This document shows positions 1-64,000 of a stretch of DNA of 64,000 bases, in pieces. The notes below the pieces were generated by a model. It was not told the DNA's origin. It saw nothing but the letters and a program-made list of their open reading frames with translations, and ran no database searches. The stretch is taken from contig DASUEU010000027.1 of assembly GCA_036274895.1 (NCBI GenBank), forward strand, positions 136,883 through 200,882, in the 5' to 3' direction. Numbering within the stretch: the stretch's first letter is position 1; every line of letters starts with the position of its first letter. The position numbers were made by a program, and so were the translations under genes. Source of the DNA: Thermoanaerobaculia bacterium. GTDB taxonomy: Bacteria > Acidobacteriota > Thermoanaerobaculia > Multivoradales > SZUA-115.

Positions 1-913
1 AGACCAGCGAGATCAGCACCACCACCGGCGCCAAGCCGAGGCGGCGGCCCATCAGGTTGGGCTCGATGATGTTGCCGATCACCACGTTGACCAGCAGGAA
101 GCCGGCGATGGTGGCGAGCGCCCGGGCCGGGCCGAGCTGGAGGAAGGCGAGCAGGGTCGGCGGCACCGCGGCGGCGACCTGGCCGACGTTGGGGATGTAG
201 TTCAAGAGGAAGGTGAGCAGGCCCCAGAGGATCGGCAGGTCCACGCCCACGATCCACAGCCAGATCCCCACCGCCGCCCCGGTCGCCAGGCTGATGGCGG
301 TCTTGACCAGCAGGTACTGCTGGACGTCCCGGGTGATGCGCCCGAAGCGCTCCACCACGCCGTTGCTCTCGCCCAGGGCGTGGGCCAGCTTGTCGCGGAA
401 GACCAGGCTCTCGACGAAGGTGAAGACCGTGATCAGCAGCACCAGCAGGAGGAACCACACCAGCGCGGTCAACCGCGACAGGGCCCCGGAAGCCAGCGAG
501 AACAGCCGCTCGACGTCGAGGTAGCCGGCGATGTTGGTGTCCGCCGCGTCGAGGCCGAAGCGGGTGAGCCAGGGCTCGAGCTGGTGGTTCCAGGTATCGA
601 TGCGCGCCTGGTACTGGGGCGCCAGCTCCGAGACCTGGGAGACCGACACCACCACCACGAAGCCGAGCCCGAAGACCACCGCCGCGAGCAGGCCCAGGGT
701 GAGCAGCATGGCGAGCCAGGTGGGCAGGCCTCGGCGGCGCAGCCAGGCCAAGAGAGGCAGGGCCAGGATCACCAGGAAGAGGGCGAAGGTGAGCGGCACG
801 AACACCGGTGCCGCGGCCTTCAAGCCGGCGAGCACAATGGCGATGGACGCCGCGGCCTTCAAGCCGGCGAAGCTGTCACGGGGTGCTGCCTGGGGAGCCT
901 CAGGGGCGGTCAC
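1..913 (-). CDS. AI-2E family transporter (PerM/YhhT-like), C-terminus runs off the left edge. The start is uncertain, possibly GTG at 913 or an internal start.
   Basis: The reverse-complement translation gives multiple TM helices and the family motif ...VVIGNIIEPNLMGRRLGLAPVVVLISL.... GC3 is high. It is the last gene of the minus-strand LytTR operon. Confidence 0.65.
   Translation of the reverse strand, partial: MTAPEAPQAAPRDSFAGLKAAASIAIVLAGLKAAAPVFVPLTFALFLVILALPLLAWLRRRGLPTWLAMLLTLGLLAAVVFGLGFVVVVSVSQVSELAPQYQARIDTWNHQLEPWLTRFGLDAADTNIAGYLDVERLFSLASGALSRLTALVWFLLLVLLITVFTFVESLVFRDKLAHALGESNGVVERFGRITRDVQQYLLVKTAISLATGAAVGIWLWIVGVDLPILWGLLTFLLNYIPNVGQVAAAVPPTLLAFLQLGPARALATIAGFLLVNVVIGNIIEPNLMGRRLGLAPVVVLISLV
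810..887. repeat. 39-bp in-frame tandem duplication (gccgcggccttcaagccggcga...) in the 5' region of the AI-2E transporter gene
   Basis: A 22-bp exact match recurs at 810 and 849, duplicating FAGLKAAA in the protein. Confidence 0.6.
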
Positions 914-1652
914 TGGCGGGGATCATAGCCGAGGCCAGCTCCCGCAGGCGCGCGTAACCCGCCCGGGAGACCGGCAGCTTGGTGCCGTCCTTGAGCAGGG
1001 CCACCCGGCTGTCCTTGGCGTAGAGCTCGAGGCGCACCAGCCGGCCGACGTTGAGCAGGTAAGAGCGATGGATGCGCAGGAAGCGCCGTGGGTCCAGCAG
1101 CTCTTCGAGCTCGGACAGGCTCTGTTGCTTGGCGTGCGTGGCGGTGCCCACCCGGAAGGCGGCGTAGTCCCCGCGCGCCTCGACGTAGTCCACCGCCGCC
1201 GCCGGCACCACCAGGACCCGGGCGCCGTCACGGAAGAGCAGGCGCTCGAGGGGACGGCGGAGCCGGCGAGCGGCGGCGGCGAGCGGAGCGCCGGCCGGTC
1301 GCGCCCGGTCAAGCGCGCGGTCGATGGCCCGCGCCAGCCGCGCCTCGTCGAAGGGCTTGAGGAGATAGTCCACCGCACCGACCTCGAACGCCTTGAGCGC
1401 GTGCTCGTCGTAGGCCGTGGCGAAGACGATGGCCGGCTCCCGCTCGAGCATCTCCACCACCTCGAAGCCGTCGAGGCCCGGCATCTGGACGTCGAGCAGC
1501 ACCAAGTCGGGGTCGAGCCGGGTGATCGCCTCGAGCGCCGCGAAGCCGTCCGCTGCCTCGCCCACCACTTCGCAGCCGGCCATGCCGGCCAGGTACTCGC
1601 GCACCAGGGCACGGGCCGGGGCCTCGTCGTCAACCAGCAGGATCCGCATCGG
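900..1652 (-). CDS. LytTR-family response regulator (REC + LytTR DNA-binding domain)
   Basis: MRILLVDDE...LLDVQMPGLDGFEVV receiver domain, then a C-terminal LytTR-like domain (FLRIHRSYLLNVGRLVRLE). The HK upstream overlaps it by ~23 bp. Confidence 0.85.
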   Translation of the reverse strand, partial: PMRILLVDDEAPARALVREYLAGMAGCEVVGEAADGFAALEAITRLDPDLVLLDVQMPGLDGFEVVEMLEREPAIVFATAYDEHALKAFEVGAVDYLLKPFDEARLARAIDRALDRARPAGAPLAAAARRLRRPLERLLFRDGARVLVVPAAAVDYVEARGDYAAFRVGTATHAKQQSLSELEELLDPRRFLRIHRSYLLNVGRLVRLELYAKDSRVALLKDGTKLPVSRAGYARLRELASAMIPASDRP

Positions 1653-2718
1653 CGCCCTCGATCGGCAGGATGATCTCGACCGCGAAGATACCGCCATCCC
1701 CCCGCTTCACGCAGCGGGCGGATCGGCCATAAGCCAGGCGCAGGCGCTCCTCGGCGCCGGCCAGGCCGAAGCCGGTGCGCTTGCCGGTGGCGGGGCGACC
1801 CGGGTCGTAGGGGTTGGTCACCGTCACCTGGAGCTGCGCGCCCTTGCGCTCGGCCTTGAGCTCAATGGTGCCCCCCTCGGTGAGGCTGGCCACGCCGTGG
1901 CGCACGGCGTTCTCCACCAGCGGCTGGAGCAGGAGGGCGGGCACGCTCACCCCCTGGGCTTCGAGGGCCATCACCACCTCGAAGCCCAGCCTCTCGCCGA
2001 AGCGGAACCGTTCCAGAGCGACGTAGGAATGAGCCAGCTCGATCTCCCGCTCGAGCGGGACTCGCTTCTCCCGGCCGATCTCGAGGCTCGCGCGCAGGAA
2101 GTCGGCGAGGGCGATCGACATCGCCCGGGCTGCCTTGGGATCGCTGCCGCAGAGAGAGGCCAGGGAGTTCAGGGTGTTGAACAGGAAGTGGGGATTGACC
2201 TGGGCGCGCAAGGCGGCGAGCTCCGCCTCGCGCGCCGCCACTGTGAGCTTCAGCTCGCGGCGCCGGGCCAGCTCCCGCTCCTCGAGAGCGAGGAGCACGT
2301 AGTGCAGAGCCGCCGCCAACAGGTAGAAGAGAACACCCAGGGCGAGCAACGCCGGTCGTCGTGCCGTGAAAAGTCGGGCGAGCTCGTCCGGCCCGAGAGC
2401 CGTCTGTGCCCGGACGGCGAGCTGCCCCACCAGGACCCAGAGGGAGGAGGAGAAGAGTGCCGCCAGGGCATGGGTGAGCACCAGCCGCAGGGCCCCCGCC
2501 CCCACCAATGGCGTGGCTCGGCAGGGGTAGTAGGCGGCCAGCCCGATGAAGGCGAAGAGCAGGGCGAGCAGGGCGGCGAGCCCGGCGGCCTGGAGCTGCC
2601 GCCCTTCGCCCGGTGCCAGCAAGAGGTAGACGATGCCGCCGCCCAGGACGAGCCAGGCTCCGAAGTAGCCCAGAGCCCGATCGAGACCCCGGGGGCGGCG
2701 CAGGAGACGGGGCAGCAT
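1630..2718 (-). CDS. Sensor histidine kinase, LytS/YehU-type (His_kinase pfam06580 + HATPase_c), 4 TM
   Basis: N-terminal TM helices; NPHFLFNTLNSLASL H-box; C-terminal ATPase G-box (GFGLAG). Confidence 0.85.
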   Translation of the reverse strand: MLPRLLRRPRGLDRALGYFGAWLVLGGGIVYLLLAPGEGRQLQAAGLAALLALLFAFIGLAAYYPCRATPLVGAGALRLVLTHALAALFSSSLWVLVGQLAVRAQTALGPDELARLFTARRPALLALGVLFYLLAAALHYVLLALEERELARRRELKLTVAAREAELAALRAQVNPHFLFNTLNSLASLCGSDPKAARAMSIALADFLRASLEIGREKRVPLEREIELAHSYVALERFRFGERLGFEVVMALEAQGVSVPALLLQPLVENAVRHGVASLTEGGTIELKAERKGAQLQVTVTNPYDPGRPATGKRTGFGLAGAEERLRLAYGRSARCVKRGDGGIFAVEIILPIEGADADPAG

Positions 2719-2727
2719 GGCAGGCCG

Positions 2728-3441
2728 CTAGTCCTCGTCGTCCTTCTCGATCTCGTGAGAGATCCCCACCCCGCCCATGATCACCGTGCCGCGGACCAGC
2801 AGCTCCTCGCCGGTGTCCACGGCCGGTGGCTCGGTCTTGTCCTCGACACCGCCCAAGAGGGGCAGCACCTCGCTCCTCACCCTCCAACCCCGCGGCACAG
2901 CGATGTGGACGCCCCCCATCACGGCGAAGACGTCCACCACCGCCTGGCCACTGCCGATCGCGGCGCCCCGCAGGTCGAGCTCGCAGCCGCCCATCACCGC
3001 GGTGAGCGAGGCCTGCCGGAAAGCCTGACTGCGGTTGGTCAAGGTACTGCCGCCCATCACGGCCGTGCCGTTCGTGACTTGCGAGTCCTCGAGCCGCTCT
3101 TCCCCGGCGAACCCGCCCCGCAAGGCGCGGAAGATCAGGAGGCCGCCCACGGCCACCAGGGCCAGGGGCCAGAGCTGGCCGGCGGAGACCGGCAGGTAGT
3201 TGAAGTTCGCGGCCAGAAAAACGAAGCCGAGGAGGACGAGCACCACGGGGCCCCCATACCGGCTCCGGCGCTCGGTCAGCATGGCCAGGCCCACGATCAC
3301 CAGGATCAACGGCCAGAAGCGACCGAGGTTGTCGATCTCGACGACGTCGAGGTTGTCGAGCAGGAACAACAAGCCAATGGTCATCACGATCAGCCCGGCC
3401 GCCATCCGGCCGAACGAGACCTGGAGCTTGGACTCTCTCAT
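2728..3441 (-). CDS. LiaF-like membrane protein (DUF2154 / toast-rack C-terminal domain)
   Basis: Two N-terminal TM helices plus a C-terminal region with repeated VMGG...I motifs typical of the LiaF/YvqF C-terminal domain. Confidence 0.7.
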   Translation of the reverse strand: MRESKLQVSFGRMAAGLIVMTIGLLFLLDNLDVVEIDNLGRFWPLILVIVGLAMLTERRSRYGGPVVLVLLGFVFLAANFNYLPVSAGQLWPLALVAVGGLLIFRALRGGFAGEERLEDSQVTNGTAVMGGSTLTNRSQAFRQASLTAVMGGCELDLRGAAIGSGQAVVDVFAVMGGVHIAVPRGWRVRSEVLPLLGGVEDKTEPPAVDTGEELLVRGTVIMGGVGISHEIEKDDED

Positions 3442-4001
3442 CGCGACACCTCTCTTTCGGTCTCGGCCTTGGTGCGGCGGGTCGGCAGGACGCCAGTTCC
3501 CCGCAGCAGCAGGAGCAGGCCGATCAGGATCAACAGCACGGGCCAGGAATTACCCCAGTGGAGACCGCCCCAGCCCCAGACGCTGACCAGCAGCCAGGTG
3601 CCGATGGCGAGGGGCCAGAGGCCGTCCGCCCAGGTCTCCTTGGGCTTGGGCAAGGCGATGCCGATGACGCCCGCGAGGATGATCAGCAAGGGCCAGGAGT
3701 TGCCGAAGTGCAGCCCGCCGGTGTGGAAGACGCTGGCCAGGGCCCAGGCCCCGACGCCGATCAGCCAGACTGCCGAGCGCACTTGCCCGCGCCGCTCGGC
3801 CCGGAACAGGCCGAAGGCGCCGACGCCGATCAGGATCAAGGGCCAGAGCTTCACCAGCTCGCCGAAATGCACCCACTCGAGCTGCTCAGCCAGAAACGCG
3901 AAGCCGATGGCAACCAGCACCAACCCGAAAGCCAGGGTCTCGTAGCGGATGCCCCGCTTGGGAACCGGAGGGGGTAGCGGTTGGGGACCTTCCAGGTTCA
4001 T
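3438..4001 (-). CDS. Membrane protein with three tandem DUF5668 (LiaF/LiaI-type TM) repeats
   Basis: Three repeats of the (H)FG(N)LWPLILIGVG...R motif. I chose the start at MNLEG because an AGGAGG sits 8 nt upstream; the six-frame ORF begins 25 codons earlier. Confidence 0.65.
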   Translation of the reverse strand: MNLEGPQPLPPPVPKRGIRYETLAFGLVLVAIGFAFLAEQLEWVHFGELVKLWPLILIGVGAFGLFRAERRGQVRSAVWLIGVGAWALASVFHTGGLHFGNSWPLLIILAGVIGIALPKPKETWADGLWPLAIGTWLLVSVWGWGGLHWGNSWPVLLILIGLLLLLRGTGVLPTRRTKAETEREVSR

Positions 4002-4214
4002 CTTCAACCTCCTTTGCCCGCAAAGGGCGGGCGCTTCGAGGTCAGGGTACGCGGGCCTCAAGCGGGCGTTTCCCAACCACCGCCCAATGGCGGTAAAGCG
4101 TCGCCGAACGGCGCTCGGTGCCAGCTGTCACGGTGCCGCGGGGCGACTTCCGTATAATGGCCGAAAGCTGATGCTTCCCATCGATCACGGGTTCTGAGCA
4201 GAGCCGCTCTGGAA

Positions 4215-6728
4215 TTGCGCCGGATGCAGCGGGCACCGATCCAGGAGCTGTCGCCCCCGAAAGAGGCCGAGCCTCTCTCGAAGGCCGTTTCTCACCGTGA
4301 CGGCGAGCCCCTGTTCCGTGCCCTCGCCGAGTCGACCACGGTGGCGATCCTGGTTTTCCGGCAGCGCATCCTCTATGTCAACCCGGCGGCCGAGCAGCTC
4401 ACCGGCTACCGCGCCGACGAGCTGGCGGGAATGAGCTCGCTCGAGCTGATCCACCCGGACTTCCGCGAGGAGCTCGGCGCCCGGCTCGAGGCCCGGCTGG
4501 CCGGTGGCCCGGTGCCCTCCCGCTACGAGGCGATGATCCTCACCAAGAGCGGCGAGGAGCGCTGGGTCGACTACGCCGGCACGCGCATCCTGCTCGATGG
4601 GGAGCCGGCGGTACTCGCCTCGGCGGTCGACATCACCGACCGCAAGGAAGCCGAGCTCGCCCTCTACGAGAGCCGGGAGCGGCTGCGCATGGCACACCGG
4701 GGGGCCAAGCTCCTGACCTGGGACTGGAACCTGCTGGCCGACGAGATCGTGGTCTCCGAGGACGCCGGCCTGGTGTTGGGCTTTCCCCTGCCCGCGGGCT
4801 CGCTCAAGAGCCGCTATCTCTTCGAGCGTATGGTCCACCCCGAGGATCGAGATCGGCTGCTCGCGGCGGTGCGCGCGGCGATCCTCGGCGACGGCGACTA
4901 CTCGGTCGAGCACCGCATCGTCACGACGGGAGGCGAGGTGCGCTGGATCGCCGAACGCGGCCAGGCGATCCGCGACGAGACCGGCTGGGTGGTGCGCATG
5001 TTGGGCGTCTCGCAGGACATCACCGACCGCGTGCGTACCGAGCAAGCCCTGCGCCGCGAGCAGGAATGGGCCGAGACCACCCTCGCCTCGATCGATGACG
5101 GAGTGATCCGCACCGGGCCCCTGGGCTCGATCGAGTACATGAACCGGGTGGCGGAGCGGCTGACGGGGTTCTCGGCCACCGACGCCATCGGCCTCTCCCT
5201 GGACCACATCTACCGCGTCGTGGAGGAGAGCTCGCGGGTGCCCTTGCCCCACCCGGTGGGCCGCTGCCTGAAAGAGAAGCGGCCGGTGATGCTGCCGGGA
5301 CAGCGCATGCTGGTGGCCCGGGACGGCTCCGAGCACGCGGTGCGCGACTCGGCGTCGCCGATTCTGGGCGGAGGCGGTGAGCTGCTGGGCGCCGTGCTCG
5401 CCTTCAAGGACGTGACCGCCGTGCGTGACATCGAGCGCGAGCGCCTCGAGCTGGCCACCCACGACCTGCTGACCGGTCTGCCCAACCGCTCCTTCTTCGA
5501 GCGGCGGCTGGCGCGGGCCCTCGAACGCATGGCGGCCTCCGCCGGCTGCCTGGTGGTGCTCCAGCTCGACCTCGCCCAGCTCAAGGTGGTCAACGACACC
5601 TGCGGCCACCTGGCGGGTGATGAGCTGATCCGCCAGGCGAGCCGCCACCTCGTCGACTGGGACGCGGACCGCTACTCCCTGGCCCGGCTGGGCGCCGAGG
5701 AGTTCGGCTTGATTGCCGAAGCCACCTCCGCGAGCGACGCCCGCGGCGTGGCGGAGAGCCTTCGGAGTGCCCTCAAGGGCTTCCGTTTCGAGTGGCAGGA
5801 CCGGGTTTACGAGGCCCACGCCAACATCGGCTTCGTCACCGCCCGCCCGGGGGACACCCCGACCAGCCTGATGATCGCCGCCGACATCGCCTGCATGGTG
5901 GCCAAGGAGAGCGGGCGTGACCGCATCCACGAGTACCTCGCCGACGATGACGCCCTGGCCCAGCGCTACCGCCAGATGGACTGGATCCACCGCATCCACA
6001 AGGCCCTCGACAACGGCGGCTTCTGCCTCTACTGCCAGCCCATCCAGCCCCTCGACCCGGCGGCCGCCGAGGGTGGCCTGCTGGGCGAGGTGCTGATCCG
6101 AATGGTCAACGAGGAAGGGGAGCTGGTGCTGCCCCGCACCTTCGTGCCCGCGGCCGAGCGCTACCGGGTGATCTCGAAGATCGACCGCTGGGTAGTGAGC
6201 CGCAGCTTCGATTTGCTGGCGCGCGGGGCCTCGATCGGCGGCCGGCGGCTGGATCGGCTGGCGATGAACCTCTCCGGCGAGACCCTGGCTGACGAGACCT
6301 TCCTCGACTTCGTGATCGAGCACCTGGAGGCGACCGGCGTCGACCCTCACCGCCTGCTCTTCGAGATCACCGAGACGGCGGCGGTGGCCAACCTGGACGG
6401 CGCCCTGCGCTTCATCTCTGAGCTCAAGGCTCGCGGCGTCGCCTTCGTCCTCGACGACTTCGGCAGCGGCCTGTCCTCCTTCGCCTACCTCAAGAACCTG
6501 CCGGTGGACTACCTGAAGATCTCCGGCGACTTCCTCTCCGGCATCGAGACCGAGCCGATCAACCGCACCCTGGTGCGCTCGATCAACCAGGTCGGCCACG
6601 AGCTGGGCCTGCAGGTCATCGGCGAGGGGGTAGAGAGCGAGGAGATCCTCTCCGCCGTCCTCGACATCCGCCTCGACTACGTCCAGGGCTACTGGATCGC
6701 CCCACCCCAGCCCTTCGACGAGATCTAG
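4215..6728 (+). CDS. PAS/PAC sensor-containing GGDEF-EAL protein (c-di-GMP phosphodiesterase; GGDEF degenerate)
   Basis: Several PAS/PAC S-box segments; the GGDEF site reads GAEEF, which is degenerate; EAL domain with EVLIR, DDFGSG and EITE motifs. Confidence 0.85.
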   Translation: MRRMQRAPIQELSPPKEAEPLSKAVSHRDGEPLFRALAESTTVAILVFRQRILYVNPAAEQLTGYRADELAGMSSLELIHPDFREELGARLEARLAGGPVPSRYEAMILTKSGEERWVDYAGTRILLDGEPAVLASAVDITDRKEAELALYESRERLRMAHRGAKLLTWDWNLLADEIVVSEDAGLVLGFPLPAGSLKSRYLFERMVHPEDRDRLLAAVRAAILGDGDYSVEHRIVTTGGEVRWIAERGQAIRDETGWVVRMLGVSQDITDRVRTEQALRREQEWAETTLASIDDGVIRTGPLGSIEYMNRVAERLTGFSATDAIGLSLDHIYRVVEESSRVPLPHPVGRCLKEKRPVMLPGQRMLVARDGSEHAVRDSASPILGGGGELLGAVLAFKDVTAVRDIERERLELATHDLLTGLPNRSFFERRLARALERMAASAGCLVVLQLDLAQLKVVNDTCGHLAGDELIRQASRHLVDWDADRYSLARLGAEEFGLIAEATSASDARGVAESLRSALKGFRFEWQDRVYEAHANIGFVTARPGDTPTSLMIAADIACMVAKESGRDRIHEYLADDDALAQRYRQMDWIHRIHKALDNGGFCLYCQPIQPLDPAAAEGGLLGEVLIRMVNEEGELVLPRTFVPAAERYRVISKIDRWVVSRSFDLLARGASIGGRRLDRLAMNLSGETLADETFLDFVIEHLEATGVDPHRLLFEITETAAVANLDGALRFISELKARGVAFVLDDFGSGLSSFAYLKNLPVDYLKISGDFLSGIETEPINRTLVRSINQVGHELGLQVIGEGVESEEILSAVLDIRLDYVQGYWIAPPQPFDEI

Positions 6729-9007
6729 CCCAGGCTCCGCACCTCGGCCCGGGCCAGGCGGGTGACCAGGAGCACGCCGTGGCGCTCGGCCTCGGCGGCG
6801 AGGGCCGCCAGCTCCGAGCGCGTCGCTTCGCGCCCGTCGCCGGCTCCGCGCGCCCGGGCCAGGGCGAGGCGAGCCTCGAGCTCCAGGGGCAGGCCTGCCC
6901 CTCGGCTCCGGGCCAGCGCCTGCCGCAGCACCTCCGCGGCTTCCTCGCCGGCGGCCAGCTCGGCCGCGACCAGGGCGCCGTAAAGAACCACCGTCGGGTC
7001 TTGACTCGCCTCGAGGTGGGGGCGCCAGCGGGCCAGCATCCCCCGGGCCTCGTCCCGCCGGCCGGTTCGGAAGGCGGCCAACGCTTCCACCGCCCGCGCT
7101 TCGGCGGCGAAGTCCCGTGCCGCCGCCGCCTCGAAGGCTTCAGCGGCACGCTGCGCCCACTCTCGTGCCTCCTCGGGCCGGCCGCGGTCGAGCAGCAGCT
7201 TCGCCGAGGCCAGCTCACTGCGCGCCACACCTCCCCAGTCTTCCAGCTCTCGGCGCAGGGCCAGGGCCCGCAGGTGCTCGCGCCAGGCCAGCTCGCCCCG
7301 GCCTTGGTAGCGGTGCACCTCCCCTTGACGGTGCAGCTCCTCGGCTTCCTTGTCCCTGGCGCCAAGCTCCCGGTAGAGGGCGAGCGCCCGTTCGTGCTGC
7401 TCGCCGGCCTCCGCCAGCTCGCCCTGCGCCGCCAGGACGATGCCGAGGTTGCTCATCACCCCGGCGGCGGCGGAGCGGTCCCCGCTCTCGGCGAAGCCCG
7501 TGGCGGCGGCCCGCAGGTACTGCTCGGCCCCGGCCAAGTCGCCCCCCACCTTCCTCAGGAACGCCAGGCTGGAGAGGGTACGCAGCTCGTCGTCGCGGCG
7601 GCCGGTCCGGCGGGCCAGCAGGAGCGCCGCCTCGAAGTGCGCCTGGGCGGCGGGGAAATCCCCTTGCCGGCGGAGTACGCTGCCCAGCCGCCGCTCGGCG
7701 GTGACCAGGACCGGCAGGGCCTCGATCTCGCGCGCCAGCAACAGGGTCCCCTCGAGCAACTCGCGCGCGGCGGGCAGCTCACCCCGCTCGGCCAGGGACT
7801 GGGCCAGGTCGCTCTGCGCGCTGGCCTCGCCGTGGCGGTCCCCCAGGGCGCGGTAGGTCGCCAGGGCCTCGGCCAGCAGGGCCTCCGCGCGGGGCCGTTC
7901 GCCCGTCTCGGCGAGCCGGGCGGCCCGGGTCTGGAGCGCCCGGGTGGGGCCGAGCAGGTCCCCGGCAGGGCTCGCCGAGCGGGGAGCCGCGATCCAGCTC
8001 GCGCTGCTCAGGGTGAAGAGGGCGACAGCGGCGCTCCAGAAGGGCCAGCGACGCCACGCTCGGCGGCGCCCGCGCGGGGCCGCCGGCTTCGCGTCCGGGC
8101 TCGGCGCCCCGCCGAGCGCCGCCGCGACCTCGGCGGCGGAGCCGAACCGACCCTCTGGCTCGCGCTCGAGGCAGCGCAGGATCACGGCCTGCCAGCGCGG
8201 GTCGAGATCGGGCCGCAGCAGGCGCGGGCTCGGTGGCGGCCCCTCGAGACGCCGGAAGGCGGCGGCCACGGCCGTCGCTCCGGTGAACGGCAAGGCGCCG
8301 GTGACCATCTCGAAAAGCACCACCCCGAGGGCGTAGAGATCCGCGGCCGGACCGAGGGGTCTGCCCTCGATCTGCTCCGGTGCCATGTAGGCCGGAGAAC
8401 CGAGCAGGTCGCCGCTCGCGGTCAGCTGCGGGTCTTCTTCGGCGGTCAGGGAGCGGGCTAGGCCGAAGTCCGTCACCACGGCGCGCAGGCCGTCCGGCCC
8501 CTCGACCAGCACAACGTTGCTGCTCTTGAGGTCGCGGTGGACCACGCCGGCCCGATGCCCGGCGGCCAGGGCCGCCGCCACTTGCCGCGCGATTTCGAGG
8601 GCCTGCTCGATCGGCAGGGGCCCCCTGCGTTCGAGCCGCTCGGCCAGGGTCTCGCCGGCGAGCAGCTCCATGCTGACCACGGCGAGGGGCGCATCGCCAG
8701 CGCGCCGCCGGTTGGGAGGCTGGTGGAAGAAGAGGTCGTAGAGCCGGCAGACGTTCGGGTGGGTGATCTGGTGGGCCAGCCCCACCTCGCGCTTGAAGCG
8801 CTCCCGCACGGCCGGCGCCCCCGCCATCTCGGGGCGCAAGGCCTTCAAGGCCACGCGCCGGCCGAGCTCGGCGTCGTCGGCCTCCCAGACCTCCCCGACC
8901 GCTCCCTCGCCCAGCAGGCGCAGCACCCGAAACCGGTTGGCCACCCACTCGCCCGAGGAGAGGCTGGTGAGGTGCCCCCCACCGCCACCGGACAGATCGT
9001 GAAGCAT
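6725..9007 (-). CDS. Ser/Thr protein kinase with a TM segment and C-terminal TPR repeats
   Basis: GEGAVGEVW...ALK, HRDLKSSNVVL, DFGLAR and APE motifs, followed by a long Ala/Leu-rich TPR region. Confidence 0.85.
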   Translation of the reverse strand: MLHDLSGGGGGHLTSLSSGEWVANRFRVLRLLGEGAVGEVWEADDAELGRRVALKALRPEMAGAPAVRERFKREVGLAHQITHPNVCRLYDLFFHQPPNRRRAGDAPLAVVSMELLAGETLAERLERRGPLPIEQALEIARQVAAALAAGHRAGVVHRDLKSSNVVLVEGPDGLRAVVTDFGLARSLTAEEDPQLTASGDLLGSPAYMAPEQIEGRPLGPAADLYALGVVLFEMVTGALPFTGATAVAAAFRRLEGPPPSPRLLRPDLDPRWQAVILRCLEREPEGRFGSAAEVAAALGGAPSPDAKPAAPRGRRRAWRRWPFWSAAVALFTLSSASWIAAPRSASPAGDLLGPTRALQTRAARLAETGERPRAEALLAEALATYRALGDRHGEASAQSDLAQSLAERGELPAARELLEGTLLLAREIEALPVLVTAERRLGSVLRRQGDFPAAQAHFEAALLLARRTGRRDDELRTLSSLAFLRKVGGDLAGAEQYLRAAATGFAESGDRSAAAGVMSNLGIVLAAQGELAEAGEQHERALALYRELGARDKEAEELHRQGEVHRYQGRGELAWREHLRALALRRELEDWGGVARSELASAKLLLDRGRPEEAREWAQRAAEAFEAAAARDFAAEARAVEALAAFRTGRRDEARGMLARWRPHLEASQDPTVVLYGALVAAELAAGEEAAEVLRQALARSRGAGLPLELEARLALARARGAGDGREATRSELAALAAEAERHGVLLVTRLARAEVRSLG

Positions 9008-9186
9008 GATCGTCGACCCCCTGGAGAAGGAAGACGAGCCTGCAGGCCACCGGCCCTCACCCTGGAGCCCGCGAGGGATCGAAATCCCACGCTACGGAGC
9101 CACCTCCCTGGCGGGCCTGAGCGAACGGAACTCGACGAGGCCATGCTGCGTAAGATGGTCGAGCTACCTCGAAAGGAGCCGATGCC

Positions 9187-9912
9187 ATGGCTGAAGCGAA
9201 GAAGACCAATCCCTGGGTGTGGGTGGCTGCCGGCTGCGGGGGTGTCATCGTGCTGGGCGGCCTGGCGATCATGGGCCTCGGCTGGTGGGGGTTCAACAAG
9301 GCCAAGAGCTTCGAGCGCCAGCTCAAGGATCCGGTCGCCCGCGAAGCGAGCGTGCGCGAGATCCTGGGTGCGGACTCGCTACCGGATGGCTACCACGCCC
9401 ACATGGGCATGTCCCTGCTCGGCTTCATGAAGATGGCCATGCTCTCCGACCGCGAGCTTCCCGCGGGGGAGGATCCGGGCGGCAAGGTCCCTTTCGACGA
9501 GCGGGGCTTCTTCTACTTCGACATGATGGCCGGCAGCAAGAACGCCAAGAAAGTCGAAGACTTCATCGCCGGCCGGATCGGCGTCGAGGAGATGCTCGAG
9601 GACACCAATGTCAACCTCGACCTCGACGAGGGCGAGAAGATCGCCGAAGGTCCGGTGGCCATCGCCGGCGGCCAGGCGCGCTATGTGGCGCAGCGGGGTG
9701 GTGTGGGCATGGGCGTCAAGCGCCAGGACGACAGCCTCAACACCATGGTGCTGGTGGACTGCCCGGGCGATCGCCGCTTCCGCTTCGCCATCTGGTTCGG
9801 CCCCGACCCCAACCCCGACGCGCCCGCCGACCAGTTGGACCTGACCGGCACTCCCGCCGACCCGGCGGCGCTCGAGGCGTTCCTGGGGCATTTCCATCTC
9901 TGTGGGAGATAG
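9187..9912 (+). CDS. Hypothetical membrane-anchored protein
   Basis: N-terminal TM helix (WVWVAAGCGGVIVLGGLAIMGLGWW). No recognisable domain. Coding-like GC3. Confidence 0.5.
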   Translation: MAEAKKTNPWVWVAAGCGGVIVLGGLAIMGLGWWGFNKAKSFERQLKDPVAREASVREILGADSLPDGYHAHMGMSLLGFMKMAMLSDRELPAGEDPGGKVPFDERGFFYFDMMAGSKNAKKVEDFIAGRIGVEEMLEDTNVNLDLDEGEKIAEGPVAIAGGQARYVAQRGGVGMGVKRQDDSLNTMVLVDCPGDRRFRFAIWFGPDPNPDAPADQLDLTGTPADPAALEAFLGHFHLCGR

Positions 9913-10098
9913 GGGCAGCCGCCTACCCTCCCAGGTCCCGGGGGCCGCAGAGCGGCCGGAGAGGAGGAGTCGCGTCCTCCTTCCCCGACCCGCCAGGGAC
10001 GTTCATGGGTCGTTGAGGGACTTTGGTCCCTCGCGCGGACCGGGCATTCCCAGCCGCCCCGGCTTCAGTTACCCTAGCCACCTCTCGCGAGGACCCCG

Positions 10099-10884
10099 AT
10101 GACCGTCCGCACTTACAACAACTACCTGAAGATCGACGAGCTTCTCTCCCTCCAGCAGCCGGTCTCGGAGGGGCCGGAGCATGACGAGATGCTGTTCATC
10201 GTCATCCACCAGGTCTACGAGCTCTGGTTCAAGCAGATCCTCTGGGAGTTCGACTGGCTGCGCGGCGCCCTCGAGGCCAATGAGCGGCCGCGGACGATGG
10301 CGACCCTCAAGCGCATCCTGACCATCCTGAAGACCCTGGTCGGGCAGATCGACGTCCTCGAGACCATGACGCCGGTGGACTTCAGCTCGTTCCGCTCACG
10401 CCTGGACTCGGCGAGCGGCTTCCAGTCGGTGCAGTTCCGTGAGGTGGAGTTGGTGCTGGGGCATCGCCGCGAAGGTCAGCTCGATCACGTGCCGGCGGGG
10501 GGGCCCGAGCGCGCCCGCCTCGAAACACGACTCCGCGAACGCACTGTCTACGACTCCTTCCTGCGCTTCCTAGCTGCCAATGGTCACCCGGTACCGGCCG
10601 AGGTGCTGGACCGGGACGTCACGCAGGCACCCGCCGAGGACCAGCGGGTGCGCGCGATTCTGGTGGGCATCTACCGCCGGGACCCCGCCCTGCGCGAGAC
10701 CTGCGAGCGCCTGGTGGACCTCGACGAGGGGATCCAGGAGTGGCGCTACCGCCACGTCAAAATGGTGCAGCGCACCATCGGCACCAAGCGGGGCACCGGC
10801 GGATCGGCGGGGGCCGAGTACCTGCGCAACACTCTCTTCCAGCCTCTCTTCCCCGACCTCTGGGCCATCCGCACCGAGCTTTGA
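10099..10884 (+). CDS. kynA: Tryptophan 2,3-dioxygenase
   Basis: YNNYLKIDELLSLQ N-terminal signature and overall TDO-like sequence, ~260 aa. Confidence 0.85.
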   Translation: MTVRTYNNYLKIDELLSLQQPVSEGPEHDEMLFIVIHQVYELWFKQILWEFDWLRGALEANERPRTMATLKRILTILKTLVGQIDVLETMTPVDFSSFRSRLDSASGFQSVQFREVELVLGHRREGQLDHVPAGGPERARLETRLRERTVYDSFLRFLAANGHPVPAEVLDRDVTQAPAEDQRVRAILVGIYRRDPALRETCERLVDLDEGIQEWRYRHVKMVQRTIGTKRGTGGSAGAEYLRNTLFQPLFPDLWAIRTEL

Positions 10885-10904
10885 AGCCACCGCGAGGGAA
10901 CCGC

Positions 10905-12101
10905 ATGGACCTGTCCCAGCTCCGCCAGTCCCCCAACGCCCTCGCCCCACACTACTCACGTTTCCGCGTCGCCGAGCGGCTGCTGCTCACCGGCCACTCC
11001 CATCAGGCCTGGCCGGACTGCGCTCGAGAGGGGCAGCTTCAAGCCTTCGACGAGGCCGCCGCCTACGTGGACGGCAAGTGGCCGCACGCCTTTGCCAAGG
11101 CCGAGCGGGTGGCCCGGGGTCTCGCCGAGCGGATTGTGGACCCGAGCGGCAGCTATGCCCTGGCGGACTCGACCCACAGCCTGCTCGTCAAGTGGCTTTC
11201 GGCCCTGCCGTGGCGGGAGCGGCGCCGCATCGTCACCACGGACGGGGAGTTCCATGCCTTGCGGCGGCAGCTGGCCCGGCTGGAGGAGGAGGGCATCGAG
11301 GTGGTGCGGGTGCCGTCGCGACCGAGCGATGGGATCGCCGAGGGCCTCGCCGCCGCCGTGGACGACCGCACGGCCGCAGTGATGGTCTCGGCCGTGCTGT
11401 TTCGCAGTGCCGAGATCGTGCCCGGTTTGGAGCGGGTGCTGGCCGCGGCGCAGCGGGTGGGCGCCGAGCTGATGATCGACGCCTACCACGTGCTCAACGT
11501 GGTGCCTTTCCCTCTCGCCGAGCTGGGGTTGGAGGACGCCTTCGTGGTCGGGGGTGGCTACAAGTACCTGCAGATCGGCGAGGGCAACGCCTTCCTGCGC
11601 GTGCCGCGGGGACGGGACCTGCGGCCGGTGTTCACCGGCTGGTTCGCGGAATTCGCGGCCCTGTCCAGCCATCACGATCCGCTGCGGGTGGCCTACGGCC
11701 CCGGCGCCTCCGCCTTCGGCGCCGCCACCTACGACCCGACCAGCCAGTACCGCGCCGCGGCGGTGTTCGACTTCTTCGACGAGCAGGGCTTGACCGTGCC
11801 CTTCCTGCGCCAGGTCAGCCAGCACCAGGTGGGGCTGCTCGCCCGCCTCTTCGACGATCTCGACCTGCCGCCGGGGCTGATCTCTCGCGAGCGGGACGTG
11901 CCGCTGGAGCGCATCGGCGGCTTCCTGGCCCTGACCTCGCCCCGGGCCGGGGAGATCTCCGCCGCCCTCGCCCGCCGCGGTGTGGCCACCGACTACCGCG
12001 ACACCACCCTCCGCCTCGGCCCCGCCCCCTACCTCTCCGACCGCCAGATCGAAGAGGCCATGGGGCTGCTGGGGGAGGCGGTGCGGGAGGTGGCGGGGTA
12101 A
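10905..12101 (+). CDS. kynU: Kynureninase (PLP-dependent)
   Basis: LTGHSHQ and GGGYKYLQ.GEGNAFL motifs characteristic of kynureninase; RBS before the ATG at 10905. The longer six-frame ORF starting at 10740 is an out-of-frame extension. Confidence 0.8.
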   Translation: MDLSQLRQSPNALAPHYSRFRVAERLLLTGHSHQAWPDCAREGQLQAFDEAAAYVDGKWPHAFAKAERVARGLAERIVDPSGSYALADSTHSLLVKWLSALPWRERRRIVTTDGEFHALRRQLARLEEEGIEVVRVPSRPSDGIAEGLAAAVDDRTAAVMVSAVLFRSAEIVPGLERVLAAAQRVGAELMIDAYHVLNVVPFPLAELGLEDAFVVGGGYKYLQIGEGNAFLRVPRGRDLRPVFTGWFAEFAALSSHHDPLRVAYGPGASAFGAATYDPTSQYRAAAVFDFFDEQGLTVPFLRQVSQHQVGLLARLFDDLDLPPGLISRERDVPLERIGGFLALTSPRAGEISAALARRGVATDYRDTTLRLGPAPYLSDRQIEEAMGLLGEAVREVAG

Positions 12102-12237
12102 GATTCTCGGGCCGGAGAGGCCGGCTCTCGCCATGCACTCCTTGATCGAACGCTCGTGGCCACCGTTGAGCTAGTCATGGCCGAGGCTGGCGCAGATCGG
12201 TGAGGCCGCCTGGGCTAGAATCGCCCGGCCACTGACC

Positions 12238-13809
12238 ATGAGCATCGATTCCCCCTTCGAGGTTCCGGAGCGGTTCAACCTCGCCCAGCACCTGCTCGAC
12301 CGCCGCGTCGAGGAGGGGTTGGGCGAGAAGGTCGCGTTGCGCGTGGACGGCGCGGACGGCTCGACCCGCGAGTGGACCTACCGCGAGGTCTCGGAGCTGG
12401 CGCACCGCGTCGGGGACGTGCTGCGCCGGATGGGTGTCGAGCCCGAGCAGCGGGTGATCCTCGCCGTGGCCGACTCGGCCGAGTACGCGGGCTCCCTCTT
12501 CGCCATCCTGGGCATCGGGGCCGTGGCCGTGATGGTCAACCCCCGGCTCGCCCAGGACGATCTGGCGGCGATCTTCGAGTACACCCGCGCGAGCGCGGCG
12601 ATCGTCGAGAGTGAGGTGATGGCGACCTTCCTCGCCGCCCGGGGCGCGGGCCGCTATCCGCGCCGCCTGCTCACCGTGCGCGGAGCGGTGGACGGCTTCC
12701 CGGCCCTCGAGGAGGAGCTGGCGGCGAGCTCCGGGGACTCACCGCTCGAGCCCACCCACCGGGACGACCCGGCGATCTGGCTCTTCTCGGGCGGCACCAC
12801 CGGGCGGCCGAAGGCGGTGGTGCAGAGCCACGGCTCCTTCGCCAACACCACCGAGCTCTACGCTCGCCGGGCCCTGGGCTACCGGGCGAGCGACGTCACC
12901 CTTTCGGTCCCCAAGCTCTTTTTCGGCTACGCCACTGGCTCGAACCTCTTCTTCCCCTTCTCGGTAGGCGCCACGGCCGTGCTCTTCCCCGAGCACCCGA
13001 CCGCCGAGATCCTGTTCGAGAAGATCCGGCGCCACCGGCCGACCATCCTGATCAACGTGCCGACCATGGTGTCGCACATGAGCCAGCACCCCGAGGCCGG
13101 GTTGCAGGACCTCACCTGCCTGCGCTTCGCCACCTCGGCGGGGGAGGCCCTGCCGGTGGCTCTCTACCACCGCTTCAAGGAGACTTTCGGCGTCGAGCTG
13201 CTGGACGGGCTGGGCACAGCCGAGATGTGGCACATCTTCGTGACCAACCTGCCCGGGGCGGTCAAGCCGGGCACCCTGGGGCGCGTGGTGCCCGGCTTCG
13301 AGCTCAGGATCGTCGACGAGGAGGGCCGCGAGGTCGGCCCCGGCGAGGTCGGGCGGATGTGGGTGCGGGGCCATTCCCGCGCCCTCTGCTACTGGCAGGC
13401 GATGGGCAAGACGATGGAGGCCTTCCAGGGCGAGTGGTACGTGGGCGGGGACCTCGCCAGCCGCGACGAGGAAGGCTACGTCTCGTACCACGGCCGGGGG
13501 GACGAGGCCCTGAAGGTGGGCGGCAAGTGGCTGGTGCCGGCCGAGGTGGAGGGCTGTTTGCTGCGCCACCCGGCGGTCAAAGAATGCGCCGTGGTGGGCG
13601 TCGCCGACGCCAGCGGCCTGACCAAGCCCCACGCCTGGGTGGTCGCCAACACCACCGCCGACGCCGCCCTCGCCGAAGAGCTCAAAGCCTGGGCTCTCTC
13701 CCGCCTCGACGCCTACAAACACCCCCGCGAGATCCACTTCTCAGACGCCCTCCCCCGCACCCACCTGGGCAAGGTGGACCGTGGGAAGCTGCGGCGCGAA
13801 GGCGCCTGA
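12238..13809 (+). CDS. Benzoate-CoA ligase family AMP-forming aryl-CoA ligase (inferred anthranilate/2-aminobenzoate-CoA ligase)
   Basis: 523 aa with the SGGTTGRPK AMP-binding motif and a BadA/BclA-like N-terminus (FNLAQHLLDRRV...). The substrate assignment is inferred from the adjacent kynA-kynU. Confidence 0.75.
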   Translation: MSIDSPFEVPERFNLAQHLLDRRVEEGLGEKVALRVDGADGSTREWTYREVSELAHRVGDVLRRMGVEPEQRVILAVADSAEYAGSLFAILGIGAVAVMVNPRLAQDDLAAIFEYTRASAAIVESEVMATFLAARGAGRYPRRLLTVRGAVDGFPALEEELAASSGDSPLEPTHRDDPAIWLFSGGTTGRPKAVVQSHGSFANTTELYARRALGYRASDVTLSVPKLFFGYATGSNLFFPFSVGATAVLFPEHPTAEILFEKIRRHRPTILINVPTMVSHMSQHPEAGLQDLTCLRFATSAGEALPVALYHRFKETFGVELLDGLGTAEMWHIFVTNLPGAVKPGTLGRVVPGFELRIVDEEGREVGPGEVGRMWVRGHSRALCYWQAMGKTMEAFQGEWYVGGDLASRDEEGYVSYHGRGDEALKVGGKWLVPAEVEGCLLRHPAVKECAVVGVADASGLTKPHAWVVANTTADAALAEELKAWALSRLDAYKHPREIHFSDALPRTHLGKVDRGKLRREGA

Positions 13810-13815
13810 GGCTCC

Positions 13816-15337
13816 CTACTTTCCGATCCTCGCCCACCACTCCTTGGGCATCAGGTCGATGGGCAGGATGTAGCCGAGGTGGGAGTAGCCTTCGGTGTCC
13901 TCGACGGACGCGGTGGGGACGCCGATCAGGCGGAAGCTGCCGTCCAAGGCCGCGCCGCCGGAGTTGCCGGAGGCGATCTCGGCGTCGGTCTTGAGCACCA
14001 CACCGTGGCCGGTGGTGTCGAAGCCGCTGATCACCCCCCGGGTCAGGGTCACACTGGCCCGGCTGCCCAGGCCGCCGACGCTCGGGAAGCCCACGATGGT
14101 GATCGGCTCGCCCATGCGCAGGTTGCCGGGGTGGCCGAGCTCCAGGGCCGGGAAGCGGTAGCCGGCGGGCAGGGGCTGGCCATAGAAGCCGCTCTCGATC
14201 TTGACCAGGGCGAGGTCGAGGTCCTTGTCGTGGAGCTTGACGCTGCCCCGGAACATCTCCAGGGTGGGCCGGCGGGGGTCCAGGCAGAGGCCGATCACCA
14301 GCTCGCCGGGGGCGAGCAGGTTGCCGGCGTCGTCCTCGACCACGTGGTAGTTGGTGAGCACCCAGCCGTCGGGGGAGACCAGCGTGCCGCTGCCGGTCGC
14401 AGTCTCGGTCAAGATCTCGACGGTGCCGAGCAGGGCGCGGTCGAGCCCGTCGGTGGGGGCGCGCAAGGTCGGGATGGCCAGCAGCTCGGGCGGCGGCGTG
14501 GCCTCGAACCGCGCGTGCACGGTGAAGCCCACCGGATCCAGCTCGAAGGGGTCGAAGACGTTGACGTACCAGGTGCCGGCGGCCAAGGGAGGATCGGTCG
14601 AACGGTCGATCAGCAGCGTCTCGCGCCCCCGCACGCTCTCGGCCACCAGATCGGTGGGCTCGCGCTCGAAGATCGGCCGGCCGCGACGCGCGATCAGGTC
14701 GAGGTCGCCGTAGACGTCGTCGAGGTCGATGCGCAGCACGCGGGCCGTGGAGGGCACCTCGATGCGGAAGGTGCGGAACCAGCCGCTCTCGGGAGTGGTC
14801 TGGCTGGTGATCGGCTGGCCCGGGGCGAGAGGGCCGTCCACCCGGGCCTGGATGATCTCCGCGGTGAGGGTGAACGGCAGCTCGCGCGCCCGCTTCTTGC
14901 CGATGCGCGGCTCGCTCTCGAGGTTGTAGACCACGTCGATGTAGTAGACGCCGGGAGCAAGCGGCGGGTCGTTGGCGCGGGAGATGCGCAGGGTCTCGTT
15001 GTAGAGGTCGGAGATCGCTTCGTGCTCGGCGTCTTCCTCGTAGTCGAGGATCGGCGCGCCGTGGCGGGCGAAGAGGTCGAGGTCCACCGGCGAGCCGTCC
15101 AGGCGCAGGGTCAGCACCATGGCGTTCTCCGGCACGGTCACTCGAAAGCTCGCCCAGCGCTGCTCCCCCCAATCGATCACTCCGGCGGCGGGCCGGCCGA
15201 CCTCCAGGAAGGGACCGAGGTCCACCTCGGGGGTGGTGCCGCCAGCGCCTTCCTCCTCTTGGCCCCGGGCGAGCGCCGGCGCGAGCAGGCAGAGGGCGAC
15301 CAAGGCCCGGACGGCGCAGCGGCGTGCGGCGTTCACG
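13816..15337 (-). CDS. Secreted trypsin-like serine protease (S1 family) with two N-terminal PPC (pre-peptidase C-terminal) domains
   Basis: Signal peptide RRCAVRALVALCLLAPALA; two DLDL(F/I)ARxG PPC motifs; C-terminal TGSGTLV...NYHVV, DLALVK and GNSGGA catalytic triad context. GTG start inferred. Confidence 0.75.
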
Positions 15338-16478
15338 GCATCCCCCCGGCGACGATCAGGCCGCGGTCGGCGAGGGCTCTGGCGAAGCTCGGATCCCGGC
15401 GCCAGAGGCTCTCGGAACGCACCTTCTCGCTGCGCGTCATGGCCTTGAGGGCGAAAGCGAGGGGGTCGAGGTCGAGATCCTGGCGGGCGTTCTCGAACCA
15501 CTCGAGGCTGGCCTGGGCCGCCTGCTGGTAGGTCTCGACGCTCGGCCGGCGCTGCTCCTCGTAGGCGGCGAAGGCAGCGGGCAGGCCGGGCTCGCTGGCC
15601 AGGGCGTCGGCCAGGGCCACGGCGTCCTCCATGGCCAGCTTGGTGCCCGAGCCGATCGAGAAGTGAGCCGTGTGGACCGCGTCACCCAGCAGCACCGCCT
15701 TGCCGTGGCTCCACCGGCGGCAGCGCACGGTGGCGAACTGGATCCACCGCGACAGGTTCGAGAGCAGAGAGTAACCGTCGAGATCCTCCTCGAAGACCCC
15801 CTCCAGGAAGGCCCGGCTCTCCTCCTCGGCGGCCCGGTCGAGGCCGGCGGCGCGCCAGCTCTGCTCGTCGCACTCGACGATGAAGGTCGAGAGGTCCGGG
15901 CTGAACTTGTAGGAGTGGGCGATGTAGAGGCCCTGCGCCCGCTCGCGGAAGGTCAGGGTGAGGGCGTGGAAGAGGCGGTGGGTGCCGTACCAGACGTAGC
16001 GGTTCCGGCGGAAGTCGAGCTCCGGTCCGAAAGCGTCCCTCCAGGTCTCCCGCACCAGGCTTTTCACGCCGTCGGCGCCGACCAGCAGGTCGTGGGGGGG
16101 CAGCTCGTCGAGGCTGGTGATCTCGACCCCGAAGTGCAGGTCCACACCCAGCTCGCGGCATCGCTCCTGGAGCACCTGGAGGAGGGAGATGCGGGCGATG
16201 CCGGCGAAGCGGTTGCCGCCGATCGTCACCTTCTCGCCGCGATGGACGATCTCCAGGTTCTCCCAAGTGACCAGCCGCTCCTCGATCCGCTCCGAGACCA
16301 CGGGGTCGGGGGTCTCGAGCCCGGCCAGGGTCTTGCCCGAGAAGACCACGCCCCAGCCGAAGGTGCTGGAGGCGGGGTTGCGTTCGAGCACGGTCACCGA
16401 GCTGGCCGGCTCTCGCCCCTTGATCAGGGCCGCCAGGTAGAGCCCCGCCGGGCCTCCACCGAGGATCACGACCTTCAT
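15333..16478 (-). CDS. Class A FAD-dependent monooxygenase (salicylate-hydroxylase-like; candidate aryl-CoA monooxygenase component)
   Basis: MKVVILGGGPAGLY Rossmann fingerprint, DGVKSLVR and GDAVHTAH.GSG motifs. Its start overlaps the upstream OYE gene stop as ATGA. Confidence 0.8.
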   Translation of the reverse strand: MKVVILGGGPAGLYLAALIKGREPASSVTVLERNPASSTFGWGVVFSGKTLAGLETPDPVVSERIEERLVTWENLEIVHRGEKVTIGGNRFAGIARISLLQVLQERCRELGVDLHFGVEITSLDELPPHDLLVGADGVKSLVRETWRDAFGPELDFRRNRYVWYGTHRLFHALTLTFRERAQGLYIAHSYKFSPDLSTFIVECDEQSWRAAGLDRAAEEESRAFLEGVFEEDLDGYSLLSNLSRWIQFATVRCRRWSHGKAVLLGDAVHTAHFSIGSGTKLAMEDAVALADALASEPGLPAAFAAYEEQRRPSVETYQQAAQASLEWFENARQDLDLDPLAFALKAMTRSEKVRSESLWRRDPSFARALADRGLIVAGGMP

Positions 16479-17941
16479 GCGGGACCTCCTGCCGAAGGCT
16501 GCCAGGGGGGAGCGAGCAGGCGGCGCCGGCCGTCGGCGGCACGGGCGACCCCCGGCGCGTCGAGATCGAGCCGGTCCCACAGCTGGCAGGTCACCTGCTT
16601 GTGCACCTGGTCGAGACCCTCGCAGTAGTTGCAGTAAACACAGCGGCGGATCTCCTCCCCCGCCCCCAGCCTCATCTTGCGCCACCAGTCGGGGTCGGCC
16701 AGGCTCTGGCGGGCGGCCCCGACGACATCGGCGTCCCCCCGGGTGAGCAGGTCCTCGGCCTGGCGGAAGCTGGTGATGCCGCCGGTGGCGACGATGGGCG
16801 TCGAGAGGCCGGTCTCGCGCAGGGCGGCGCGGATCTGCCGGGCCGCGCCGAGGTTGCGGCCGAACGGCCCGCGGGCGTCGGAGAGCGCCGTGGGCATGCA
16901 CTCGTAGCCGGAGGGGCCGGTGTAGGGGTAGGCCGCCCAGCCCACTCGCGGCTGCTTGGCGTCCTCGAACTTGCCGCCGCGCGACAGCGACAGGAAGTCC
17001 ATCCCCGAGCGCGCCAGCTCGACCCCGAAAAAGCAGGCGTCCGCGAGCGTCGAGCCGTCATCGATCGCCTCGTCGGCGAGGTAGCGGCAGCCGACCGGAT
17101 AGCCCTCGCCGACTCGCTCGCGCACCCGGCGGAACACCTCGACGGGTAGGCGGATGCGGCCCTCGCGGGAGCCACCGTAGCCGTCGCTCCGGGAGTTGCG
17201 GGCGGAGAGGAAGGAGGCCATGGTGTAGGCGTGGGCGTAGTGCAGCTCCACGCCGTCGAAGCCCGCCTGCTGTGCCCGCACGGCTGCGGCCGCGAAGAGG
17301 TCGGGGAGCACCCGCGGCAGCTCGGCGATCTGGGGCAGGTGGAGGTCCGTGACCCGTTCGCGGTAGCCGAAGCGCAGGGCCTCGAGCTCGCGCTCGTCGA
17401 GCACGGCGGGCAGCTCGGCATCGGCCAAGGCGAGCAGGGCCTCGCGGACCGCCTCGTCGCCGAGACCGTGGCCGAAGAAGGCCCGGTGCCGGTCGGTCAG
17501 GGTGAGGAAGCGGCGAAAGAACTTCTCGGGCTCGGGGCGGCGGCGGATGGCGAGGAAGTCGATGATCTGGATCAGCAGCCGGGTGCGCCCGCCGCTCGCC
17601 CTCTTGACCGTCGCCACCAGCTCGGCGAGGCCGGGCAGGAAGCGGTCATGGCCGATGCGCAGCAGGGGGCCGCTCGGCACGTCGCGGATGCCGGTGGCCT
17701 CGACCACGAGGGCGCCGGGCTGGCCCTGGGCGAAGCGCTCGTACCAGGCCAGCACGTCGTCCGTCACGAAGCCATCCTCGGTGGAGCGCCAGGGCACCAT
17801 GGCCGGCACCCAGGTGCGCTCGGCGAGGGCCAACGGTCCCAACGAGATCGGCGAGAAGAGCCGCGAGCGCTCGGCCTCCTCCGCGCTCGGCCAGTCTCCC
17901 GGCGGACTCTCGTGCCTGATGCGCTCCGGCGGTTTCCACAT
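16475..17941 (-). CDS. Old-yellow-enzyme family FMN oxidoreductase with a 4Fe-4S motif (2,4-dienoyl-CoA-reductase-like N-domain)
   Basis: TIM-barrel OYE motifs (HYAHAY, GGSREGRIRL); C-terminal CVYC.YC...(11)...C cluster-binding signature (C-x2-C-x2-C-x11-C) as in FadH. Confidence 0.75.
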   Translation of the reverse strand: MWKPPERIRHESPPGDWPSAEEAERSRLFSPISLGPLALAERTWVPAMVPWRSTEDGFVTDDVLAWYERFAQGQPGALVVEATGIRDVPSGPLLRIGHDRFLPGLAELVATVKRASGGRTRLLIQIIDFLAIRRRPEPEKFFRRFLTLTDRHRAFFGHGLGDEAVREALLALADAELPAVLDERELEALRFGYRERVTDLHLPQIAELPRVLPDLFAAAAVRAQQAGFDGVELHYAHAYTMASFLSARNSRSDGYGGSREGRIRLPVEVFRRVRERVGEGYPVGCRYLADEAIDDGSTLADACFFGVELARSGMDFLSLSRGGKFEDAKQPRVGWAAYPYTGPSGYECMPTALSDARGPFGRNLGAARQIRAALRETGLSTPIVATGGITSFRQAEDLLTRGDADVVGAARQSLADPDWWRKMRLGAGEEIRRCVYCNYCEGLDQVHKQVTCQLWDRLDLDAPGVARAADGRRRLLAPPWQPSAGGPA

Positions 17942-17971
17942 TTTGCGTTCGGGCAGTATATCCGCCCCGGC

Positions 17972-19168
17972 TCAGGCCCCTTGGGAGCGCTTGAGCAGCT
18001 CACGGGCAATCACCAGGTGCTGGATCTCGGTGGTGCCCTCGTAGATGCGCAGGGCGCGGATCGAGCGATAGAGGCGGTCGACGGGGTGGTCGACCAGCAC
18101 CCCGCGGCCGCCCAGGATCTGCACCGCGCCGTCGACCACCCGCTGGGCCGCCTCCGCGGCGTAGGACTTGGCCATCGCCGCCTCGTAGGTGGCGCGGGGG
18201 GCACCGGAGGCGATCTCCCACGCCGCCCGGTAGGTCAAGAGGCGAGCCGCGGCCAGCTCGGTGGCCATCTCGGCGAGGCGGGCCTGCACCAGCTGGTGCT
18301 CGGCCAGGGGCCGGCCGAACTGCCGCCGCCCCCGGGCGTGGGCGAGGGCCTCCTCGAGGGCTCGGGCCGCCATGCCGCAGGCGGCCGCCGCCACCGTGGG
18401 GCGCAGCCGATCGAGGGTCGCGAGGCCGAGCTTGAAGCCCTCCCCCGGTCCTCCCAGCACGGCCTCGGCGCCGACCCGGCAGCCCCGAAAAGCGAGCTCC
18501 CCGAGCGGGTGCGGGGAGGAGAGCACCTGGGCGCGGACGAAGGTGAGGCCCGGGTCCCCGGCCTCGACCAGGAAGGCGCCGATGCCCTTGGCGCCGGCTC
18601 CCGGCGCGGTCTGGGCGAAGACCACGTAATAGTCGGCCACGCCGGCGTTGGTGATCAGGTGCTTGCCACCCTCGAGCACGTAGCCGTCGCCGTCGGCATG
18701 GGCGAGGGTGGTCATCGACGCCACGTCCGAGCCGGCCTCGGGCTCGGTCATGGCGAAGGCGGCCATGGCCTCCCCGGCCGCCACCCGCCCCAGCCAGCGG
18801 GCGCGGGCGGCGTCGTTGCCGGACAGGGTGAGGGGCATCGAGCCCAAGCCCTGGAGGGCGAAGACGGAGTCCGCCAGGGGCGAGGCAGCAGCCAGGGCCT
18901 CACGGATCAGGCACAGGGCCAGGGCGTCCGGAGCTCCGGCAACGCCGCCCCAGGCCTCGGGGATCGCCCACCGGCAGAGCCCGGCTCTCCCCAGCTCGCC
19001 GAGCAACTCCCGGGCCTCGACCCGCGCCGCCTCGTCCGTCAGCGCCTCCGGCCGCCCGGCCAGCCGCTCCCTGGCGAACGTCTCGGCCTCCCGGGCCAGG
19101 TCCAGGTGGCGCTCCGCGAGGAAGGGCTTGAGCAGAGCCAGGTCGTGCCAGCCCATCCCGGCGCTCAT
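17972..19168 (-). CDS. Acyl-CoA dehydrogenase
   Basis: 398 aa with ACAD-family architecture (…GGRGVLVDHPVDRLYR…). Confidence 0.8.
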   Translation of the reverse strand: MSAGMGWHDLALLKPFLAERHLDLAREAETFARERLAGRPEALTDEAARVEARELLGELGRAGLCRWAIPEAWGGVAGAPDALALCLIREALAAASPLADSVFALQGLGSMPLTLSGNDAARARWLGRVAAGEAMAAFAMTEPEAGSDVASMTTLAHADGDGYVLEGGKHLITNAGVADYYVVFAQTAPGAGAKGIGAFLVEAGDPGLTFVRAQVLSSPHPLGELAFRGCRVGAEAVLGGPGEGFKLGLATLDRLRPTVAAAACGMAARALEEALAHARGRRQFGRPLAEHQLVQARLAEMATELAAARLLTYRAAWEIASGAPRATYEAAMAKSYAAEAAQRVVDGAVQILGGRGVLVDHPVDRLYRSIRALRIYEGTTEIQHLVIARELLKRSQGA

Positions 19169-19965
19169 CGGAAGACCGCCTTGCGCTTGTCGACGAAGGC
19201 GCGGTGGGCCTCCTTGAAGTTGGGGTCGAGCATGCAGGCGGCCTGGATCTCGGTCTCGGCGGCCAATGCGCTCTCGAAGTCCATCGTCTGCTCCCTCAGC
19301 ACCATCATCTTGGTCACCGAGAGGCCGAACGACGGCCCGCGGGCGAGCCTCTCCGCCCAGGCGCGGGCTTCGGTCAGGGCTTCGCCGTCCGCCACCACCC
19401 GGTTGTAGAGGCCCATGGCGCAGGCGTCGCGGGCCGAGACGAAGTCCCCGAACATCAGCAGCTCCATGGCCCGGCCCTGGCCGACCAGCCTGGGCAGTAG
19501 CCAGGAGGCGCCCATGTCCGCACCCGAGAGCCCGACCTTGGTGAACAGGAAGGCGATCTTGGCGCTCTCGGCGGCCACGCGCAGGTCGCAGGCCGAGGCG
19601 ATCACCGCGCCGGCCCCGGCGACGGTGCCGTTCAAGGCGCCGAGGATCGGCCGGCGGCAGCGCAGCATGGCGAGGATCAGGGCGCCGGTCGCGCGGGTGA
19701 ACTCCAGCAGGCCCTGGAAATCACGCTCGAGCAGGGGCCCGATGATGTCCTCGACGTCGCCTCCCGAGCAGAAGGCCCGGCCCTCGCCGGTGAGCACGAT
19801 GGCGCGCACCCCCTCCTCTCCGTCGAGGGCGCGGAAGGTCTCCGCGAGCTCGCGGTAGACCTCGAAAGTCAGGGCGTTCAAGCGCTCGGGGCGCGAGAGG
19901 GTGATGGTGGCCACGCCGGTGTCGGCGTCATGGTGGTAGCGGAAGCTCTCGGGCGCGATGGGCAT
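19165..19965 (-). CDS. Enoyl-CoA hydratase/isomerase (crotonase family)
   Basis: ITLSRPERLNAL...AFCSGGDV oxyanion-hole motifs; overlaps the downstream ACAD by 4 bp. Confidence 0.85.
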   Translation of the reverse strand: MPIAPESFRYHHDADTGVATITLSRPERLNALTFEVYRELAETFRALDGEEGVRAIVLTGEGRAFCSGGDVEDIIGPLLERDFQGLLEFTRATGALILAMLRCRRPILGALNGTVAGAGAVIASACDLRVAAESAKIAFLFTKVGLSGADMGASWLLPRLVGQGRAMELLMFGDFVSARDACAMGLYNRVVADGEALTEARAWAERLARGPSFGLSVTKMMVLREQTMDFESALAAETEIQAACMLDPNFKEAHRAFVDKRKAVFR

Positions 19966-20019
19966 GGTGGTCTCCTCGGCCGGGAGGGCGCACGGCTGTG
20001 CGCCCCCACGGCTGACGTT

Positions 20020-20436
20020 TCAGCGACTCTGTGGCTCAGGCACCACGGCCGTGGCTTCGATCTCGACCTTGGCCTCGGGCACTACCAGGGCCGCCACCTG
20101 GAGCAAGGCCATGGCCGGGTAACAGCGGCCCATCACCCGGCGGTAGGCCTCGCCCACGGCCGAAAGATCCGCCAGATACTCGGCGCACGAGGTGACGTAG
20201 AAGTTGATGCGGCCGATGTGCTCCGGCCCACCCCCGGCCGCTCGCACCACCGCGAGCACGTTGCCGAGGGCTGCTTCGAACTGTTCGATGAAGGTGGTGC
20301 CGCGCAGCTGGCCCCCGGCGTCCCAGGCGATCTGCCCGGCGACGAAGAGCAGGCGCCCTCCGGGCGGCGCCAGCATGCCGTTCGAGTAGCCCCGTGGCGC
20401 GCCCAGGGACTCGGGGTTGATCGGGGTCATGGCCGC
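20020..20436 (-). CDS. RidA/YjgF/TdcF family enamine/imine deaminase
   Basis: ~140-aa C-terminal portion of the long ORF 20020..21036. The start could be at 20436 or 20448. The upstream 600 nt of that ORF is an artefact overlapping the SDR gene. Confidence 0.7.
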   Translation of the reverse strand, partial: AAMTPINPESLGAPRGYSNGMLAPPGGRLLFVAGQIAWDAGGQLRGTTFIEQFEAALGNVLAVVRAAGGGPEHIGRINFYVTSCAEYLADLSAVGEAYRRVMGRCYPAMALLQVAALVVPEAKVEIEATAVVPEPQSR

Positions 20437-20438
20437 GC

Positions 20439-21218
20439 TCATGGGATGTAACCTCCGCCGTCGAGCACCCAGGCCTGACCGTTGACCCCCTTGGCCCGCG
20501 GATCGCACAGGCAGCGCACCAGATAGGCCACCTCCTCGGGCTCGAAGATCCGGCCCTGGGGGCTCATCTTGGCCAGGCGGGTGCGGGCGTCCTGGTCCGA
20601 AAGCCCCGTCTTCTCGCGGATCTTGGCCACCGACTGCTCGGTCATCGGGGTGGCGACGTAGCCGGGGCAGACGGCGTTGACCGTCACCCCCTTGGCGGCG
20701 AGCTCCAGGGCGAGCGAGCGGGTCAGACCGATGACGGCATGCTTGGTGGCGGTGTAGGCCGAGATGTAGGGAGCCCCGGCCAGGCCGGCCACCGAGGCGA
20801 CGTTGACCACCCGCCCCCAGCCGCGGCTCGCCATCTCCGGGGCGAACTCCTTGGCGCAGAGGAAGACCCCGTGGACGTTGACCTGCATCAGCCTCTCGAG
20901 CTCGGACAGCTCGAGCAGCTTGAGTGGTGCCGAGGAGGCGATGCCGGCGTTGTTGACCAGGATGTCGACCTGGCCGAAGGCCTCGCGGGCGGCGCGGCCG
21001 AGGGCTTCCACCTCGTCGGGCAGGGTGACGTCGCACCGCGCGGCGGCGGCCCGGTAGCCCTGGCTCACCAGGCTCGCGGCCACCGCCTCGACGTCGGAGC
21101 GGGAACGGGCGGCGACCATCACGGCCGCCCCCTCGCGGGCCAGCTCGGCCGCCACCGCGGCGCCGATGCCTCGGCCGCCGCCGGTGACGACGGCCGTCTT
21201 GCCGGAAAGCGCGCTCAT
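20439..21218 (-). CDS. SDR family oxidoreductase (3-hydroxyacyl-CoA dehydrogenase/FabG-like)
   Basis: TGGGRGIG cofactor motif, NNAG, and the S...Y..K catalytic motif (YTATK). Confidence 0.85.
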   Translation of the reverse strand: MSALSGKTAVVTGGGRGIGAAVAAELAREGAAVMVAARSRSDVEAVAASLVSQGYRAAAARCDVTLPDEVEALGRAAREAFGQVDILVNNAGIASSAPLKLLELSELERLMQVNVHGVFLCAKEFAPEMASRGWGRVVNVASVAGLAGAPYISAYTATKHAVIGLTRSLALELAAKGVTVNAVCPGYVATPMTEQSVAKIREKTGLSDQDARTRLAKMSPQGRIFEPEEVAYLVRCLCDPRAKGVNGQAWVLDGGGYIP

Positions 21219-21997
21219 CCTTCTCCTCCCAGGGCTGCGATCACCGCATCCGCGACGATGCCGCCCAGCTCATGGATCGTGGCGCGACCCTCTTCGGCGG
21301 TGGCCGCCGCCGGGTCGCCGAAATAGGCCATGGGTCCTCCGGCCTCGGCGAAGGTGCGCTGGCCGGCGCGGATCGCCTCCGAGAGGGAGCGGGGGTTGGC
21401 GGCGAGCTGCCGCGCCCGGCCCTGGCGCACCCGCTCGGGCTGGGCGGCGAGGACGATCGAGGTCTCGTATTGGCCGGCGTGGCAGGCCCCGGAGCGCAGC
21501 TCCTCGGTCAGCCGCAGGGCCCAGGGCTTCCTGGCGACGTTGGGGAAGACCACCGGCACGCTGCCTCGGGACCGGGCGGCGACCACCGCAGCTTCGAGCG
21601 CCGCCAGGTGGGCCGGGTCGAGGTGAGCGTTGGCCAGGGCCAGGGCGCGGGCTCCCTGTCGGGTCCAGGCCAGGGCGAGGTCGGCCACCAGGGCCGTGAC
21701 CGTCTCGGCCGTCACCGACAGAGTGCCGGGAAAGGCATCTGCGAAGGGGGCCGCGACGTAGTCGAGGCCCGGGAGCACCACGGCCGTCCAGCCCGCCCGG
21801 GCCAGGATCTCGGCCCCGGCGCTGGCCATGGCCCCGGCGATGATGCCGTCGGTGAGCAGGGAGAGGTGGGGACCGTGGGCCTCGACGGCGCCCACCGGCA
21901 GGATGCCCACCAGCCGCTCCCTGGGGAGGGCTGCGAATTCCGTCCAGGTCAGGGCGGCCAGCTCGAGCGCCGCGCCGCCGGTCTCGGGTTGGCTCAT
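21215..21997 (-). CDS. Creatininase-family amidohydrolase
   Basis: ILPVGAVEAHGPHL and CHAGQYETS motifs of the creatinine amidohydrolase family. Confidence 0.7.
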   Translation of the reverse strand: MSQPETGGAALELAALTWTEFAALPRERLVGILPVGAVEAHGPHLSLLTDGIIAGAMASAGAEILARAGWTAVVLPGLDYVAAPFADAFPGTLSVTAETVTALVADLALAWTRQGARALALANAHLDPAHLAALEAAVVAARSRGSVPVVFPNVARKPWALRLTEELRSGACHAGQYETSIVLAAQPERVRQGRARQLAANPRSLSEAIRAGQRTFAEAGGPMAYFGDPAAATAEEGRATIHELGGIVADAVIAALGGEG

Positions 21998-22731
21998 CGC
22001 GCTCGGGGCTCACTGGCGACGAAGACGGCGGCGATCGAGCCCACTCCCTCGAGCCGCGCCAGGGAGACCGGCTCGAAGCGGTAGGAGGCGGCGCTCACCC
22101 CGGCGGGACCGGGAGCGGCGAAGTCCGGGCCGACGCCCGGCGGCGGCAGCTGCCCGAAGAGCTCGAGACGGCCGAAGCGGGAGCGCAGCAGATCCTCCCA
22201 CTCCCAGAGGTAGAGATTGTTGGGTTGGAAGCTCGAAGCGCGGTGCCGCTCGAGGGTGGTCTCGTCGATCACGGGTGGCACCGAGGCGATCAGGCGACCT
22301 TCTGGGGTGAGGTGCGAGGCCGCCCAGGACACCGCCCGGTCCAAGTCGAGGAGCTGAGCGAGCACGTTGCCGGCGACGATCAGCTCGAAGGAGCCGTTCG
22401 GGCCCCCGGCGCTGTCGAAGGAGCGACAGGAGAAGGTGATCCGGGGGTCGCTGTAACGCCGCCGGGCGAAGGCGACGGACTTGGGGTCGGGATCGAGGGC
22501 CGCCACCGACCGCGCCCCGGCGCGCAGCAGCTCGGCGGCGCCGTAGCCGGTGCCGCAGCCGAGGTCACAGACTGTTCGTCCCTCGGCGAAGCGGCCGGCG
22601 AAGAGATAGAAGCCGAGGTGGGCCTCGAAGAGATCATTGGCCACCACCGGCGCCACCGCCCGGCTTCCCGGCGGCAGGCCGTAGCGCAAGCGGGCCAGAC
22701 GGTTCCTGACACGGCGAAGAAGCGAGGCCAT
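21994..22731 (-). CDS. Class I SAM-dependent methyltransferase
   Basis: DLGCGTGY motif I; AGGAGGG RBS before the ATG at 22731; overlaps the creatininase start by 4 bp. Confidence 0.7.
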   Translation of the reverse strand: MASLLRRVRNRLARLRYGLPPGSRAVAPVVANDLFEAHLGFYLFAGRFAEGRTVCDLGCGTGYGAAELLRAGARSVAALDPDPKSVAFARRRYSDPRITFSCRSFDSAGGPNGSFELIVAGNVLAQLLDLDRAVSWAASHLTPEGRLIASVPPVIDETTLERHRASSFQPNNLYLWEWEDLLRSRFGRLELFGQLPPPGVGPDFAAPGPAGVSAASYRFEPVSLARLEGVGSIAAVFVASEPRAR

Positions 22732-22821
22732 TTCCCTCCTCGGAGCAGCGGGCAGTGAGTCGCGCTCGCGGCGAAACGCGGCGATTCTATCGCCCGGAAG
22801 CCGCGTGTTAATCTTCGCGCC

Positions 22822-23376
22822 ATGCTCCGAGAAGAGCCCGAGATGCTGGTGCCGCGGGCACCGGAAGGCGAGAGGCTCAACCTGCTCTTGCCGTCCCCGA
22901 TCGGCGAGCTCGGGCTGACCCTGCGCGGCACCGTGGTGACGGCCCTCACCATCGCGCCCACCGACGCCCTGCGCGAACGCTACACGCCGTTCACCGAACT
23001 CGATGGCGACGAGTTCCTGGAAGAGGTGGTGGGGCGTTTTTCCGAGTACTTCGCGGGCGCCCGCACCTCCTTGGAGCTCGAGCACGACCTGTCGGATTTC
23101 GAGCTCTCGAGCTTCGCGCGGCGGGTGTTCCGGGAGACGGTGAAGATCCCCTACGGCCGCACCCGCACCTACAACAAGGTGGCCGCCCTGGCCGGGCGCC
23201 CGGAGGCCTACCGGCAAGTGCTCGCCATCCTGGTCGCCAACCCGATCCCGATCCTCATCCCGTGCCACCGGGTGGTGACCCACAAGTCGGGGATCGGCAG
23301 CTTCGTCGGCGGCCAGGACCGCAAGCGCTGGTTGATGGCGATGGAAAAAGAGGCGCTCAAGGAGCAGGACCGGTAG
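22822..23376 (+). CDS. ogt: Methylated-DNA-protein-cysteine methyltransferase
   Basis: IPCHRVV active-site motif and DNA-binding HTH (TYNKVAALAG). Confidence 0.85.
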   Translation: MLREEPEMLVPRAPEGERLNLLLPSPIGELGLTLRGTVVTALTIAPTDALRERYTPFTELDGDEFLEEVVGRFSEYFAGARTSLELEHDLSDFELSSFARRVFRETVKIPYGRTRTYNKVAALAGRPEAYRQVLAILVANPIPILIPCHRVVTHKSGIGSFVGGQDRKRWLMAMEKEALKEQDR

Positions 23377-23509
23377 GGGCGCGGTCTCCGCGCCCCGCGG
23401 CGATCTGCGGCATCCGGTGCAGGGGCCGACCAATGTGTCGGCCCTCCCCGCCCCGGAGGGCGGACACGCTGGTCCGCCCCTACGACCGGAGGCGCACGGC
23501 CGTGCGCCC

Positions 23510-24668
23510 CTACTCCCTCTCGAGGACGATCTCGACCTCGGTCTCGTCCCGAGCCTCGACGGTGAACGTCTTCTCCACCGTTTCGAAGCCCGGTCGCACC
23601 ACCTGCAGGCGGTGCTCGCCCGGATCGATGATCAGGCCCTTCCTCAGGCGACCGAGATCTTCTGCGGTGCCCAGGAAGCGCCCGTCGAGATAGACCGAGG
23701 CGTCCCCCGGCTCGATCACGAGGCGAACGCGGCCCGGCTCACCCCTCACGTCGTAGGCCTCGGCGTCCTCGGCCGGCGGCGCCTTGGCCTCGGCGCCATC
23801 TTCCTGCCAGTACCAGCGCCCTCCCGACCCCTGGCGGGGAGCCTGCTCGCGCTTCGGTGCCGCCCGCTCGAAGATCTCCTCCGGCGGGACGGAGTCTCCC
23901 GGTTGCAGGGTGTCCTCCAGGTCGATCACCACGCCCGAGCGGATCTCGTAATCACGGACGAGGGTCTCATAGCCGTCCAGGTAGACCACCACCTGGTAGC
24001 TGCCCTCGGGCAGCCACAGGAAGCTCGGAAAGCCGTCGAAGTCGTCGGCAGTGCCCATCTGCTGGCCGTCGACCCAGATCTCGGCATGCTCGGGGTTGAC
24101 GTCGAAGTCCAGGGCACCGGAGCGCTCCTGGGTCTCGTACCAGTAGTAGGGGCGGTCGTAGTAGGAGCGGTAGCGGGGATGGTAGTAGTAGGGGTAGTAG
24201 GGATCGTTCCAGCCCCACCACGGCCAGTAGTAGCCGCCGTACCAGCCCCAGTAGTAGTTGTAGTTGTTGGAATGGCGCCCGTAGTAGGTGCCGGGGCGAT
24301 GGTGGTGGCCGTCCCCCGAGCCCCGGGGCCGCTCGACTCGCGTGCGGCCCGGCGACGGCGAACCTTCCCAGCTCGGACGGGTGCGGCCGGCCCGGGCCGA
24401 GGAGGAGGAAGAGCGGTCGCCGCTCTCCCGGGACGAGGCCGAAGGGGACGAGCCCGACGACGAGCGGGAGGAGGAGCTCGAGGCCGACGAGCCGGAAGAC
24501 GAGGACGACCCTGAGGTCGTGCGCTCCACGCGCACCGGGGGACCGCTGCTATCGCTCGGCCTCGAGCGCTCCCCGGCGATCACGCTCTGCGCGCTCGCGA
24601 GGAAGGCGGCGGTTCCGAGCACGAGCGCGACTCGAGGCCACGCGGGGACCTGGCTGGGGACCTTCATG
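23510..24668 (-). CDS. Secreted protein with a Ser-rich and a Tyr/Trp-rich low-complexity region and two C-terminal PEGA domains
   Basis: Signal peptide MKVPSQVPAWPRVALVLGTAAFLASA; ~55-aa segment YYGRHSNNYNYYWGWYGGYYWPWWGWNDPYYPYYYHPRY...; two PEGA-like units (LPEGSYQVVVYLDGYE; IDPGEHRLQVVRPGFE). ATGA overlap with the upstream GT2. Confidence 0.7.
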
Positions 24669-25599
24669 ACGGAATCTCCTTTCCGAGCCCCGCGCCTTCT
24701 TGCCAACCTCGATGGAGGCCTCGGATGTAGTGGAATCGAAGCACTTCCTCCCACACGCGCGGTAGCTTCAGGGGCCACTTCTGCAAGCCCCGGGCCAGTG
24801 CCTCGAGAAGGCGCTGCCGGCGCGGGGAGGGCAACGGCGGTGGCCCCTCGGGTGCCAACCCCAGGAAGGGCCCCAGCTCCGGGTGGAGGCGGTAGAAGAC
24901 CACCCCGCAGTAGCCGGCCTTCTCCTGGCGCACGGCGAAGCGCTCGAGGGTGGTCGGGTGATCGTGGTCGACCACCGCGCGAGGTTCGTAGACCAGCCTC
25001 AGGCCGCGCCGGAACAGGCGATAGCTGGCCTCGATGTCCTCCCAGGCCGGATAGGGGAAGCGCAGGTCGAAGGGCTCGGAGCGCAGCAGCTCCGTGGCGA
25101 GGGAGAGGTTCGAGGTGTAGAAGAAGTTGAAGGGAACCGCCTCGCCATCAGTGATCAGGGCGTAGCCGAATTGAAGACCGTGCTCGTTGATGTAGCGCAG
25201 AAAGGGGTCGAGCCGCATCCGCGGGTGCCAGCGGGTGTAGCCGATCACCGCGAGCTCGGGAGGGCAGCCGCGGGAGACGAAGGCCCCGTGGTGCGAGGAA
25301 AGCCAGCGCGGCGTCGGGACGGTGTCGTCCCCCAGGAAGGCCACCCGGGGGGCCCGGGCCAGCTCCACCCCTCGGTTGCGGGCCGCCGCCGGGCCGCGGT
25401 TCTCCTGGCGCAGAAAGCGAAACGGTCGCGACGAGCGATGGCCGGCGAGCAGCGCCGCCGTGCCATCGGTCGAGCCGTCGTCGACCACGATCACCTCGAA
25501 GTCCGGCGCCTCCACCTGAGCCTCGAGGGCGGTGAGCACCTCCGGCAGGACGTCCATGCGGTTGTAGGTGGGGATGACGATCGAGTAGGCGGGGACCAC
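24664..25599 (-). CDS. Glycosyltransferase family 2
   Basis: SIVIPTYNR...VIVVDDGSTDGT GT-A fold motifs. Confidence 0.85.
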   Translation of the reverse strand: MVPAYSIVIPTYNRMDVLPEVLTALEAQVEAPDFEVIVVDDGSTDGTAALLAGHRSSRPFRFLRQENRGPAAARNRGVELARAPRVAFLGDDTVPTPRWLSSHHGAFVSRGCPPELAVIGYTRWHPRMRLDPFLRYINEHGLQFGYALITDGEAVPFNFFYTSNLSLATELLRSEPFDLRFPYPAWEDIEASYRLFRRGLRLVYEPRAVVDHDHPTTLERFAVRQEKAGYCGVVFYRLHPELGPFLGLAPEGPPPLPSPRRQRLLEALARGLQKWPLKLPRVWEEVLRFHYIRGLHRGWQEGAGLGKEIPS

Positions 25600-25691
25600 G
25601 AGGCGAAACTACTCCAAAGCCCCCGAGGGCGCCAGGCCGCAGGGTAGCTCCCGCCGGAATACCCGCCTCTGAATCTCCGTATGGCATAGTC

Positions 25692-26324
25692 GTGGTCACC
25701 GAGATGGCAATCCCCCAACCCTCGATCCTCACGGCGCCGGCCTCCGCCGAGAGCGAGCTGGTGAGCCTGGCTCGCAGTGGCGACGCTGCGGCCTGTGACG
25801 AGCTGGCCCGCCGGTTCCGGCAGCCGGCCTATCTGCTCGCCCTCCAGCTGCTGGGCGACCAGGAAGATGCCCTCGACGTCGCCCAGGACTCGCTCCTGCG
25901 CTTCTTCACCAAGCTCCACCGTTTCCGCTCCGGGCTGCCCGTCAAACCCTGGCTGCTGTCGATCGTCCGCAACCGAGCCCTCGACCTGGTGCGGCGCAAG
26001 AAGGTGCGCCGTGCCGAGCCCCTGGAGAACGAAGAAGGGGATTACCGGCCGGAGCTGATCGACCATGGTGTCGACCCGGAGACCGACTACGCTCGGCGCG
26101 AGCTCAAGGAGCGCCTGTGGCGGGCCCTCGGGCTGTTGCCCGCCAACCAGCGCGAGATCCTCGTCCTGCGCGACTACCAGGACCTCTCCTACGCCGAGAT
26201 CGCCAGGGTGCTCGACGTTCCGGTGGGCACGGTGATGTCCCGCCTGCACCGCGCCCGCGCCGGCCTGCGCGTCCTGCTCGAGCGGGAGGGCTCGGCCGGC
26301 TTCCCGAGGAGCACTGCCCTGTGA
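25692..26324 (+). CDS. ECF-subfamily RNA polymerase sigma-70 factor
   Basis: Sigma70_r2 (LLALQLLGDQEDALDVAQDSLLRFF) and r4 (LSYAEIARVLDVPVGTVMSRLHRAR) regions. Confidence 0.85.
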   Translation: MVTEMAIPQPSILTAPASAESELVSLARSGDAAACDELARRFRQPAYLLALQLLGDQEDALDVAQDSLLRFFTKLHRFRSGLPVKPWLLSIVRNRALDLVRRKKVRRAEPLENEEGDYRPELIDHGVDPETDYARRELKERLWRALGLLPANQREILVLRDYQDLSYAEIARVLDVPVGTVMSRLHRARAGLRVLLEREGSAGFPRSTAL

Positions 26325-26761
26325 GCAAGAATCCGCCTCTCTTCGACGAGTCCCTCCTCTCCGGCTACCTCGACGGCGAGCTCACCCAGGCCGAGTCGCA
26401 GCGAGTCCGCCTCCACCTCGAGACCGACCCGGAAGCCCGCCGCATCTTCGACGACCTCTCGCGCATGCGCCAGGCCGCCCGCGGCACCCGCTTCCGGCTG
26501 CCCGACGACCGCCAGTGGGACGAGCGACCCAAGCACTCCGGCAGCCGGCTGGCTCGCGATGCCGGCTGGCTGCTGCTGGCCATCTGGCTGGTCGCGACCA
26601 CCGGCTTCGGCCTCTATCACCTGGCGGTGTCCCCGGAAGGGCTGTGGCTGAAGCTGACCATCTTCGCACCGCTGTCAGGCATCGCCTTGCTGTTCGGCTC
26701 GACGGTGCTCGATCGACTGAAGACCCTTCCGACCGACCGCTATCGGAGAGTGGAGAAATGA
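26321..26761 (+). CDS. Anti-sigma factor (zf-HC2-like, single TM)
   Basis: The GTG start overlaps the sigma stop (GTGA). LLSGYLDGELT...H motif, then a TM segment. Confidence 0.65.
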   Translation: MSKNPPLFDESLLSGYLDGELTQAESQRVRLHLETDPEARRIFDDLSRMRQAARGTRFRLPDDRQWDERPKHSGSRLARDAGWLLLAIWLVATTGFGLYHLAVSPEGLWLKLTIFAPLSGIALLFGSTVLDRLKTLPTDRYRRVEK

Positions 26762-27084
26762 TCGTTGCCACCACGGAGACCATCGTCGGCAAGAAGGTGG
26801 TCCGCACCCTCGGGCTGGTACGCGGCAACGCCGTGCGAGCCCGCCACATCGGGCGCGACCTGATGGCCGCCCTGCGCAATCTGGTGGGTGGCGAGATCCC
26901 CGAGTACACCAAGCTGATCGCCGAGGCCCGAGAGCAGGCCCTCGACCGCATGGTGGAGGAGGCTCACGAGCTGGGAGCGGGGGCCGTGCTGGGCGTGCGC
27001 TTCTCGACCTCGGAGCTGACCCGCGGCGCGGCCGAGCTGCTGGCCTACGGCACCGCCGTCGAGCTCGCCGACGACCAAGACTGA
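26758..27084 (+). CDS. YbjQ/UPF0145 family protein
   Basis: ATGA-coupled to the anti-sigma gene; MIVATTETIVGK...GNAV.A YbjQ-like sequence. Confidence 0.7.
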   Translation: MIVATTETIVGKKVVRTLGLVRGNAVRARHIGRDLMAALRNLVGGEIPEYTKLIAEAREQALDRMVEEAHELGAGAVLGVRFSTSELTRGAAELLAYGTAVELADDQD

Positions 27085-27312
27085 GCCGAGAGAGGATCAC
27101 CGCCTCGAGGTGCCGGTGGGTCCCCGCCGCCGCACCGTCCCTGGCTAGGCGGCCCGGCACCTCCCCAGCGCCGGGTCCGGACGGAGCGGCGGAGGCTGCC
27201 ACCGGCGAGGCCGGCCCGGCAACCCCCTCTCGCTCCAGATACGGAAGGGCCCGGCGAAGGTGACTCCGCCGGGCTCGGATCGCGCCGCGGGGCCCTATAC
27301 TCTTCCGCCGAA

Positions 27313-29409
27313 ATGGCCCTTTCACGGTTTCCGGAGCTGCGCGCCGGCCTCGCCGGGCTGGCCATCCTGGTGTCTCTGCTCGCCACCGCAAGCGAGGCCC
27401 AAGGCCGGCCCAATCTGGTGCTCCTCACCCTCGACACCACCCGAGCCGACCACCTCGGTGCCTGGGGTTGGCCGCACGCCCAAACCCCCCACCTCGACGC
27501 CCTGGCGGCTCGCGGCGTCCGCTTCGTGCGCTGTGACACGGCTGCGCCGATCACCCTGCCCAGCCACGCCACCCTGCTCACCGGCTTCTTCCCCCCACGC
27601 CACGGCGTGCGGGACAACGGCACCTTCGTGCTCGAAGAGAAAGTCGAGACCGTGGCCGAGAGGCTGGCGGCGAGCGGTTACGACACCGCGGCCGTGGTGT
27701 CGGCCATGGTGCTCGCCCGGCGGCACGGCCTGGGCCAGGGCTTTCGCTCCTACGACGATGACCTCGGTCCGGCCGACGCGGCCGGCTTGGTGGTGGCCGA
27801 GCGCACGGCCGAGGCCACGACCACGGCCGCCCTTGGCGCCCTGACCCGGCTCCGGGAGCCCTTCCTCCTCTGGGTGCACTACTTCGATCCGCACGAGGAG
27901 TACAGCCCACCCGCGGCTTTCGCCGCTCGGGCGACCGGCCCGCACCGCCTCTACGACGGCGAGATCTCCTTCATGGACAGCGAGATCGGCCGGTTCCTCG
28001 CGCGCTTGCCTGCCGACACCGTGGTGGTGGTGGTGGGCGACCACGGCGAGATGCTGGGCGATCACGGCGAGCTGACCCACGGTCTGACCCTGGGGCCGGG
28101 CGCCCGCCGGGTGCCCCTGCTGCTGGCCGGCCCCGGGCTGCCGGCCGGGACGCGCCGCGACTGCCTGGTGCGCACGGCGGACGTGGCTCCCACCCTCCTC
28201 GCCCTGGCGGGAGCGACCATCCCCGCTGGCCTGGAGGGGCGCAGCCTGCTCTCCCTCGCCCGGGACGGCGGGCCCTGTGAGCGCACCAGCTACGCCGAGA
28301 GCTTCCTGCCTTTCTTCGCCTACAAGTGGTACCCGCTGCGCGCCATCTCGGACGGATCCAGCCTCTACCTGGCGGCTCCGCGCTCGAGCCTCTTCGACCT
28401 CGACCGGGATCCGGCCGAGCTCGCGGACCTGGCGTCTTCCTCGCCGAAGCGGATGGAAGCCTGGGGCCGCCGCTTCGACGAGCTGCTGGCCGCCATGGGG
28501 GAGCGGCGCGAAGTCACGATCGAGGCGGACAACCAGCTCTCCGAGGAGCAACGCCGGCAGCTCCAGGCTCTGGGTTACGTCGGCGCGAGCGGGGGTGGCA
28601 CCGTGGAGGCGACCTTGCCCGATCCGCGCGGCATGACGACCATCGCGCGGCAGCTGCACGATGCCGCCGGAGCCGTCCAGCTCGGTCGCTGCAAAGAGGT
28701 CTTGCCGACCCTCCAGTCGATCGTCAAGCAAGACCCCCACAACTTTCCCGCTCTGACCCTGGCCGGCCAGTGTCTGGAGGAGGCGGGCAAGCTCGAGGCT
28801 GCGCTCGGCCTCTTCGCGCAGGCCAGCCGCGAGAACGGCCTGTCCGCCGTGCCGATCGCCAACGCGGCCGGCGTCCTCCTGGCCCTGGGGCGTGAGGCCG
28901 AGGCCGAACGCGAGTACCGGCGCGCCCTCACCCTCGACCCGACGCAGGCCGAGTCCGCCTCGAACCTGGCCCGGCTGCTGCGACAGCGTGGCGCGATGGC
29001 GGAGGCGCTGGCCGTGCTCGAATCGGCCCTGCGTGCCGGCGGCCATGGCCCGGCGGTCTACCTCGAGCGCGGTCTGGCCCGCGCTGAGCTCGGCCGGCTG
29101 GCGGAGGCCCTCGCCGACTTCCGCGAGGCCGCCCGGCGCAGCCCCAGCGACCCGGTGCCGCTCGAGAACGCCGCCCGGGCGGCCTACCAGCTGGGGAGGA
29201 AACGGGAGAGCGCCCAGCTCTACGAGGAGCTGCTGCGCCTCGCCGAGGAGAGGGTGGACCTGTGGAAGACCCTGGGCGCCCTCTATCTCTACGAGCTGGG
29301 CGAGCCCGAGCGGGCTGCCAGCGCCTTCCGGCGTGCCTTCGCCAAAGAGTCCGACCCGGCCGAGCGGGCCAAGCTGCAGGCGTTGCTGGCAGAGCTCGAG
29401 CAGCGGTAG
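27313..29409 (+). CDS. Sulfatase/alkaline-phosphatase-superfamily hydrolase with a C-terminal TPR domain
   Basis: LDTTRADHLG and HYFDPHEEY motifs. I did not see a canonical CxPxR FGly motif. The C-terminal ~280 aa form TPR repeats. Confidence 0.7.
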   Translation: MALSRFPELRAGLAGLAILVSLLATASEAQGRPNLVLLTLDTTRADHLGAWGWPHAQTPHLDALAARGVRFVRCDTAAPITLPSHATLLTGFFPPRHGVRDNGTFVLEEKVETVAERLAASGYDTAAVVSAMVLARRHGLGQGFRSYDDDLGPADAAGLVVAERTAEATTTAALGALTRLREPFLLWVHYFDPHEEYSPPAAFAARATGPHRLYDGEISFMDSEIGRFLARLPADTVVVVVGDHGEMLGDHGELTHGLTLGPGARRVPLLLAGPGLPAGTRRDCLVRTADVAPTLLALAGATIPAGLEGRSLLSLARDGGPCERTSYAESFLPFFAYKWYPLRAISDGSSLYLAAPRSSLFDLDRDPAELADLASSSPKRMEAWGRRFDELLAAMGERREVTIEADNQLSEEQRRQLQALGYVGASGGGTVEATLPDPRGMTTIARQLHDAAGAVQLGRCKEVLPTLQSIVKQDPHNFPALTLAGQCLEEAGKLEAALGLFAQASRENGLSAVPIANAAGVLLALGREAEAEREYRRALTLDPTQAESASNLARLLRQRGAMAEALAVLESALRAGGHGPAVYLERGLARAELGRLAEALADFREAARRSPSDPVPLENAARAAYQLGRKRESAQLYEELLRLAEERVDLWKTLGALYLYELGEPERAASAFRRAFAKESDPAERAKLQALLAELEQR

Positions 29410-29418
29410 CGGGGACCC

Positions 29419-30444
29419 TCAGCGCCTCCGCCCTTTGCCCGGCGCCAGTCGCCAGACCGAGCGGCCCTCGGGCTGCTCGAGCACCCACCAGGAGCCGTCG
29501 GGGGCGGTGGCGGAGGCCGCCGCCGGCAGCCGCCCCGGCAGGGCCACCCCCCGCGTGAGGTCGATCCAGCCGTCCCCGACCGCCACCAGATCCGTGTCGG
29601 GCAGCGGCAGGGCGCGCCGGCCGTCCGCAAACCGGCCGGCCGCCGAGGGCGTGAGGTCCCGGCGCGACAGCAGCTGCCATTCCCCGAGCGCGGACAGGGC
29701 CAGCAGCCACGAGCCGTGCGCTACCAGGGCCTCGATCCGGCTGCCGTCGAAGAGGGGGAGGCGGGCCTTCACGGCTCCCTCCGGTCCCAGCAGCTCGACG
29801 GTCGGTGGCGGCGCCACCGCCGGCTCGATGGCGAGCGAATAGGCCGGCCCACGGCCGCGCGCCACCAGCTTGCCGTTCGCCTCGTAGGCGAGCGCGGTGA
29901 GCGGCCCGGCCTCCCAGGCTCCGGCCTGGCTCTGGCAGTCCGGCAGTACCAAGACCACTCTGCCGCTCGGGCCGCTGCCGCCGAGCGTGGCCTCGGCGAG
30001 TCCGGCGATGCCTTGCGCCGGGCCGGGCACCAGCCGCGAGACCCCGCTCTGCCGTGCGCGGCAGACTTCGCGCCCCTCCTCGATCCTCACCAAGTCGCCC
30101 CCGAGGGCCAGCCACAACGTGCCGTCCCGACCGAAGGCGAGGTCGGAGAGCCAGCCGTCCGCGGTGTAGAGAAAGCCGTTCCCTCCTTCGGGCAGCTCCA
30201 CGCGCACCCGGATGCCGTCGCTCCAAGCCAGGAGGCGGCGCTGTGGGTGGAAGGCGGCCGGGCCCTCACCCGGCAGGTCGCGGACCTTCTCGAGGGAGAG
30301 GCGGCCTTGCTTGGCACCGAAAGCCAGACCGGGCGCCCAGCCCTCGGCAATCCCGGCCGGGGTGCCGGCGGCGTGTACGACCGAGCCTGAAAGGATGAGC
30401 CCGAGCGAAAGCCCGAGAAGGAACGAGGGCCGGGTGGATCTCAT
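29419..30444 (-). CDS. Secreted hypothetical protein
   Basis: Signal peptide; no recognisable domain. Confidence 0.5.
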   Translation of the reverse strand: MRSTRPSFLLGLSLGLILSGSVVHAAGTPAGIAEGWAPGLAFGAKQGRLSLEKVRDLPGEGPAAFHPQRRLLAWSDGIRVRVELPEGGNGFLYTADGWLSDLAFGRDGTLWLALGGDLVRIEEGREVCRARQSGVSRLVPGPAQGIAGLAEATLGGSGPSGRVVLVLPDCQSQAGAWEAGPLTALAYEANGKLVARGRGPAYSLAIEPAVAPPPTVELLGPEGAVKARLPLFDGSRIEALVAHGSWLLALSALGEWQLLSRRDLTPSAAGRFADGRRALPLPDTDLVAVGDGWIDLTRGVALPGRLPAAASATAPDGSWWVLEQPEGRSVWRLAPGKGRRR

Positions 30445-30525
30445 CGTTCGATGGTACCAGGGGACCCTTGACAGGACAGAACGACGTTTGTAGAGTTAAC
30501 AGCGTTAAGTTCAGGAGGTGCGTTC

Positions 30526-31158
30526 TTGGGCAGCAAGGAGCGACGTGAGCGAGAGCGGGAGGAGCTTCGGGGCAAGATCCTCGAAGCCGCCCGCGAACTC
30601 TTCGCCACCGAGGGCTACGAGGCCGTAACGATGCGCAAGATCGCCCAGCGCATCGAGTACTCGCCGACGGCGATCTACCTCCACTTCAAGGACAAGCTGG
30701 CCGTGATGCGGGCCCTCTGCGACACGGATTTCCTGGCCCTGGCGCGCCAGTTCCACAAGATCGCGGCCATCGCCGACCCGATCGAGCGGATCCGTGCCGC
30801 CGGCAGGGCCTACGCCGCCTTCGCCTTCGCCCACCCCAATCACTACCGCCTGATGTTCATGACCAGCCATCCGCACGAGACCGTCGAGGAGTCTGCGATC
30901 GAGCAAGGCAACCCCGACCAGGATGCCTACGCCTTCCTGCGTCTGGCCGTCGAGCAGGCGATCGCCTCCGGCCGCTTCCGTCCATCGGTGACGGACCCCG
31001 ACCTGATCGCCCAGCTGTTCTGGAGCGGTCTGCATGGGCTCATCGCCCTCCAGTGCACGCACTGCGACGACCCATGGGTCACCTGGAAGCCGCGCGAGGA
31101 ACTGGTGGAACGGATGATGGACGCACTGCTCACCGGCCTCGCCGCCGTGAAAGGCTGA
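30526..31158 (+). CDS. TetR/AcrR family transcriptional regulator
   Basis: HTH with TMRKIAQRIEYSPTAIYLHFKDK; TTG start as listed in the ORF track. Confidence 0.85.
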   Translation: MGSKERREREREELRGKILEAARELFATEGYEAVTMRKIAQRIEYSPTAIYLHFKDKLAVMRALCDTDFLALARQFHKIAAIADPIERIRAAGRAYAAFAFAHPNHYRLMFMTSHPHETVEESAIEQGNPDQDAYAFLRLAVEQAIASGRFRPSVTDPDLIAQLFWSGLHGLIALQCTHCDDPWVTWKPREELVERMMDALLTGLAAVKG

Positions 31159-31161
31159 TTC

Positions 31162-32289
31162 GTGGTCAACCTCGCGCTCAAGAACCTCCTCCACGACAAG
31201 TTGCGTGCCCTGATCACGATCTCGGGCGTCGCCTTCGCCGTCACCCTGGTCTTCGTCCAGGTCGGGCTGTTCCTCGGTCTGCTTTTCAATGCCTCGGTAA
31301 CCATCGATCGCATTCCCGCGGACCTCTGGGTGACCTCGAAGAACACCGCCAACATCGACTTCGCACAGACCTTCCCCGAGATCGCCATCCAGCGCGTGCG
31401 CTCGGTGCCCGGCGTGGCCCGCGCGGACAACCTGATCGTCTGGTTCATGAACGTTCGGTTGCCGTCGGGTGCGCAGGAAGGCGCCCTGGTCTACGCCCTG
31501 CACGACTTCTCCGCCTGGGGTATCCCCTGGCGGGTCGAGGAGGGCGACCTCACCGACCTCAAGCGGGGCCGCTACTTCTTCCTCGATCAGTCGGCCACGC
31601 GGCGCTGGGGTGAGTTTGAGGTCGGGCAGTATCGCGAGGTCCTGGGCAGCCGGCTCAAGCTGATCGGTCGCACCCAGGAAGCCGAGTCGTTCACCACCAC
31701 GCCGATCGTGTTCATGGACTACGACCTGGCCCAGGAGATCTCTCCCTTCGATCTCGCGGGCAAGACCACCTACGTGCTGGTGCGCCTGGCACCAGGTGCG
31801 GACGTGGCGGCGGTGCGTGCCGAGATCCAGAAGCGCCTGCCCTACAACGACGTCTTCACCCGTGAAGAGTGGCGGGAACGCTCGCGCTCCTACTGGGTGG
31901 ACTCCACCGGTCTTGGTCTCAACATGATCATGACCGTCTTCCTGGGTTGCCTGGTGGGCGTGGTGGTGGTGGCACAGACCCTCTACACCTCGACCATGGA
32001 GCACTTGAAGGAGTTCGGCACGGTCAAGGCGATCGGCGGCGGCAACCGCCAGATCTACTCGATCCTCGGCCAGCAGGCGACGGTGGCCTCGGTGCTCGGC
32101 TTCCTCTCCGGCGCCGCGATGGCTTTCGCCCTCAAGCCGGCGATGGCGAAGATCAGTCTGAAACTGCTGATCTCGAACCAGCTCGTCCTCCAAGTCTTCG
32201 CCGGCACTCTCCTGCTCTGCCTGGCCGCGGCCCTGATCTCGTTCCGCAAGGTGGCGAGGATCGATCCCGCCCTCGTGTTCCGTACCTGA
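31162..32289 (+). CDS. ABC transporter permease (FtsX/MacB-like)
   Basis: N-terminal TM, large periplasmic loop, and a C-terminal FtsX-type 3-TM bundle. Confidence 0.8.
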   Translation: MVNLALKNLLHDKLRALITISGVAFAVTLVFVQVGLFLGLLFNASVTIDRIPADLWVTSKNTANIDFAQTFPEIAIQRVRSVPGVARADNLIVWFMNVRLPSGAQEGALVYALHDFSAWGIPWRVEEGDLTDLKRGRYFFLDQSATRRWGEFEVGQYREVLGSRLKLIGRTQEAESFTTTPIVFMDYDLAQEISPFDLAGKTTYVLVRLAPGADVAAVRAEIQKRLPYNDVFTREEWRERSRSYWVDSTGLGLNMIMTVFLGCLVGVVVVAQTLYTSTMEHLKEFGTVKAIGGGNRQIYSILGQQATVASVLGFLSGAAMAFALKPAMAKISLKLLISNQLVLQVFAGTLLLCLAAALISFRKVARIDPALVFRT

Positions 32290-32301
32290 CCGGAGACAGC
32301 C

Positions 32302-32973
32302 ATGCCTGTGCTCGAAGCGACCAACGTCAAGAAGACCTTTACCGAAGGGCGCGAGACCGTGGAGGTTCTGCGCGGCGTCTCCCTCACCCTCGAGCCGGGC
32401 GAGGTGGTTGCCCTTTCCGGACCCTCGGGCTCGGGCAAGACCACCCTTCTCTCCATCCTCGGCTGCATCCTGACCCCCAGCGACGGCCGCGTGGTGATCG
32501 AAGGGACCGAGGTGGATGCCGCCCGGCCGGGGGATCTACCGGAGATCCGCCGGCGCTCGATCGGCTTCGTCTTTCAACAGTTCAATCTGTTTCCCGCCCT
32601 GACCGCTCGGGAGAACGTCGAGTACGCCTTGAACATCAAGGGCGTCGCCGGGCGCGCTGCCCGCCGGCAAGCCGAGCGGGTGCTCGACGAAGTGGGCCTC
32701 GCCGATCGCCGCCACTTCCTGCCCCGGGATCTCTCCGGCGGGCAGAAGCAGCGGGTGGCGATCGCCCGTGCCCTGGCCGGCGACCCGGCCATCCTGCTCG
32801 CCGACGAGCCCACCGCCAACCTCGACTCCGAGGTGGGCGGCAAGATCCTGACCCTGTTTCGGGATCTCGCCAAGCGCGAGAACCGAGCCCTCCTGATCGT
32901 CACCCACGACCCCAAGGTGCTGGGCGTCGCCGACCGCGCGGTTGCCATCCGCGACGGCCTGATCGCTGCCTGA
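32302..32973 (+). CDS. ABC transporter ATP-binding protein (MacB/LolD-type)
   Basis: GPSGSGKTT Walker A, LSGGQKQRVAIARAL signature, LLADEPT Walker B. Confidence 0.9.
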   Translation: MPVLEATNVKKTFTEGRETVEVLRGVSLTLEPGEVVALSGPSGSGKTTLLSILGCILTPSDGRVVIEGTEVDAARPGDLPEIRRRSIGFVFQQFNLFPALTARENVEYALNIKGVAGRAARRQAERVLDEVGLADRRHFLPRDLSGGQKQRVAIARALAGDPAILLADEPTANLDSEVGGKILTLFRDLAKRENRALLIVTHDPKVLGVADRAVAIRDGLIAA

Positions 32974-32993
32974 GCCTCGAGAGGAAGATCCCC

Positions 32994-33899
32994 GTGAGAA
33001 CGCCATCCTCCCCGTCCCTCGCCAAGAAGCTCCTCCTCCCCCTTCTGGGCGCCGCCCTGGTCGCCATGCTGGTGGCCCAACTGCGGGGCTTCGAGACAGC
33101 CCGGGCCAGCGTTCCAGCCGCTCCGGCCCAGCCGGGCGGCGAAGCCGGCGACTCCCGCATCACCGCCGAGGGTCGGCTGGTGGCCTACCCGGGCGCCGAG
33201 GTGACCATCGGCAGCGACCTCGCCGGCACCGTGGTGCGACTGCTGGTCGAGGAGAAGATGGAAGTGAAGCAGGGCCAGTTGCTCGCCGAACTGCGCTCGG
33301 ACGACGTGGCGGCCGAGCTGGCCGAGGCCCGCGCTCGTGTCGCCGAGACCGAAGCGGACCTGCGCCTTTACGAGACCGAGGTTGCTCGCGCCGAGCGCCT
33401 GGCCGCCGACGGGGTGATCGCCCAGCAGCGGGCGGACGTCGCCCGCCGGGACCGCGACGCCGCCCTCGCACGGCGCGAGACCGCCGTCGCCGCCGTGGCC
33501 CGGCTCACGGCTGTCCTGGCCAAGAGCCGCATCCTGGCGCCGATCTCCGGGTTGGTGACCAGCCGCCTGGTCGATGCTGGCGAGACCGTCGAGGCCGGCG
33601 AGGAGCTGCTGACCATCGCCGACCTCCGCCGCACCCGCGTGGAGGCCGAGGTGGACGAGTACGACGCCGGCCGGATGGCCCTCGGGCTCTCCGTCGAGGT
33701 CTCGGCCGAGGGCTTTCCCGGTCAGACCTGGCGCGGCGTGATCGAGGAAATCCCGGATGGCGTCACCAGCCGGCGCATCAAGCCCCAGGACCCCGGCCGC
33801 CCGCAGGACACCCGGGTGCTGCTGGTCAAGGTCGCGCTGGCCGAGCCCACCCCCTTGAGGCTCGGCCAGCGGGTGGAGGTGGAGATCGGCGGGGAGTGA
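32994..33899 (+). CDS. Efflux transporter periplasmic adaptor subunit (HlyD/MFP family)
   Basis: GTG start with a GAGGAAG RBS; N-terminal TM, coiled-coil region, ILAPISGLV lipoyl-like motif. Confidence 0.75.
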   Translation: MRTPSSPSLAKKLLLPLLGAALVAMLVAQLRGFETARASVPAAPAQPGGEAGDSRITAEGRLVAYPGAEVTIGSDLAGTVVRLLVEEKMEVKQGQLLAELRSDDVAAELAEARARVAETEADLRLYETEVARAERLAADGVIAQQRADVARRDRDAALARRETAVAAVARLTAVLAKSRILAPISGLVTSRLVDAGETVEAGEELLTIADLRRTRVEAEVDEYDAGRMALGLSVEVSAEGFPGQTWRGVIEEIPDGVTSRRIKPQDPGRPQDTRVLLVKVALAEPTPLRLGQRVEVEIGGE

Positions 33900-33906
33900 A
33901 GCACGG

Positions 33907-35187
33907 TCACGGGTAGTAGAGATAGCAGACGCTGGCCCAGTCGCTGCAGCAGTTGCCGTCGAACTCGCAGCCCCAGTTGCAGCTGCAAGCCGCTTCCGGG
34001 GGATCTTGGCCGCAGCGGCCGTAGCAGCTGGCGTCCCAATCGTCGGGGTAGGTCTGGCAGTCGGTGACCACCCGCAGCGTGGCCCCGAAGGTGCCGCAGT
34101 AGGGAGGGACACCGCTCTGCGAGCCGCCGTTGCAGTTCTGGGCCGAGGCCGAGACCAGGGACTCGAGGTGTCCGTCCGCCACCGGGGCAGAGAACCACAG
34201 GGTGCCCATGGGATCGTCGCAGCACCAGGGGTCGTTCTCCTCGATGTACTCGCTGACCGCGATCCCCTGTCCATCACAGGCGCCGTCCTGGATCATTTCG
34301 TAGAAGGAACCCTGCCAGACCTCGACCGGATCGGTCAGATCGCCGCCGTACCAGGAGCCGTAAGGGTTCGACCACTGGGAGTCCCAGGTGTCGCAGTTGC
34401 AGACGTTGCCCCACTCGCCGCCATTTGGCTTGGAGGGCTTGGGCCCCTTGAAGCAGGTGCGATGGTCGTCCGGGCAATCCCGACCGCGGGGGCTCGAGCC
34501 GAAGTAGACCCCGATGTCGCCCGTCATGGCCCCCTGGCCTGGGGAGTGGAAGGAGTCCAGGTTGGTACTGCACACGCCGTGGCCCGCGTGGCCATTGCAT
34601 TCGAGGGCCCAGTAGCGGTTCATGAAGCGGTCGCGGCTGTAGACCAGGGCGCTGCACCGGCAGTAGTCGGGGTACCAGGAGCGCAGGCCGAGCTGCGGGG
34701 CTGGGACCGGAGGGGCCTCGGTCCGCCGTCGGCCGGACTTGAACTCGCTCGCCGTCCAGCCGGTTTCGCCCCGGAACTCCTCCTCCAGCTTCGCCAGGGA
34801 GAGCTCGAGCTGCCCGCAAAGCTCATCCAGCCCCAGCGCGAGTAGGCAACGGTCCCTTTCGACCTCGAGCACCGCCCGCTGGTAGAGCAGGTCGACCAGC
34901 CGGCCGAGGGAGGCCGAGACGCCGAGCTCCCGGGCCCGCTCGCGAACCTGCGCCTCGACCCGGTGGCGTGAGGCCGTCGCCAGCTGATGCTCGCGGCGCT
35001 CGAGGGAGGAGGCGAGGGCCAGCTTCGCCTGCGGATCGGCATCCAGCTGTGCCTTGGTCTCGCCGAGGGAGACGAGCCCACCGAGAGTTTCCCCTGCAAG
35101 GCAGGGAAGGGTGGTCGCCACCACGAGCAGGGCGGCGAGAGTCAAGAGCAGTGACGAGATTGCGCCGAGGTTTTTCGTTCTCACCAT
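33907..35187 (-). CDS. Secreted Cys-rich protein with a C-terminal somatomedin-B-like cysteine signature
   Basis: AGGAGG RBS and signal peptide (MVRTKNLGAISSLLLTLAALLVVATTLPCLAGE); >25 Cys. The C-terminus CSCNWGCEFDGNCCSDWASVC fits C-x-C-x3-C-x5-CC-x-D-[aromatic]-x3-C. Confidence 0.65.
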   Translation of the reverse strand: MVRTKNLGAISSLLLTLAALLVVATTLPCLAGETLGGLVSLGETKAQLDADPQAKLALASSLERREHQLATASRHRVEAQVRERARELGVSASLGRLVDLLYQRAVLEVERDRCLLALGLDELCGQLELSLAKLEEEFRGETGWTASEFKSGRRRTEAPPVPAPQLGLRSWYPDYCRCSALVYSRDRFMNRYWALECNGHAGHGVCSTNLDSFHSPGQGAMTGDIGVYFGSSPRGRDCPDDHRTCFKGPKPSKPNGGEWGNVCNCDTWDSQWSNPYGSWYGGDLTDPVEVWQGSFYEMIQDGACDGQGIAVSEYIEENDPWCCDDPMGTLWFSAPVADGHLESLVSASAQNCNGGSQSGVPPYCGTFGATLRVVTDCQTYPDDWDASCYGRCGQDPPEAACSCNWGCEFDGNCCSDWASVCYLYYP

Positions 35188-35287
35188 GGCACCTCCTGTG
35201 CGGTTATGGCAATGAGCGGTATATTGCCCCAAGAAGCGACCCCGCCCCGCCGCGGCGGGGCAGAGTCGATGAGAGATCCCTCCTCCG

Positions 35288-35461
35288 TCAGAACGAGCTG
35301 TTACAGCTACCGCAGTGGTGCGAGCCGTCGTGCCCGGCGGACCGATCGCAGGAGCCCTTCCAGCTGTTGGGGCAATCACCGTGGGTGGCGCCGCACTCGC
35401 CCTGATCCTCCGGGTCCTGGCTGTCCGGGGGCTGCTTCTTGGAAGTGATCTTGGGGCTCAT
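35288..35461 (-). CDS. Unannotated small ORF (57 aa) encoding a Cys/His-rich peptide (MSPKITSKKQPPDSQDPEDQGECGATHGDCPNSWKGSCDRSAGHDGSHHCGSCNSSF)
   Basis: AGGAGG sits ~8 nt upstream of the ATG; GC3 ~85%, typical of local genes. It is below the 60-aa cutoff of the ORF track. Confidence 0.45.
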   Translation of the reverse strand: MSPKITSKKQPPDSQDPEDQGECGATHGDCPNSWKGSCDRSAGHDGSHHCGSCNSSF

Positions 35462-35644
35462 GGGGGTCCTCCTGCTCCTTGGTGTGGAGTCATCCTAGAC
35501 CTTGGTGGCCCGTGGATCCCACTACCTTGGGGCGGCGAGGTGCTGGCCGCTGGGGCGGGCGAAGGGGCCGATCCTGACCCCGCCGACCTTGCGATGCCTA
35601 CGAGCGTACGTTAGTCTGCTCGGCGAACGTACGACGGAGGCCTC

Positions 35645-35866
35645 ATGCGAATCACCGCTTCCAAGCTCCGAGAGAATATCTACAGTCTCCTGGATCAAGT
35701 CCTGACCACCGGCGTGCCCATCGAGATCGAGCGGCGGGGCCGGATCATCCGGCTCGTGCCGACGGAGCCCGCCAGCAAGCTCGATCGGCTGCCGCAGCGC
35801 GACTATCTCGAGGGCGACCCGGAAGATCTCGTTCACCTCGACTGGAGCTCCGAGTGGCGACCCTGA
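35645..35866 (+). CDS. Type II antitoxin, Phd/YefM family
   Basis: MRITASKLRENIYSLLDQV Phd-like N-terminus; overlaps the downstream PIN gene. Confidence 0.75.
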   Translation: MRITASKLRENIYSLLDQVLTTGVPIEIERRGRIIRLVPTEPASKLDRLPQRDYLEGDPEDLVHLDWSSEWRP

Positions 35867-36243
35867 CCTACCTCGACACCCACGTCGTGGCCTGGCTATT
35901 CGCAGGCGAGCTGGCGCTGCTCCCCAAGGCGGTCCGGCTCCGCTTGGAAGAGGGGGACCTGGTGATCTCTCCCATGGTCACCCTGGAGCTGCAGTTCCTC
36001 TTCGAGATCCGGCGTGTCACCAGGCCCGGCCTGGAGGTGGTGGCTGCCCTCGCTGCCGAGTTGGGGCTGCGCACCTGCGACCTGCCCTTTCCCCAGGTCG
36101 TTGCCCGCGCCGCCCACCAGAGCTGGACCCGAGATCCCTTCGACCGCCTGATCACTGCCCAGGCGGCTCTCCGCGAGGCTCCCTTGCTCACCAAGGACGG
36201 AGACATCCACACGCACTATCCGCACGCGGTCTGGAGCGGGTGA
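35854..36243 (+). CDS. PIN-domain toxin (VapC-like)
   Basis: LDTHVVAW...LPFPQ...DRLITAQA PIN acidic residues; 13-bp overlap with the antitoxin. Confidence 0.7.
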   Translation: MATLTYLDTHVVAWLFAGELALLPKAVRLRLEEGDLVISPMVTLELQFLFEIRRVTRPGLEVVAALAAELGLRTCDLPFPQVVARAAHQSWTRDPFDRLITAQAALREAPLLTKDGDIHTHYPHAVWSG

Positions 36244-36495
36244 GGTGTCCGACATCTCTTCGACACCCTCCGACAGCCCTCTTGCCCTCTCCCTGGCCCC
36301 TGCTCGATCGCCCGGTCTCTTCGTAAACAGCAGAAAATAAGTGGCTTAGCTCCGGCAGCCTCAGCCCGACCCCAGCTGGCACCGCCATTGCCTCGTCTCA
36401 CGGGCGCAAGCCACCGTGGCCACGGAGCTCGAACAGCAGAAAGCAACCCCTGCGCGGGAGCGCACAACTTCGAATCCGATCGTAGGAGACCCACC

Positions 36496-36888
36496 ATGTT
36501 GAAGAAGACCCTCGTCGCCGTCCTCGCCCTCGCCGCCATCGCCAGCGCCGCCCATGCCGGCAGCACCTTCCAGCAGAGCTGTTCGCAGATCGAGTTCGTC
36601 TACTCGAGCAACCAGCCGGTGCTGCAGGCCGTCTGCCTCAAGGCCGACGGCACCACCAACTCCACCTCCCTGGTGCTCCAGGGCATCAGCAACCAGAACG
36701 GCACGCTGGTGCAGGGCACGGGAGCCAGCAGCTTCCAGAAGAGCTGCGGCAACATCCAGATCCAGGTCACCAGCCCCACCTCCGTCAACCTGACCGCCTA
36801 CTGCCGCACCTCGAGTGGTTCCTCCAACGCCACCAGCCTGCCGCTCAACAACATCGGCAACAACAACGGCGTGCTCACGGGCGGCTAG
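36496..36888 (+). CDS. Cyanovirin-N homology (CVNH) domain lectin, secreted
   Basis: Signal peptide, then two ~50-aa tandem half-domains, each with 2 Cys: FQQSCSQIEF...LQAVCLKADGTTNSTSLVLQGISNQNGTLV and FQKSCGNIQI...LTAYCRTSSGSSNATSLPLNNIGNNNGVLT. These match the CVNH pattern F..SC...L.a.C....G....s.L.L...I.N.nG.L. Confidence 0.7.
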   Translation: MLKKTLVAVLALAAIASAAHAGSTFQQSCSQIEFVYSSNQPVLQAVCLKADGTTNSTSLVLQGISNQNGTLVQGTGASSFQKSCGNIQIQVTSPTSVNLTAYCRTSSGSSNATSLPLNNIGNNNGVLTGG

Positions 36889-36903
36889 GCCGCAACCTCT
36901 CCG

Positions 36904-36931
36904 ATCCCGGGGGGCGGACGCTCCCCGGGAT
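36904..36931. terminator. GC-rich hairpin (9-bp perfect stem ATCCCGGGG/CCCCGGGAT, 10-nt loop) between convergent genes
   Basis: Perfect inverted repeat 15 nt after the CVNH stop and ~10 nt before the convergent kinase-like gene stop. There is no U-tract, as is common in high-GC genomes. Confidence 0.5.
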
Positions 36932-36941
36932 GCCGCCCTGT

Positions 36942-37568
36942 TCAGGGTGCCCAGAGGCCGCCGGTCGCTTCGAGCCAGTCAGCGATGCGATCCGCCGCCA
37001 GGGCGGGATCCCCAGCCGAAACGTCCAGCTCGAGCCGGGGCAGCAGAGAGCCCGCGGCGAGCCCCCGCAGCACTTCTTGCTCCTCGACGAAGATCGACAG
37101 GTCGCCGTACTGGCCGGGATTGCCGGACACCAGCAGCCTCTTCTCGCGGGCGGCGGCGAAGGAGTCCGGGTTGCGGGTCACCAGCACCAACCGGAAGCCC
37201 AGGGGGAGGAGCCGCTCCTCGAGCCAGTGGAAGTCGTAGCGCCGGCCGTGCTGGCGCTCTTGATAGGCCATCGTTGAGAGGTGGAAGCGGTCGACGATCC
37301 ACGAGTAGTAGCGCTGGAGCTCGAAGAGCCGTACCCAGGTGCGATAGGTCTCGAGGGCCAGCTCCTCCTCCTCGGGAAGGAAGTTGATCAGGCCGCGGCC
37401 CCAGGGGGTGTTGGTGAAGCCGCACCACTCGGCCGAGATCAGGGGTGAGTGGTAGCGGTATTTGCGCGGTCCCACCACCCGAGGATGCTCGTTGAGGGCG
37501 AAGGCGATCTCCGTCTTGCCGGTCAGGCGGGTGCCTTCGAGGATGACCTTGGGACAGAGCTTGGGCAT
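36942..37568 (-). CDS. P-loop NTPase, deoxynucleoside-kinase/thymidylate-kinase-like
   Basis: 208 aa; VILEGTRLTGKTE Walker A in a dNK-like context; DRFHLST region resembling the dNK ERS motif; RBS before the ATG at 37568. The rest of the 597-aa six-frame ORF is antisense artefact. Confidence 0.55.
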   Translation of the reverse strand: MPKLCPKVILEGTRLTGKTEIAFALNEHPRVVGPRKYRYHSPLISAEWCGFTNTPWGRGLINFLPEEEELALETYRTWVRLFELQRYYSWIVDRFHLSTMAYQERQHGRRYDFHWLEERLLPLGFRLVLVTRNPDSFAAAREKRLLVSGNPGQYGDLSIFVEEQEVLRGLAAGSLLPRLELDVSAGDPALAADRIADWLEATGGLWAP

Positions 37569-37588
37569 GGGCGTCTCCAGGGCTTGGC

Positions 37589-38627
37589 TCAGGGCACACG
37601 CGCGACCACAAGGACGTTGCCGGGGGAGAGGGCCGGGCGGATGACCTTGGTGCGCCGGCAGCCGGCGGCCTCGAGCCAGGCGGCGTAGTCCTCGCCATGG
37701 TGGGCGCGGGCGGTGGAGGTGAGGCGGAAGAACAGGGCGACGCCGTCGCCGAACGCCGGCCGAGTGCCGGGCCGCGGGGCCTCGATCTCCCAGACGGCGA
37801 CCGTGCCGCCGGGCCGGACGGCTCGGCGCGCCCGCTCGAGGATCGCCCGGCATGGCTCCTCCTCGAAGTGGTGCAGGAGGTTGGCGACCAGGGCCACGTC
37901 GTAGCCCTCGCCCAGCTCGGCGGTCAAGGCCTCGCCCTCGCGATGCTCCACAAGATCGGCGATCCCGGCCTCCTTCGCCAGCACGCGGGCATGCTCGAGG
38001 GCCTGGGGCAGGTCCACCACCACCGAGCGCATGGGTGGATGGCGGCGGCAGATCTCCGCCCCCAGCAAGCCGTGGGAGCCGGCGAGATCGAGCAGGCGCG
38101 TCGCCCCTTTCGGCACCGGCACCCGCCCGGCCATCGCCGGAGCGTCGAAGCGAGCCACCTCGAGCATGGCTCGCTGGTACCACGCCCACTCCCCGGTGTC
38201 GGTCATGGTGTGATGGAAGTCCACGCCGCGGCCCGTCCGCACCAGGGGCTCCATCTGCTCGAGGAAGCTCCACTGGGTGAAGGTCCACTCGACGAAGCCG
38301 CGCAGGTCCTGGGGCGAGCCGGCCACCAGGCTGCGCCTGGCCAGGCGGGAGAGGCGGAAGCGCCCCCGCCGCAGTTCGAGGTAATCGAGGAAGACCAGGC
38401 TGCGCAGCAGCAGCTCGGTCGCCTCGGCATCGAGGCCCTTCTCGGCGGCCAGCTCCGCCGCGGTCTTCGAGCGCTCGGTCAGGGCCTCGAAGAGCCCCAA
38501 CCGCACCGCCGTCATCAGGCAGCGGGCCTTGACGATGGAATAGAGAGCGTCGAGGGCCGGCACCGGCACCCGGCCCACGGCCAGGGCCAGCCGCTCGAGC
38601 AGGTTGGTGGGGCGCACGCCGTACTTC
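37589..38627 (-). CDS. Class I SAM-dependent O-methyltransferase (plant/bacterial OMT type with dimerisation domain)
   Basis: LLDLAGSHG SAM motif, LVANLLHHF, and an N-terminal dimerisation-like region (MTAVRLGLFEAL). Start uncertain: GTG at ~38627 or ATG at 38764. Confidence 0.7.
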
Positions 38628-38983
38628 ACGGCGGGGGAGCCTAGCAGGCGGTGGTCTGGGGTTCGAGCGAGGAGGCTGGAAAAATGGCGACGGTTTTGCC
38701 ATTCCCCCCTTCTGTCTCGGCAACAGCGCCGCCATCGTGTCGGTCGTCTCGCCGGGATCCCCATCCGGGCGCTGTCACTCGGGGTGGGCGACCGTCCTCT
38801 CCGGAGCCCACTTCAACTGCGATTGTTGCGTCTTTGCGTCTTTTTCACCTGGCTCAAGATTTGCAGTGTTCCAGTTTCCACTTCCGAGCTGCACTATAGG
38901 GATGCACAGCCATTCCCCGGCCAACCGCGGCGTTCGGGGAGACCTCAGTTCCCGACACCGTCGCTTTCGAAGGAGGAAGAACG

Positions 38984-41394
38984 TGAAGGACAGAACCCTA
39001 CCCATCCCACTCGACGCCCGGCGGCGGGCGACGAGGCGCGCGGCCCTCGCCACCGCGCTCGCGCTGGTCCTCCTGACCGGCGGCTCCGCTCTGGCCGGCC
39101 ACGACGACGTTGGTGAGAAGTGGCAGGCCCAGGGTCCGGCCCCCAACACCGAGGGGCAGACCGAGAACGTGACCCCCGACAACCAGGTCGTGGGTGCCGT
39201 CCACGTCGTGGTCGCTCATCCCACCTCGCCGAGCACCCTCTACGTCGGATCGGTGAACGGCGGCGTGTGGAAGACCACCAACGCCACCTCCAACAACATC
39301 AAGTGGAAGCCCCTGACGGATGACCTGGGCTCGCCCTCGATCGGTGCCCTCGACATGGATCCCAGCGTGCCCAGCCACAAGACCCTGGTGGCCGGCATCG
39401 GCGGCTTCTCGAGCCTGGGCCGCTTGCGGGGCGCGGCGATCGGCCTGCTGCGCACGACCAACGGCGGCGAGAGCTGGACCGTGATCAACGGTGGCGGCAC
39501 CCTTCTCGGCAAGAACATCTCCGGCGTGGCGGCCCGGGGCAACACGCTGGTGGTTTCAGTCAACACCGCCGACGCCTTCACCTTCCCCAACATCGGCATC
39601 TTCCGCTCGGCGGACGGTGGCGCCACCTTCACCCAGATCTCAGTCGGCAACGGCGCCGGCACCGGTCTGCCCGGCGGCGTCGCCAACGATCTGGTGGGGG
39701 ATCCCCTGAACCCGAGCCGCCTGTTCACCAGCATCCTCTTCGCCAACTCGCTCGGCGGACTGAACGGCGTGTACCGCAGCGACGACACCGGGGCCACCTG
39801 GACCAAGGTCAGCAGCCCGGCCATGGATGCTCTGCTGATCTCGGGCGTCACCAGCAACGTGGAGTTCGCCGTCGGTCGCCACAACAACGTCTATGCGGCG
39901 ATTGCCAACAGCGGTCGGCTGGCCGGCGTGTTCCGCTCGGGCGACGGCGGCGCCACCTGGACGGCGATGGACCTGCCGCTGACCAACGAGGGCTCCCTGA
40001 TCGGCATCCACCCCGGCGGCCAGGCCTCGATCCACCTGTCGATCGTGGCTGACCCGACCGACGCCCACATCGTCTACATCGGCGGCGACCGCCAGCCCCT
40101 GTTCAACGAGGTGGCCAACCCGCCGCTTTCGGACTTCCCGAACTCGATCGGCGCCGTCGACTTCTCCGGCCGCCTCTTCCGCGGTAACGCCTCCTCGCCC
40201 GCGGGCAGCCAGTGGGTGCACCTCACCCACTCTTCGAGCCTCGGCGCTCCCGGCGGCGGCACGGCCTCCTCGAGCTCGCCCCACGCCGACTCCCGCGAGA
40301 TGACCTTCGACGCCCACGGCCGGCTGATCGAGACCGACGACGGCGGCATCTTCCGGCGCTCGAACCCCCGCGACAACACCGGTGACTGGACCTCGCTCAA
40401 CGGCAACCTGCAGGTCGGCGAGTTCCACGCCACCACTTCGGACGAGCTGTCGAACATCGTCTTCGGCGGTACCCAGGACATCGGCACGGACGTCCAGGAC
40501 CTGCCCTTCGACCTCGAGTGGTCGACCCTCTTGGGCGGCGATGGCAGCGACACCGCCGTCGACGACGTCTCGAACCCGGCCTTCTCCACCCGCTTCTCCT
40601 CCGCCCAGTTCCTCCAAGCCTTCAACCGCACCTTCTGGGACGCTGCCAACAACTTCCTGGGCTTCGACTTCCCGACCCGCACGCCGATTGGCGGCAGCCC
40701 GGCGATGGTGGCCCAGTTCTACACCCCGGTGCGGATCAACAACGTCGACAAGAACCGCCTGATCTTCGGCGCCAACAACGGCGTTTACGAGAGCCAGGAC
40801 CAGGGCTTCACCGTGCTGCGCATCGGCGCGGGCATCGTGGTCACCGGCAACCCCAGTGACCCCATCGGCTACGGCGCCACCGGCAACCCCGACATCCTCT
40901 ACCTCGGCACCACCGACGACGTCTGGGTGCGCACCGCCGCCCATCCGGCGCCGCTGGTGCTCTCCGCCACCTTCCCGGGCAACGGCACCGGCCGCGCCGT
41001 GCGCGACATCGCCATCGATCCGGACAACGGCAACCAGGCCTTCGCGATGAACCTGGGCGGTGTCTACCGCACCCAGGATGCCGGCGCCACCTGGACGGAC
41101 GTCACCGGCAACCTCCTCACCTTCCCCATCACCACTCCCCGCAGCCTCGCCCTGGCCCGCACTTCCGAGGGCGACGCCATCGTGGTCGGCACCGTGGGCG
41201 GCGTCTACATCGCCACGGCGGACGACGGCTTCGCGGTCTGGCAGAAGCTGGGCGAGGATCTGCCCAACACCCACGTCTTCGAGCTGGAGTACGACGCCAG
41301 CACGGACACCCTCGTCGCCGGCACCATCGGTCGCGCCACCTGGAAGCAGAAGAAGCTCTCGGAGACGATCGAGGAGATCAACAACGATGACTAG
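38984..41394 (+). CDS. Secreted BNR/Asp-box repeat beta-propeller protein (sialidase/GH74-like fold)
   Basis: GTG start after a GAAGGAGGA RBS; signal peptide; >=6 Asp-box motifs (SADGGATF, SDDTGATW, SGDGGATW, TNGGESW, TQDAGATW, SQDQGFT). Confidence 0.7.
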
Positions 41395-41450
41395 CCCCTG
41401 GAGCCTCGATCCATCCCAACGGACAACCCTTTCTTCGAGGGAGAAGACCA

Positions 41451-42484
41451 TGAGCCTCGATGTGATCTCGCGTTCGCGGCGCACCGCCGCGGCGCTTGCG
41501 CTGGTCGCGAGCCTCCTGCTCGCCGCCGGCTTCGCCCCCGCGGCCCTGGCCGCCGGGGAGCGCGCCGCCTCTCCGGCCCTCGCCGACGGCGTGGTGGTTG
41601 ACGCCGCGCGCGGCGTGGCCTACGTGATGAACGCCCAGGGCGGCATCGACGCCGTCGAGCTCGCCCGCGGCACCACCTCCTGGGCCACCGACGCGGCCGC
41701 CAAGCCGCTGCTGGTCGACGGGGAGACCCTGCTCGCCCAGGCCAAGACCGGCGCCGCGGGCCAGCTGCCCCTGGCGCTGATCAGCCTGGGCGCCGACAAG
41801 GGCGCCCGGCCCCTCGCCGTGGAGCTGCCCGCCGGCGTCCAGGCTCGCCTGGTCGACGGTCGCGACGGCTTCTTCCGCCTCGAGGCCGAGGTCGGCGCGG
41901 CGGGTGAGGTGGTCCTCACCTGGCTTTCCGCCAGCATCCCGGTGCAGGGCGCGCTGCTGGTCGACGAGGGAGCGCCCCTGGTCACTGCCTCGGCGACCCT
42001 CACCGAGCGCCGCCTCGCCCACCCGGCCACGCACCAGGAAGGTGCGGCGGCCGTCCAGCTCGCCACGGGGGTTGCCCGGGCGATGCCCGTCGAAGAGGCC
42101 CGCGGCCGGCTGGCCACCCGCGCCGGCGCTGAGCGCTTCGCCGTCAAGGCCGACGGAGCCCGGCAGTACCTGTCGGCCGATGGCCGGCACTTCCTGGTCA
42201 GTCAGACCACCCAGGCCGCCGACCCTGCTTCTCGCTATCGCTGGACGCTGGTCGAGCGGGCCAGCGGAGCGGTGCTCGGCAGCCTCGCGACGAGCGCGCC
42301 GACGGCGCCGTTCGTGATCTCCGGCTCACGGCTGATCTTGGTGGCCCAGCCGCGGATCCAGCGCGTCGAGGGCAAGTGGCTGGAGGAGGCCCGCACCTTG
42401 AAGGCCATCGACCTCGCCACCGGCGCCCAGCTGTGGACCCGCGCCGTGGTCGACCCGACTTTCCGCGGCCCGGCCGCCCCGTAG
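41451..42484 (+). CDS. Secreted hypothetical protein
   Basis: Signal peptide RRTAAALALVASLLLAAGFAPAALA; Ala-rich with no known motif. Confidence 0.5.
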
Positions 42485-42583
42485 CCCTTCCGCGCCTCAC
42501 CGCCACCCCCTCGCCTCGGACCGAGCGTCCAGCTCGGCCCGGGGCGAGGGTTCCATCCCCCCGGGTGATAGCGTGGCTCGACC

Positions 42584-43471
42584 ATGGCCTTCGCTGTTGG
42601 CCGCAGGAGGCGGACCGTGCTCACCTGGCTCGCGCTGCTCCTGATTGTCCAGGTCGGGATGCCCCTGGCGATGGCTCTGGGTCGCAACCGGCTGATTTTC
42701 CTGCCGACGGCGGCGCCGGGACCGGAAGGGGGGGTGGAGGCGTTTCCGCCCGACGTGGAGGGCCGTCTCGTGCGCATCCGGCGACCGGACGGCCGCCTGC
42801 TCCCGGCCTATGACGCCCGGCCCCGGGGCCTTGCCGACGATCACGGGCCGGTGGTGCTCTTCGCCCACGGCAACGCGGGGAACCTCTTCCATCGAGCCGG
42901 GCTGCTCGCCTTCTTCGCCCGCCACACCGGGGTGCGAACCCTGCTGTTCGAGTACTCGGGCTACGGCGGGGCCGCGGGGATGCCGAGTGAGCAGGAGGTC
43001 TACCGCGACGGCCTCGCCGCCTACGACCATCTGGTGGCCGACGGCGTGGCGCCGGGGCGCATCGTGCTGTACGGCGAGAGCCTCGGCGGCGCCGTGGCGC
43101 TCAAGATCGCCTCCGAGCGGCCGGTGGCGGGGGTGGTGCTGCAGGCGCCCTTCACCTCTCTCTCCTCCCTCGCCTGGCGGCTCTACCCATGGCTGCCCCT
43201 GGGACCGCTGCTGGTGCGCGGTGCCTTCCCCAATGCTCAACGCGTGCGCGCTCTCGCGGTGCCCCTGGCGGTGGTGCATGGCGAGGAGGACGAGATCATC
43301 CCCTTCGCCGAGGGCCGGCGCCTCCACGCTGCCGCCCCGGCCGGAGCCGAGCTGCTGCCCATCGCCGGCGCCGGCCACAACGACCTCTTCGAGATCGGCG
43401 GCGCCACGTACCTGCGGGGGCTGGGGGAGCGCTTCCGGAGGTGGGTGGCGGGGGCCAACGCGAGGGATTGA
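42584..43471 (+). CDS. Alpha/beta hydrolase (esterase/peptidase-like)
   Basis: GESLGG nucleophile elbow, HGNAGN, and a C-terminal D...H (AGHNDL). Confidence 0.75.
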   Translation: MAFAVGRRRRTVLTWLALLLIVQVGMPLAMALGRNRLIFLPTAAPGPEGGVEAFPPDVEGRLVRIRRPDGRLLPAYDARPRGLADDHGPVVLFAHGNAGNLFHRAGLLAFFARHTGVRTLLFEYSGYGGAAGMPSEQEVYRDGLAAYDHLVADGVAPGRIVLYGESLGGAVALKIASERPVAGVVLQAPFTSLSSLAWRLYPWLPLGPLLVRGAFPNAQRVRALAVPLAVVHGEEDEIIPFAEGRRLHAAAPAGAELLPIAGAGHNDLFEIGGATYLRGLGERFRRWVAGANARD

Positions 43472-43504
43472 GATCCCAGGCGTTGGCCAGGTGCTGCCCG
43501 GTGC

Positions 43505-46018
43505 TCACTTCTCGGCGGCCGCCTCCAGCTGCCGGACCCGCGAGGCCAGCTCTTCGAGCAGCCCCTGCTGCTCCTTGACGGCCTCGACGAGCACGGCAGT
43601 GAGCTTGGCGTAGTCCACGGATTTGTTGCCCTGGGCGTCGGTGTGGACGACCTCCGGCACGACTCGCTCGACCTCCTGGGCCAGGAAGCCGACCTCGGTG
43701 CCTGCCGGGAACTGCCGTTCCGGGAAGCGCGCGCGATCCCACTCGTAGCGGATGCCCTCGAGCCCGCGCACCAGGGCGAGGCCGTCGGTGATCCGCCCGC
43801 GACTGATCTTCCACCGGGCGTCCGAAGGCAGGCTCGAGACGTTGGCGCAGTAGATGGCGTAGCCGAACTCGGGCGCTACGGCCAGAACCTGGCCGCTGCT
43901 GCAGCCACCCGGGGGGAGATAGAACAGGCGGCCGTTGAGAAACGTTTCTCCATTGACGTGGAGCTTGTAGCTCGAGCCCGGCACGGTGCCGACACCCAGG
44001 CGGCCGGCAATGTCCACGTTGCTGTTGGCGTTGGGGAAGCTGACCGTTTGGAGGTTCGCGGTCATGACGAACGCCGTCGCGTTGTTGCGGGTCACCATGA
44101 AGCGGCCGAGGCTGTCGGCGCCGAACAGCTCCCAGCGGTTGTTGGGGTCGGCAAGCTGATCGGTGGGGTCGCTGAAGGCGATGCCGGTGTTGGAGCCGTG
44201 GATGTGGAGAGAGCTGCGAGGCACGCCGGTACCGATCATGACGTTGCCCGAGCCGTTGTCGCGGATCGAGCCGGAGACCAGCTGCGAGCCGTTCCACAGG
44301 GGCACGTACTGGGGGTTCTGGAAGCCGACCTCGGGATCCACCTCGGCGGTGAGGCCGGTGTGATCGATGCCGTCGGCGAAGCCGGCAGGGACGCCCGAGA
44401 TCTCACTCCAAGAACCGGCCGCGTTGTCCACGCCGTCGGCGAAGCCGGCCGGGATGCCGGTGATCTGGCTCCAGGCACCGGCCGTGTCGTCGGTTCCGTC
44501 GGCGAAGCCGGCCGGCACGCTGGCTAGCTCGCCCCAGGAGATCCCGTCCTTCACGTGCGCCGGCACGGTGGGATCTGACTCGGTGGCGATGCCGGTGTGA
44601 TCGATGCCGTCGGCAAAGCCGGCAGGGACGCCCGAGATCTCGCTCCAAGAACCGGCTGCGTTGTCCACGCCATCGGCGAAGCCGGCCGGGATGCCGATGA
44701 TCTGGCTCCAGGCCCCCGCCGCGTCGTCGGTTCCGTCGGCAAAGCCCGCCGGCACGCCGGCTAGCTCGCCCCAGGAGATCCCGTCCTTCACGTGTGCCGC
44801 CACGGTGGGATCGGACTCGGTCGCAATGCCGGTGTTGTCCACGCCGTCCGAGAAGCCGCCTGGGATGCCGGCCAGCTCGTTCCAGGAAACCCCGTCCTTC
44901 AGGCTCGCCGGCACTGTGGGATCCGTCTCGGCGGTCAGGCCGACAGCGTCGTCACCATCGGCGAAGCCGCCGGGGATACCCGCCACCTCGTTCCAGGAAA
45001 CCCCGTCTTTCACGCTCGCGGCCACCGTCGGGTCGGTCTCGGTAGCGAGGCCGACGGCGTCGTCACCATCGGCGAAGCCGGCGGGAATGCCGGCCAGCTC
45101 GTTCCAGGCCACGCCGTCTTTGACGCTCACGGCCACGGTGGGATCCGACTCCGTGGTCACCCCCACGGCGTCGTCACCATCGGCGAAGCCGGCGGGAATG
45201 CCGGCCAGCTCGTTCCAGGCCACGCCGTCCTTGACACTCGCAGCCACGGTGGGGTCTTCCTCCGTGGCCACGCCGACGGCGTCATCACCGTCGGCGAAGC
45301 CCGCGGGGATACCCGCCAGCTCACTCCAGGCCACGCCGTCCTTGACACTCGTGGCCACGGTGGGATCCGCTTCCGTCACCACGCCCACCGCATCGTCGCC
45401 GTCGGCGAAGCCGGGCGGGATGCCCGTGATCGCCTGCCAGTCGAGGGTGGTGGCGGCCGCCGTCATCTGGGTGGTGCCGTCCGGGAACTCGAAGCCGCCG
45501 TCGCTCGAGCGCACCGGCCCCTCCACCTCCAGCCCGCCCCGCAGGGTGCCGCCGGTGATGCGCAGAAAGTCCGCCGCCCCGTAGCCGGAGAGGGTGTCTG
45601 CCACGCGCGCCGCCCGCGCCTTGTCCGAGAAGATGGCGTAGGGCGCAGCCGTCAGCAGCTGCAGGGGGCGCAGGGCCTCGAGCTCGCCGGAGCCGGCCTG
45701 CCCGGTCTGGATCTCGAGCCAGCGCGGCTCGCCCGAGAACACGGTGTCGCCGAGGTCGAGCTGGAGTACGAAAAGGCCCTTCCTCACCGGTACGTCGAGC
45801 ACGGTCGTGGTGGCCAGCAGGTTGGTGGCGTCGGCATCGTCGTAGAGACTCACCACGAAGTCGTAGAGCCCGTCCGCCACGTCGCTACCCTGGCGCAGCA
45901 GGCCCTGGTAGGTGAAGGTTGAGGAGTGAGGGCCCTGCGCCCACCCGGGCGCGGCCGGCAGAAGCAGCGAGAGGACGAGGATCGAGCCGAGGAAACGTGA
46001 TCGGTGTTGGCGCAACAT
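43505..46018 (-). CDS. Secreted repeat protein with a C-terminal tail-fiber intramolecular-chaperone (peptidase S74) domain
   Basis: Signal peptide; ~9 tandem 37-aa repeats (DPTVAxSVKDGVxWxELAGIPAGFADGDDAVG...) plus ~10 shorter W.E..G.PAGFADG.D..G units. The C-terminus SDARWKI...GIRYEW...VGFLAQEVERVVPEVV...VDYAKLTAVLVEAVKEQQ matches the S74 chaperone domain. Confidence 0.75.
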   Translation of the reverse strand: MLRQHRSRFLGSILVLSLLLPAAPGWAQGPHSSTFTYQGLLRQGSDVADGLYDFVVSLYDDADATNLLATTTVLDVPVRKGLFVLQLDLGDTVFSGEPRWLEIQTGQAGSGELEALRPLQLLTAAPYAIFSDKARAARVADTLSGYGAADFLRITGGTLRGGLEVEGPVRSSDGGFEFPDGTTQMTAAATTLDWQAITGIPPGFADGDDAVGVVTEADPTVATSVKDGVAWSELAGIPAGFADGDDAVGVATEEDPTVAASVKDGVAWNELAGIPAGFADGDDAVGVTTESDPTVAVSVKDGVAWNELAGIPAGFADGDDAVGLATETDPTVAASVKDGVSWNEVAGIPGGFADGDDAVGLTAETDPTVPASLKDGVSWNELAGIPGGFSDGVDNTGIATESDPTVAAHVKDGISWGELAGVPAGFADGTDDAAGAWSQIIGIPAGFADGVDNAAGSWSEISGVPAGFADGIDHTGIATESDPTVPAHVKDGISWGELASVPAGFADGTDDTAGAWSQITGIPAGFADGVDNAAGSWSEISGVPAGFADGIDHTGLTAEVDPEVGFQNPQYVPLWNGSQLVSGSIRDNGSGNVMIGTGVPRSSLHIHGSNTGIAFSDPTDQLADPNNRWELFGADSLGRFMVTRNNATAFVMTANLQTVSFPNANSNVDIAGRLGVGTVPGSSYKLHVNGETFLNGRLFYLPPGGCSSGQVLAVAPEFGYAIYCANVSSLPSDARWKISRGRITDGLALVRGLEGIRYEWDRARFPERQFPAGTEVGFLAQEVERVVPEVVHTDAQGNKSVDYAKLTAVLVEAVKEQQGLLEELASRVRQLEAAAEK
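44370..45430. repeat. ~111-bp tandem coding repeats (about 9 copies) inside the tail-fiber-like gene
   Basis: Periodic recurrence of GIPAGFADGDDAVG-encoding units. The repeated peptide patterns in all six-frame ORFs across this interval confirm DNA-level periodicity. Confidence 0.7.
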
Positions 46019-46021
46019 GGC

Positions 46022-46300
46022 TCACTCCCCTTCCGCGGACTCATCCTGGATCACCACGGAGCTGAGCTGAAACAAGCCGAGGAAGCCGCCGGCGACCGTC
46101 GAGATCGGGGAGTCCATGGTGCCGGCATCGGCCTGGCCGACGACGGCGAGGCACTCGAACCGGCCTGAGCGGGAGGCGCCGCCCCCGCCGTCCACCGAGT
46201 ACCAGGGAACGTCGAACGTCGCCGGCGAGTCCGCCATGGCTCTCATCGGGACGATCGTGAGAATCGAAAACACGAGGACAAAGCGAGCCCATCTCGACAT
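46022..46300 (-). CDS. Small secreted protein (92 aa) immediately upstream of, and 3 bp from, the tail-fiber-like gene
   Basis: GGAGG RBS; signal peptide MSRWARFVLVFSILTIVPMRAMA; single Cys. Confidence 0.55.
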   Translation of the reverse strand: MSRWARFVLVFSILTIVPMRAMADSPATFDVPWYSVDGGGGASRSGRFECLAVVGQADAGTMDSPISTVAGGFLGLFQLSSVVIQDESAEGE

Positions 46301-46682
46301 GATCGAGCCTCCGTAGCCACGCGGGTGGATCCGTTCCTCCCGCAAACCCCGTTGAAGGGACGATCGGTTGGATGAGGTGGGGCGGGAAATGTTTAGAAGG
46401 GGGAGGAGCGCCTCGCTTCAGACGTTACCGAGCCTCGCACGGGCGGCGCCCCTCGAGAGAGTTGTGACCTGGAAACGAGCTGGCTAGACTGCCCGGTGTG
46501 GCCATCCTCGGGTTTCGCCACAGAGGGCTGCCGCCTGACGCACCGAGCACCGGGCCCGAGGAGGCACGGCAACGGGCGGCTTCATCCAGCGAAACCTTCG
46601 CCTTCCTCGTCGCCCCTGCCGAGTACATCTACACCGAAGCGCCTGACACGACCTTCAGGTCCCACTCTCTCGGGAGACTCCC

Positions 46683-46982
46683 ATGATCGCGCGAATCTGG
46701 CATGGCACGACCCCGGCTCGGCGTTCCGAGGAATACTTGAAGTTCCTCCAGGAGAGGGCGATCCCCGACTATCGGTCGGTCCCCGGCAATCTGGCGGTGT
46801 TCATCCTGAGGCGGGTCGAGGGCGACGTAGCGCATTTCATCACCCTGACGCACTGGGACTCCGTCGAGGCGATCAGGGCCTTCGCCGGGCCGGACATCTC
46901 CGTGGCGAAGTACTATCCGGAGGATACGGACCTTCTCCTCGAGCTCGAGCCCACGGTGCAGCACTTCGAAGTCTTTTCGTAG
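46683..46982 (+). CDS. Small ABM/Dabb-like (antibiotic biosynthesis monooxygenase fold) protein
   Basis: 99 aa. The ABM-like assignment is tentative, based on a ferredoxin-like fold pattern (HFITLTHWDSVEAIRAF). Confidence 0.45.
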   Translation: MIARIWHGTTPARRSEEYLKFLQERAIPDYRSVPGNLAVFILRRVEGDVAHFITLTHWDSVEAIRAFAGPDISVAKYYPEDTDLLLELEPTVQHFEVFS

Positions 46983-47494
46983 AGGTGCCAGGAAGGCTCG
47001 TCTAGCGCGACCGGGACGTTCTCGCTGATCGCCGCACGATCCGCGCCGTGGACCTCCCTAGACACGCCGCCCGGAGCTCCGGCGCCCTGGGGGTCCGGAA
47101 ACGAAAGCCGCATGTGCGCCCAGCCTGCCCACGGCGACACCTCCGTGCCCCTTCGCCCCGAAAGAGCGGCTCGAACCCGGAGTGGCTGTGTAAACCTCAA
47201 CGCGCCAGTCACTTGCCGCGGACCTTGTCCTCGCGTTCCGGTAGCCTGATGTCCCGTGGCCCGTCCCTCTCGAAGGCTTGCAGCCAGCACCTTGGTCGGC
47301 AACACGTTGTCGCTATGACTCCTTGAGGAGTCGGCGTAGAATTCCCCAAAACCTCGAACGGTGCGGGAGATTGCCAGGCCCCATCATGGTCAGGAATAGA
47401 TCGCCATTCCGACGACGGCTGGTTGCTGTTCTTGGCGCGGTGCGATGTCGGCGAATCGAGATGTACTAGTTGAGCGATCTGCGGAACGACTTCC

Positions 47495-47992
47495 ATGTCC
47501 GAACGGCAGCAGAAGACCCGATTCTTCCACGAGACGCTAAACAGCATCGTGGCCACAGCGGGCCTCCTGCTCGCCAGCATGTCACTCGGTATCCAACTCA
47601 CCGACAGAGTACAAGAAGATAGAGAGTCGGTCGAAGTAGAGCCTTCTGTCGGGACCGACCATGTCACCGTAGGGATCGCCAATACCAGCCGCAAGGACAT
47701 CTGGCTGAGATGGATCCGAATCGAGTTCGTTGATGATCTGGGCGACATCCTGCGTGACGCTGCCATTCAAGTGAAGCCACCGCCAGAAGGCGCCATGCAA
47801 CTTGCTCCAAAGCAGGTTGAAGTCTTCTCGGTCACCTTCAACGATCGCCAGGTTCCTGACGAGGCCCTGTGCGCTCAGATTGTTGTGGGCACTACGCTGG
47901 GTTTCTTGACGGACTACTACGTCACGGCCGACCTTTTCCGTTCGCCAAGTCGCTGGAGACGGATCCCCTGCCCGCGAGAGGCGAGAGAGTGA
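47495..47992 (+). CDS. Hypothetical membrane-anchored protein in a lower-GC islet
   Basis: N-terminal TM helix; ~55% GC against ~70% elsewhere; no known domain. Confidence 0.45.
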   Translation: MSERQQKTRFFHETLNSIVATAGLLLASMSLGIQLTDRVQEDRESVEVEPSVGTDHVTVGIANTSRKDIWLRWIRIEFVDDLGDILRDAAIQVKPPPEGAMQLAPKQVEVFSVTFNDRQVPDEALCAQIVVGTTLGFLTDYYVTADLFRSPSRWRRIPCPREARE

Positions 47993-48265
47993 AACTTCGC
48001 CGATAGTCGACCAGCGGCCTGGCCAGAGCTGGTACCAAGAGTGCCCGTCAAGCACCTCGTTTCGCGTATCGAAGACCCGCGCATGGGACAGAGAATCCAA
48101 TCGTGAAGGCGAGGCGGACCGGCAACCGGCCGGTCCCTGACCACCAAGACGACGGTGCGCCGTCGGCTCCGGGACGCTGAGGGCGTAACGCCCGGAGGTT
48201 CGAGACTGCCTGACCTCTCTGAGTCGGACCTGGATCGAGCAGGGCAAGCCCCTCAGGAGGACCGC

Positions 48266-50146
48266 ATGCTGCACCCCGCGTTGAGGTTGACCATCGGTGC
48301 CGTCCTTCTCGCAGCCTTGGGCGGGATCGTCGCCATCTCGTACTTCGGCAGGTTCTTCGGGCCTGCCCGTACCCTGGTCGAGACGTTGCCGTCGACGTCC
48401 CTCGGGCTCACCGCACGGTCGCTCAACGGGCGGATCCAGCCCAGGGGCCGGCCGACGACGTACTGGTTCGAGCTCGGCGAGACGACGGCTTACGGACGTA
48501 CGACCAAGCCGGTCAGCCTGCCGCCGCGAATCGGCGCGTACTACCGGGAGTCCTGGGACGAGCACGGCCGAGCGGGGTGGTTCGGTGGCCTCGGCTCGGG
48601 GGACGAGCTCGTGCACGAAGGGAGCGGCGGTGTCACCGGAGGGCACGTCTCGTGGAACCTCGGCACCGAGACCGCACCTGCCAATCAAGATGACAACCAC
48701 AATGACGGGATCGGCACGGTCAAGCTCGCGCAGTACGTGTTCACGGGACCCGTCCCGCTCGGCCCGCCCGATCTCTCGCTCGGCGGTGGGGATCCGGACT
48801 TCCGCGGTGCGAGGGTCTCGGTATCGGTACGGGGCGACCGGGGCTTGACCCTCGGCCCGGCGGAGCTCGTCTTCTGGCTGCAGAGCACGCCCAACGTTGC
48901 GGATCTCGGCACCGACCGCGAGCGGTTCTCGAACTGGGCCTACACCCGCTCCCGCCTGACCGGCGGGCTGCTGTCGTCGCGCTGGGAGAGGGTCTCCTAC
49001 GTGCTCGACAACGACACCAACGCCTGGACGTACGCGGGGAACAACGTCAACGAAGACCGCGAGGACTACATCTACGTCCCTCTCGACCAGGTTCTCGGGC
49101 ACTTGAACGGCGACCTCTTCCACATGGTGGTGATGTTCGAGGCCGGGACGCCGCCCTACGGCCCATCGCCCGGCGGGGGCCGGCTGCGGTTCGACGAGAT
49201 CGAGATCGCCTATCGCAACGAGTCGGCCCTGATGGCCTCGAACGGCGGCAGGCTGAGGTCGGGGCCGGCGGGAGGAGGGCCGCTCGAGCGGCTCACCGAC
49301 GGGTGGCGCACAGGCGTGAACCGTACCTGGCGCAGCGCGCCCTGGCCGACCGCCCCCCTCGACTTCACCTACGAGCTCGCGGACCCCGTCGAGATCGACA
49401 CCATCCAGATCCATCAGGGCGATCCCGATTGCCCGAGCGAACGGGTGGAGGTGCACACGGGGTACAAGGGCTCGGCGCTGGCGCCGCTCGTCTCCGGGGT
49501 GATTCCGGAGAAGAGCGCGGCAGGTCCGAGCTTCACCTACTTCCTGAACCGGCTACCCGCCCCGGTCATGGCGGACGTGGTCCGGGTGCGCGTCTCGTCG
49601 GGCTACCGGAAGGAGGCCTGGTGCCTCGGCGAGATCGAAGTGTTCGGCCAGGACGCGGTGGTCGAGACGGACAATGACTGGTACGGCGTGACCGCCGACT
49701 TCGACGGCCTCGAAGCCGGCAAGGAGTATCACTGGCGGCTCTGGGCCGAGAGCGGCGGCGTCAAGGTGAAGACCGACGACGCTACGTTCACCGTCCCCGA
49801 GACGACGGCGCCCGAGCTGAGAACATTGGGCGTCACGCGCCTCGGCAACGGCTCGGCGACGTTCGAAGGTCGCCTCAACCCCCTGGGCGTCCCCACCAAC
49901 TACTGCTTCGAGTACGGGGTCGACCCGCCCAGGTGGGAAGACCCGACCTATGCCCAGAAGACCCTCCTGCGCTATGGCGGACGGCAGCTCACCCCCCGGA
50001 CGGTCACCGACGTCGTGACCGGTCTGGTCCCCGGGACGACCTACCACGTCCGGATGGTGGGCGAGCTACAGACCGGGGTCGAGATCGCTTGTGGAGACTC
50101 CAATCCGGTCAAAGAGCGGACGAGCGTGTCCTTTGTGGCTCGATAG
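48266..50146 (+). CDS. Membrane-anchored protein with FN3-like and discoidin (F5/8 type C)-like domains
   Basis: CAGGAGGA RBS; N-terminal TM; FN3-like motifs (TYWFELGETTAYG, NYCFEYGVDP...TTYHVRMV); discoidin-like end (...AWCLGEIEVFG). Confidence 0.55.
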   Translation: MLHPALRLTIGAVLLAALGGIVAISYFGRFFGPARTLVETLPSTSLGLTARSLNGRIQPRGRPTTYWFELGETTAYGRTTKPVSLPPRIGAYYRESWDEHGRAGWFGGLGSGDELVHEGSGGVTGGHVSWNLGTETAPANQDDNHNDGIGTVKLAQYVFTGPVPLGPPDLSLGGGDPDFRGARVSVSVRGDRGLTLGPAELVFWLQSTPNVADLGTDRERFSNWAYTRSRLTGGLLSSRWERVSYVLDNDTNAWTYAGNNVNEDREDYIYVPLDQVLGHLNGDLFHMVVMFEAGTPPYGPSPGGGRLRFDEIEIAYRNESALMASNGGRLRSGPAGGGPLERLTDGWRTGVNRTWRSAPWPTAPLDFTYELADPVEIDTIQIHQGDPDCPSERVEVHTGYKGSALAPLVSGVIPEKSAAGPSFTYFLNRLPAPVMADVVRVRVSSGYRKEAWCLGEIEVFGQDAVVETDNDWYGVTADFDGLEAGKEYHWRLWAESGGVKVKTDDATFTVPETTAPELRTLGVTRLGNGSATFEGRLNPLGVPTNYCFEYGVDPPRWEDPTYAQKTLLRYGGRQLTPRTVTDVVTGLVPGTTYHVRMVGELQTGVEIACGDSNPVKERTSVSFVAR

Positions 50147-50169
50147 CCTCGAAGGTCTCAGGCCCCCCC

Positions 50170-51510
50170 TCACGGCGTCGTGCGCGGGCTGCCCTCCTCG
50201 GTACCGTCGGCGTACTGGCCGATCAGGCGGACGACCTTGCCGCCTTCCCGCTCGAAGCGAATGGTGAAGTCGTCGAGGTCGCCGACCAGGAAGCGGTCGC
50301 CGCCCACGGGTTGGAGGCGCAGCTTTCGGACGCCGCCGCGCTGGTACCAGAGGACACCGTCGACCAAGGTGACCGCCCGCGGGCCGTAGGTGCCGGTGAA
50401 GGCGGCGAGCTCGGCGGCCGGCAGGCTCACGGGCTTGCGGCGCATCTCGAGGATTCCCCGCGTGAAGGCGAGCTCGGCTTTGAGCTCGGGGTCGGTGGCC
50501 TTCTCGGCCAGGGCGGCGAGGGCGCGGTCGTGGGCCACGGCCAGGGCTTCGGCCGCCGGCACGGCGACGTCCGGCGCCACGCCGGTGCCTTCCCAGTTGG
50601 TGCCGGTGATCGGGTTGATCGCCCGCCCGAAGGGAACGGTGACGAAGACCGGATAGCCCTCGACGCGGTGGCCCTCGATCGGATGCGCGCCGCCGCCGGT
50701 GGTCTCCCCGACGATGGTGGCTCGCTTCAGGTTCTTGAGGTTGTAGGTGAACTCCTCGGCGGCCGAGAAGGTCCGCCCGCTGGTGAGCACGAAGACCGGC
50801 ACCTCGGGCAGGCGGGTTCCGGGCACCCAGGCGTGGGTCCAGAACTGCTTGGTCTGGTCCCCCTTGCGGATGTAGAAGCTGTTGAGGTGAGTGGTGTCGT
50901 CGTCCGGGACCAGGTAGCTCGTGAGCAGCTGGATCATGCTCGGGCTGCCGCCGCCGTTGTTGCGCAGATCGAAGATGAGGGCCTCGGCCCCGGCGAGAAA
51001 GCCCATGGCCGCGACCGCCGTGCTGCCGCCCAGTTCGGCGGGGGCGAAGCAGTCCAGCTGCACGTAGCCGACGTTGCCGGCCATCCGCTCCACCTTGCGG
51101 AAACAGGCGTTGTCGCGCCGGACCTGGGCGGCGAAGCGGGCCCGTTCCTCGGCCGGGGAGGGATCCTGTCCACCCGCGTGGGCCGGTGGTGCGGGCGCCC
51201 AGCGCACCCGCAGGTGGAGGTCGTGGCTTACGGACAGCAGATCCTCGGTGAGCTTCTGGGCGAAGGTCTCGAGGTCGGCGAGGCCGTCGTAGGCGCCGCT
51301 CGCGAGCTGTTGGGCGAGCAGATCGCCCATCTTCTTGGCCGTCTCGGGGAAGACGTAGGTCTCGTTCAGGGCGGCGGTGATGTCCGCGATGATCGCCTGG
51401 CGGTCGGTGGTGCTGACCGCGGGAGGCCGTTCTTGGGCGAGAAGAGGGGTGGTGAGCCCGGCCAGGAGGCCGAGGGAGAGCAAAGCACGCGAGAGAGACT
51501 GGACCTTCAT
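50170..51510 (-). CDS. Secreted S41 family peptidase (tail-specific/IRBP-like)
   Basis: Signal peptide; LIFDLRNNGGGS and TSGRTFSAAEEF S41 catalytic-region motifs. Confidence 0.75.
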   Translation of the reverse strand: MKVQSLSRALLSLGLLAGLTTPLLAQERPPAVSTTDRQAIIADITAALNETYVFPETAKKMGDLLAQQLASGAYDGLADLETFAQKLTEDLLSVSHDLHLRVRWAPAPPAHAGGQDPSPAEERARFAAQVRRDNACFRKVERMAGNVGYVQLDCFAPAELGGSTAVAAMGFLAGAEALIFDLRNNGGGSPSMIQLLTSYLVPDDDTTHLNSFYIRKGDQTKQFWTHAWVPGTRLPEVPVFVLTSGRTFSAAEEFTYNLKNLKRATIVGETTGGGAHPIEGHRVEGYPVFVTVPFGRAINPITGTNWEGTGVAPDVAVPAAEALAVAHDRALAALAEKATDPELKAELAFTRGILEMRRKPVSLPAAELAAFTGTYGPRAVTLVDGVLWYQRGGVRKLRLQPVGGDRFLVGDLDDFTIRFEREGGKVVRLIGQYADGTEEGSPRTTP

Positions 51511-52472
51511 CGGGGGTCCTCCTTTTGGATTTCGAGCACGAGTACGATGGAGTCACGTTCGAAGCCGGCGCGGGCGACGGGTGGCCTCTCGGCTTCGTGG
51601 AAGCCGAGAGAGCGATAGAGCGTCTGGGCCGCCCTCAGACGGTCGCTGGTGAAGAGGAAGACGGTCGAGCAGCCGTGGCGGCGAGCGCGATCGAGGGCGG
51701 CGACGGCGAGCCGGCGGCCGAGGCCACGACCCTGCCAGGCGGGCGCGATGGCCATCTTCGAGAGCTCGGCCACCTGGTCTTCGAAGAGCAGGGCGCAGGT
51801 GCCCACCACCTCCCCGGCCTGGTGCGCGAACAGCACCTCGCCGCCGCGGCCGACGATCTCCCCGGCCGGATCGGCCAGCCTGCGCAGGTCTTCCTCCTCG
51901 GGCGTGAACAACGCCTCGATCCAGGCGAGGTTCAAGGCGCGGAAGCAAGCCGCCAGCTCGGGTGCCCGCTCCGGGTCCCAGACCTCGATCTCGAGGCGCC
52001 CCAACCGGGCCTCGAGCCGGGCGGCGAGGGGGCGCTGCTCGAGGCGAGCCTCGAGAGCAGTGAGCGCTTCGAGCAGCTCGTGGCCAGACTCGGCCACCAG
52101 CTCCGCGGTCGCTGCTCGAATCTCAGCCCACAGGGGGGTCAGGCGCGCCACCGCCCGGCTGCCCCGCTCGGTGAGGGCGAGCAGCCGGCGCCGCCCGTCG
52201 AGGGGGTCGTCCGTCGAGGCGACCAGACCGTCGGTCTCCATCTCGCGGCTGATCTGAGCGATCGCCGTATGCGTGAGCCCGAGAGAAGCGGCGAGCTCTG
52301 ACACCGCCAGCGGCGAGCTGCTCGACAGGGCCGCGAGCACGGGGAACCAGCGCGCCCGGAAGCCCAGCCCCTGGTCGGCGTAGACCTCCGAGACCTCCTG
52401 CTGCAGACGGTCTCCGAGCCGCTTCAGACGGGACGCCAGGGCAAGGTGGCCGAGCTCCTTGATCAGATCCAC
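51507..52472 (-). CDS. MarR-family transcriptional regulator fused to a GNAT N-acetyltransferase
   Basis: N-terminal winged HTH (AVSELAASLGLTHTAIAQISREME...DGRRRLLALT) and C-terminal GNAT motif A (QGRGLGRRL). Confidence 0.75.
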   Translation of the reverse strand: MDLIKELGHLALASRLKRLGDRLQQEVSEVYADQGLGFRARWFPVLAALSSSSPLAVSELAASLGLTHTAIAQISREMETDGLVASTDDPLDGRRRLLALTERGSRAVARLTPLWAEIRAATAELVAESGHELLEALTALEARLEQRPLAARLEARLGRLEIEVWDPERAPELAACFRALNLAWIEALFTPEEEDLRRLADPAGEIVGRGGEVLFAHQAGEVVGTCALLFEDQVAELSKMAIAPAWQGRGLGRRLAVAALDRARRHGCSTVFLFTSDRLRAAQTLYRSLGFHEAERPPVARAGFERDSIVLVLEIQKEDPR

Positions 52473-52538
52473 GCTCTTACTACGCGGGAATCGGAAAGTG
52501 GTTTCCTAGTTTTTGGGCCGGTCGGTCGGTAGCGGCCT

Positions 52539-53237
52539 TCAGACCTCTCCGGCCCGGGGCCGCAGGAGGATCTCCTCCACCACCGTGCGGTCCGAGAGGC
52601 GCCAGGCGCCGACCACGGCCTCGGCCACGTCCTCTGCCGGCATCAGGCGCTGGGCGGGGATCGGCACTCCATCCCAGGCCGGAGTGAGGGTCGCGCCGGG
52701 GAGCACGGTCGTCACCCTCACCCCGGTCGCCAAGGTCTCCGCCCGGGCCTGCCGGGCGAGGCCCAGGAGGGCGTGCTTGGCCACGGTGTAGGCAGCTCCG
52801 TTCGGGTAGGCAGCGAGCGAGGCCACCGAGCCGAGGTAGAAGAAGTGCCCGCGGCCCCGCTCCACCATGGCGGGCAAGAAGGCGCGGGTGGTCAGGAAGG
52901 CGCTGGTCAGGTTGACCTCGAGCTGATCGTGGAAGGTGGCGAGATCGGTCTCGACCAGGGCGCCGGGGCGGAAGCGGCCGGCGTTGGCCACCACCACCTC
53001 GGGAGCGCCTTGTGCCGCGAGCAGCCCGGCCGCCACCCGGTTCACCTCGGCCTCGACCGTCACGTCGCAGGGGCACACCGAGGCCCCGGCCCCTGCCGCT
53101 CGGCAGGCCGCGGCGACCCCTTCGAGCTTGCCGGTGCTGCGGGCGAGGAGAGCCAGATGCGCACCCGGCTCCCGGGCGAAGGCCAGGGCGATGGCCTCGC
53201 CGATTCCCTGGCTGGCTCCTGTGACGACGATCAGCAT
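52539..53237 (-). CDS. SDR family oxidoreductase
   Basis: VTGASQGIG, NAG, and Y...K (YTVAK). Confidence 0.85.
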   Translation of the reverse strand: MLIVVTGASQGIGEAIALAFAREPGAHLALLARSTGKLEGVAAACRAAGAGASVCPCDVTVEAEVNRVAAGLLAAQGAPEVVVANAGRFRPGALVETDLATFHDQLEVNLTSAFLTTRAFLPAMVERGRGHFFYLGSVASLAAYPNGAAYTVAKHALLGLARQARAETLATGVRVTTVLPGATLTPAWDGVPIPAQRLMPAEDVAEAVVGAWRLSDRTVVEEILLRPRAGEV

Positions 53238-53370
53238 GGTGTGGTCCCGTGGGCGGCAGGAGCTTAGTCGAAACCGCCGTCGCCGGGGCCGCTCGAGCCC
53301 TCGGGAGCCCCGAGCGAAAGCCCTTCTTCCTTTCCTGCTAACGTTCCACCTCTCCGAGGAGAGCCTTTCG

Positions 53371-54747
53371 ATGAATGACCTGACCCAGGGTTCGGTCCAC
53401 CGTCACCTCTCGCGCCTGGCGGGGGTGATCCTGTTCGGCATGGTCTTCCAGACCCTCTACTACCTGGTGGACCTCTACTTCGTGGCCAAGGTGAGCAGCG
53501 AGGCGGTGGCCGCGGTGTCGCTCTCCGGCAACCTGATGCTGGTGACGGTGGCGCTCACCCAGGCCCTGACCATCGGCACCACCTCGCTGGTGGCCCACGC
53601 CTGGGGCCGCAAGGACTACGGCGAGGCCCGCCGGATCTTCAACCAGTCCCAGGTGCTGGCCACCGGCGTCGGCCTGCTGTTCGTGACCGCGGCCTTCGCC
53701 CTGCGGGAACGCTTCGCCGCGGGCCTCGCCGCGGACGAGGTCACCGCCCGGGCGGTGCGCGACTATCTCGACTGGTTCCTGCCCGCCATGGGGGTGCAGT
53801 TCCTGCTGGTGGCTATGGCCGCCGCCCTGCGCGGTGCGGGCGAGGTGAAGGCGCCGATGATGGTGCAGATGGTCGCCGTACTGATGAACACCATCCTGGC
53901 GCCGGTCTTGATCGTCGGCTGGGGCACCGGGCGACCGTTGGGCGTGGCTGGCGCCGGCCTCGCCACCTTCCTCTCGATCTGCGCCGGCGCCCTGCTGCTG
54001 GTGCTGTGGGTGAGGAAGCGCCACGACGTGCTGCACTTCGAGCCCCACCACTGGTGGCCGGACTGGGCTCTCTGGCGGCGGATGCTCGGCATCGGGCTGC
54101 CCACCGGCGGCGAGTTCCTGCTGATGTCGGTCTACGCCACCATGATCTACGGCCTGATCCGCGGCTTCGGCTCCCACGCCCAGGCCGGCTTCGGGGTGGG
54201 CATGCGGGTGTTGCAGACCGGCTTCATGCCGGCCCTGGCGGTGGGCTTCGCGGTGGCGCCGCTGGCCGGCCAGAACTTCGGCGCCGGGCACTTCGACCGG
54301 GTGCGGCAGAGCTTCAAGGCCGGGCTGCTGTGGGCGAGCGTGATCATGCTGACCTTCATGGCCCTCTGCCACATCTCGCCCATCGCCATGATCCGCCCCT
54401 TCGCCGAGGATCCCGAGGTGATCGCGGTGGGCACCGAGATGCTCGGCATCCTCTCCTTCAATTTCCTGGCGGCGGGCGTGGTGTTCGTCGCGAGCGCCCT
54501 GTTCCAGGCCATGGGCAACACCATCCCCTCGCTGATCGCCTCGGGCTCGCGCCTCCTGCTCTTCGCGGTGCCGGCGATGGTGGTCTCTCAGCGCCCCGGC
54601 TTCGCCCTGCGCCAGCTCTGGTGGCTGTCCGTGGGCTCGGTGCTGGTACAGATGGTCCTCGCCCTGTGGCTGCTCCGGCGCGAGATGCGCATCAAGGAGG
54701 ACGGGCTGGCGGCGGCCCGGAACGAGGCCTTCAGTCGAAGTGCTTGA
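53371..54747 (+). CDS. MATE family efflux transporter
   Basis: 12-TM protein with an N-terminus (LYYLVDLYFVAKVSSEAVAAVSL) typical of MatE. Confidence 0.8.
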   Translation: MNDLTQGSVHRHLSRLAGVILFGMVFQTLYYLVDLYFVAKVSSEAVAAVSLSGNLMLVTVALTQALTIGTTSLVAHAWGRKDYGEARRIFNQSQVLATGVGLLFVTAAFALRERFAAGLAADEVTARAVRDYLDWFLPAMGVQFLLVAMAAALRGAGEVKAPMMVQMVAVLMNTILAPVLIVGWGTGRPLGVAGAGLATFLSICAGALLLVLWVRKRHDVLHFEPHHWWPDWALWRRMLGIGLPTGGEFLLMSVYATMIYGLIRGFGSHAQAGFGVGMRVLQTGFMPALAVGFAVAPLAGQNFGAGHFDRVRQSFKAGLLWASVIMLTFMALCHISPIAMIRPFAEDPEVIAVGTEMLGILSFNFLAAGVVFVASALFQAMGNTIPSLIASGSRLLLFAVPAMVVSQRPGFALRQLWWLSVGSVLVQMVLALWLLRREMRIKEDGLAAARNEAFSRSA

Positions 54748-56242
54748 CGGTGGGCCAGAGCTCGGCCACGGGCTGCTTCAGGCTGCGGCAGATCCAGATC
54801 GGGCGGCCGTTCTCGTAGGGCATGCAGTAGCCGCAATCCGTGGTGCCGGCCCGCTCCACCTGCTCGAAGAGCCCGCGTAGCCGCTCCTCGTTCGAGCCGA
54901 CCACGATCAGCACCCGCCCATCCCAGCCGCGGGGGCCCCACAGCCAGTAGCCGTTGTGACCGCTGATCGCCGGCGGCAGGCCCCGCGCCCTCCCGAGGTG
55001 GTCGATGGCGCCGGCCACGCCGTAGTCCGGGCCGAAGACCCGGGCCGCCGCGCGCTCCTCAGCGGGAAGCTTGTCGTGGGCCGCGGCCACGGCGGAGACG
55101 ATCTCCTCCCAGCCGTGCATGTCGGCGAAGAACTGGCCCAGCTCACCCAGCTCCTTCTTCTCCTCGGTTTCCGGTGCCTGGCCGAGAGCACGGGCCCAGC
55201 GGATGTGCCCCTCGACCGGCAGCACGGGCAGCACCAGAGGCGCTGCCACGGCGCCCCCGGCGAGCAGCACGGCGAAGGCCAGCCCGGCCAGGGCCGGCCG
55301 CCAGCGCAGCATCCCCGGTCGCGCCAGCCAGCGCTCCGCTGCCACCCCCCCGGCGGCGAAGAGCCAGGTGTAGGCCGGCGCCAGGTAGCCCGAGCGGCTG
55401 GAGCCCGAGAAGGCCAGGATGGCGAAGGCGGTGAGGTAGACGGCGGCGAGCAGCCGGTGCTTCTTGCCCTCCGGGTGCCCGAGGAGGTAGCCCAGCCCGG
55501 CCAGCCACAGGGGCAGGGAGAAGGGCAGCATCATGTCCACCTGCCCGGCCACGAAGTCGCCGAGCGACACCTCCACCATCTTCTCGCCTGTGGCGTTGGC
55601 GATGAACTCGAGCGTCGGCCAGCCGTTGGTCACCTGCCAGTAGACGTGCGGGGCGAAGATCGCCGCTGCCAGGGCCCCCGCGAGCCAGGGCCAGCGGGTG
55701 GCCAGCCAGCGCCGCTCGGCGGTCGCCAGCAGGCCCACGGCCAGGCCCGCGCCCAGCCACAGCACGCTGATCTTGTTGAGTAACCCCAGCCCCAGCACCA
55801 CCCCGAGCCACAGCCAGAGCCGCGGTCCGGCGCCGTTGGCGATGCGCGCCAGGAGCCAGGCGCTCGCGGCCCAGAAGAACAGGTCGAAGGCGTTCATCGA
55901 GTAGAAGTGGTCGAAGGCCAGGTACTCCGGAGCCACCAGGGCGGCGGTCATCGCCAGGGCCTGGGCCAGCCGCCCGCCTCGCAGCTCCTTGGCCAGCAGC
56001 CCCACCAACGCCACGGTGCCCGCCCCCAAGAGGGCCGGCACCAGGCGCAAGGCGAAGAGCGAGTCCCCCAAGGTGTGGCGCACCAGCCAGAGCACGAAGA
56101 TCGACAGCGGCGGCTGGTCCACGTAGCCCGCCGCCAGTTGCTCGCTGCAAGCCAGGTAGTACAGCTCGTCCCGGAAGATGCCGTAGCCCGAGCTGGTGGC
56201 GAGGTGCAGCAGCAGCTTGCCGAAAGCGAAAAGCAGAACCAA
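54731..56242 (-). CDS. Glycosyltransferase family 39 / ArnT-like (PMT_2) membrane protein
   Basis: Multiple TM helices; DE.YY N-terminal motif (FRDELYYL). Its 3' end overlaps the MATE gene convergently by 17 bp. Confidence 0.7.
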   Translation of the reverse strand: MVLLFAFGKLLLHLATSSGYGIFRDELYYLACSEQLAAGYVDQPPLSIFVLWLVRHTLGDSLFALRLVPALLGAGTVALVGLLAKELRGGRLAQALAMTAALVAPEYLAFDHFYSMNAFDLFFWAASAWLLARIANGAGPRLWLWLGVVLGLGLLNKISVLWLGAGLAVGLLATAERRWLATRWPWLAGALAAAIFAPHVYWQVTNGWPTLEFIANATGEKMVEVSLGDFVAGQVDMMLPFSLPLWLAGLGYLLGHPEGKKHRLLAAVYLTAFAILAFSGSSRSGYLAPAYTWLFAAGGVAAERWLARPGMLRWRPALAGLAFAVLLAGGAVAAPLVLPVLPVEGHIRWARALGQAPETEEKKELGELGQFFADMHGWEEIVSAVAAAHDKLPAEERAAARVFGPDYGVAGAIDHLGRARGLPPAISGHNGYWLWGPRGWDGRVLIVVGSNEERLRGLFEQVERAGTTDCGYCMPYENGRPIWICRSLKQPVAELWPTVKHFD

Positions 56243-56319
56243 AGCCTTCTTCTCCTCGTCCCGCCAGGGACCTTCATGAGTAGCGAGTGAGTTGAATCAC
56301 TCGTTAGCCCTGAGAGCTC

Positions 56320-57105
56320 CTACCGCCACTTCGGCGGCGCTTTGGTCTCGAGGAAGGTCGCCATGCCGTGGCGACAGTCCTCGGTGGTGCGGGACGCGGC
56401 GTTGGCTTCGGTGGCGAGGTCGAGGCGTTCGGCCAGGGGGCGGCCGTAGATCTCGAGCAGCAGGCGCTTGGTGCGGGCGATCGACTCCGAGCTGGCCTTC
56501 TCGAGGATGCCGGTGGCCAGCCGCTCGCCCTCGGCGTGGAGGGACCCGGGAGCCGCGACGCGGTTGGCGAGGCCGATCTCGAAGGCCCGTGGGCCGCCGA
56601 TGGGCTCCGGGTTGATCAGCAGCTCGCGAAGGTCCGAGCCCCGCAGGCGTAGCGGCAGATAGGTCGCCACCAGGGCGGCCACGAAGCCGATCCGCACTTC
56701 GCTGTAGAGGAACTTGGCATCCTCGGCGGCGACCACGAAGTCATGCGCGGTGGCCAGACCACAGCCGCCGGCCACGCACCAGCCGTGCACCAGGGCCACG
56801 GTCAGCGCCTCCTGCCGCAGCACCGCCTCGAACAGGCCGCGCAGGCGCCGTGAGTCCTCCAGGTTCTCGTCGGGACTGGCGCCCTGCAACGACTTCAGGT
56901 GCTCGATGTCTGCGCCGGCGCAGAAGTGCTTGCCGGCGCCGGCCAGCAGAATGGCCCGCACCCCCTCCGAGCGCCAGGGGTGAAGGTAAAGCTCCGTGAC
57001 CTCGGCAAGGAGCGCCGGGGAGAGGGCGTTGGCGCGGTCGGGGTTGTTGAGGGTGACCCACAGCAGGTCATCCCGGCGGTCGACGAGCAAGTTGGTGAAA
57101 GTCAT
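56320..57105 (-). CDS. Enoyl-CoA hydratase/isomerase family protein
   Basis: LNNPDRANAL...HFCAGADI crotonase motifs; start at MTFTNLL. Confidence 0.8.
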   Translation of the reverse strand: MTFTNLLVDRRDDLLWVTLNNPDRANALSPALLAEVTELYLHPWRSEGVRAILLAGAGKHFCAGADIEHLKSLQGASPDENLEDSRRLRGLFEAVLRQEALTVALVHGWCVAGGCGLATAHDFVVAAEDAKFLYSEVRIGFVAALVATYLPLRLRGSDLRELLINPEPIGGPRAFEIGLANRVAAPGSLHAEGERLATGILEKASSESIARTKRLLLEIYGRPLAERLDLATEANAASRTTEDCRHGMATFLETKAPPKWR

Positions 57106-57112
57106 GGTCCGG

Positions 57113-57457
57113 CTAGCTGCGCAGGTCGCGCAGGGGCGTGCCCTCCGGCACCTCGATCTCAAGGGTGAGCAGCCCCTGGCCGTGGGTCTTGCCCTGGGCG
57201 TCGTTGATCAGGCTCTCGGTGCCGCCCCCGCCCAGGGAGTCGTGGAGCATGAAGTTCAAGGCCAGCAGGTTGGGCACCTCCCAGCGCTCCACCCGGCCGC
57301 GGCACACCAAGCGGAAGTGCTCCTTCACCCGCTCGGGAGTCACCTCGCGGCGCAGGATCTCGAAGTGGGCCGGAGAGTCGGCGATCAGACCGACGTTCGA
57401 GGCGTCCCCTTTGTCTCCGGACCGGGCGTGGGCGATTCTCTCCAGGCGTGCTCTCAT
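57113..57457 (-). CDS. DUF4387 family protein (AtuA-associated small subunit)
   Basis: ~114 aa; ATGA-coupled to the upstream small membrane ORF. This small partner typically accompanies DUF1446/AtuA proteins. Confidence 0.55.
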   Translation of the reverse strand: MRARLERIAHARSGDKGDASNVGLIADSPAHFEILRREVTPERVKEHFRLVCRGRVERWEVPNLLALNFMLHDSLGGGGTESLINDAQGKTHGQGLLTLEIEVPEGTPLRDLRS

Positions 57458-57789
57458 CCTGCGGCCCCCACGGGCATCAGGGCCGTGAAGCCCAGGGTCA
57501 ACTCTTCCCAATGGCGATGGGCGAGCAAGGCGAAGAGGGCCGCCGCACCCAGCCACACGGCGAGCGGCGCGCCGCGGCGAACCATCGGCTTCGCCGCGAG
57601 GAAGGTGCGGTGCAGGACCGTCACGTAGAGGGCCCCGGCCGCCAGGGCCCAGCCGGCGAAGATCAGCCGATCCGCCGCCGCGCTGGCCAGGAAGCCTCCG
57701 AGGAGGATCGGCGCCAGCCCTCCCACCAGGGCCGCATACCAGCGCCACAGGGGATAGCCCGCTGCCGCGCCCGCCGTGCCCGCGCTCAT
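57454..57789 (-). CDS. Small membrane protein (111 aa, ~3 TM) inserted between AtuA-like and DUF4387 genes
   Basis: GGAGGAGG RBS. ATGA overlaps with both neighbours. Hydrophobic segments. Confidence 0.55.
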   Translation of the reverse strand: MSAGTAGAAAGYPLWRWYAALVGGLAPILLGGFLASAAADRLIFAGWALAAGALYVTVLHRTFLAAKPMVRRGAPLAVWLGAAALFALLAHRHWEELTLGFTALMPVGAAG

Positions 57790-59153
57790 ACCTCCTCCAC
57801 GCTGACCCGCACGTGGCGCTCCACCTCTTCGCGCGCCAGCAGAGCCGGCCAGTAGGCCACGATCGGCTGCGGCTTGGGCCGGCCGCCCGCGAAGCCGGTG
57901 ACTCCCGGCGGGCCAGAGGTGACCAGGGGTGCGATCTCCTTGCCGAAGCGCTCCACCCGCTCGGGCGAAGGGTCGCGCACTCCCAGGCGCAGCACCACCT
58001 CGGGCGGGTCCGCCGGGGGGGCGAAGATCCCGGGCAGGCACGCTCCCAGGCCCAGGTACTCCTCCGAACGGTTCTCGGGGGCGAAGACAGTGCCCGACCG
58101 CTCCAGCCGCTTCCACACGATCTCCGCCGCCAGACGGGCCTTCTCGAGCGCGCGCGGGCCGGAGACCGTGAGCTGCCCCGAGGCCTTGTAGCCGGCCAGG
58201 TAGGAGGCCGAGATCTTGAGGAAGGGAGTGTTGGCGCCGCCCCGAATTCCGGACACCCGCACCCGATCGGTGTCCTCTTGGGCGAGGCGGATGCTGGTGA
58301 AGTCCGCCGTCACGTCGGGGGTGACGTAAGAGCGGGGATCCCCCATCTCGTAGAGCAACTGCTCGGCGACGGTGTCGACCGTGACCATGCCGCCGGTGCC
58401 GGCGTGCTTGGTGACCACGAAGCTGCCGTCCTCGCAGACCTCGGCCACCGGGTAGCCGACGTTCCACAGGTCCGGCACCTCCCACCAGCGGGTGAAGTTG
58501 CCGCCCGTGCACTGCGGGCCGCACTCGAGGACGTGGCCGGCGATGGTACCTGCCGCCAGGCGATCCCAGTCCTCGCTTCCCCATCCAAACTCATGGATCA
58601 GAGGGGCGAGGGCCAGGGCAGTGTCGGTGATGCGGCCGGCCAGGACGATCTGGGCGCCCTGGTCGAGGGCCTCGACGGCGGGCCGCGCCCCCAAATAGGC
58701 GTTGGCGCTGGTCACCTTGTCGAGGTGGGCGGCGAGGGGCTCGCCGCTGTCCATGTTGGCCAGGGGGTGGCCCGCCGCCACCAGCTCCGGCAGGCGAGCG
58801 ACCAGGTCGTCTCCCTCGACCACGCCGACCCGAATCCCCGTCACCCCCAGCTCTCGGGCGACGGCGAAGATCCGCTCCCGGCAGGCACGAGGGTTCAATC
58901 CTCCGGCGTTGGTGAGGATTCGTGTTCCTCGTTTCTTCAGCTCGGGCAGGACGCGGCGGATGAAGTCGATGAAATCGGTGGCATAGCCCAGGGAAGGGTC
59001 CTTGAGCTTCTGCCGCATCATGATCGAGAGGGTCACCTCGGCGAGGTAGTCCATGCCGAGATAGTCGAGGGGGCCCCCTCGCAGGAGATCGACCGGGGCA
59101 TCGACGTTGTCCCCCCAGAAGCCCTGGCCGTTCCCCACCCGCACTTTCTTCAT
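57786..59153 (-). CDS. Acyclic terpene utilisation AtuA-family protein (DUF1446)
   Basis: N-terminus MKKVRVGNGQGFWGD typical of AtuA/DUF1446; ~455 aa. Confidence 0.7.
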   Translation of the reverse strand: MKKVRVGNGQGFWGDNVDAPVDLLRGGPLDYLGMDYLAEVTLSIMMRQKLKDPSLGYATDFIDFIRRVLPELKKRGTRILTNAGGLNPRACRERIFAVARELGVTGIRVGVVEGDDLVARLPELVAAGHPLANMDSGEPLAAHLDKVTSANAYLGARPAVEALDQGAQIVLAGRITDTALALAPLIHEFGWGSEDWDRLAAGTIAGHVLECGPQCTGGNFTRWWEVPDLWNVGYPVAEVCEDGSFVVTKHAGTGGMVTVDTVAEQLLYEMGDPRSYVTPDVTADFTSIRLAQEDTDRVRVSGIRGGANTPFLKISASYLAGYKASGQLTVSGPRALEKARLAAEIVWKRLERSGTVFAPENRSEEYLGLGACLPGIFAPPADPPEVVLRLGVRDPSPERVERFGKEIAPLVTSGPPGVTGFAGGRPKPQPIVAYWPALLAREEVERHVRVSVEEV

Positions 59154-59235
59154 AGAGCCCGTAAGGTTAGCACGGCAACATTTGGCCATCCGTCTCCCAC
59201 GAGCCGGGGTCTTGCATGTTTCTTGAAGCAGACGG

Positions 59236-59625
59236 TTGCAGATGGCTGGAGCAGACGAGAAGTGCTATCGCCGGGTGGTGATCGACGGCTTCGAGGTGCT
59301 GGTCGGCAAGAGCGCCGCCGACAACGACCGGCTGACCTTCCGGGTCGCCCGTCCTCGCGACTTCTGGATGCACGTCGCCGGCTACTCCGGGAGCCACGTG
59401 GTGGTGGTGAACCCCGAGGGCCTGGCCGAGCTGCCGCGGGAGGTGCTCCAGAGGGCCGCGGAGCTCGCAGCCTGGAGCTCGAAGGCGAGGGAGGCCGGGG
59501 GCAAGGTCGAGGTCCACGTCTGCCGGGCGAGCGACGTCTCGAAGCCCCGCGGCCTGCCGGCGGGCAAGGTGCAGTTGCGGAGATGGGATTCGATCCGCGT
59601 TTACGCGAGGGAAAGTGACGCTTAG
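59236..59625 (+). CDS. DUF814/NFACT-R domain protein
   Basis: FRVARPRDFWMHVAGYSGSHVVV motif of the NFACT-R (DUF814) RNA-binding domain. Confidence 0.6.
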   Translation: MQMAGADEKCYRRVVIDGFEVLVGKSAADNDRLTFRVARPRDFWMHVAGYSGSHVVVVNPEGLAELPREVLQRAAELAAWSSKAREAGGKVEVHVCRASDVSKPRGLPAGKVQLRRWDSIRVYARESDA

Positions 59626-59654
59626 AGCCGTCTACATGAGACGGAGGACGTTCG

Positions 59655-60002
59655 ATGCTCTACGAGAAGCTCAACGAGGAGATGCAGTACACCGTCGATG
59701 AGTTCGTCGGCCGCATTCGACCCCTGTCCTGGCGCCGACGCATCGACCTTCTGGCTCAGGCCGGCGCACCCTTCGCCGACCAGTTCGACGCCGCCGCGGC
59801 GAGCCTCGCGCTCAAGGGCTTCGTCACGGCGGTCCTCGAGCGGCTGAACCCCCTCGAGGTGGATGACCCCTTCCTCGCCTACCTGCTGTCCCTGTCGCTC
59901 AATCCGGAGCACAAGACGGCGGCGCTCGCCTACCTGGCGCGTCACCCGGATGCCCGTCGGCTGGTGGGGGAGGAGTGGGGAGTCGACGACGCGGTGAACT
60001 GA
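59655..60002 (+). CDS. Hypothetical protein
   Basis: 115 aa with coding-like codon usage; no motif recognised. Confidence 0.45.
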   Translation: MLYEKLNEEMQYTVDEFVGRIRPLSWRRRIDLLAQAGAPFADQFDAAAASLALKGFVTAVLERLNPLEVDDPFLAYLLSLSLNPEHKTAALAYLARHPDARRLVGEEWGVDDAVN

Positions 60003-60004
60003 CC

Positions 60005-61669
60005 TCAGGTCTGGAGCACGCCGGTCTTGAACTCGCCCAGGTGGGGGTTCTGGGCCACCGCCGCCAAAGCCCGACCGAGCACGCTCCGGGTCTCGGCCGG
60101 GTCGATGATCGCGTCCACCCACAGCCGGGCCGCGGCGTAGCGGGGGTCCATCGCCGCCTGGTAGCGAGCCTGGATCTGCGACAGCAGGGCCTGCCTTTCC
60201 TCCTCGCCGACCTCATCGCCCCGCTTGCCGAGCTGGATGGCGAGCAGGGTGCGTGAGGCTTGCTCGCCGCCCATCACCGAGATCGCCGCCGACGGCCAGG
60301 CGAAGACGAAGCGGGCGCCGTAGGCCTTGCCGCACATGGCGTAGTTGCCGGCACCGTAGGAGTTGCCCACGAAGAGGGTGATCTTGGGCACGGTCGAGTT
60401 GGCGACCGCGTTGACCATCTTCGCCCCGTCCTTGATGATGCCGCCCCGCTCCGCCCGTGACCCCACCATGAAGCCGGTGACGTCCTGGAGGAAGAGGAGG
60501 GGGATCTCTTTTTGGTTGCACAGCTCGACGAAGCGGGCTCCCTTGTCGGCCGAGTCGGAGTAGAGCACGCCGCCGATCTGGAGCTCCCGCTCCCGCTCGC
60601 CGGCGCCGGTCTTCTTGTGGACGATCGAGCGCTGGTTGGCCACCACGCCGACCACGCGGCCCTCGATGAAGCCCGTGCCGCAGATCAGGGTCCTGCCATA
60701 GGTGGCCTTGTACTCGTCGAAGTCGCTGCCGTCGAGTAGGCGGGCGAGGACGTCGTACATCTCGTAGGGCCGGGAGCGGTCCACCGGCATCACACCGTAG
60801 AGCTCCTCGGGAGGCCAGGCCGCTGGCGCCGGCTCCCGTCGAGCGAAGGGCGCCTCATCGCTCCGGGCGAGCTGGCCCAGCTGGCTGCGGATCTTCGCCA
60901 GGCACGAGGCATCGTCGGGGTGGCGGTGATCCACCACCCCCGAGACGTCGCACTGCACCAGGGCTCCGCCCAGGTCCTGGTTGTCGATCACCTCGCCGAT
61001 GGCAGCCTTCACCAGGTGAGCGCCGGCCAAGAAGATCGAGCCGGTGCCCTCGACGATGTGGGCCTCGTCGCTCATGATCGGCAGGTAGGCGCCCCCCGCC
61101 ACGCAAGGGCCCATGATCGCCGCCATCTGGAACACCCCCTCGGCGGAGAGGCGGGCGTTGTTGTAGAAGGCGCGGCCGAAGTGCTCCTTGTCGGGGAAGA
61201 TCTCGTCCTGCATGGGCAGGAACACTCCCGCCGAGTCGACCAGGTAGACGATCGGCAGGCGGTTCTCGAGGGCGATCTCCTGCGCCCGCAGGACCTTCTT
61301 GGCGGTCAAGGGAAACCAGGCACCGGCCTTGACGGTGGCGTCATTGGCGACCACGACGAAGTCGCGGCCGTGCACCCGGCCGATGCCGACCACCACCCCG
61401 GCGGCCGGCGCCCCGCCGTACTCGGCGTAGAAGCCGTGAGCCACCCACAGGCCCAGCTCGAGGAAAGGGGAGCCGGGGTCACAGAGGGCCGCCACCCGCT
61501 CGCGGGCGGTCATCTTGCCCAGCGCCCGCTGGCGGGCTTGTGCCGCCTCGCCGCCGCCCTGGCGGATGCGCGCTTCCTCCTCGCGCAGCGCCGCCAGCTC
61601 TCCCCGCCAATGCGCGGCCTGGCGCGCGAAGGCGTCGTCCTTCTTGAGCTTGGAGTCGATCGGCGGCAC
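60005..61669 (-). CDS. Acyl-CoA carboxylase carboxyltransferase subunit (methylcrotonyl/geranyl-CoA carboxylase beta-like)
   Basis: 554 aa with two crotonase-fold CT domains (VANDATVKAGAW, GGAYLP, FAWPSAAISVMG). Confidence 0.8.
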   Translation of the reverse strand: MPPIDSKLKKDDAFARQAAHWRGELAALREEEARIRQGGGEAAQARQRALGKMTARERVAALCDPGSPFLELGLWVAHGFYAEYGGAPAAGVVVGIGRVHGRDFVVVANDATVKAGAWFPLTAKKVLRAQEIALENRLPIVYLVDSAGVFLPMQDEIFPDKEHFGRAFYNNARLSAEGVFQMAAIMGPCVAGGAYLPIMSDEAHIVEGTGSIFLAGAHLVKAAIGEVIDNQDLGGALVQCDVSGVVDHRHPDDASCLAKIRSQLGQLARSDEAPFARREPAPAAWPPEELYGVMPVDRSRPYEMYDVLARLLDGSDFDEYKATYGRTLICGTGFIEGRVVGVVANQRSIVHKKTGAGERERELQIGGVLYSDSADKGARFVELCNQKEIPLLFLQDVTGFMVGSRAERGGIIKDGAKMVNAVANSTVPKITLFVGNSYGAGNYAMCGKAYGARFVFAWPSAAISVMGGEQASRTLLAIQLGKRGDEVGEEERQALLSQIQARYQAAMDPRYAAARLWVDAIIDPAETRSVLGRALAAVAQNPHLGEFKTGVLQT

Positions 61670-61770
61670 GGCCGGTGGATTATAGGAGAGGGTCTCCCGC
61701 CAGGACGCTTCCGCGAATTACGTCTACACCGTAGAGAGGTCGCCCGCGGCCATGCAAAGAGGAGGTAGAC

Positions 61771-62031
61771 ATGTTGTCCACATGCGAGTATGCTCTCGAC
61801 ATGAGCAAGATGATCCAGCTGCGCAACGTGCCGGACGACCTGCACCGCCTGCTCAAGGCGCGGGCGGCGATGGCCGGGATGTCGCTCTCCGACTTCCTCC
61901 TCTCGGAGGTGCGCAAGGTCGCCGAGCGGCCCACCCTCGAGGAGATGCTCGATCGGATCGCGGCGCTGCCGCCCGTCACCGTGAGTGTGCCCGCGGCGGA
62001 GATCATCCGCCAGGAGAGGGAAGGGCGATGA
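61771..62031 (+). CDS. Type II antitoxin (FitA/VapB-like ribbon-helix-helix)
   Basis: AGAGGAGG RBS; MIQLRNVPDDLHRLLKARAAMAGMSLSDFL typical of FitA-like antitoxins. An alternative start is at 61801. Confidence 0.7.
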   Translation: MLSTCEYALDMSKMIQLRNVPDDLHRLLKARAAMAGMSLSDFLLSEVRKVAERPTLEEMLDRIAALPPVTVSVPAAEIIRQEREGR

Positions 62032-62420
62032 TGGTGCTCGACGCCTCGGCCCTGGTGGAGCTCCTGCTGTCGAGCGAGAAGGGGCGGCGGCTGGGCTGGC
62101 GCCTCCGGCGCCGGGAGACCTCGCTGCACGCTCCCCATCTCATCGACCTGGAGGTGACGCAGACCTTGCGCCGCTACCTGCGCGCCGGCGAGCTGGAGCC
62201 CGCCCGCGGGCGGCTGGCGGTCGAGGCACTCGCTCAGCTCGCGGTCTACCGCCACCGCCACGACGTGTTGCTGCCGCGGATTTGGGAGCTGAAGGCCAAC
62301 CTCACCGCCTACGACGCCGCCTACCTCGCCCTCGCCGAGGCCCTCGAAGCCCCGCTGCTCACCTGCGACGAACGCCTGCTCTCCGCCCCCGGGCACCGGG
62401 CGCAGGTGGAGGTGGTGTAA
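62028..62420 (+). CDS. PIN-domain toxin VapC
   Basis: ATGA overlap with the antitoxin; MVLDASALVELL...DAAYLALAEAL PIN motifs. Confidence 0.75.
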   Translation: MMVLDASALVELLLSSEKGRRLGWRLRRRETSLHAPHLIDLEVTQTLRRYLRAGELEPARGRLAVEALAQLAVYRHRHDVLLPRIWELKANLTAYDAAYLALAEALEAPLLTCDERLLSAPGHRAQVEVV

Positions 62421-62436
62421 GTAGGATGGGCGCTCC

Positions 62437-63153
62437 ATGAGAATCCACCTCCTCGCCTTCGCCACCGCGGCCGAAGCTCTGGGCCGGGAGAGCACCGAAA
62501 TCGAGCTGCCGGAGGGGTGCCGGATCGGAGAGTTGCGGGGCCTGCTGGGCAGCCGCTTCCCGGCGCTCGCTCCGCTGTGGGGGCGCCTCGCGATCGCCGT
62601 CGACGGCGAGCTGGTGGGCGATGACCACCGGCTACCGGACGGCGCCGAGGTGGCCTTGCTACCGCCAGTGTCCGGGGGCAGCGGCAGCGAAGCGCTTCCG
62701 GCTCTAACCGAGGCTCCCCTCGACCTGGCGGCCGTGGCGGCTCGGGTGAGCTCGCCCGGCCGTGGCGCCCTGGTGCTCTTCTCGGGCACCGTTCGAAACC
62801 ACCACCGGGGCCGCGCCGTCGAGGCGATCACCTACACGGCCTACCGGCCGATGGCTGCTCGCCGAATCGAGGCCATCGTGGCCGAGCTGGAAGCCGAGGA
62901 GCCCGACCTGGCCGTGGCCCTCGTCCACCGCCTGGGCCGGTTGCGGCCCGGCGAGGCGAGCGTGGTGATCGCTGCCACCTCGCCGCATCGGGCCGCGGCC
63001 TACCGGGCCAGCCGCACGGCCCTCGAACGGCTGAAGGCCGAGGTGCCGATCTGGAAGCACGAGCACTACGCCGACGGCAGCTCCGCCTGGCGCGAGGAGG
63101 AGAGCCTGCTCAGCGCGGAGAGGCCGGAGCCGGTGGGCGCGGCTCGAGGGTGA
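62437..63153 (+). CDS. MoaD-MoaE fusion (molybdopterin synthase sulfur-carrier plus catalytic subunit)
   Basis: N-terminal ~90-aa MoaD-like domain ending ...LLPPVSGG, followed by a MoaE-like domain (VLFSGTVRNHH.G..V). Confidence 0.7.
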   Translation: MRIHLLAFATAAEALGRESTEIELPEGCRIGELRGLLGSRFPALAPLWGRLAIAVDGELVGDDHRLPDGAEVALLPPVSGGSGSEALPALTEAPLDLAAVAARVSSPGRGALVLFSGTVRNHHRGRAVEAITYTAYRPMAARRIEAIVAELEAEEPDLAVALVHRLGRLRPGEASVVIAATSPHRAAAYRASRTALERLKAEVPIWKHEHYADGSSAWREEESLLSAERPEPVGAARG

Positions 63154-64000
63154 GCGGGTCCCGCTCGGGCAGGTGCCGCCAAACCCCGGGCACCAGCAGC
63201 GAGAGCGGCGTTTTCTGACCTGGGTCGAGGCGCTCGATCTCCACCGAACGGCCGGCCACCAGCAGGATCATCTCCTGCGGCGACAGCACCTCGACCGCGG
63301 CTCGGCGGATCTCCTCGGGCGTGATCGTGGCCAACCGGCCGGGCAGGTCGCGCCAGGTGCGATGGGGCCGGCCGAGCAGGTCGTCCTCGGCGAAGGTGCC
63401 GGCCACCTCCTCGGCGGTGTCGAACTGGAACGGCAGGCCGTCGATGACGCCCTTCCTGACGAACGCCAGCTCCGCCTCGGTCGGGCTGGTCTGCCGCAGG
63501 CGCTCGATCTCGGCCAGGGCCATCTCCACCGCGAGCCCGACCTTCTCACCGCCGGTCTCGAACTGGATGCGCAGCTCACCGGGCCAGAGCTCGCCGGTGG
63601 TCAGGCGGGCTCCGGCCCGGTAGGCCAGCCCGGCCTCGCGACGCAGGCGGGTGGGGATGCGGGCACCTCGGCCGCCGAGCAGCTCACCGAGCAGCGAGAG
63701 GGCCTCGGCGCTGCGGTCCTCCCAGCCGGAGCGGCGTGCCGTCCGCTGCCCCAAGAGCACCTTGGCCTGAGCCAGGTCCCGCTCGATCAAGTAGACCCCC
63801 GGTGGCGAGGCGGCTGGAGGCGAGGGCGGCGGCCAGGGCGCCTTCTCCCCCACGGCCCAACCGGCGAAGCCCCTCTCGAGGGCCGCCAGCACCGCCGCGG
63901 GCTCGACGTCCCCCGAGATCGCGACGACCATCTCGGCCGGTTGCCACCACCGGCGGTGGAACTCCACCAGATCCTCGCGTCGGATCGCCGCCAGTCGAGC
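63110..64000 (-). CDS. M16 (pitrilysin/insulinase) family peptidase, C-terminal part; the gene continues past the right edge
   Basis: Inactive-half/C-terminal M16 domain pattern. The ORF has no upstream stop before the window end. Confidence 0.55.
   Translation of the reverse strand, partial: ARLAAIRREDLVEFHRRWWQPAEMVVAISGDVEPAAVLAALERGFAGWAVGEKAPWPPPSPPAASPPGVYLIERDLAQAKVLLGQRTARRSGWEDRSAEALSLLGELLGGRGARIPTRLRREAGLAYRAGARLTTGELWPGELRIQFETGGEKVGLAVEMALAEIERLRQTSPTEAELAFVRKGVIDGLPFQFDTAEEVAGTFAEDDLLGRPHRTWRDLPGRLATITPEEIRRAAVEVLSPQEMILLVAGRSVEIERLDPGQKTPLSLLVPGVWRHLPERDPLTLEPRPPAPASPR

Follow-up and report, generated by a model that had tools for sequence, protein, structure and literature searches.

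A predicted tryptophan-to-anthraniloyl-CoA catabolic gene cluster in an uncultured acidobacterium

Gene content and organization of the locus

The window (the whole stretch of 64,000 nucleotides that was analyzed) derives from a metagenome-assembled genome (MAG) of Thermoanaerobaculia (Acidobacteriota), an uncultured soil-type bacterium. It carries the plus-strand genes kynA, kynU and an aryl-CoA ligase, which are convergent with a minus-strand operon. Gene identities, assigned by homology, are as follows:

10099..10884, plus strand: kynA, tryptophan 2,3-dioxygenase (TDO), 261 aa (PF03301, E 2.8e-66)
10905..12101, plus strand: divergent kynureninase, 398 aa, HEX4952770.1 (KYNU_C, 27.6 bits)
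12238..13809, plus strand: aryl-CoA ligase, benzoate/2-aminobenzoate-CoA ligase family, 523 aa (TIGR02262)
13816..15336, minus strand: secreted trypsin-like serine protease with a PPC domain (Trypsin_2 and PPC hits)
15333..16478, minus strand: stand-alone class A FAD monooxygenase, 381 aa (PRK08255 positions 1-380 of 768, 452 bits)
16475..17941, minus strand: OYE-family flavoprotein, 488 aa (PF00724), with an insertion of ~70 aa and a C-terminal tail rich in Cys
17972..19168, minus strand: acyl-CoA dehydrogenase (ACAD), 398 aa (four of four ACAD Pfam domains)
19165..19965, minus strand: crotonase-family enzyme (ECH), PRK08258 type, 266 aa (PRK08258, 358 bits, cut-off 330)
20020..20442, minus strand: Rid-family protein, non-archetypal, Arg105 -> Met (PF01042)
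20439..21218, minus strand: short-chain dehydrogenase/reductase (SDR), 259 aa (adh_short, E 5e-64)
21215..21997, minus strand: creatininase-family metal hydrolase, 260 aa (PF02633, E 1.8e-47)
21994..22731, minus strand: class I SAM-dependent methyltransferase, 245 aa (Methyltransf_25/11/23), first gene of the operon
22784..22811, minus strand: sigma-70-like promoter match, TTAACA-16-TAGAAT, 10/12 matches, just upstream of the methyltransferase

The operon runs from the methyltransferase through the creatininase-family, SDR, Rid, crotonase, ACAD, OYE and monooxygenase genes to the protease. Its tight coupling, proposed in the first-pass annotation, is borne out by 4-bp start/stop overlaps at six junctions, i.e. 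methyltransferase/creatininase, creatininase/SDR, SDR/Rid, ECH/ACAD, OYE/monooxygenase and monooxygenase/protease. Pfam and NCBIfam searches likewise agree with that annotation in the names, order and strands of all genes that it listed; its operon members were right, but it missed the secreted protease (counted as the 10th gene). The promoter match is unique between 9 and 24 kb, with 0.3 expected by chance, and is a match to the consensus only.

The two terminal genes of the operon show little conservation. The protease, which has a signal-peptide-like N-terminus and a GTG start codon overlapping the monooxygenase stop, sits between the monooxygenase and the ligase; it has no orthologue in any related locus compared, and is probably a passenger. 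The methyltransferase matched no specific NCBIfam family. Its sole other match is partial and lies 3 kb from the corresponding operon in one related locus (L007), and it is absent from L089, the architecture of which is nearly identical to that of the window, and from L092.

The kynurenine genes and the aryl-CoA ligase

KynA aligns over its full length with TIGR03036 (273 bits; equivalog cut-off 390.7), and its orthologues adjoin kynU and the ligase in 18 related loci. The second gene had been annotated as kynU, and this assignment holds at the level of fold and motifs, but the protein has diverged strongly and is not recognized by the curated models: there is no match to NCBIfam TIGR01814, and support from sequence is weak, with PDB kynureninases found only at E~0.005. 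Its AF2 model is confident (pLDDT 90.8), and the top PDB fold match is the Pseudomonas fluorescens kynureninase 1QZ9 (E 1.5e-21, TMq 0.83), with 25% identity as compared to ~15% for NifS/SufS. The D-x-x-H, G-Y-K-Y and R-L-G-P-x-P-Y motifs align with those of canonical kynureninases, and on the basis of fold and motifs we assign the protein to this family. In the divergent clade to which it belongs, a TDO gene lies directly upstream in all 7 loci examined (L087-L092 and the window). The earlier remark that kynB is missing from the window agrees with Pfam scans of the other ORFs and with a six-frame search for the cyclase-type motif, neither of which revealed a candidate.

The ligase exceeds the cut-off of TIGR02262 (466 bits versus 375), which places it in the benzoate/2-aminobenzoate-CoA ligase family as anticipated, but preference for anthranilate or benzoate cannot be separated by sequence: the best PDB hits are the benzoate-CoA ligase 2V7B (364 bits) and the anthranilate-CoA ligase AuaEII, 4WV3 (358 bits). 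Benzoate-CoA and 2-aminobenzoate-CoA ligases of this family also have substrates in common (PMC8388817). Orthologues with 43-72% identity come after kynA/kynU in 14 loci of the split type, and others (43-62% identity) accompany fused 2-aminobenzoyl-CoA monooxygenase/reductases (ACMRs) in L064, L078, L081 and L085. The similarity to AuaEII, which primes aurachin synthesis, and the supply of PQS synthesis by the kyn genes of Pseudomonas (PMC3053476) could be taken to mean that kynA-kynU-ligase supplies anthraniloyl-CoA for a quinolone or another anthranilate-derived metabolite, as for PqsA and AuaEII, and not for catabolism. We regard this as extremely improbable, as neither the window nor the conserved neighborhood contains a ketosynthase, PKS, NRPS or PqsBCD-like gene, and the conserved partners are catabolic-type CoA-ester enzymes.

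Conservation of the gene neighborhood

The comparison set comprised 92 related loci; an unbiased scan with the monooxygenase as the query gave 80 species-level loci. The kyn genes, the ligase and the CoA operon are conserved neighbors: in 11 of the 27 loci with a stand-alone monooxygenase, kynA, kynU and a ligase 43-47% identical to that of the window lie within 10 kb, beside OYE, ACAD, ECH and Rid genes. Since this arrangement recurs in many species, the juxtaposition is far beyond chance. L089 exhibits the same convergent architecture as the window, while L092 from Gemmatimonadales presents one co-directional string, creatininase-SDR-Rid-ECH-ACAD-OYE-ACMR-TDO-kynureninase, and L059 from Chloroflexota has a canonical kynureninase within a fused-ACMR cluster. 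An annotated abm-like cluster of Paracoccus encodes SDR, ECH, ACAD and Rid proteins that share 44-52% identity with those of the window. In L001, L007 and L078 no kyn genes were found within 10 kb of the CoA operon.

The minus-strand operon might instead degrade another aryl-CoA (salicylyl-CoA, as in the case of Streptomyces SdgC, or a benzoate derivative), its proximity to the kyn genes and the ligase being incidental. In NCBI the whole monooxygenase family carries the name of salicylyl-CoA 5-hydroxylase, the ligase is just as similar to benzoate-CoA ligases, some stand-alone monooxygenases occur in unrelated contexts (L006, L018, L020, L032), and L090 possesses kynA-kynU without the CoA module. 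Such an explanation nevertheless appears highly improbable, given that kyn genes recur beside the module in at least four phyla, in several gene orders and in one co-directional operon, that a deaminase-type Rid is the most conserved partner, and that Pfam scans of the window ORFs detected no gentisate-pathway genes.

The monooxygenase and the OYE-family flavoprotein

The suggested kinship of the monooxygenase to the ACMR family was confirmed, and it is restricted to the N-terminal half of the fused enzyme. The protein shares 45-50% identity with fused ACMR-like proteins, those of Arthrobacter pAL1 and Paracoccus among them; its relatives are named "anthraniloyl-CoA monooxygenase" in IMG, and the nearest PDB entry is VioD.

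The neighboring flavoprotein had been described as an "OYE-FeS reductase". Membership in the OYE family stands, but the FeS label is insecure: cysteines C348, C434, C440 and C452 are invariant, C437 is unique to the window genome, and the orthologues have Ser or Thr at this second motif position, so that the four-cysteine Fe-S-type motif is complete in the window genome only. Orthologues with 57-76% identity are found in 25 related loci, adjacent to the monooxygenase in all of them. The view of the two genes as a split AbmA was rejected, as the OYE is closer to proteins of the FadH/BaiCD/2-naphthoyl-CoA reductase type than to the ACMR reductase domain (its best NCBIfam hits are BaiCD, with 162 bits, and the FadH-like OYE, compared to 112 bits for the ACMR reductase domain). 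Moreover, in L044, L078 and L092 the same 488-aa-type OYE is found beside a complete fused ACMR; hence it is not simply the missing half of ACMR, and the reduction it catalyzes may differ from the assumed one.

The co-occurrence of the OYE with enzymes that already bear a reductase domain, its proximity to the BaiCD/FadH models and its best-covering PDB folds (2-naphthoyl-CoA reductase, TMq 0.62, and FadH) all lend some weight to an alternative, in which the monooxygenase only hydroxylates, yielding aromatic 5-hydroxyanthraniloyl-CoA, and the OYE performs a separate later reduction (e.g. of an aryl- or enoyl-CoA, in the manner of NCR or FadH). 5-Hydroxyanthraniloyl-CoA is also a product of ACMR under NADH limitation (PMC3534580). 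If the alternative were true, the pair would not be a functional counterpart of ACMR, and the route would proceed through other intermediates than in Azoarcus. We consider hydroxylation alone unlikely, albeit with a real chance of being right. Wherever the contig reaches, the OYE is adjacent in 22 of 22 stand-alone loci with ECH/ACAD/Rid or kynA/kynU, which fits an obligatory partnership with the monooxygenase, and the cluster lacks the thioesterase/cupin-dioxygenase set expected for an aromatic hydroxy product, a set that occurs only in actinobacterial clusters of the fused type.

Beta-oxidation-like enzymes, Rid and the creatininase homologue

The ACAD resembles the models of acryloyl-CoA reductase and cyclohexane-1-carbonyl-CoA dehydrogenase, below their cut-offs, and is 49% identical to its counterpart in the Paracoccus cluster. 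Crotonase orthologues were found in 41 related loci, with 52% identity in Paracoccus. The SDR is similar to 3-hydroxybutyrate dehydrogenase models (248 bits, with a cut-off of 258), shares 44% identity with the Paracoccus SDR, and is a core member of abm-like clusters.

The Rid protein falls below the cut-off of TIGR00004 (49 versus 106 bits), and alignment to PDB 8V8R places Met at the position of the RidA Arg; it is a candidate enamine/imine deaminase. RidA had been regarded as an addition to the abm gene set. On the contrary, this Arg->Met subfamily is the most constant neighbor of ACMR-like genes, present in 47 of the 92 loci retrieved, among them the annotated clusters of Paracoccus and Arthrobacter, and Met replaces Arg in 43 of these 47 genes. 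A nitrogen-releasing Rid as the most constant partner fits an amino- rather than a hydroxy-substituted ring.

The creatininase homologue scores below the cut-offs of the MftE, creatininase and IolN models. It retains the Glu/His/Asp/His positions of creatininase, with one Glu->Asp change, and a further His; from creatininase structures we take these to be the metal ligands and the catalytic residue, respectively. The same operon starts with an orthologue in L001, L007, L064, L078, L081, L085, L089 and L092. Of the other two genes earlier considered extras, this one is a recurrent accessory in three phyla, whereas the methyltransferase is not conserved beyond the one partial match.

The creatininase family includes a formamide hydrolase, archaeal ArfB. 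This, the lack of kynB in the window, the retained metal-ligand residues and the co-occurrence of the gene with kynureninases of the divergent clade (window, L089, L092) would agree with the protein being the missing formamidase, i.e. a non-orthologous KynB substitute acting on N-formylkynurenine or N-formylanthranilate and not on the ring or a CoA ester. We give this possibility a small chance: the gene travels with the CoA operon, not with the kyn genes, which are missing within 10 kb in six of these loci (L001, L007, L064, L078, L081, L085), the Pyrinomonadaceae clusters have kynA and kynU and no creatininase homologue, and kynB is often located elsewhere in the genome.

Proposed pathway

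Taken as a whole, the cluster is likely, on the evidence of homology and context, to be a catabolic module leading from tryptophan through anthranilate to anthraniloyl-CoA. All substrates are inferred, as are the sequence of reactions that follows the attack on the ring and the parts played by the OYE and the creatininase homologue. Tryptophan 2,3-dioxygenase would open the indole ring to give N-formylkynurenine, which a formamidase encoded outside the window, or possibly the creatininase-family enzyme, would convert to kynurenine. The divergent kynureninase would then release anthranilate and alanine, and the ligase would form anthraniloyl-CoA. The stand-alone monooxygenase is predicted to hydroxylate the ring para to the amino group, like the N-terminal half of Azoarcus ACMR, and the OYE-type flavoprotein to reduce it, giving 2-amino-5-oxocyclohex-1-ene-1-carbonyl-CoA or a closely related non-aromatic compound. 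Rid, with its Arg->Met change, may hydrolyze the enamine/imine with release of ammonia, and the SDR, the PRK08258 crotonase, the ACAD and the creatininase-like metal hydrolase may process the alicyclic CoA ester and cleave its ring to yield aliphatic CoA esters.

The first-pass annotation had arrived at the same outline (Trp, anthranilate, 2-aminobenzoyl-CoA, dearomatization, beta-oxidation-like steps), which finds good support in homology and in conserved context in Acidobacteriota, Gemmatimonadota and Chloroflexota; its errors concern details, namely the Rid and methyltransferase genes, the split AbmA, the FeS label and the novelty of the tryptophan wiring. The wiring is less novel than implied, because tryptophan breakdown via anthraniloyl-CoA monooxygenase/reductase is an already recognized, incompletely known pathway (PMC9007349).

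Comparison with known systems

The cluster is a variant of the 2-aminobenzoyl-CoA pathway, itself incompletely solved; the outline of the route is known, and the departures are the separate, non-fused ring-attacking enzymes and two extra ones. The Azoarcus evansii abm pathway comprises the AbmG ligase, the AbmA ACMR and beta-oxidation-like genes (Schuhle et al. 2001, via PMC4539516, PMC8388817). Like abm, the cluster encodes an AMP-forming aryl-CoA ligase predicted to activate anthranilate, a FAD monooxygenase of class A that has its homologue in the N-terminal half of ACMR, and an OYE-family flavoprotein; crotonase, ACAD, SDR and Rid genes are clustered with them, here orthologous to those of the Paracoccus abm-like cluster. 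Unlike in abm, two separate genes encode the monooxygenase and the OYE, in the reverse order relative to the fused protein, and the 488-aa OYE belongs to a different subfamily, with a FadH/BaiCD/NCR-like N-terminal module, the insertion and the Cys-rich tail. A creatininase-family hydrolase is added (the methyltransferase and the protease only in the window genome), the cluster is joined with kynA and kynU, and the host is an acidobacterium.

In Arthrobacter sp. Rue61a, the anthranilate CoA-thioester pathway of which is located on the pAL1 plasmid and the chromosome, a ligase with measured anthranilate-CoA ligase activity is encoded beside an ACMR-like monooxygenase (48% identical over the monooxygenase part), and anthraniloyl-CoA and C7 CoA esters were detected (PMC3534580). 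A nearby Rid-family gene shows the same Arg->Met change. The pAL1 enzyme, however, is a fusion of 797 aa, the ligase there comes from another subfamily (31% identity), and the neighbors are thioesterase, cupin, fumarylacetoacetate-hydrolase and PaaX genes, i.e. a gentisate-like downstream module in place of crotonase/ACAD/SDR.

With FadH, BaiCD and 2-naphthoyl-CoA reductase (FMN/[4Fe-4S]/FAD enzymes acting on CoA thioesters) the window OYE shares a TIM-barrel followed by a cysteine motif, but it is devoid of the C-terminal FAD/NAD(P)H-binding domains, its orthologues have Ser/Thr for the canonical second Cys, and it has the ~70-aa helical insertion. SdgC of Streptomyces sp. WA46, after which NCBI names PRK08255, is a monooxygenase of the same family and acts on an ortho-substituted benzoyl-CoA. 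The sdg system continues via gentisyl-CoA thioesterase and gentisate 1,2-dioxygenase; the genes for both are absent here, and a deaminase-type Rid is present instead.

Finally, as in the KynA-KynB-KynU pathway of Pseudomonas, Bacillus and Cupriavidus, tryptophan 2,3-dioxygenase is followed by a PLP enzyme of the kynureninase fold, here from a divergent clade failing TIGR01814 and with KynB not in the window. The model kyn organisms send anthranilate to dioxygenase/catechol routes or to PQS, whereas in this acidobacterium the next gene encodes a CoA ligase.

Gene content and organization of the locus

Codon-position GC analysis, ORF listing, and Pfam and NCBIfam scans of this DNA (G+C about 70%) recovered every gene named in the first-pass annotation, in the order given there, together with a tenth gene that it had overlooked, which encodes a secreted protease (15336-13816, minus strand). 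The features with assigned coordinates are:

10099-10884, plus strand: tryptophan 2,3-dioxygenase (TDO, kynA; PF03301)
10905-12101, plus strand: kynureninase-like PLP enzyme
12238-13809, plus strand: benzoate-CoA-ligase-family enzyme (TIGR02262)
13816-15336, minus strand: trypsin-like serine protease, secreted, with a PPC (pre-peptidase C-terminal) domain
16478-15333, minus strand: class A FAD monooxygenase, 381 aa
16475-17941, minus strand: OYE flavoprotein, 488 aa
20020-20442, minus strand: Rid-family protein
22731-21994, minus strand: SAM methyltransferase, first in transcription order

The minus-strand operon is transcribed in the order methyltransferase, creatininase-family hydrolase, SDR, Rid, PRK08258-type crotonase (ECH), ACAD, 488-aa OYE, monooxygenase, and protease. 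Six of its gene junctions are 4-bp overlaps, and the GTG start of the protease gene overlaps the monooxygenase stop (GTGA), which couples it translationally to the operon end. The sole match to a sigma-70-like promoter in 15 kb lies directly upstream of the methyltransferase gene. Terminator-like matches did not exceed the expected number, a repeat scan gave only chance-level matches, and a search of the entire window with Rfam yielded none. NCBI proteins identical to the window genes exist for the monooxygenase and OYE (HEX4952773 and HEX4952774) and for the kynureninase (HEX4952770), all from a metagenome-assembled genome of Thermoanaerobaculia (Acidobacteriota). No identical record was retrieved for the ligase, probably owing to another start codon in the deposited entry. 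Directly upstream of kynA, the plus strand encodes a 241-aa predicted membrane-anchored protein (9187-9912) that matches neither Pfam nor NCBIfam and that the related loci lack.

Conservation in related genomes

For comparison we fetched 92 related loci (L001-L092), 80 of them from an unbiased scan with the monooxygenase, restricted to one genome per GTDB species, in which each locus was scored with the proteins of the window. All-against-all ORF clustering was partly confounded by antisense shadow ORFs, which arise in high-GC DNA, and only Pfam-confirmed clusters were used. In a rough, midpoint-rooted NJ tree, the stand-alone monooxygenases (about 380 aa) group together as a single clade, apart from the fused proteins of 750-800 aa that resemble 2-aminobenzoyl-CoA (anthraniloyl-CoA) monooxygenase/reductase (ACMR). 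In one locus (L024) an upstream ORF extension mimics a fusion, and the tree and match pattern identify it as the split form.

Among the 27 stand-alone loci, 11 (mostly from Pyrinomonadaceae/Blastocatellia) possess kynA, kynU and a ligase with 43-47% identity to that of the window within 10 kb, and in these the kyn genes adjoin OYE (57-66% identity), ACAD, ECH and Rid. Further cases were reached via the divergent kynureninase: L089 shares the convergent layout of the window; L087, L088 and L091 possess a TDO-kynureninase-ligase string, followed within 10 kb by the monooxygenase and OYE in the first two and by a contig edge just after the ligase in the third; and L092, from Gemmatimonadales, presents a single co-directional string of creatininase-SDR-Rid-ECH-ACAD-OYE-ACMR-TDO-kynureninase. 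Fused ACMR clusters are also represented, with a canonical kynureninase inside one from Chloroflexota (L059) and kynA beside one from Streptomyces. In a 5-Mb genome, a single-copy gene such as kynA has a chance of about 0.4% of lying in any particular 20 kb, and recurrence on this scale argues that the juxtaposition of kyn genes and CoA operon is a functional association and not an accidental one.

The comparison also separates the constant from the variable parts of the locus. Among the related loci only L007 has a counterpart of the methyltransferase, a partial one, and L089 and L092 lack it; the protease has no counterpart in any of the related loci. This rules out both as conserved pathway members, and we treat them as local passengers, though they are co-transcribed here. 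In a related Thermoanaerobaculia genome (L090, positions 9196-14920, compared with 10099-25599 of the window) the genes after TDO and kynureninase encode PMSR, GT2, a PEGA-domain protein and Ogt, and the last three match genes that in the window lie past the operon, on its side away from kynA-kynU. Given this arrangement, the ligase and the nine-gene operon together behave as an insertion/deletion module beside kynA-kynU. Inside two orthologous operons, between OYE and its neighbors, we also observed toxin-antitoxin-like small gene pairs (L001, 8991-9874, and L089, 15707-16416; DUF3368-containing and PhdYeFM/PIN).

Elsewhere in the window, at 43505-48000, a gene for an 838-aa Peptidase_S74 (endosialidase chaperone) protein adjoins a stretch of lower G+C (0.627 at 46-48 kb) with several ORFs lacking a Pfam match, which may be foreign or phage-derived DNA. 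The region 33907-36888 encodes two features unusual in a bacterium: a CVNH (cyanovirin-N homology) domain protein, and a 516-aa protein that ends in a Somatomedin-B-like domain. A separate acyl-CoA catabolic set on the minus strand (56320-61717; crotonase, AtuA-family protein and carboxyltransferase) resembles acyclic terpene or leucine utilization genes and is unrelated to the kyn/CoA cluster.

Predicted steps from tryptophan to anthraniloyl-CoA

The TDO matches PF03301 with 224.7 bits (cut-off 34.9) and aligns over the full length of TIGR03036 with 273 bits, below the equivalog cut-off of 390.7. The kynureninase-like protein fails the curated model TIGR01814 and barely passes KYNU_C, and its sequence matches to solved kynureninases are marginal, no better than to NifS. 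We accept it as a predicted divergent kynureninase on the basis of clade naming, fold match and motif alignment. It belongs to a large clade named kynureninase by both NCBI and IMG, and its gene lies directly downstream of TDO in all seven examined loci of that clade. The AlphaFold model is confident (pLDDT 90.8), and the PDB entry that matches it best is 1QZ9, the kynureninase of Pseudomonas fluorescens (E 1.5e-21, TMq 0.83, 25% identity; cysteine desulfurases reach about 15%). Three motifs (D-x-x-H, G-Y-K-Y and R-L-G-P-x-P-Y) line up with their counterparts in canonical kynureninases, and we take them to hold the PLP-binding Asp, the PLP-Lys and the C-terminal, carboxylate-binding Arg. The absence of kynB from the window, asserted in the first-pass annotation, holds: Pfam scans of the remaining ORFs found no member of the cyclase family, and a six-frame search of the 64 kb found no HxGTHxDxPxH motif. 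Among those ORFs the same Pfam scans turned up neither a thiolase nor a regulator or transporter that could be assigned to the pathway.

The ligase exceeds the TIGR02262 cut-off (466 versus 375 bits) and scores about equally with benzoate-CoA ligase of Burkholderia (364 bits) and with AuaEII, an anthranilate-CoA ligase (358 bits). Characterized benzoate-CoA and 2-aminobenzoate-CoA ligases of this family each accept the other's substrates (PMC8388817). It is the gene context, not the ligase sequence, that points to anthranilate as the predicted substrate. A biosynthetic (quinolone) role was rejected, as condensing enzymes are absent from the window and from the conserved neighborhood.

A proposed two-gene ring-attacking system

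The monooxygenase matches PRK08255 over positions 1-380 of 768, with 452 bits, and ends there. With the monooxygenase part of the fused proteins, among them the pAL1 enzyme of Arthrobacter Rue61a, it shares 45-50% identity; the ligase encoded beside the pAL1 enzyme has measured anthranilate-CoA ligase activity, and the host accumulates anthraniloyl-CoA and C7 CoA esters (PMC3534580). In ACMR of the Azoarcus type a single polypeptide carries both an FAD monooxygenase, at its N-terminus, and an OYE-type reductase, at its C-terminus; that pathway is induced by anthranilate, and in it anthraniloyl-CoA, NADH and O2 give 2-amino-5-oxocyclohex-1-ene-1-carbonyl-CoA. In the window a monooxygenase and an OYE are encoded by separate genes. 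A frameshifted fused gene was rejected as an explanation, given the reversed order, the 4-bp overlap and a split state kept in more than 25 species.

The OYE does not correspond to a C-terminal half split off from ACMR (AbmA). It matches the reductase domain of ACMR with 112 bits, models of the BaiCD/FadH type score higher (162 bits), and the same OYE also lies immediately upstream of complete fused ACMRs (L044, L078 and L092). The window protein is a separate upstream gene product of another subfamily, with a helical insertion of about 70 residues and a Cys-rich tail. Its best-covering fold matches are 2-naphthoyl-CoA reductase (NCR; TMq 0.62) and FadH. Members of the FadH/BaiCD/NCR group combine an OYE domain and a four-cysteine [4Fe-4S] motif with C-terminal FAD/NAD(P)H domains; the window protein retains the OYE domain and lacks the latter, with no Pyr_redox match and an end about 50 residues past the cysteine motif. 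The motif is complete only in this genome: the second position is Ser or Thr in the orthologs, none of which matches the CxxCxxC...C expression, and for this reason we dropped the earlier "OYE-FeS" label as a secure feature. Four cysteines are nevertheless invariant (C348, C434, C440 and C452). The low-confidence parts of the model comprise the extreme N-terminus, one short loop, and residues 323-354 and 435-458; the last two segments are sequence-invariant and carry the invariant cysteines, and may form a cofactor- or partner-dependent site.

Candidate enzymes for the downstream steps

The first-pass annotation had found the gene set to fit the beta-oxidation-like logic of the abm pathway, which stands, and had regarded RidA as an addition to it, which does not. 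The annotated abm-like cluster on a plasmid of Paracoccus denitrificans PD1222 combines a fused ACMR with SDR, crotonase, ACAD, thioesterase, Rid and ligase genes, and the SDR, ECH, ACAD and Rid of the window are 44-52% identical to their counterparts there; these four are therefore core parts. The crotonase passes the PRK08258 cut-off. Rid is the most constant neighbor of the monooxygenase/ACMR family. The window protein scores 49 bits with TIGR00004 (cut-off 106), and where archetypal RidA, a 2-iminopropanoate/2-iminobutanoate deaminase, binds the substrate carboxylate with Arg105, it has Met, as do 43 of the 47 ACMR-linked copies from several phyla. It belongs to the Rid superfamily but is not an archetypal RidA, and the Arg to Met substitution defines a distinct, pathway-specific subfamily linked to ACMR-like genes. 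The substitution would fit an enamine/imine substrate without a free alpha-carboxylate, e.g. a 2-amino-cyclohexene CoA ester made by ACMR.

The creatininase homolog matches PF02633 (162 bits, cut-off 31) and is conserved at the positions where creatininase has its metal ligands. It falls below every specific equivalog cut-off (MftE 106/172, creatininase 78/235 and IolN 28/245 bits), and no mycofactocin genes were found nearby. With kynB missing from the window, a KynB-like formamidase role could be considered; however, the homolog is the first of the CoA-operon genes in nine loci, which belong to Acidobacteriota, Gemmatimonadota and Dormibacterota, with or without nearby kyn genes, and is absent from the kyn-linked clusters of Pyrinomonadaceae. 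Since it tracks the CoA operon, it more probably acts on a CoA ester or a ring intermediate.

Comparison with known systems

The three classic "hybrid" pathways, in which aromatic compounds are degraded aerobically but in a CoA-dependent manner, are box, paa and the 2-aminobenzoyl-CoA route. To our knowledge, the steps of this last route past ring dearomatization have not been worked out in the three decades since the early 1990s. We infer every substrate assigned in this cluster from homology and gene context. Tentatively, and with more doubt than confidence, we suggest that the anthraniloyl-CoA pathway of Acidobacteriota/Gemmatimonadota could use a two-protein ring attack, by the stand-alone hydroxylase and a truncated OYE resembling FadH and naphthoyl-CoA reductase, with a metal or Fe-S cluster bound by its four invariant cysteines, and that the creatininase-family hydrolase and the Arg to Met Rid could be the missing deamination/ring-opening enzymes acting after ACMR. 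If so, the cluster family would be a gene set for solving the downstream half of the pathway. The family indicates that the route is common in abundant uncultured soil phyla and tied directly to tryptophan catabolism. Its conserved core (Rid with Arg to Met, SDR, PRK08258 crotonase and ACAD) and its lineage-specific parts (stand-alone hydroxylase, 488-aa OYE and creatininase-like hydrolase) provide concrete, testable candidates for the missing steps in these poorly studied phyla, and the routine annotations "salicylyl-CoA 5-hydroxylase", "NADH:flavin oxidoreductase" and "creatininase family protein" would be corrected.

The monooxygenase family is associated with two alternative downstream modules, crotonase/ACAD/SDR, as in the window, versus the actinobacterial thioesterase/cupin/fumarylacetoacetate-hydrolase/PaaX of pAL1. 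The latter, gentisate-like module occurs in L004, L036, L052, L053, L069, L070 and L072, where actinobacterial fused ACMR-like proteins are accompanied by thioesterase, cupin, fumarylacetoacetate-hydrolase, Rid and a PaaX-type regulator. The salicylyl-CoA 5-hydroxylase (Sdg) system has a thioesterase and gentisate 1,2-dioxygenase downstream, whereas the window has neither: Pfam scans found no Sdg-type genes (cupin dioxygenase, thioesterase, FAH family) in it, and these occur only with the actinobacterial fused forms.

Full-text literature searches returned no description of the split hydroxylase, the 488-aa OYE, the creatininase-family member or the Arg to Met Rid subfamily, nor of an operon-level linkage of kyn genes to the anthraniloyl-CoA pathway. 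The 2-aminobenzoyl-CoA route of aerobic anthranilate degradation is known in Azoarcus evansii and Arthrobacter Rue61a (PMC4539516, PMC3534580); for the content of the Azoarcus cluster we relied on reviews and on the annotated clusters of Paracoccus and Arthrobacter. In Cupriavidus, kyn and abm genes are listed together in genome reconstructions (PMC8879955), and [quoted passage not shown] has been described as omitted by pathway-annotation tools for lack of knowledge (PMC9007349). The pathway idea itself is already known from these systems, and the cluster family supplies candidates for its missing steps.

Follow-up and report, generated by a model that had tools for sequence, protein, structure and literature searches.

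The adjoining genes for an Old Yellow Enzyme (OYE)-family flavoprotein, here called OYE-485, and a class A FAD monooxygenase (MO) probably serve aerobic tryptophan/anthranilate catabolism via anthraniloyl-CoA. In this reading, which is held with moderate confidence, the MO would be the hydroxylase and OYE-485 a separate ene-reductase for a ring enone-CoA. Within the pathway, OYE-485 most likely works in trans as an ene-reductase, with a ring intermediate as its substrate. Judged from its sequence, it is a member of a distinct, highly conserved and widespread but uncharacterised OYE subfamily of ~485 aa. Both genes lie in the window, the whole 64-kb stretch of DNA that was analysed. A literature search found no paper describing this OYE/MO pair.

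Gene context and proposed pathway

The features of the window that bear on this reading are as follows:

10099..10884, plus strand: tryptophan 2,3-dioxygenase (Pfam PF03301, E 3e-66)
10881..12101, plus strand: kynureninase-like PLP enzyme (Pfam KYNU_C, 27.6 bits; cut-off 27)
12238..13809, plus strand: aryl-CoA ligase, benzoate-CoA ligase family (TIGR02262, 466 bits; cut-off 375)
15333..16478, minus strand: MO gene, 381 aa, stand-alone class A FAD monooxygenase, putative anthraniloyl-CoA 5-monooxygenase
16475..16478, minus strand: ATGA overlap of the OYE stop and the MO start (MO ATG 16478-16476, OYE TGA 16477-16475)
16475..17941, minus strand: OYE-485 gene, 488 aa, OYE-family flavoprotein
16586..16642, minus strand: Cys motif C434-x2-C437-x2-C440-x11-C452, letters CVYCNYCEGLDQVHKQVTC
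17225..17242, minus strand: codons of the HxxHxY motif, H234-Y-A-H237-A-Y239, the OYE His/His pair and Tyr proton donor
17972..19168, minus strand: acyl-CoA dehydrogenase (ACAD), 398 aa, with all three Pfam ACAD domains
19165..19965, minus strand: enoyl-CoA hydratase/isomerase family (ECH), 266 aa (NCBIfam PRK08258, 358 bits; cut-off 330)
20020..20442, minus strand: RidA/YjgF-family enamine/imine deaminase, 140 aa (NCBIfam Rid family TIGR00004)
20439..21218, minus strand: short-chain dehydrogenase/reductase (SDR), 259 aa (Pfam/NCBIfam)
21215..21997, minus strand: creatininase-family amidohydrolase, 260 aa (Pfam PF02633)

The minus-strand operon runs in the order (methyltransferase)-creatininase-like-SDR-RidA-enoyl-CoA hydratase-acyl-CoA dehydrogenase-OYE-MO and is convergent with the plus-strand genes. 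The RidA gene is concealed within a longer spurious ORF, and the homologous cluster is Pfam PF01042. The closest NCBIfam models to the ACAD are acryloyl-CoA reductase and cyclohexane-1-carbonyl-CoA dehydrogenase. The creatininase-family protein, homologues of which occur in loci L002, L003, L018 and L078, may be a formamidase. On the plus strand, the ligase is a putative anthranilate-CoA ligase, and the tryptophan 2,3-dioxygenase scores 273 bits against TIGR03036, under the cut-off of that model. Kynureninase is a weak assignment from the sequence of the gene at 10881..12101, the homologues of which in locus L084 carry Aminotran_5 and KYNU_C. This context of anthranilate activation and CoA-ester processing genes agrees with the 2-aminobenzoyl-CoA substrate class that had been put forward in an earlier, sequence-only reading.

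In the proposed pathway, the tryptophan 2,3-dioxygenase, the kynureninase-like enzyme and the aryl-CoA ligase would yield anthranilate and then anthraniloyl-CoA. Homology and context suggest that the self-sufficient MO most likely hydroxylates this ester at C5 with NAD(P)H and O2. OYE-485 would then most likely act on a ring enone CoA ester from this pathway and reduce one of its C=C bonds. In lineages with a stand-alone MO, the most economical candidate substrate is the 5-oxo-dienyl tautomer released by the MO, or 5-hydroxyanthraniloyl-CoA, and the predicted product is 2-amino-5-oxocyclohex-1-ene-1-carbonyl-CoA. The RidA protein, the hydratase-family enzyme, the dehydrogenase and the SDR may subsequently deaminate, open and oxidise this product, each on a presumed substrate. 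The lower pathway is not established in the literature, which leaves room for an extra enzyme.

The gene pair and the question of gene fission

The sequence-only reading had described an OYE gene coupled through ATGA to a class A FAD monooxygenase gene, and all the features described were found in place. The Pfam domains are Oxidored_FMN in the OYE-485 gene and FAD_binding_3 in the MO gene. The junction between them reads GGAGGTCCCGCATGAAGG, with GGAGG 6 nt upstream. OYE-485 begins with MWKPPERI, which is conserved across the family, and the MO protein begins with MKVVILGGGPAG. The overlap had also been taken as a sign of a stoichiometric complex. However, ATGA is found at five of the seven operon junctions, the four others being methyltransferase/creatininase, creatininase/SDR, SDR/RidA and ECH/ACAD, while the MO is joined to the next gene by a GTGA overlap. 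As ATGA is the usual junction in this operon, the OYE/MO overlap is not specific to the pair and is little informative about a complex.

The MO matches NCBIfam PRK08255 (NF006101) over positions 1-380 of 768 (452 bits, E 3.7e-135). The homology is at orthologue level and is to the monooxygenase half of 2-aminobenzoyl-CoA monooxygenase/reductase (ACMR) and salicylyl-CoA hydroxylase. The score is below the whole-protein cut-off of 1078 bits, and no C-terminal fused OYE domain is present. Identity between the MO and the N-domains of fused MO-OYE proteins is 44-51%, and the C-terminus of the MO (residue 381) falls at the exact point where the fused proteins run on into the linker. Its homologues are 373-412 aa in length and 55-87% identical, many of them being named “anthraniloyl-CoA monooxygenase” by JGI. 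In a neighbour-joining (NJ) tree, the stand-alone MOs form a clade separate from the fused N-domains. On these sequences, that clade is old and sister to the N-terminal domain of ACMR, and it does not consist of recent fission products. Stand-alone MOs that branch more deeply are paired with a CoA ligase and lack an OYE in the vicinity, indicating that the MO has no need of a reductase.

It could be argued that the pair is an ACMR divided by gene fission, with the OYE as its former reductase half, held in an obligate stoichiometric complex and carrying a canonical [4Fe-4S] cluster. The MO is without an OYE domain, and the 64-kb window holds no OYE other than the one directly upstream, which overlaps it through ATGA. 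Stand-alone MOs of this subclade consistently adjoin an OYE-485 gene; look-ups from the MO side found an OYE of 490-493 aa beside them in two of three cases, and a 262-aa PF00724 gene call in the third. In addition, all four Cys residues of the window OYE align with the FadH/TMADH ligands. Comparison with the fused enzymes nevertheless makes this explanation improbable. OYE-485 shares 34% identity over 205 aa with a fused reductase domain (the C-domain of P0291) and is no nearer to the ACMR reductase domain than to generic OYEs. Its best NCBIfam scores are to Fe-S-type OYE models (BaiCD and mycofactocin OYE), with 162 bits for BaiCD vs. 112 bits for the C-half of PRK08255.

The loci in other genomes point the same way. 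In 13 of 80 loci, OYE-485 clusters with complete fused MO-OYE genes in which HxxHxY is intact, and this coexistence includes the closest Thermoanaerobaculia relatives; stand-alone MOs adjoin it in 16. Two loci with a fused ACMR (L002 and L009) keep the order ECH-ACAD-OYE485-MO, and L001, which has a shorter left flank, keeps ACAD-OYE485-MO. The identity of 34% and the coexistence with fused ACMR speak against OYE-485 as the split-off reductase half of ACMR. OYE-485 and the OYE domain of ACMR are not orthologues, and the notion of a “split” enzyme was not borne out. The “reverse order” fared no better as a defining trait, since the genes run OYE to MO, MO to OYE or convergently across loci. In most stand-alone loci, they are convergent and hence not co-translated. 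Moreover, nearly the whole OYE-485 family is without the fourth Cys.

The OYE-485 subfamily and its possible roles

OYE-485 consists of an FMN TIM barrel with two insertions, at approximately residues 128-200 and 326-362, the second of which holds an invariant C348, and a Cys-rich C-terminal tail. PF00724 (132 bits) is its only Pfam domain, and neither Pfam nor the AF2 model gives a C-terminal FAD/NAD(P)H or ADP-binding domain. The model has a pLDDT of 90, with low confidence confined to residues 441-451, and the tail is unstructured past residue 425. The Foldseek neighbours are thermophilic-like OYEs, NCR and FadH. The 120 closest homologues share at least 70% identity with it and span 481-545 aa. 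A relative is present in at least 587 species genomes, and the family holds 60-77% identity over six or more phyla. In alignment, H234, H237 and Y239 fall on the HxxHxY motif of TsER and of the Ferrovum OYE (8pun). H234 and Y239 do not vary among 119 family members, in which H237 reaches at least 90% conservation.

The C-x2-C-x2-C-x11-C motif that had been claimed for the OYE is present. It aligns residue-for-residue with the 4Fe-4S loop of FadH (1ps9), TMADH (1djn), HisD (6l6j) and histamine dehydrogenase. As a family feature, a canonical four-Cys 4Fe-4S site does not hold. C434, C440 and C452 are invariant and C437 is not; among the 120 closest homologues, the second position holds T (76), S (40), C (2), R (1) or V (1), which makes T/S in 116, and Cys was found there in none of 76 readable genome loci. 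The four-Cys version is limited to the window protein and its 91%-identical relative; in the preferred reading, the window protein has regained the fourth Cys. The three-Cys motif of the family, C-x5-C-x11-C, suggests on sequence grounds either a [3Fe-4S] cluster or a [4Fe-4S] cluster that is not fully ligated by Cys.

Around OYE-485, this set of genes is met with again in Acidobacteriota, Gemmatimonadota and Gammaproteobacteria. Over the 80 loci, its commonest neighbours are RidA (38 by tblastn; 16 as an ORF cluster), ACAD (~35) and ECH (33), as against 30 for MO. The aryl-CoA ligase is syntenic in 11 of the 16 stand-alone-MO loci. No MO is within reach in 23 of the 46 loci that have at least 8 kb on both sides. 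Since the neighbours are mostly ACAD, ECH and RidA, and less often MO, OYE-485 would belong with a lower-pathway module. This counts for a second explanation, whereby OYE-485 carries out a downstream step of its own, identical in all lineages, sharing a pathway with the MO without being its partner. It could reduce a ring or ring-opened enoyl/enone CoA ester after deamination, or rescue the aromatic by-product 5-hydroxyanthraniloyl-CoA, and a stand-alone MO would simply yield 5-hydroxyanthraniloyl-CoA. The reported release of this compound by ACMR under limiting NADH (PMC3534580) counts in its favour, as does a lower pathway that the literature has not settled. Furthermore, OYE-485 coexists with intact and apparently functional fused ACMRs, so that its conserved job may differ from the ene-reduction of ACMR. 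However, the neighbourhoods of stand-alone-MO lineages hold no other gene by which the ring could be dearomatised. It would be chemically awkward for an acyl-CoA dehydrogenase and an ene-reductase to work on adjoining steps, and no substrate can be confidently named. A separate downstream step is rather unlikely, and ene-reduction of the MO product remains the preferred role.

A third proposal sees in OYE-485 not a substrate reductase but a module for electron transfer (NAD(P)H to FMN to Fe-S), which would give single electrons to an oxygenase partner or exchange them with ETF in a TMADH-like manner. OYE-485 would correspond to the FMN/Fe-S half of FadH/TMADH-type enzymes without the FAD/NAD(P)H half, and the ETF-dependent ACAD is among its commonest neighbours. 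In loci L004, L038 and L039, its immediate neighbours are Rieske oxygenase alpha (and beta) genes, beside which no reductase component was noticed. Yet this adjacency is confined to 3 of the 80 loci, class A monooxygenases use NAD(P)H directly, and the site with three Cys may be a mere vestige. Both the His pair and the invariant proton donor, Tyr239, indicate true alkene reduction. Electron transfer is, on balance, very improbable.

Comparison with known systems

The closest solved structure to the MO is VioD, the FAD monooxygenase of violacein biosynthesis (3c4a; 228 bits, full length), which is also its second-best NCBIfam model. The MO reaches 261 bits against a family cut-off of 620 (NF053547), and it differs further in its setting, which is one of CoA-ester catabolism and has no vio genes in the vicinity.

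The barrel of OYE-485 has its best sequence and fold matches among the thermophilic-like (class III) OYEs YqjM, TsER, XenA and the Ferrovum OYE 8pun, and the His/His/Tyr catalytic motif is kept. OYE-485 is ~120-140 residues longer, owing to the MWKPPERI extension, the two insertions and the Cys-rich tail. With 488 aa, insertions and an invariant three-Cys tail, it is not a classical single-domain OYE of ~340-370 aa without a metal site.

FadH (2,4-dienoyl-CoA reductase, 1ps9), TMADH, histamine dehydrogenase, HisD and 2-naphthoyl-CoA reductase combine FMN, [4Fe-4S] and a FAD/ADP-domain, and several members of this group act on CoA esters. Like them, OYE-485 has an OYE barrel and, behind it, a Cys loop aligning with their cluster ligands, and Foldseek places them among its structural neighbours. 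In contrast, it ends ~35 residues past the last Cys, with no FAD/NAD(P)H or ADP domains. Its family has T/S in place of the second Cys (~97% of the 120 closest), and it retains the classical HxxHxY.

The nearest described system is ACMR (AbmA of Azoarcus evansii; EC 1.14.13.40), together with salicylyl-CoA 5-hydroxylase (PRK08255), the N-half of which the MO matches. The abm clusters have been described with an aryl-CoA ligase and beta-oxidation-like genes (PMC4539516). Here, and in related loci, the MO likewise clusters with a ligase (TIGR02262), a PRK08258 hydratase, an ACAD and an SDR. Unlike ACMR, the MO belongs to a separate clade and carries no fused OYE, and the neighbouring OYE is of another subfamily with a Cys-rich tail.

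Gene pair and operon

The window has a G+C content of ~70%. Two adjoining minus-strand genes, called by third-position G+C frame analysis together with ORF listing, encode the local member of an Old Yellow Enzyme (OYE) subfamily of ~485 residues, referred to here as OYE-485, and a stand-alone class A FAD monooxygenase (MO). The features of the region are the following.

21215-21997, minus strand: creatininase-family amidohydrolase, the outermost gene listed, with homologues in four of the genome loci compared (L002, L003, L018 and L078)
minus strand, upstream of the OYE gene and beyond the RidA gene: SDR
20020-20442, minus strand: RidA/YjgF-family deaminase, 140 aa, hidden in a spurious 338-aa ORF (20020..21036)
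minus strand, upstream of the OYE gene and beyond the acyl-CoA dehydrogenase: enoyl-CoA hydratase (ECH), above the PRK08258 cut-off
minus strand, nearest gene upstream of the OYE gene: acyl-CoA dehydrogenase (ACAD)
17941..16475, minus strand: OYE-485 gene, 488 aa, Pfam Oxidored_FMN
16478..15333, minus strand: MO gene, 381 aa, Pfam FAD_binding_3
plus strand, convergent with the OYE/MO operon: tryptophan 2,3-dioxygenase
plus strand, convergent: kynureninase-like PLP enzyme, a weak assignment
plus strand, convergent: benzoate-CoA-ligase-family enzyme

The OYE and MO genes meet at GGAGGTCCCGCATGAAGG, where the MO start codon lies on the OYE stop codon (ATGA) with a Shine–Dalgarno-like GGAGG upstream. 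The sequence-only reading had described the region correctly, as the two genes, the overlap, the domains and the cysteine motif (C-x2-C-x2-C-x11-C, CVYCNYCEGLDQVHKQVTC) are all present, but most of its specific mechanistic claims were not borne out. It had taken the overlap as a sign of a stoichiometric OYE/MO complex. As ATGA occurs at five of the seven operon junctions and a GTGA overlap links the MO to the next gene, the overlap is no specific evidence for such a complex. The product of that next gene (13816-15336, minus strand) is a trypsin-like secreted protease that has a PPC domain and the signal peptide VNAARRCAVRALVALCLLAPALA; the GTG start of the gene sits on the MO stop codon, so the gene may share a transcript with the catabolic operon. 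Both proteins of the pair are 100% identical to entries of a Thermoanaerobaculia (Acidobacteriota) MAG, whose NCBI names go no further than “NADH:flavin oxidoreductase” and “FAD-dependent monooxygenase”.

The predicted gene content is that expected for the conversion of tryptophan to anthranilate and anthraniloyl-CoA, followed by processing of the CoA ester, and it agrees with the Azoarcus evansii pathway as summarised (PMC4539516, PMC3534580). No canonical kynurenine formamidase was found in the window, so the creatininase-family protein might fill that role. The RidA gene overlaps the stop codon of the SDR gene by ATGA. RidA homologues accompany OYE-485 in 16 of 80 loci by ORF cluster and in 38 of 80 by tblastn, a frequency that fits the deamination of an enamine intermediate; RidA would then hydrolyse the enamine product of the reaction of 2-aminobenzoyl-CoA monooxygenase/reductase (ACMR), in which MO and OYE are fused.

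A promoter and terminator scan gave a single sigma-70-like match in the region (22811-22784, minus strand), located inside a 479-aa “methyltransferase” ORF, and the operon may start near this site. The ORF (21994-23433, minus strand) overlaps an ogt-like plus-strand gene (22822-23376), and the methyltransferase gene itself is probably much shorter. Upstream of the tryptophan dioxygenase gene lies a 241-aa plus-strand ORF (9187-9912) with coding-like codon bias, for which neither Pfam nor NCBIfam gave a match and the 80 related loci yielded no homologue.

The monooxygenase and its relatives

The MO matches positions 1-380 of the 768 of the NCBIfam model PRK08255 (bifunctional salicylyl-CoA 5-hydroxylase/oxidoreductase; E 3.7e-135). 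VioD comes a distant second in the NCBIfam scores and, among solved structures, first. The 1.8 billion cluster representatives searched include both fused proteins of ~750-800 aa, with N-domains that share 44-51% identity with the window MO, and stand-alone relatives of ~360-390 aa. The fused proteins run on from the point where the window MO ends, through a linker, into an OYE domain with the motif ELHxAHGY.

A neighbour-joining tree of 168 MO domains places all but four of the stand-alone enzymes in one deep clade apart from the fused proteins, the four falling among the fused. This clade contains the window MO, all MOs that adjoin OYE-485, and deeper types that are paired or fused with a CoA ligase. 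By this tree, the stand-alone state is old and not the result of a recent fission; fission or domain loss from the fused gene of sister Thermoanaerobaculia is ruled out by the deep separation of the clade.

Among the deeper types, P0294 (921 aa) is a natural fusion of a stand-alone-type MO with an AMP-forming CoA ligase, and the genes for the same two proteins overlap in locus L087 (MO protein P0260). The ligase fusion is an independent tie of the stand-alone clade to aryl-CoA substrates. In another natural fusion of a stand-alone-type MO, P0344 (819 aa), the MO is preceded by an FAH-like N-terminal region of 290 aa.

The OYE-485 family and its cysteine site

OYE-485 of the window has the barrel of the thermophilic-like OYEs (AF2 model, pLDDT 90) and keeps the classical catalytic motif HxxHxY. 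To this are added a conserved N-terminal extension, two insertions and a C-terminal cysteine loop. In the alignment, the loop cysteines fall exactly on the 4Fe-4S ligands of FadH, TMADH, HisD and histamine dehydrogenase; unlike these enzymes, OYE-485 stops ~35 residues past the last cysteine and has no FAD/NAD(P)H domain. A role as a TMADH-like amine dehydrogenase was judged unlikely, given the retention of the ene-reductase motif.

The likeness to PRK08255-type proteins put forward in the sequence-only reading holds for the MO, which corresponds to their N-terminal half, but not for its partner. Over 205 aa, OYE-485 shares only 34% identity with the reductase domain of a fused ACMR-type protein, and it scores higher with models of Fe-S-type OYEs than with PRK08255. 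The fused OYE domains lack the cysteine-rich tail that OYE-485 has.

The family is strongly conserved; the 120 closest clusters range from 481 to 545 aa in length, and none falls below 70% identity. When one genome per species was scanned, carriers turned up in at least 587 species, with 59-71% identity among the matches listed; these listed carriers come from Acidobacteriota, Gamma-, Beta- and Alphaproteobacteria, Myxococcota, Planctomycetota, Gemmatimonadota and Rokubacteria. A search for “Rosetta stone” proteins that join OYE-485 to an MO found none; long ORFs in L051, which comes from the cultivated carrier Sorangium sp. So ce1014, and in L057 proved to be artefacts of upstream extension. 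In a Myxococcales MAG (L048, 9992-12442) the OYE-485 frame runs ~300 aa further into an unrelated Rossmann-fold domain (KTIGFIGQGWIG...); this is a genuine fusion or else an artefact of the assembly or of a frameshift.

Within the cysteine site, C434, C440 and C452, together with C348, are invariant in 119 sequences, and C285 is present in at least 90%. The second cysteine of the motif, C437, is confined to the window protein and the relative that is 91% identical to it. At this position the 120 closest homologues have T (76), S (40), C (2), R (1) and V (1), and 76 readable genome loci have T (71), S (3), I (1) and K (1). The FadH-type motif that had been noted is real in this protein, with all four cysteines, but a canonical 4Fe-4S site would at most be special to the window's lineage. 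The predicted family feature is a three-cysteine site. Absence of the second cysteine from CxxCxxC...C is the usual signature of a [3Fe-4S] cluster in ferredoxins.

Comparison of loci and possible roles of the pair

The window proteins and a fused C-domain were compared by tblastn with 80 OYE-485 loci. A stand-alone MO adjoins OYE-485 in 16, mostly from Pyrinomonadaceae and Blastocatellia. The stand-alone arrangements are OYE before MO on one strand (L023, L083 and the window), MO before OYE (L018, L079) and convergent (12 loci). A 188-aa hypothetical gene between the two in some Pyrinomonadaceae is missing from the window and not widely conserved. Look-ups from the MO side, within the window's subclade, found a 490-493-aa OYE alongside in two of three cases and a 262-aa PF00724 gene call in the third.

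A complete fused MO-OYE gene lies in the OYE-485 cluster at 13 of the 80 loci, among them those of the closest Thermoanaerobaculia relatives (L001-L003), one from Gemmatimonadota and many from Gammaproteobacteria. The window order ECH-ACAD-OYE485-MO recurs in L002 and L009, but with an MO that has its own OYE domain; L001 shows ACAD-OYE485-MO with a shorter left flank. The possibility that such fused domains are degenerate, leaving OYE-485 as the true reductase everywhere, is ruled out by an intact HxxHxY in 14 of 14 fused OYE domains from clusters also holding OYE-485. Ten gammaproteobacterial clusters of this kind (L005, L011, L021, L024, L026, L038, L043, L056, L074, L076) hold an indolepyruvate:ferredoxin oxidoreductase-like pair (TPP_enzyme_C; POR + DUF6537), and some such clusters also carry a Cyclase-family (kynurenine formamidase-like) gene.

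At 48 of the 80 loci no MO is within reach (23 of the 46 with flanks of at least 8 kb on both sides). These are mostly from Myxococcota, Planctomycetota and Alphaproteobacteria, and some adjoin a CoA ligase and an ABC transporter. Rieske oxygenase alpha (and beta) genes lie directly beside OYE-485 at three of the 80 (L004, 8698-11377; L038, 10001-12827; L039, 7741-13147), so OYE-485 may partner with a second, unrelated type of oxygenase. L004 and L039 have no MO in reach, L039 has an adjacent CoA ligase and L038 also holds a fused ACMR.

Homology and conserved context support well the predicted assignment of the pair to anthraniloyl-CoA catabolism. It does not appear to be an ACMR split in two, as had been proposed: the OYE belongs to a different subfamily that coexists with complete ACMRs, and the stand-alone MOs form a separate, old clade. 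In window-like lineages, OYE-485 is the only OYE beside an MO without its own reductase domain, and a second, ACMR-type OYE was sought in the window and not found. In the simplest mechanism, the ene-reduction would come in trans from OYE-485, with the 5-oxo tautomer or 5-hydroxyanthraniloyl-CoA as its substrate. Action at a distinct downstream step is a serious alternative, because OYE-485 accompanies intact ACMRs too and its association with the ACAD/hydratase/RidA module is at least as close as that with the MO.

A role of the cysteine site in electron transfer is a less probable alternative. Another reading, which we regard as improbable, makes OYE-485 a new kind of “half-FadH”: an FMN ene-reductase in which a three-cysteine [3Fe-4S] or labile [4Fe-4S] cluster replaces the NAD(P)H/FAD module and is supplied with single electrons by a partner protein, for example ETF after its reduction by the adjacent ACAD, the FAD of the MO, or a Rieske system. 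If so, reducing equivalents would be recycled inside the anthraniloyl-CoA pathway, and OYE-485 with RidA, hydratase, ACAD and SDR would define its lower part.

The aerobic anthraniloyl-CoA route for the breakdown of tryptophan and anthranilate has been known since about 1990. GapMind explicitly omits it for lack of knowledge. The conserved module SDR-RidA-hydratase-ACAD-OYE-485, which is found together with a fused ACMR or with a stand-alone MO in soil and sediment Acidobacteriota, Gemmatimonadota, Proteobacteria, Myxococcota and Planctomycetota, provides concrete, testable candidate genes for the steps after ACMR. The comparison also picks out a large OYE subfamily with an unusual cofactor motif and flavoprotein architecture, which could show the OYE fold working with an Fe-S site and without an internal NAD(P)H/FAD domain. 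Because ene-reductases are in wide use as biocatalysts, a new subclass with CoA esters as substrates may be of practical interest.

Literature searches turned up the fused enzyme only, with no account found, in the literature searched, of stand-alone anthraniloyl-CoA monooxygenases with OYE-485 or of the OYE-485 family. What is new beside the fused enzyme is that the aryl-CoA hydroxylase/reductase logic is spread over two genes, with an OYE of a different subclass.

Follow-up and report, generated by a model that had tools for sequence, protein, structure and literature searches.

What a creatininase-family hydrolase and a Rid-family protein contribute to an operon of acyl-CoA catabolism is the question raised by positions 20020-21997 of the window, the 64,000-nucleotide stretch of DNA analysed here. 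Both genes do belong to such an operon, as the initial annotation had proposed (PF02633 and PF01042 match at 21215..21997 and 20020..20442, respectively), but their arrangement differs from the one it described. The interval holds three translationally coupled minus-strand genes rather than two, encoding the creatininase-family hydrolase, a short-chain dehydrogenase/reductase (SDR) and the Rid-family protein, and only the Rid gene lies between those for the SDR and crotonase, the minus-strand order being methyltransferase - creatininase - SDR - Rid - crotonase. The 4-bp overlaps that it noted are real at the creatininase/SDR and SDR/Rid junctions but not between Rid and crotonase, which are 54 bp apart; such ATGA overlaps also link methyltransferase to creatininase, crotonase to acyl-CoA dehydrogenase (ACAD), and the OYE-like reductase to the monooxygenase. 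The three genes stand at the front of a nine-gene operon that also includes crotonase, ACAD and a split ACMR, and that faces, in convergent orientation, the genes for tryptophan 2,3-dioxygenase (TDO), for a kynureninase-like enzyme and for an aryl-CoA ligase. The features are as follows.

10099..10884, plus strand: tryptophan 2,3-dioxygenase; TIGR03036 273 bits, E 2.4e-81, under the cut-off of 390
10902..12101, plus strand: kynureninase-like PLP enzyme; KYNU_C 27.6 bits
12238..13809, plus strand: benzoate-CoA ligase family enzyme; TIGR02262 466 bits, above the cut-off of 375
15333..16478, minus strand: FAD monooxygenase, 381 aa; NF006101 451.9 bits over model positions 1-380 of 768
16475..17941, minus strand: OYE-like FMN reductase, 488 aa; PF00724 E 2.8e-38
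17972..19168, minus strand: acyl-CoA dehydrogenase, 398 aa; Pfam Acyl-CoA_dh N, M and C domains
19165..19965, minus strand: crotonase-family protein of the PRK08258 type, 266 aa; NF006107 358.5 bits, above the cut-off of 330
20020..20442, minus strand: Rid (YjgF/L-PSP) family protein, 140 aa; PF01042 E 2.3e-19
20439..21218, minus strand: short-chain dehydrogenase/reductase, 259 aa; PF00106 E 5e-64
21215..21997, minus strand: creatininase-family binuclear metallohydrolase, 260 aa; PF02633 E 1.8e-47
21994..22731, minus strand: SAM-dependent methyltransferase, first gene of the operon; Methyltransf_25/11

Knowledge of the aerobic, CoA-dependent pathway for anthranilate goes back to about 1990. 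The window cluster has much in common with the ACMR ('abm') clusters known from Proteobacteria, Azoarcus evansii among them: SDR, PRK08258 crotonase, ACAD, RidA-family protein, ligase and ACMR are shared, at 43-52% identity, the key enzyme of the proteobacterial clusters going in RefSeq by the name 'bifunctional salicylyl-CoA 5-hydroxylase/oxidoreductase'. It differs from them in having ACMR as two genes, in reversed order and with an OYE of a different lineage; in having no MarR regulator, thioesterase or ABC transporter; and in adding the creatininase-family gene and joining the operon to genes for TDO and the kynureninase-like enzyme. The latter shares 58% identity with a protein annotated in RefSeq as 'kynureninase' and 27.5% with Deinococcus kynU. 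The benzoate-CoA ligase family enzyme is presumed to be the anthranilate-CoA ligase, the crotonase is a candidate ring-opening hydrolase or hydratase, and the nearest NCBIfam model to the SDR is 3-hydroxybutyrate dehydrogenase, for which it scores just under the cut-off. The methyltransferase is probably accessory. Like that of the protease at the other end of the operon, its conservation is confined to the closest relatives (L001/L002 in its case), and on this ground we ruled out both as parts of the pathway.

To follow the creatininase gene beyond the window we used 80 species-level loci anchored on it, denominators being the loci with enough flank. SDR-Rid-crotonase-ACAD lies beside it in 52 of 58 informative loci (90%), and because it is common to so many related loci the arrangement is far beyond chance, with the proviso that the counts are drawn from related lineages and hence are not independent events. 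SDR orthologues occur in 53 of the 58 loci and in canonical clusters too, and the ACAD gene is conserved within the cassette. The most persistent single neighbour of the creatininase gene is that for the aryl-CoA ligase, which in 54 of 64 loci is transcribed divergently from it; a TDO and/or kynureninase-like gene is found within 10 kb in 20 of the 33 loci with full flanks (61%). The complete supercluster, with the ligase gene on one side and creatininase-SDR-Rid-crotonase-ACAD-ACMR-TDO-kynureninase on the other, is spread over Gemmatimonadota, Acidobacteriota, Eisenbacteria, Polyangia and others, at least five phyla. The window and about 90 related loci thus indicate that the pathway is common in soil and sediment phyla that have been little studied, and that in Gemmatimonadota, Acidobacteriota, Eisenbacteria and Polyangia it is physically joined to tryptophan cleavage, with an uncharacterised creatininase-family metallohydrolase as a fixed extra component.

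Exceptions to this arrangement run in both directions. The ring cassette is missing from L061, L064, L083 and L088, where the ligase gene is the sole pathway gene left beside that for creatininase, and from L021 and L063, where ligase, TDO and kynureninase genes all remain with it. Cassette and creatininase gene occur together with no TDO gene within 10 kb in L010, L022, L028, L037, L060, L067, L068, L071, L081 and L087; the creatininase-SDR-Rid-crotonase-ACAD set stands with no TDO, kynureninase or ligase gene nearby in L004/L022, L028 and L067; and L053 keeps creatininase-SDR-Rid, the crotonase and ACAD genes having gone. All six canonical ACMR clusters that we inspected, five of them proteobacterial and one on a Gemmatirosa plasmid, carry Rid, SDR, crotonase and ACAD genes and lack the creatininase gene. 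A tblastn search of 72,556 plasmids with the creatininase protein gave zero matches at 1e-15, whereas orthologues of the crotonase (~50% identical) are found in 215 plasmid records, adjoining ACMR where inspected. Judged from where the creatininase gene occurs, the canonical clusters inspected seem able to process the ring without it. The data support the view that the creatininase and Rid genes are dedicated, conserved members of the anthraniloyl-CoA (ACMR) catabolic operon; the Rid gene is an ordinary, already annotated part of such operons and the creatininase gene is the new one, apparently an undescribed conserved member of the pathway cluster in several little-studied phyla.

The creatininase-family protein scores 162.2 bits against PF02633 (gathering score 31.3), which places it within the superfamily. 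The AF2 model is a confident one (pLDDT 90) and is predicted to have the creatininase fold, Foldseek matching it to creatininase-family structures at TM 0.63-0.70 and E 1e-13, and the residues of the binuclear site are intact by alignment. Those aligned to the metal ligands and catalytic His of Pseudomonas putida creatinine amidohydrolase in 1j2t (Glu34, His36, Asp45, His120, Glu122, His178, Glu183) are E39, H41, D50, H125, D127, H173 and E178, which are invariant in 32 orthologues; the one difference is D127, an Asp at the position of Glu122. The P. putida enzyme (1j2t, 3a6j) shares the fold (TM 0.63-0.68) at 24-26% identity, but the surroundings of the window gene are unrelated to creatinine, the score for creatinine amidohydrolase EC 3.5.2.10 (TIGR04448) is 78.5 bits against a cut-off of 235, and the substrate-pocket residues W154 and W174, those mutated in PDB 3a6e-h, are replaced by Pro152 and Gly170 as read from the HMMER alignment only. 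The top-scoring characterised relative, the mycofactocin peptidyl-dipeptidase MftE (TIGR03964), is also an amide hydrolase, and at 105.7 bits (E 2.6e-30) the window protein falls under its cut-off of 172; a mycofactocin context was rejected, since neither the annotated window genes nor the conserved neighbours include radical-SAM or mft genes. The match to the 3-dehydro-scyllo-inosose hydrolase IolN (NF041098) is weaker still, 28.4 bits against a cut-off of 245 (E 7.9e-07). By these comparisons the protein is a member of an uncharacterised subfamily.

The initial annotation suggested that this enzyme handles nitrogen-containing ring-cleavage intermediates. Its conservation within the ACMR operon agrees with that suggestion, but the evidence points at least equally to the upper pathway: the gene stays with those for ligase, TDO and kynureninase where the cassette is gone, and it is missing from the six canonical clusters. 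We favour a role as the pathway's missing aryl-formamidase, which it may fill, because of the precedent of BrbF, the want of a known formamidase, the intact metal and catalytic residues and the conservation of the supercluster. BrbF (SMc02977) of Sinorhizobium meliloti, annotated as a 'creatininase' or 'creatinine amidohydrolase', is an aryl-formamide hydrolase of riboflavin synthesis that takes the N-formyl group off an aromatic amine (PMC9478397); its substrate and pathway differ from those envisaged here; its chemistry is the one that we propose for the window protein. The formamidase step of the kynurenine pathway is filled by unrelated folds, among them that of KynB, whose binuclear metal site attacks the formamide (PMC4243253) as we propose for the creatininase-family enzyme. 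The reaction would be that of the KynB (cyclase-fold) and AFMID-type (alpha/beta hydrolase) formamidases, both unrelated in fold to creatininase. Another creatininase-family member, the archaeal ArfB, catalyses the same reaction as BrbF.

Known kynurenine formamidases were sought in the cluster loci: none is encoded in any of them. The KynB motif HxG[T/A]HxDxPxH (PMC6117287) had no credible match in the window or 160 loci, its single regex match being in a stop-interrupted frame, and neither this motif nor a Deinococcus-type hydrolase was present in 1.43 Mb of loci plus window. An ORF upstream of the TDO gene (9154-9912) was considered as a formamidase and discarded, being non-conserved and membrane-anchored with no Pfam match. 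None of the papers searched ties creatininase-family proteins to kynurenine formamidase or anthranilate. Metagenome loci anchored on TDO with enough flank comprised ~12 with the full cluster and ~26 with the TDO gene alone or with kynureninase, and no recurrent hydrolase was found beside TDO in them; the ~26 loci without a recurrent adjoining hydrolase imply that a neighbouring formamidase is not obligatory in these lineages. It also speaks against the formamidase role that the creatininase gene is linked less tightly to TDO/kynureninase (61%) than to SDR-Rid-crotonase-ACAD (90%), to which it is also ATGA-coupled.

We read the interval as the front end of a tryptophan/anthranilate catabolic supercluster feeding the aerobic CoA-dependent (hybrid) 2-aminobenzoyl-CoA route, with the creatininase-family protein as formamidase, a reading that we adopt tentatively, at close to but short of an even chance. 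TDO would produce N-formylkynurenine, and the creatininase-family metallohydrolase would remove its formyl group (or, following kynureninase, that of N-formylanthranilate), standing in for the KynB or alpha/beta-hydrolase formamidases absent from the loci; the ligase would form anthraniloyl-CoA; after ACMR the Arg-less Rid protein would promote hydrolytic loss of ammonia to give 2,5-dioxocyclohexanecarboxyl-CoA, and crotonase, SDR and ACAD would open and oxidise the ring. A cyclohexanedione-carboxyl-CoA-like species has been observed in anthranilate-grown Arthrobacter (PMC3534580). If the formamidase role is correct, the enzyme would be a third, non-homologous type of formamidase at the step where the kynurenine pathway varies most, and many 'creatinine amidohydrolase' annotations would need correcting.

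In this scheme the Rid protein is a candidate deaminase of the ACMR enamine product. That a RidA-type protein would be new to the pathway, as had been suggested, does not hold: each of the six canonical ACMR clusters inspected has a gene annotated as RidA-family, those of the proteobacterial ones being 43-46% identical to ours, and a 'putative translation inhibitor protein' was reportedly listed already in the A. evansii cluster paper of Schühle et al. (2001). Nor can RidA chemistry simply be transferred to it. The protein belongs to the PF01042 family (70 bits, gathering score 27.3) but reaches only 48.9 bits with the RidA model TIGR00004, far under the cut-off of 106.25, and the catalytic Arg105 (E. 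coli TdcF/RidA numbering; PMC4433059) is absent, Met111 aligning there in 8v8r. Among 76 orthologues this position is Met in 67, Val in 8, Thr in 1 and Arg in none; the closest solved structure, 5v4f, also has no Arg there. What the protein shares with RidA and with Arg-less Rid5/6-like proteins such as Yersinia pestis Y3550, besides the YjgF/L-PSP family, is Glu and an aromatic residue: E127 and E129, the counterpart of RidA Glu120, are nearly invariant, and position 19, the site of RidA Tyr17, is W, Y or F in 76/76 orthologues.

The rival that survives best, somewhat unlikely in our estimate, is that the Rid protein is not the deaminase but has another role, for example as regulator, chaperone or tautomerase, ammonia being lost spontaneously or through another enzyme. 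The replaced Arg, in the protein itself and in 5v4f, argues for this, as does the lack of imine hydrolase activity in those Arg-less Rid4-7-type proteins that have been assayed (PMC4433059, PMC7221256); the tie of the gene to ACMR clusters from Proteobacteria to Acidobacteriota, and the retention of Glu127/Glu129 and the aromatic residue, argue against it. Loss of the Arg fits a changed substrate, because in RidA, which acts on 2-imino acids, it binds a carboxylate missing from the CoA thioester enamine that is the likely substrate here. We know of no function for the Arg-less Rid subfamilies, for which a cluster 'RidA' that is Arg-less and has a defined candidate substrate should be useful. 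Anthranilate and acyl-CoA contexts do not come up in the Rid family survey (PMC4433059).

A little less probable is a lower-pathway role of the creatininase-family enzyme, with the alicyclic CoA ester as its substrate, essentially the idea of the initial annotation; that it is the missing enzyme for the non-aromatic ACMR product itself we consider more doubtful again. Its gene heads the ring-processing operon, coupled to that for the SDR, stays with the cassette in the 52 loci and in those where TDO, kynureninase and ligase genes are not nearby, and in L053 stays with SDR-Rid alone; the weak IolN match points the same way; and there is room for such a step, those after ACMR being undefined, on which account the pathway was omitted from a 2022 pathway curation (PMC9007349). 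But the six canonical clusters possess the other ring genes and manage without it, ring opening and deamination are already covered by the crotonase and Rid protein, and the gene persists in the six cassette-less loci with ligase, some also with TDO and kynureninase. A ring-intermediate role would give a direct handle on the lower pathway; if the enzyme acted on the ACMR product, the creatininase fold would gain a new type of reaction and the pathway its first defined post-ACMR step.

Housekeeping or salvage is improbable, whether as a substitute for a PaaI-type thioesterase on dead-end products such as 5-hydroxyanthraniloyl-CoA or as an N-acyl-anthranilate hydrolase feeding the ligase: 78 of 80 creatininase-type loci lack the thioesterase that Paracoccus, Ralstonia and Sinorhizobium have in their clusters, and the ligase is the most persistent neighbour, but creatininase-family enzymes are not known to hydrolyse thioesters, and L010 and L071 have thioesterase and creatininase genes together.

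ACMR is split in the window, where two genes take the place of the fused form (NF006101/PRK08255, ~770 aa, cut-off 1078 bits). By its model coverage the FAD monooxygenase is the hydroxylase half of ACMR/salicylyl-CoA 5-hydroxylase, and the OYE-like protein, which matches only positions 545-671 of PRK08255, its separate reductase partner. The CxxCxxC-like motif of the OYE was checked for an Fe-S site; one of the cysteines, C437, is not conserved. OYE-like orthologues, 61-91% identical, are present in 14 loci, and L090 carries the canonical fused ACMR, at 1158 bits.

The minus-strand catabolic operon was delimited by third-position GC (the G+C content of the window is about 70%) and by domain searches; the minus-strand genes below are its members, and the plus-strand genes are convergent with it. 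The nearest database match to the window, at 100% identity, is a MAG of the Thermoanaerobaculia (Acidobacteriota).

10099-10884, plus strand: tryptophan 2,3-dioxygenase (TDO)
10902-12101, plus strand: divergent kynureninase-like enzyme
12238-13809, plus strand: benzoate-CoA-ligase-family enzyme
13816-15330, minus strand: secreted trypsin-like protease with a PPC domain, last gene of the operon
15333-16478, minus strand: FAD monooxygenase, 381 aa (452 bits against the ACMR/salicylyl-CoA 5-hydroxylase model, positions 1-380)
16475-17941, minus strand: OYE-like reductase, 488 aa
17972-19168, minus strand: acyl-CoA dehydrogenase (ACAD)
19165-19965, minus strand: crotonase (NF006107/PRK08258, 358.5 bits; cut-off 330)
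20020-20442, minus strand: Rid/L-PSP family protein (PF01042, E 2.3e-19)
20439-21218, minus strand: SDR
21215-21997, minus strand: creatininase-family protein (PF02633, E 1.8e-47)
21994-22731, minus strand: SAM methyltransferase

The initial annotation had placed a RidA and a creatininase-family gene at 20020-21997, between the SDR and crotonase genes and with 4-bp overlaps. Both genes are real, but the interval holds three genes, in the order creatininase-SDR-Rid-crotonase; ATGA overlaps join creatininase to SDR and SDR to Rid, as they do methyltransferase to creatininase, crotonase to ACAD and OYE to monooxygenase, whereas Rid and crotonase are separated by 54 bp.

This operon represents a variant form of the 2-aminobenzoyl-CoA cluster already known, and is set apart by a split and permuted 2-aminobenzoyl-CoA monooxygenase/reductase (ACMR), by its fusion with tryptophan-cleavage genes, and by its conserved creatininase-family hydrolase. 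The split form is common to 14 loci. At 15333-17941 (minus strand) the OYE-like gene precedes that of the FAD monooxygenase, the reverse of the domain order in the fused enzyme; its product shares no more than 28-32% identity with the reductase portion of the fused ACMRs found in related loci, and has four invariant cysteines (C348, C434, C440, C452). As late as 2022 the steps that follow ACMR were still listed as unknown (PMC9007349); CoA esters from Arthrobacter consistent with hydroxyanthraniloyl-CoA and cyclohexanedione-carboxyl-CoA (PMC3534580) fit deamination ahead of ring opening.

Scanning species-representative genomes with a 32-orthologue alignment yielded 80 loci, at 52-64% identity, from Gemmatimonadota, Eisenbacteria, Acidobacteriota, Polyangia, "Multivoradales" and a planctomycete. 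A tblastn search with the window proteins revealed a recurring supercluster: a divergent ligase gene, then creatininase-SDR-Rid-crotonase-ACAD-ACMR (fused or split)-TDO-kynureninase. The SDR-Rid-crotonase-ACAD cassette is complete in 52 of the 58 loci whose downstream flank reaches 4 kb or more, the ligase is present in 54/64 with upstream flank, and TDO and/or the kynureninase-like gene in 20/33 with 9 kb or more to each side. One relative, L090, has a canonical fused ACMR (1158 bits, cut-off 1078). The initial interpretation is partly supported, in that both genes are dedicated to an ACMR-type pathway.

The RidA-family gene has long accompanied ACMR and is not the novel pathway member first supposed, and the window protein is not a true RidA. 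A crotonase protein search of annotated plasmids gave 215 records; in all six clusters inspected (Paracoccus, Ralstonia, Sphingomonas, Sinorhizobium, Phyllobacterium and a Gemmatirosa plasmid) a RidA-family gene lies beside those for SDR, crotonase, ACAD and ligase. A fused ACMR was seen in five of them, the exception being the Sphingomonas stretch. Where Rid proteins from these clusters were compared, they are 43-46% identical to ours. Since, in addition, the Azoarcus evansii cluster as described in 2001 reportedly already included a "putative translation inhibitor protein", as the Rid family was formerly called, the Rid-ACMR linkage is not new, though no biochemical role for an ACMR-linked Rid protein was found in the literature searched. 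The window protein scores 48.9 bits on the NCBI RidA model, against a cut-off of 106, and has Met111 at the position of RidA Arg105, which is essential to imine hydrolysis (PMC4433059). Across 76 cluster-linked orthologues this position is Met in 67, Val in 8, Thr in 1 and never Arg; the conserved Glu and aromatic residue are retained. What the arginine of RidA binds is a 2-imino acid carboxylate; with a thioester as the ACMR product, it remains reasonable to suppose that the Rid protein deaminates the enamine product of ACMR. Such a role cannot simply be carried over from RidA, and the Arg-less Rid proteins assayed to date are without imine hydrolase activity (PMC4433059, PMC7221256).

What is new in the ACMR-type operon is the creatininase-family gene: no paper tying the family to anthranilate or kynurenine metabolism was found in the literature searched, and the protein had no match in the plasmid records at 1e-15. 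The protein does not reach the cut-off of any curated equivalog (MftE, 105.7 vs 172; creatininase, 78.5 vs 235; IolN, 28.4 vs 245). A confident AlphaFold model (pLDDT 90) matches creatininase-family structures with TM 0.63-0.70; by alignment the catalytic His and the full set of metal ligands are kept (E39, H41, D50, H125, D127, H173, E178), and the two pocket tryptophans of creatininase align to Pro and Gly.

This enzyme had been proposed to handle ring-cleavage intermediates; the comparative evidence makes an upstream formamidase more likely. Tryptophan-to-anthranilate conversion needs three enzymes, of which only the formamidase is missing. Neither the KynB metal motif (PMC6117287) nor the Deinococcus-type alpha/beta hydrolase occurs in the window or in the 1.43 Mb of loci searched, and no other formamidase candidate lies elsewhere in the window. 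The creatininase gene also stays with upper-pathway genes when the cassette is lost: six cassette-less loci retain it with the ligase (L061, L064, L083, L088) or with ligase, TDO and kynureninase (L021, L063, the latter in the order creatininase-TDO-kynureninase). Conversely, the canonical clusters inspected have Rid, SDR, crotonase and ACAD without it (0/6). Weight is added by the formamidase being the non-conserved step of the kynurenine pathway (PMC4243253) and by BrbF, an annotated creatininase shown to hydrolyse an aryl formamide (PMC9478397). Against the formamidase role, coupling of the gene to the cassette is tighter than its coupling to TDO/kynureninase; in ten fully flanked loci the cassette is present with no TDO within 10 kb; and in a TDO-anchored reverse scan of loci with enough flank, about 12 hold the whole cluster and about 26 with TDO, with or without kynureninase, alone show no recurrent neighbouring hydrolase. 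The lineages behind all these counts are related. The enzyme could therefore act in the lower pathway, in metal-assisted deamination of a cyclic enaminone or IolN-like C-C ring opening, against which stand the canonical clusters and the gene's persistence with upper-pathway genes. A third and weaker possibility is that it substitutes for the thioesterase of Proteobacteria, because thioesterase and creatininase genes co-occur in L010 and L071.

The kynureninase-like protein (10902-12101, plus strand) reaches 27.6 bits on Pfam KYNU_C, at threshold, and has no NCBIfam match; it is only 27.5% identical to Deinococcus kynU and 58% to a Streptomyces "kynureninase" whose gene adjoins TDO and benzoate-CoA ligase in an enediyne-type cluster. 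An alpha/beta hydrolase gene at the end of the Paracoccus ACMR cluster (L008/L096, Paracoccus denitrificans PD1222 plasmid 1, 612229-613047; and L091 5774-6625) encodes a protein 36% identical to a Deinococcus hydrolase translationally coupled to kynU-kynA, a resemblance suggesting that a formamidase-like gene may also travel with proteobacterial ACMR clusters.

The protease (13816-15330), whose link to the pathway is not obvious, is kept only in the Thermoanaerobaculia relatives L001-L003; in L001 its start and the stop codon of the monooxygenase gene overlap. The methyltransferase (21994-22731) is kept only in the closest relatives, despite its overlap with the creatininase start; a different, non-homologous methyltransferase follows ACAD in L004/L022, and another adjoins the creatininase gene in L088. 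In L003 a PIN/PhdYeFM toxin-antitoxin pair (11941-12650) lies between the ACAD and OYE genes of an otherwise collinear operon. A second acyl-CoA cluster in the window (56320-61717, minus strand; enoyl-CoA hydratase, AtuA, carboxyltransferase) looks like acyclic terpene or leucine-type catabolism and is unrelated to the genes at 20020-21997. L083, a Longimicrobiales contig, carries two creatininase-clade copies about 8 kb apart (1616-2338 and 10657-11391), at 64% and 62% identity to that of the window, the ligase adjoining the first only.
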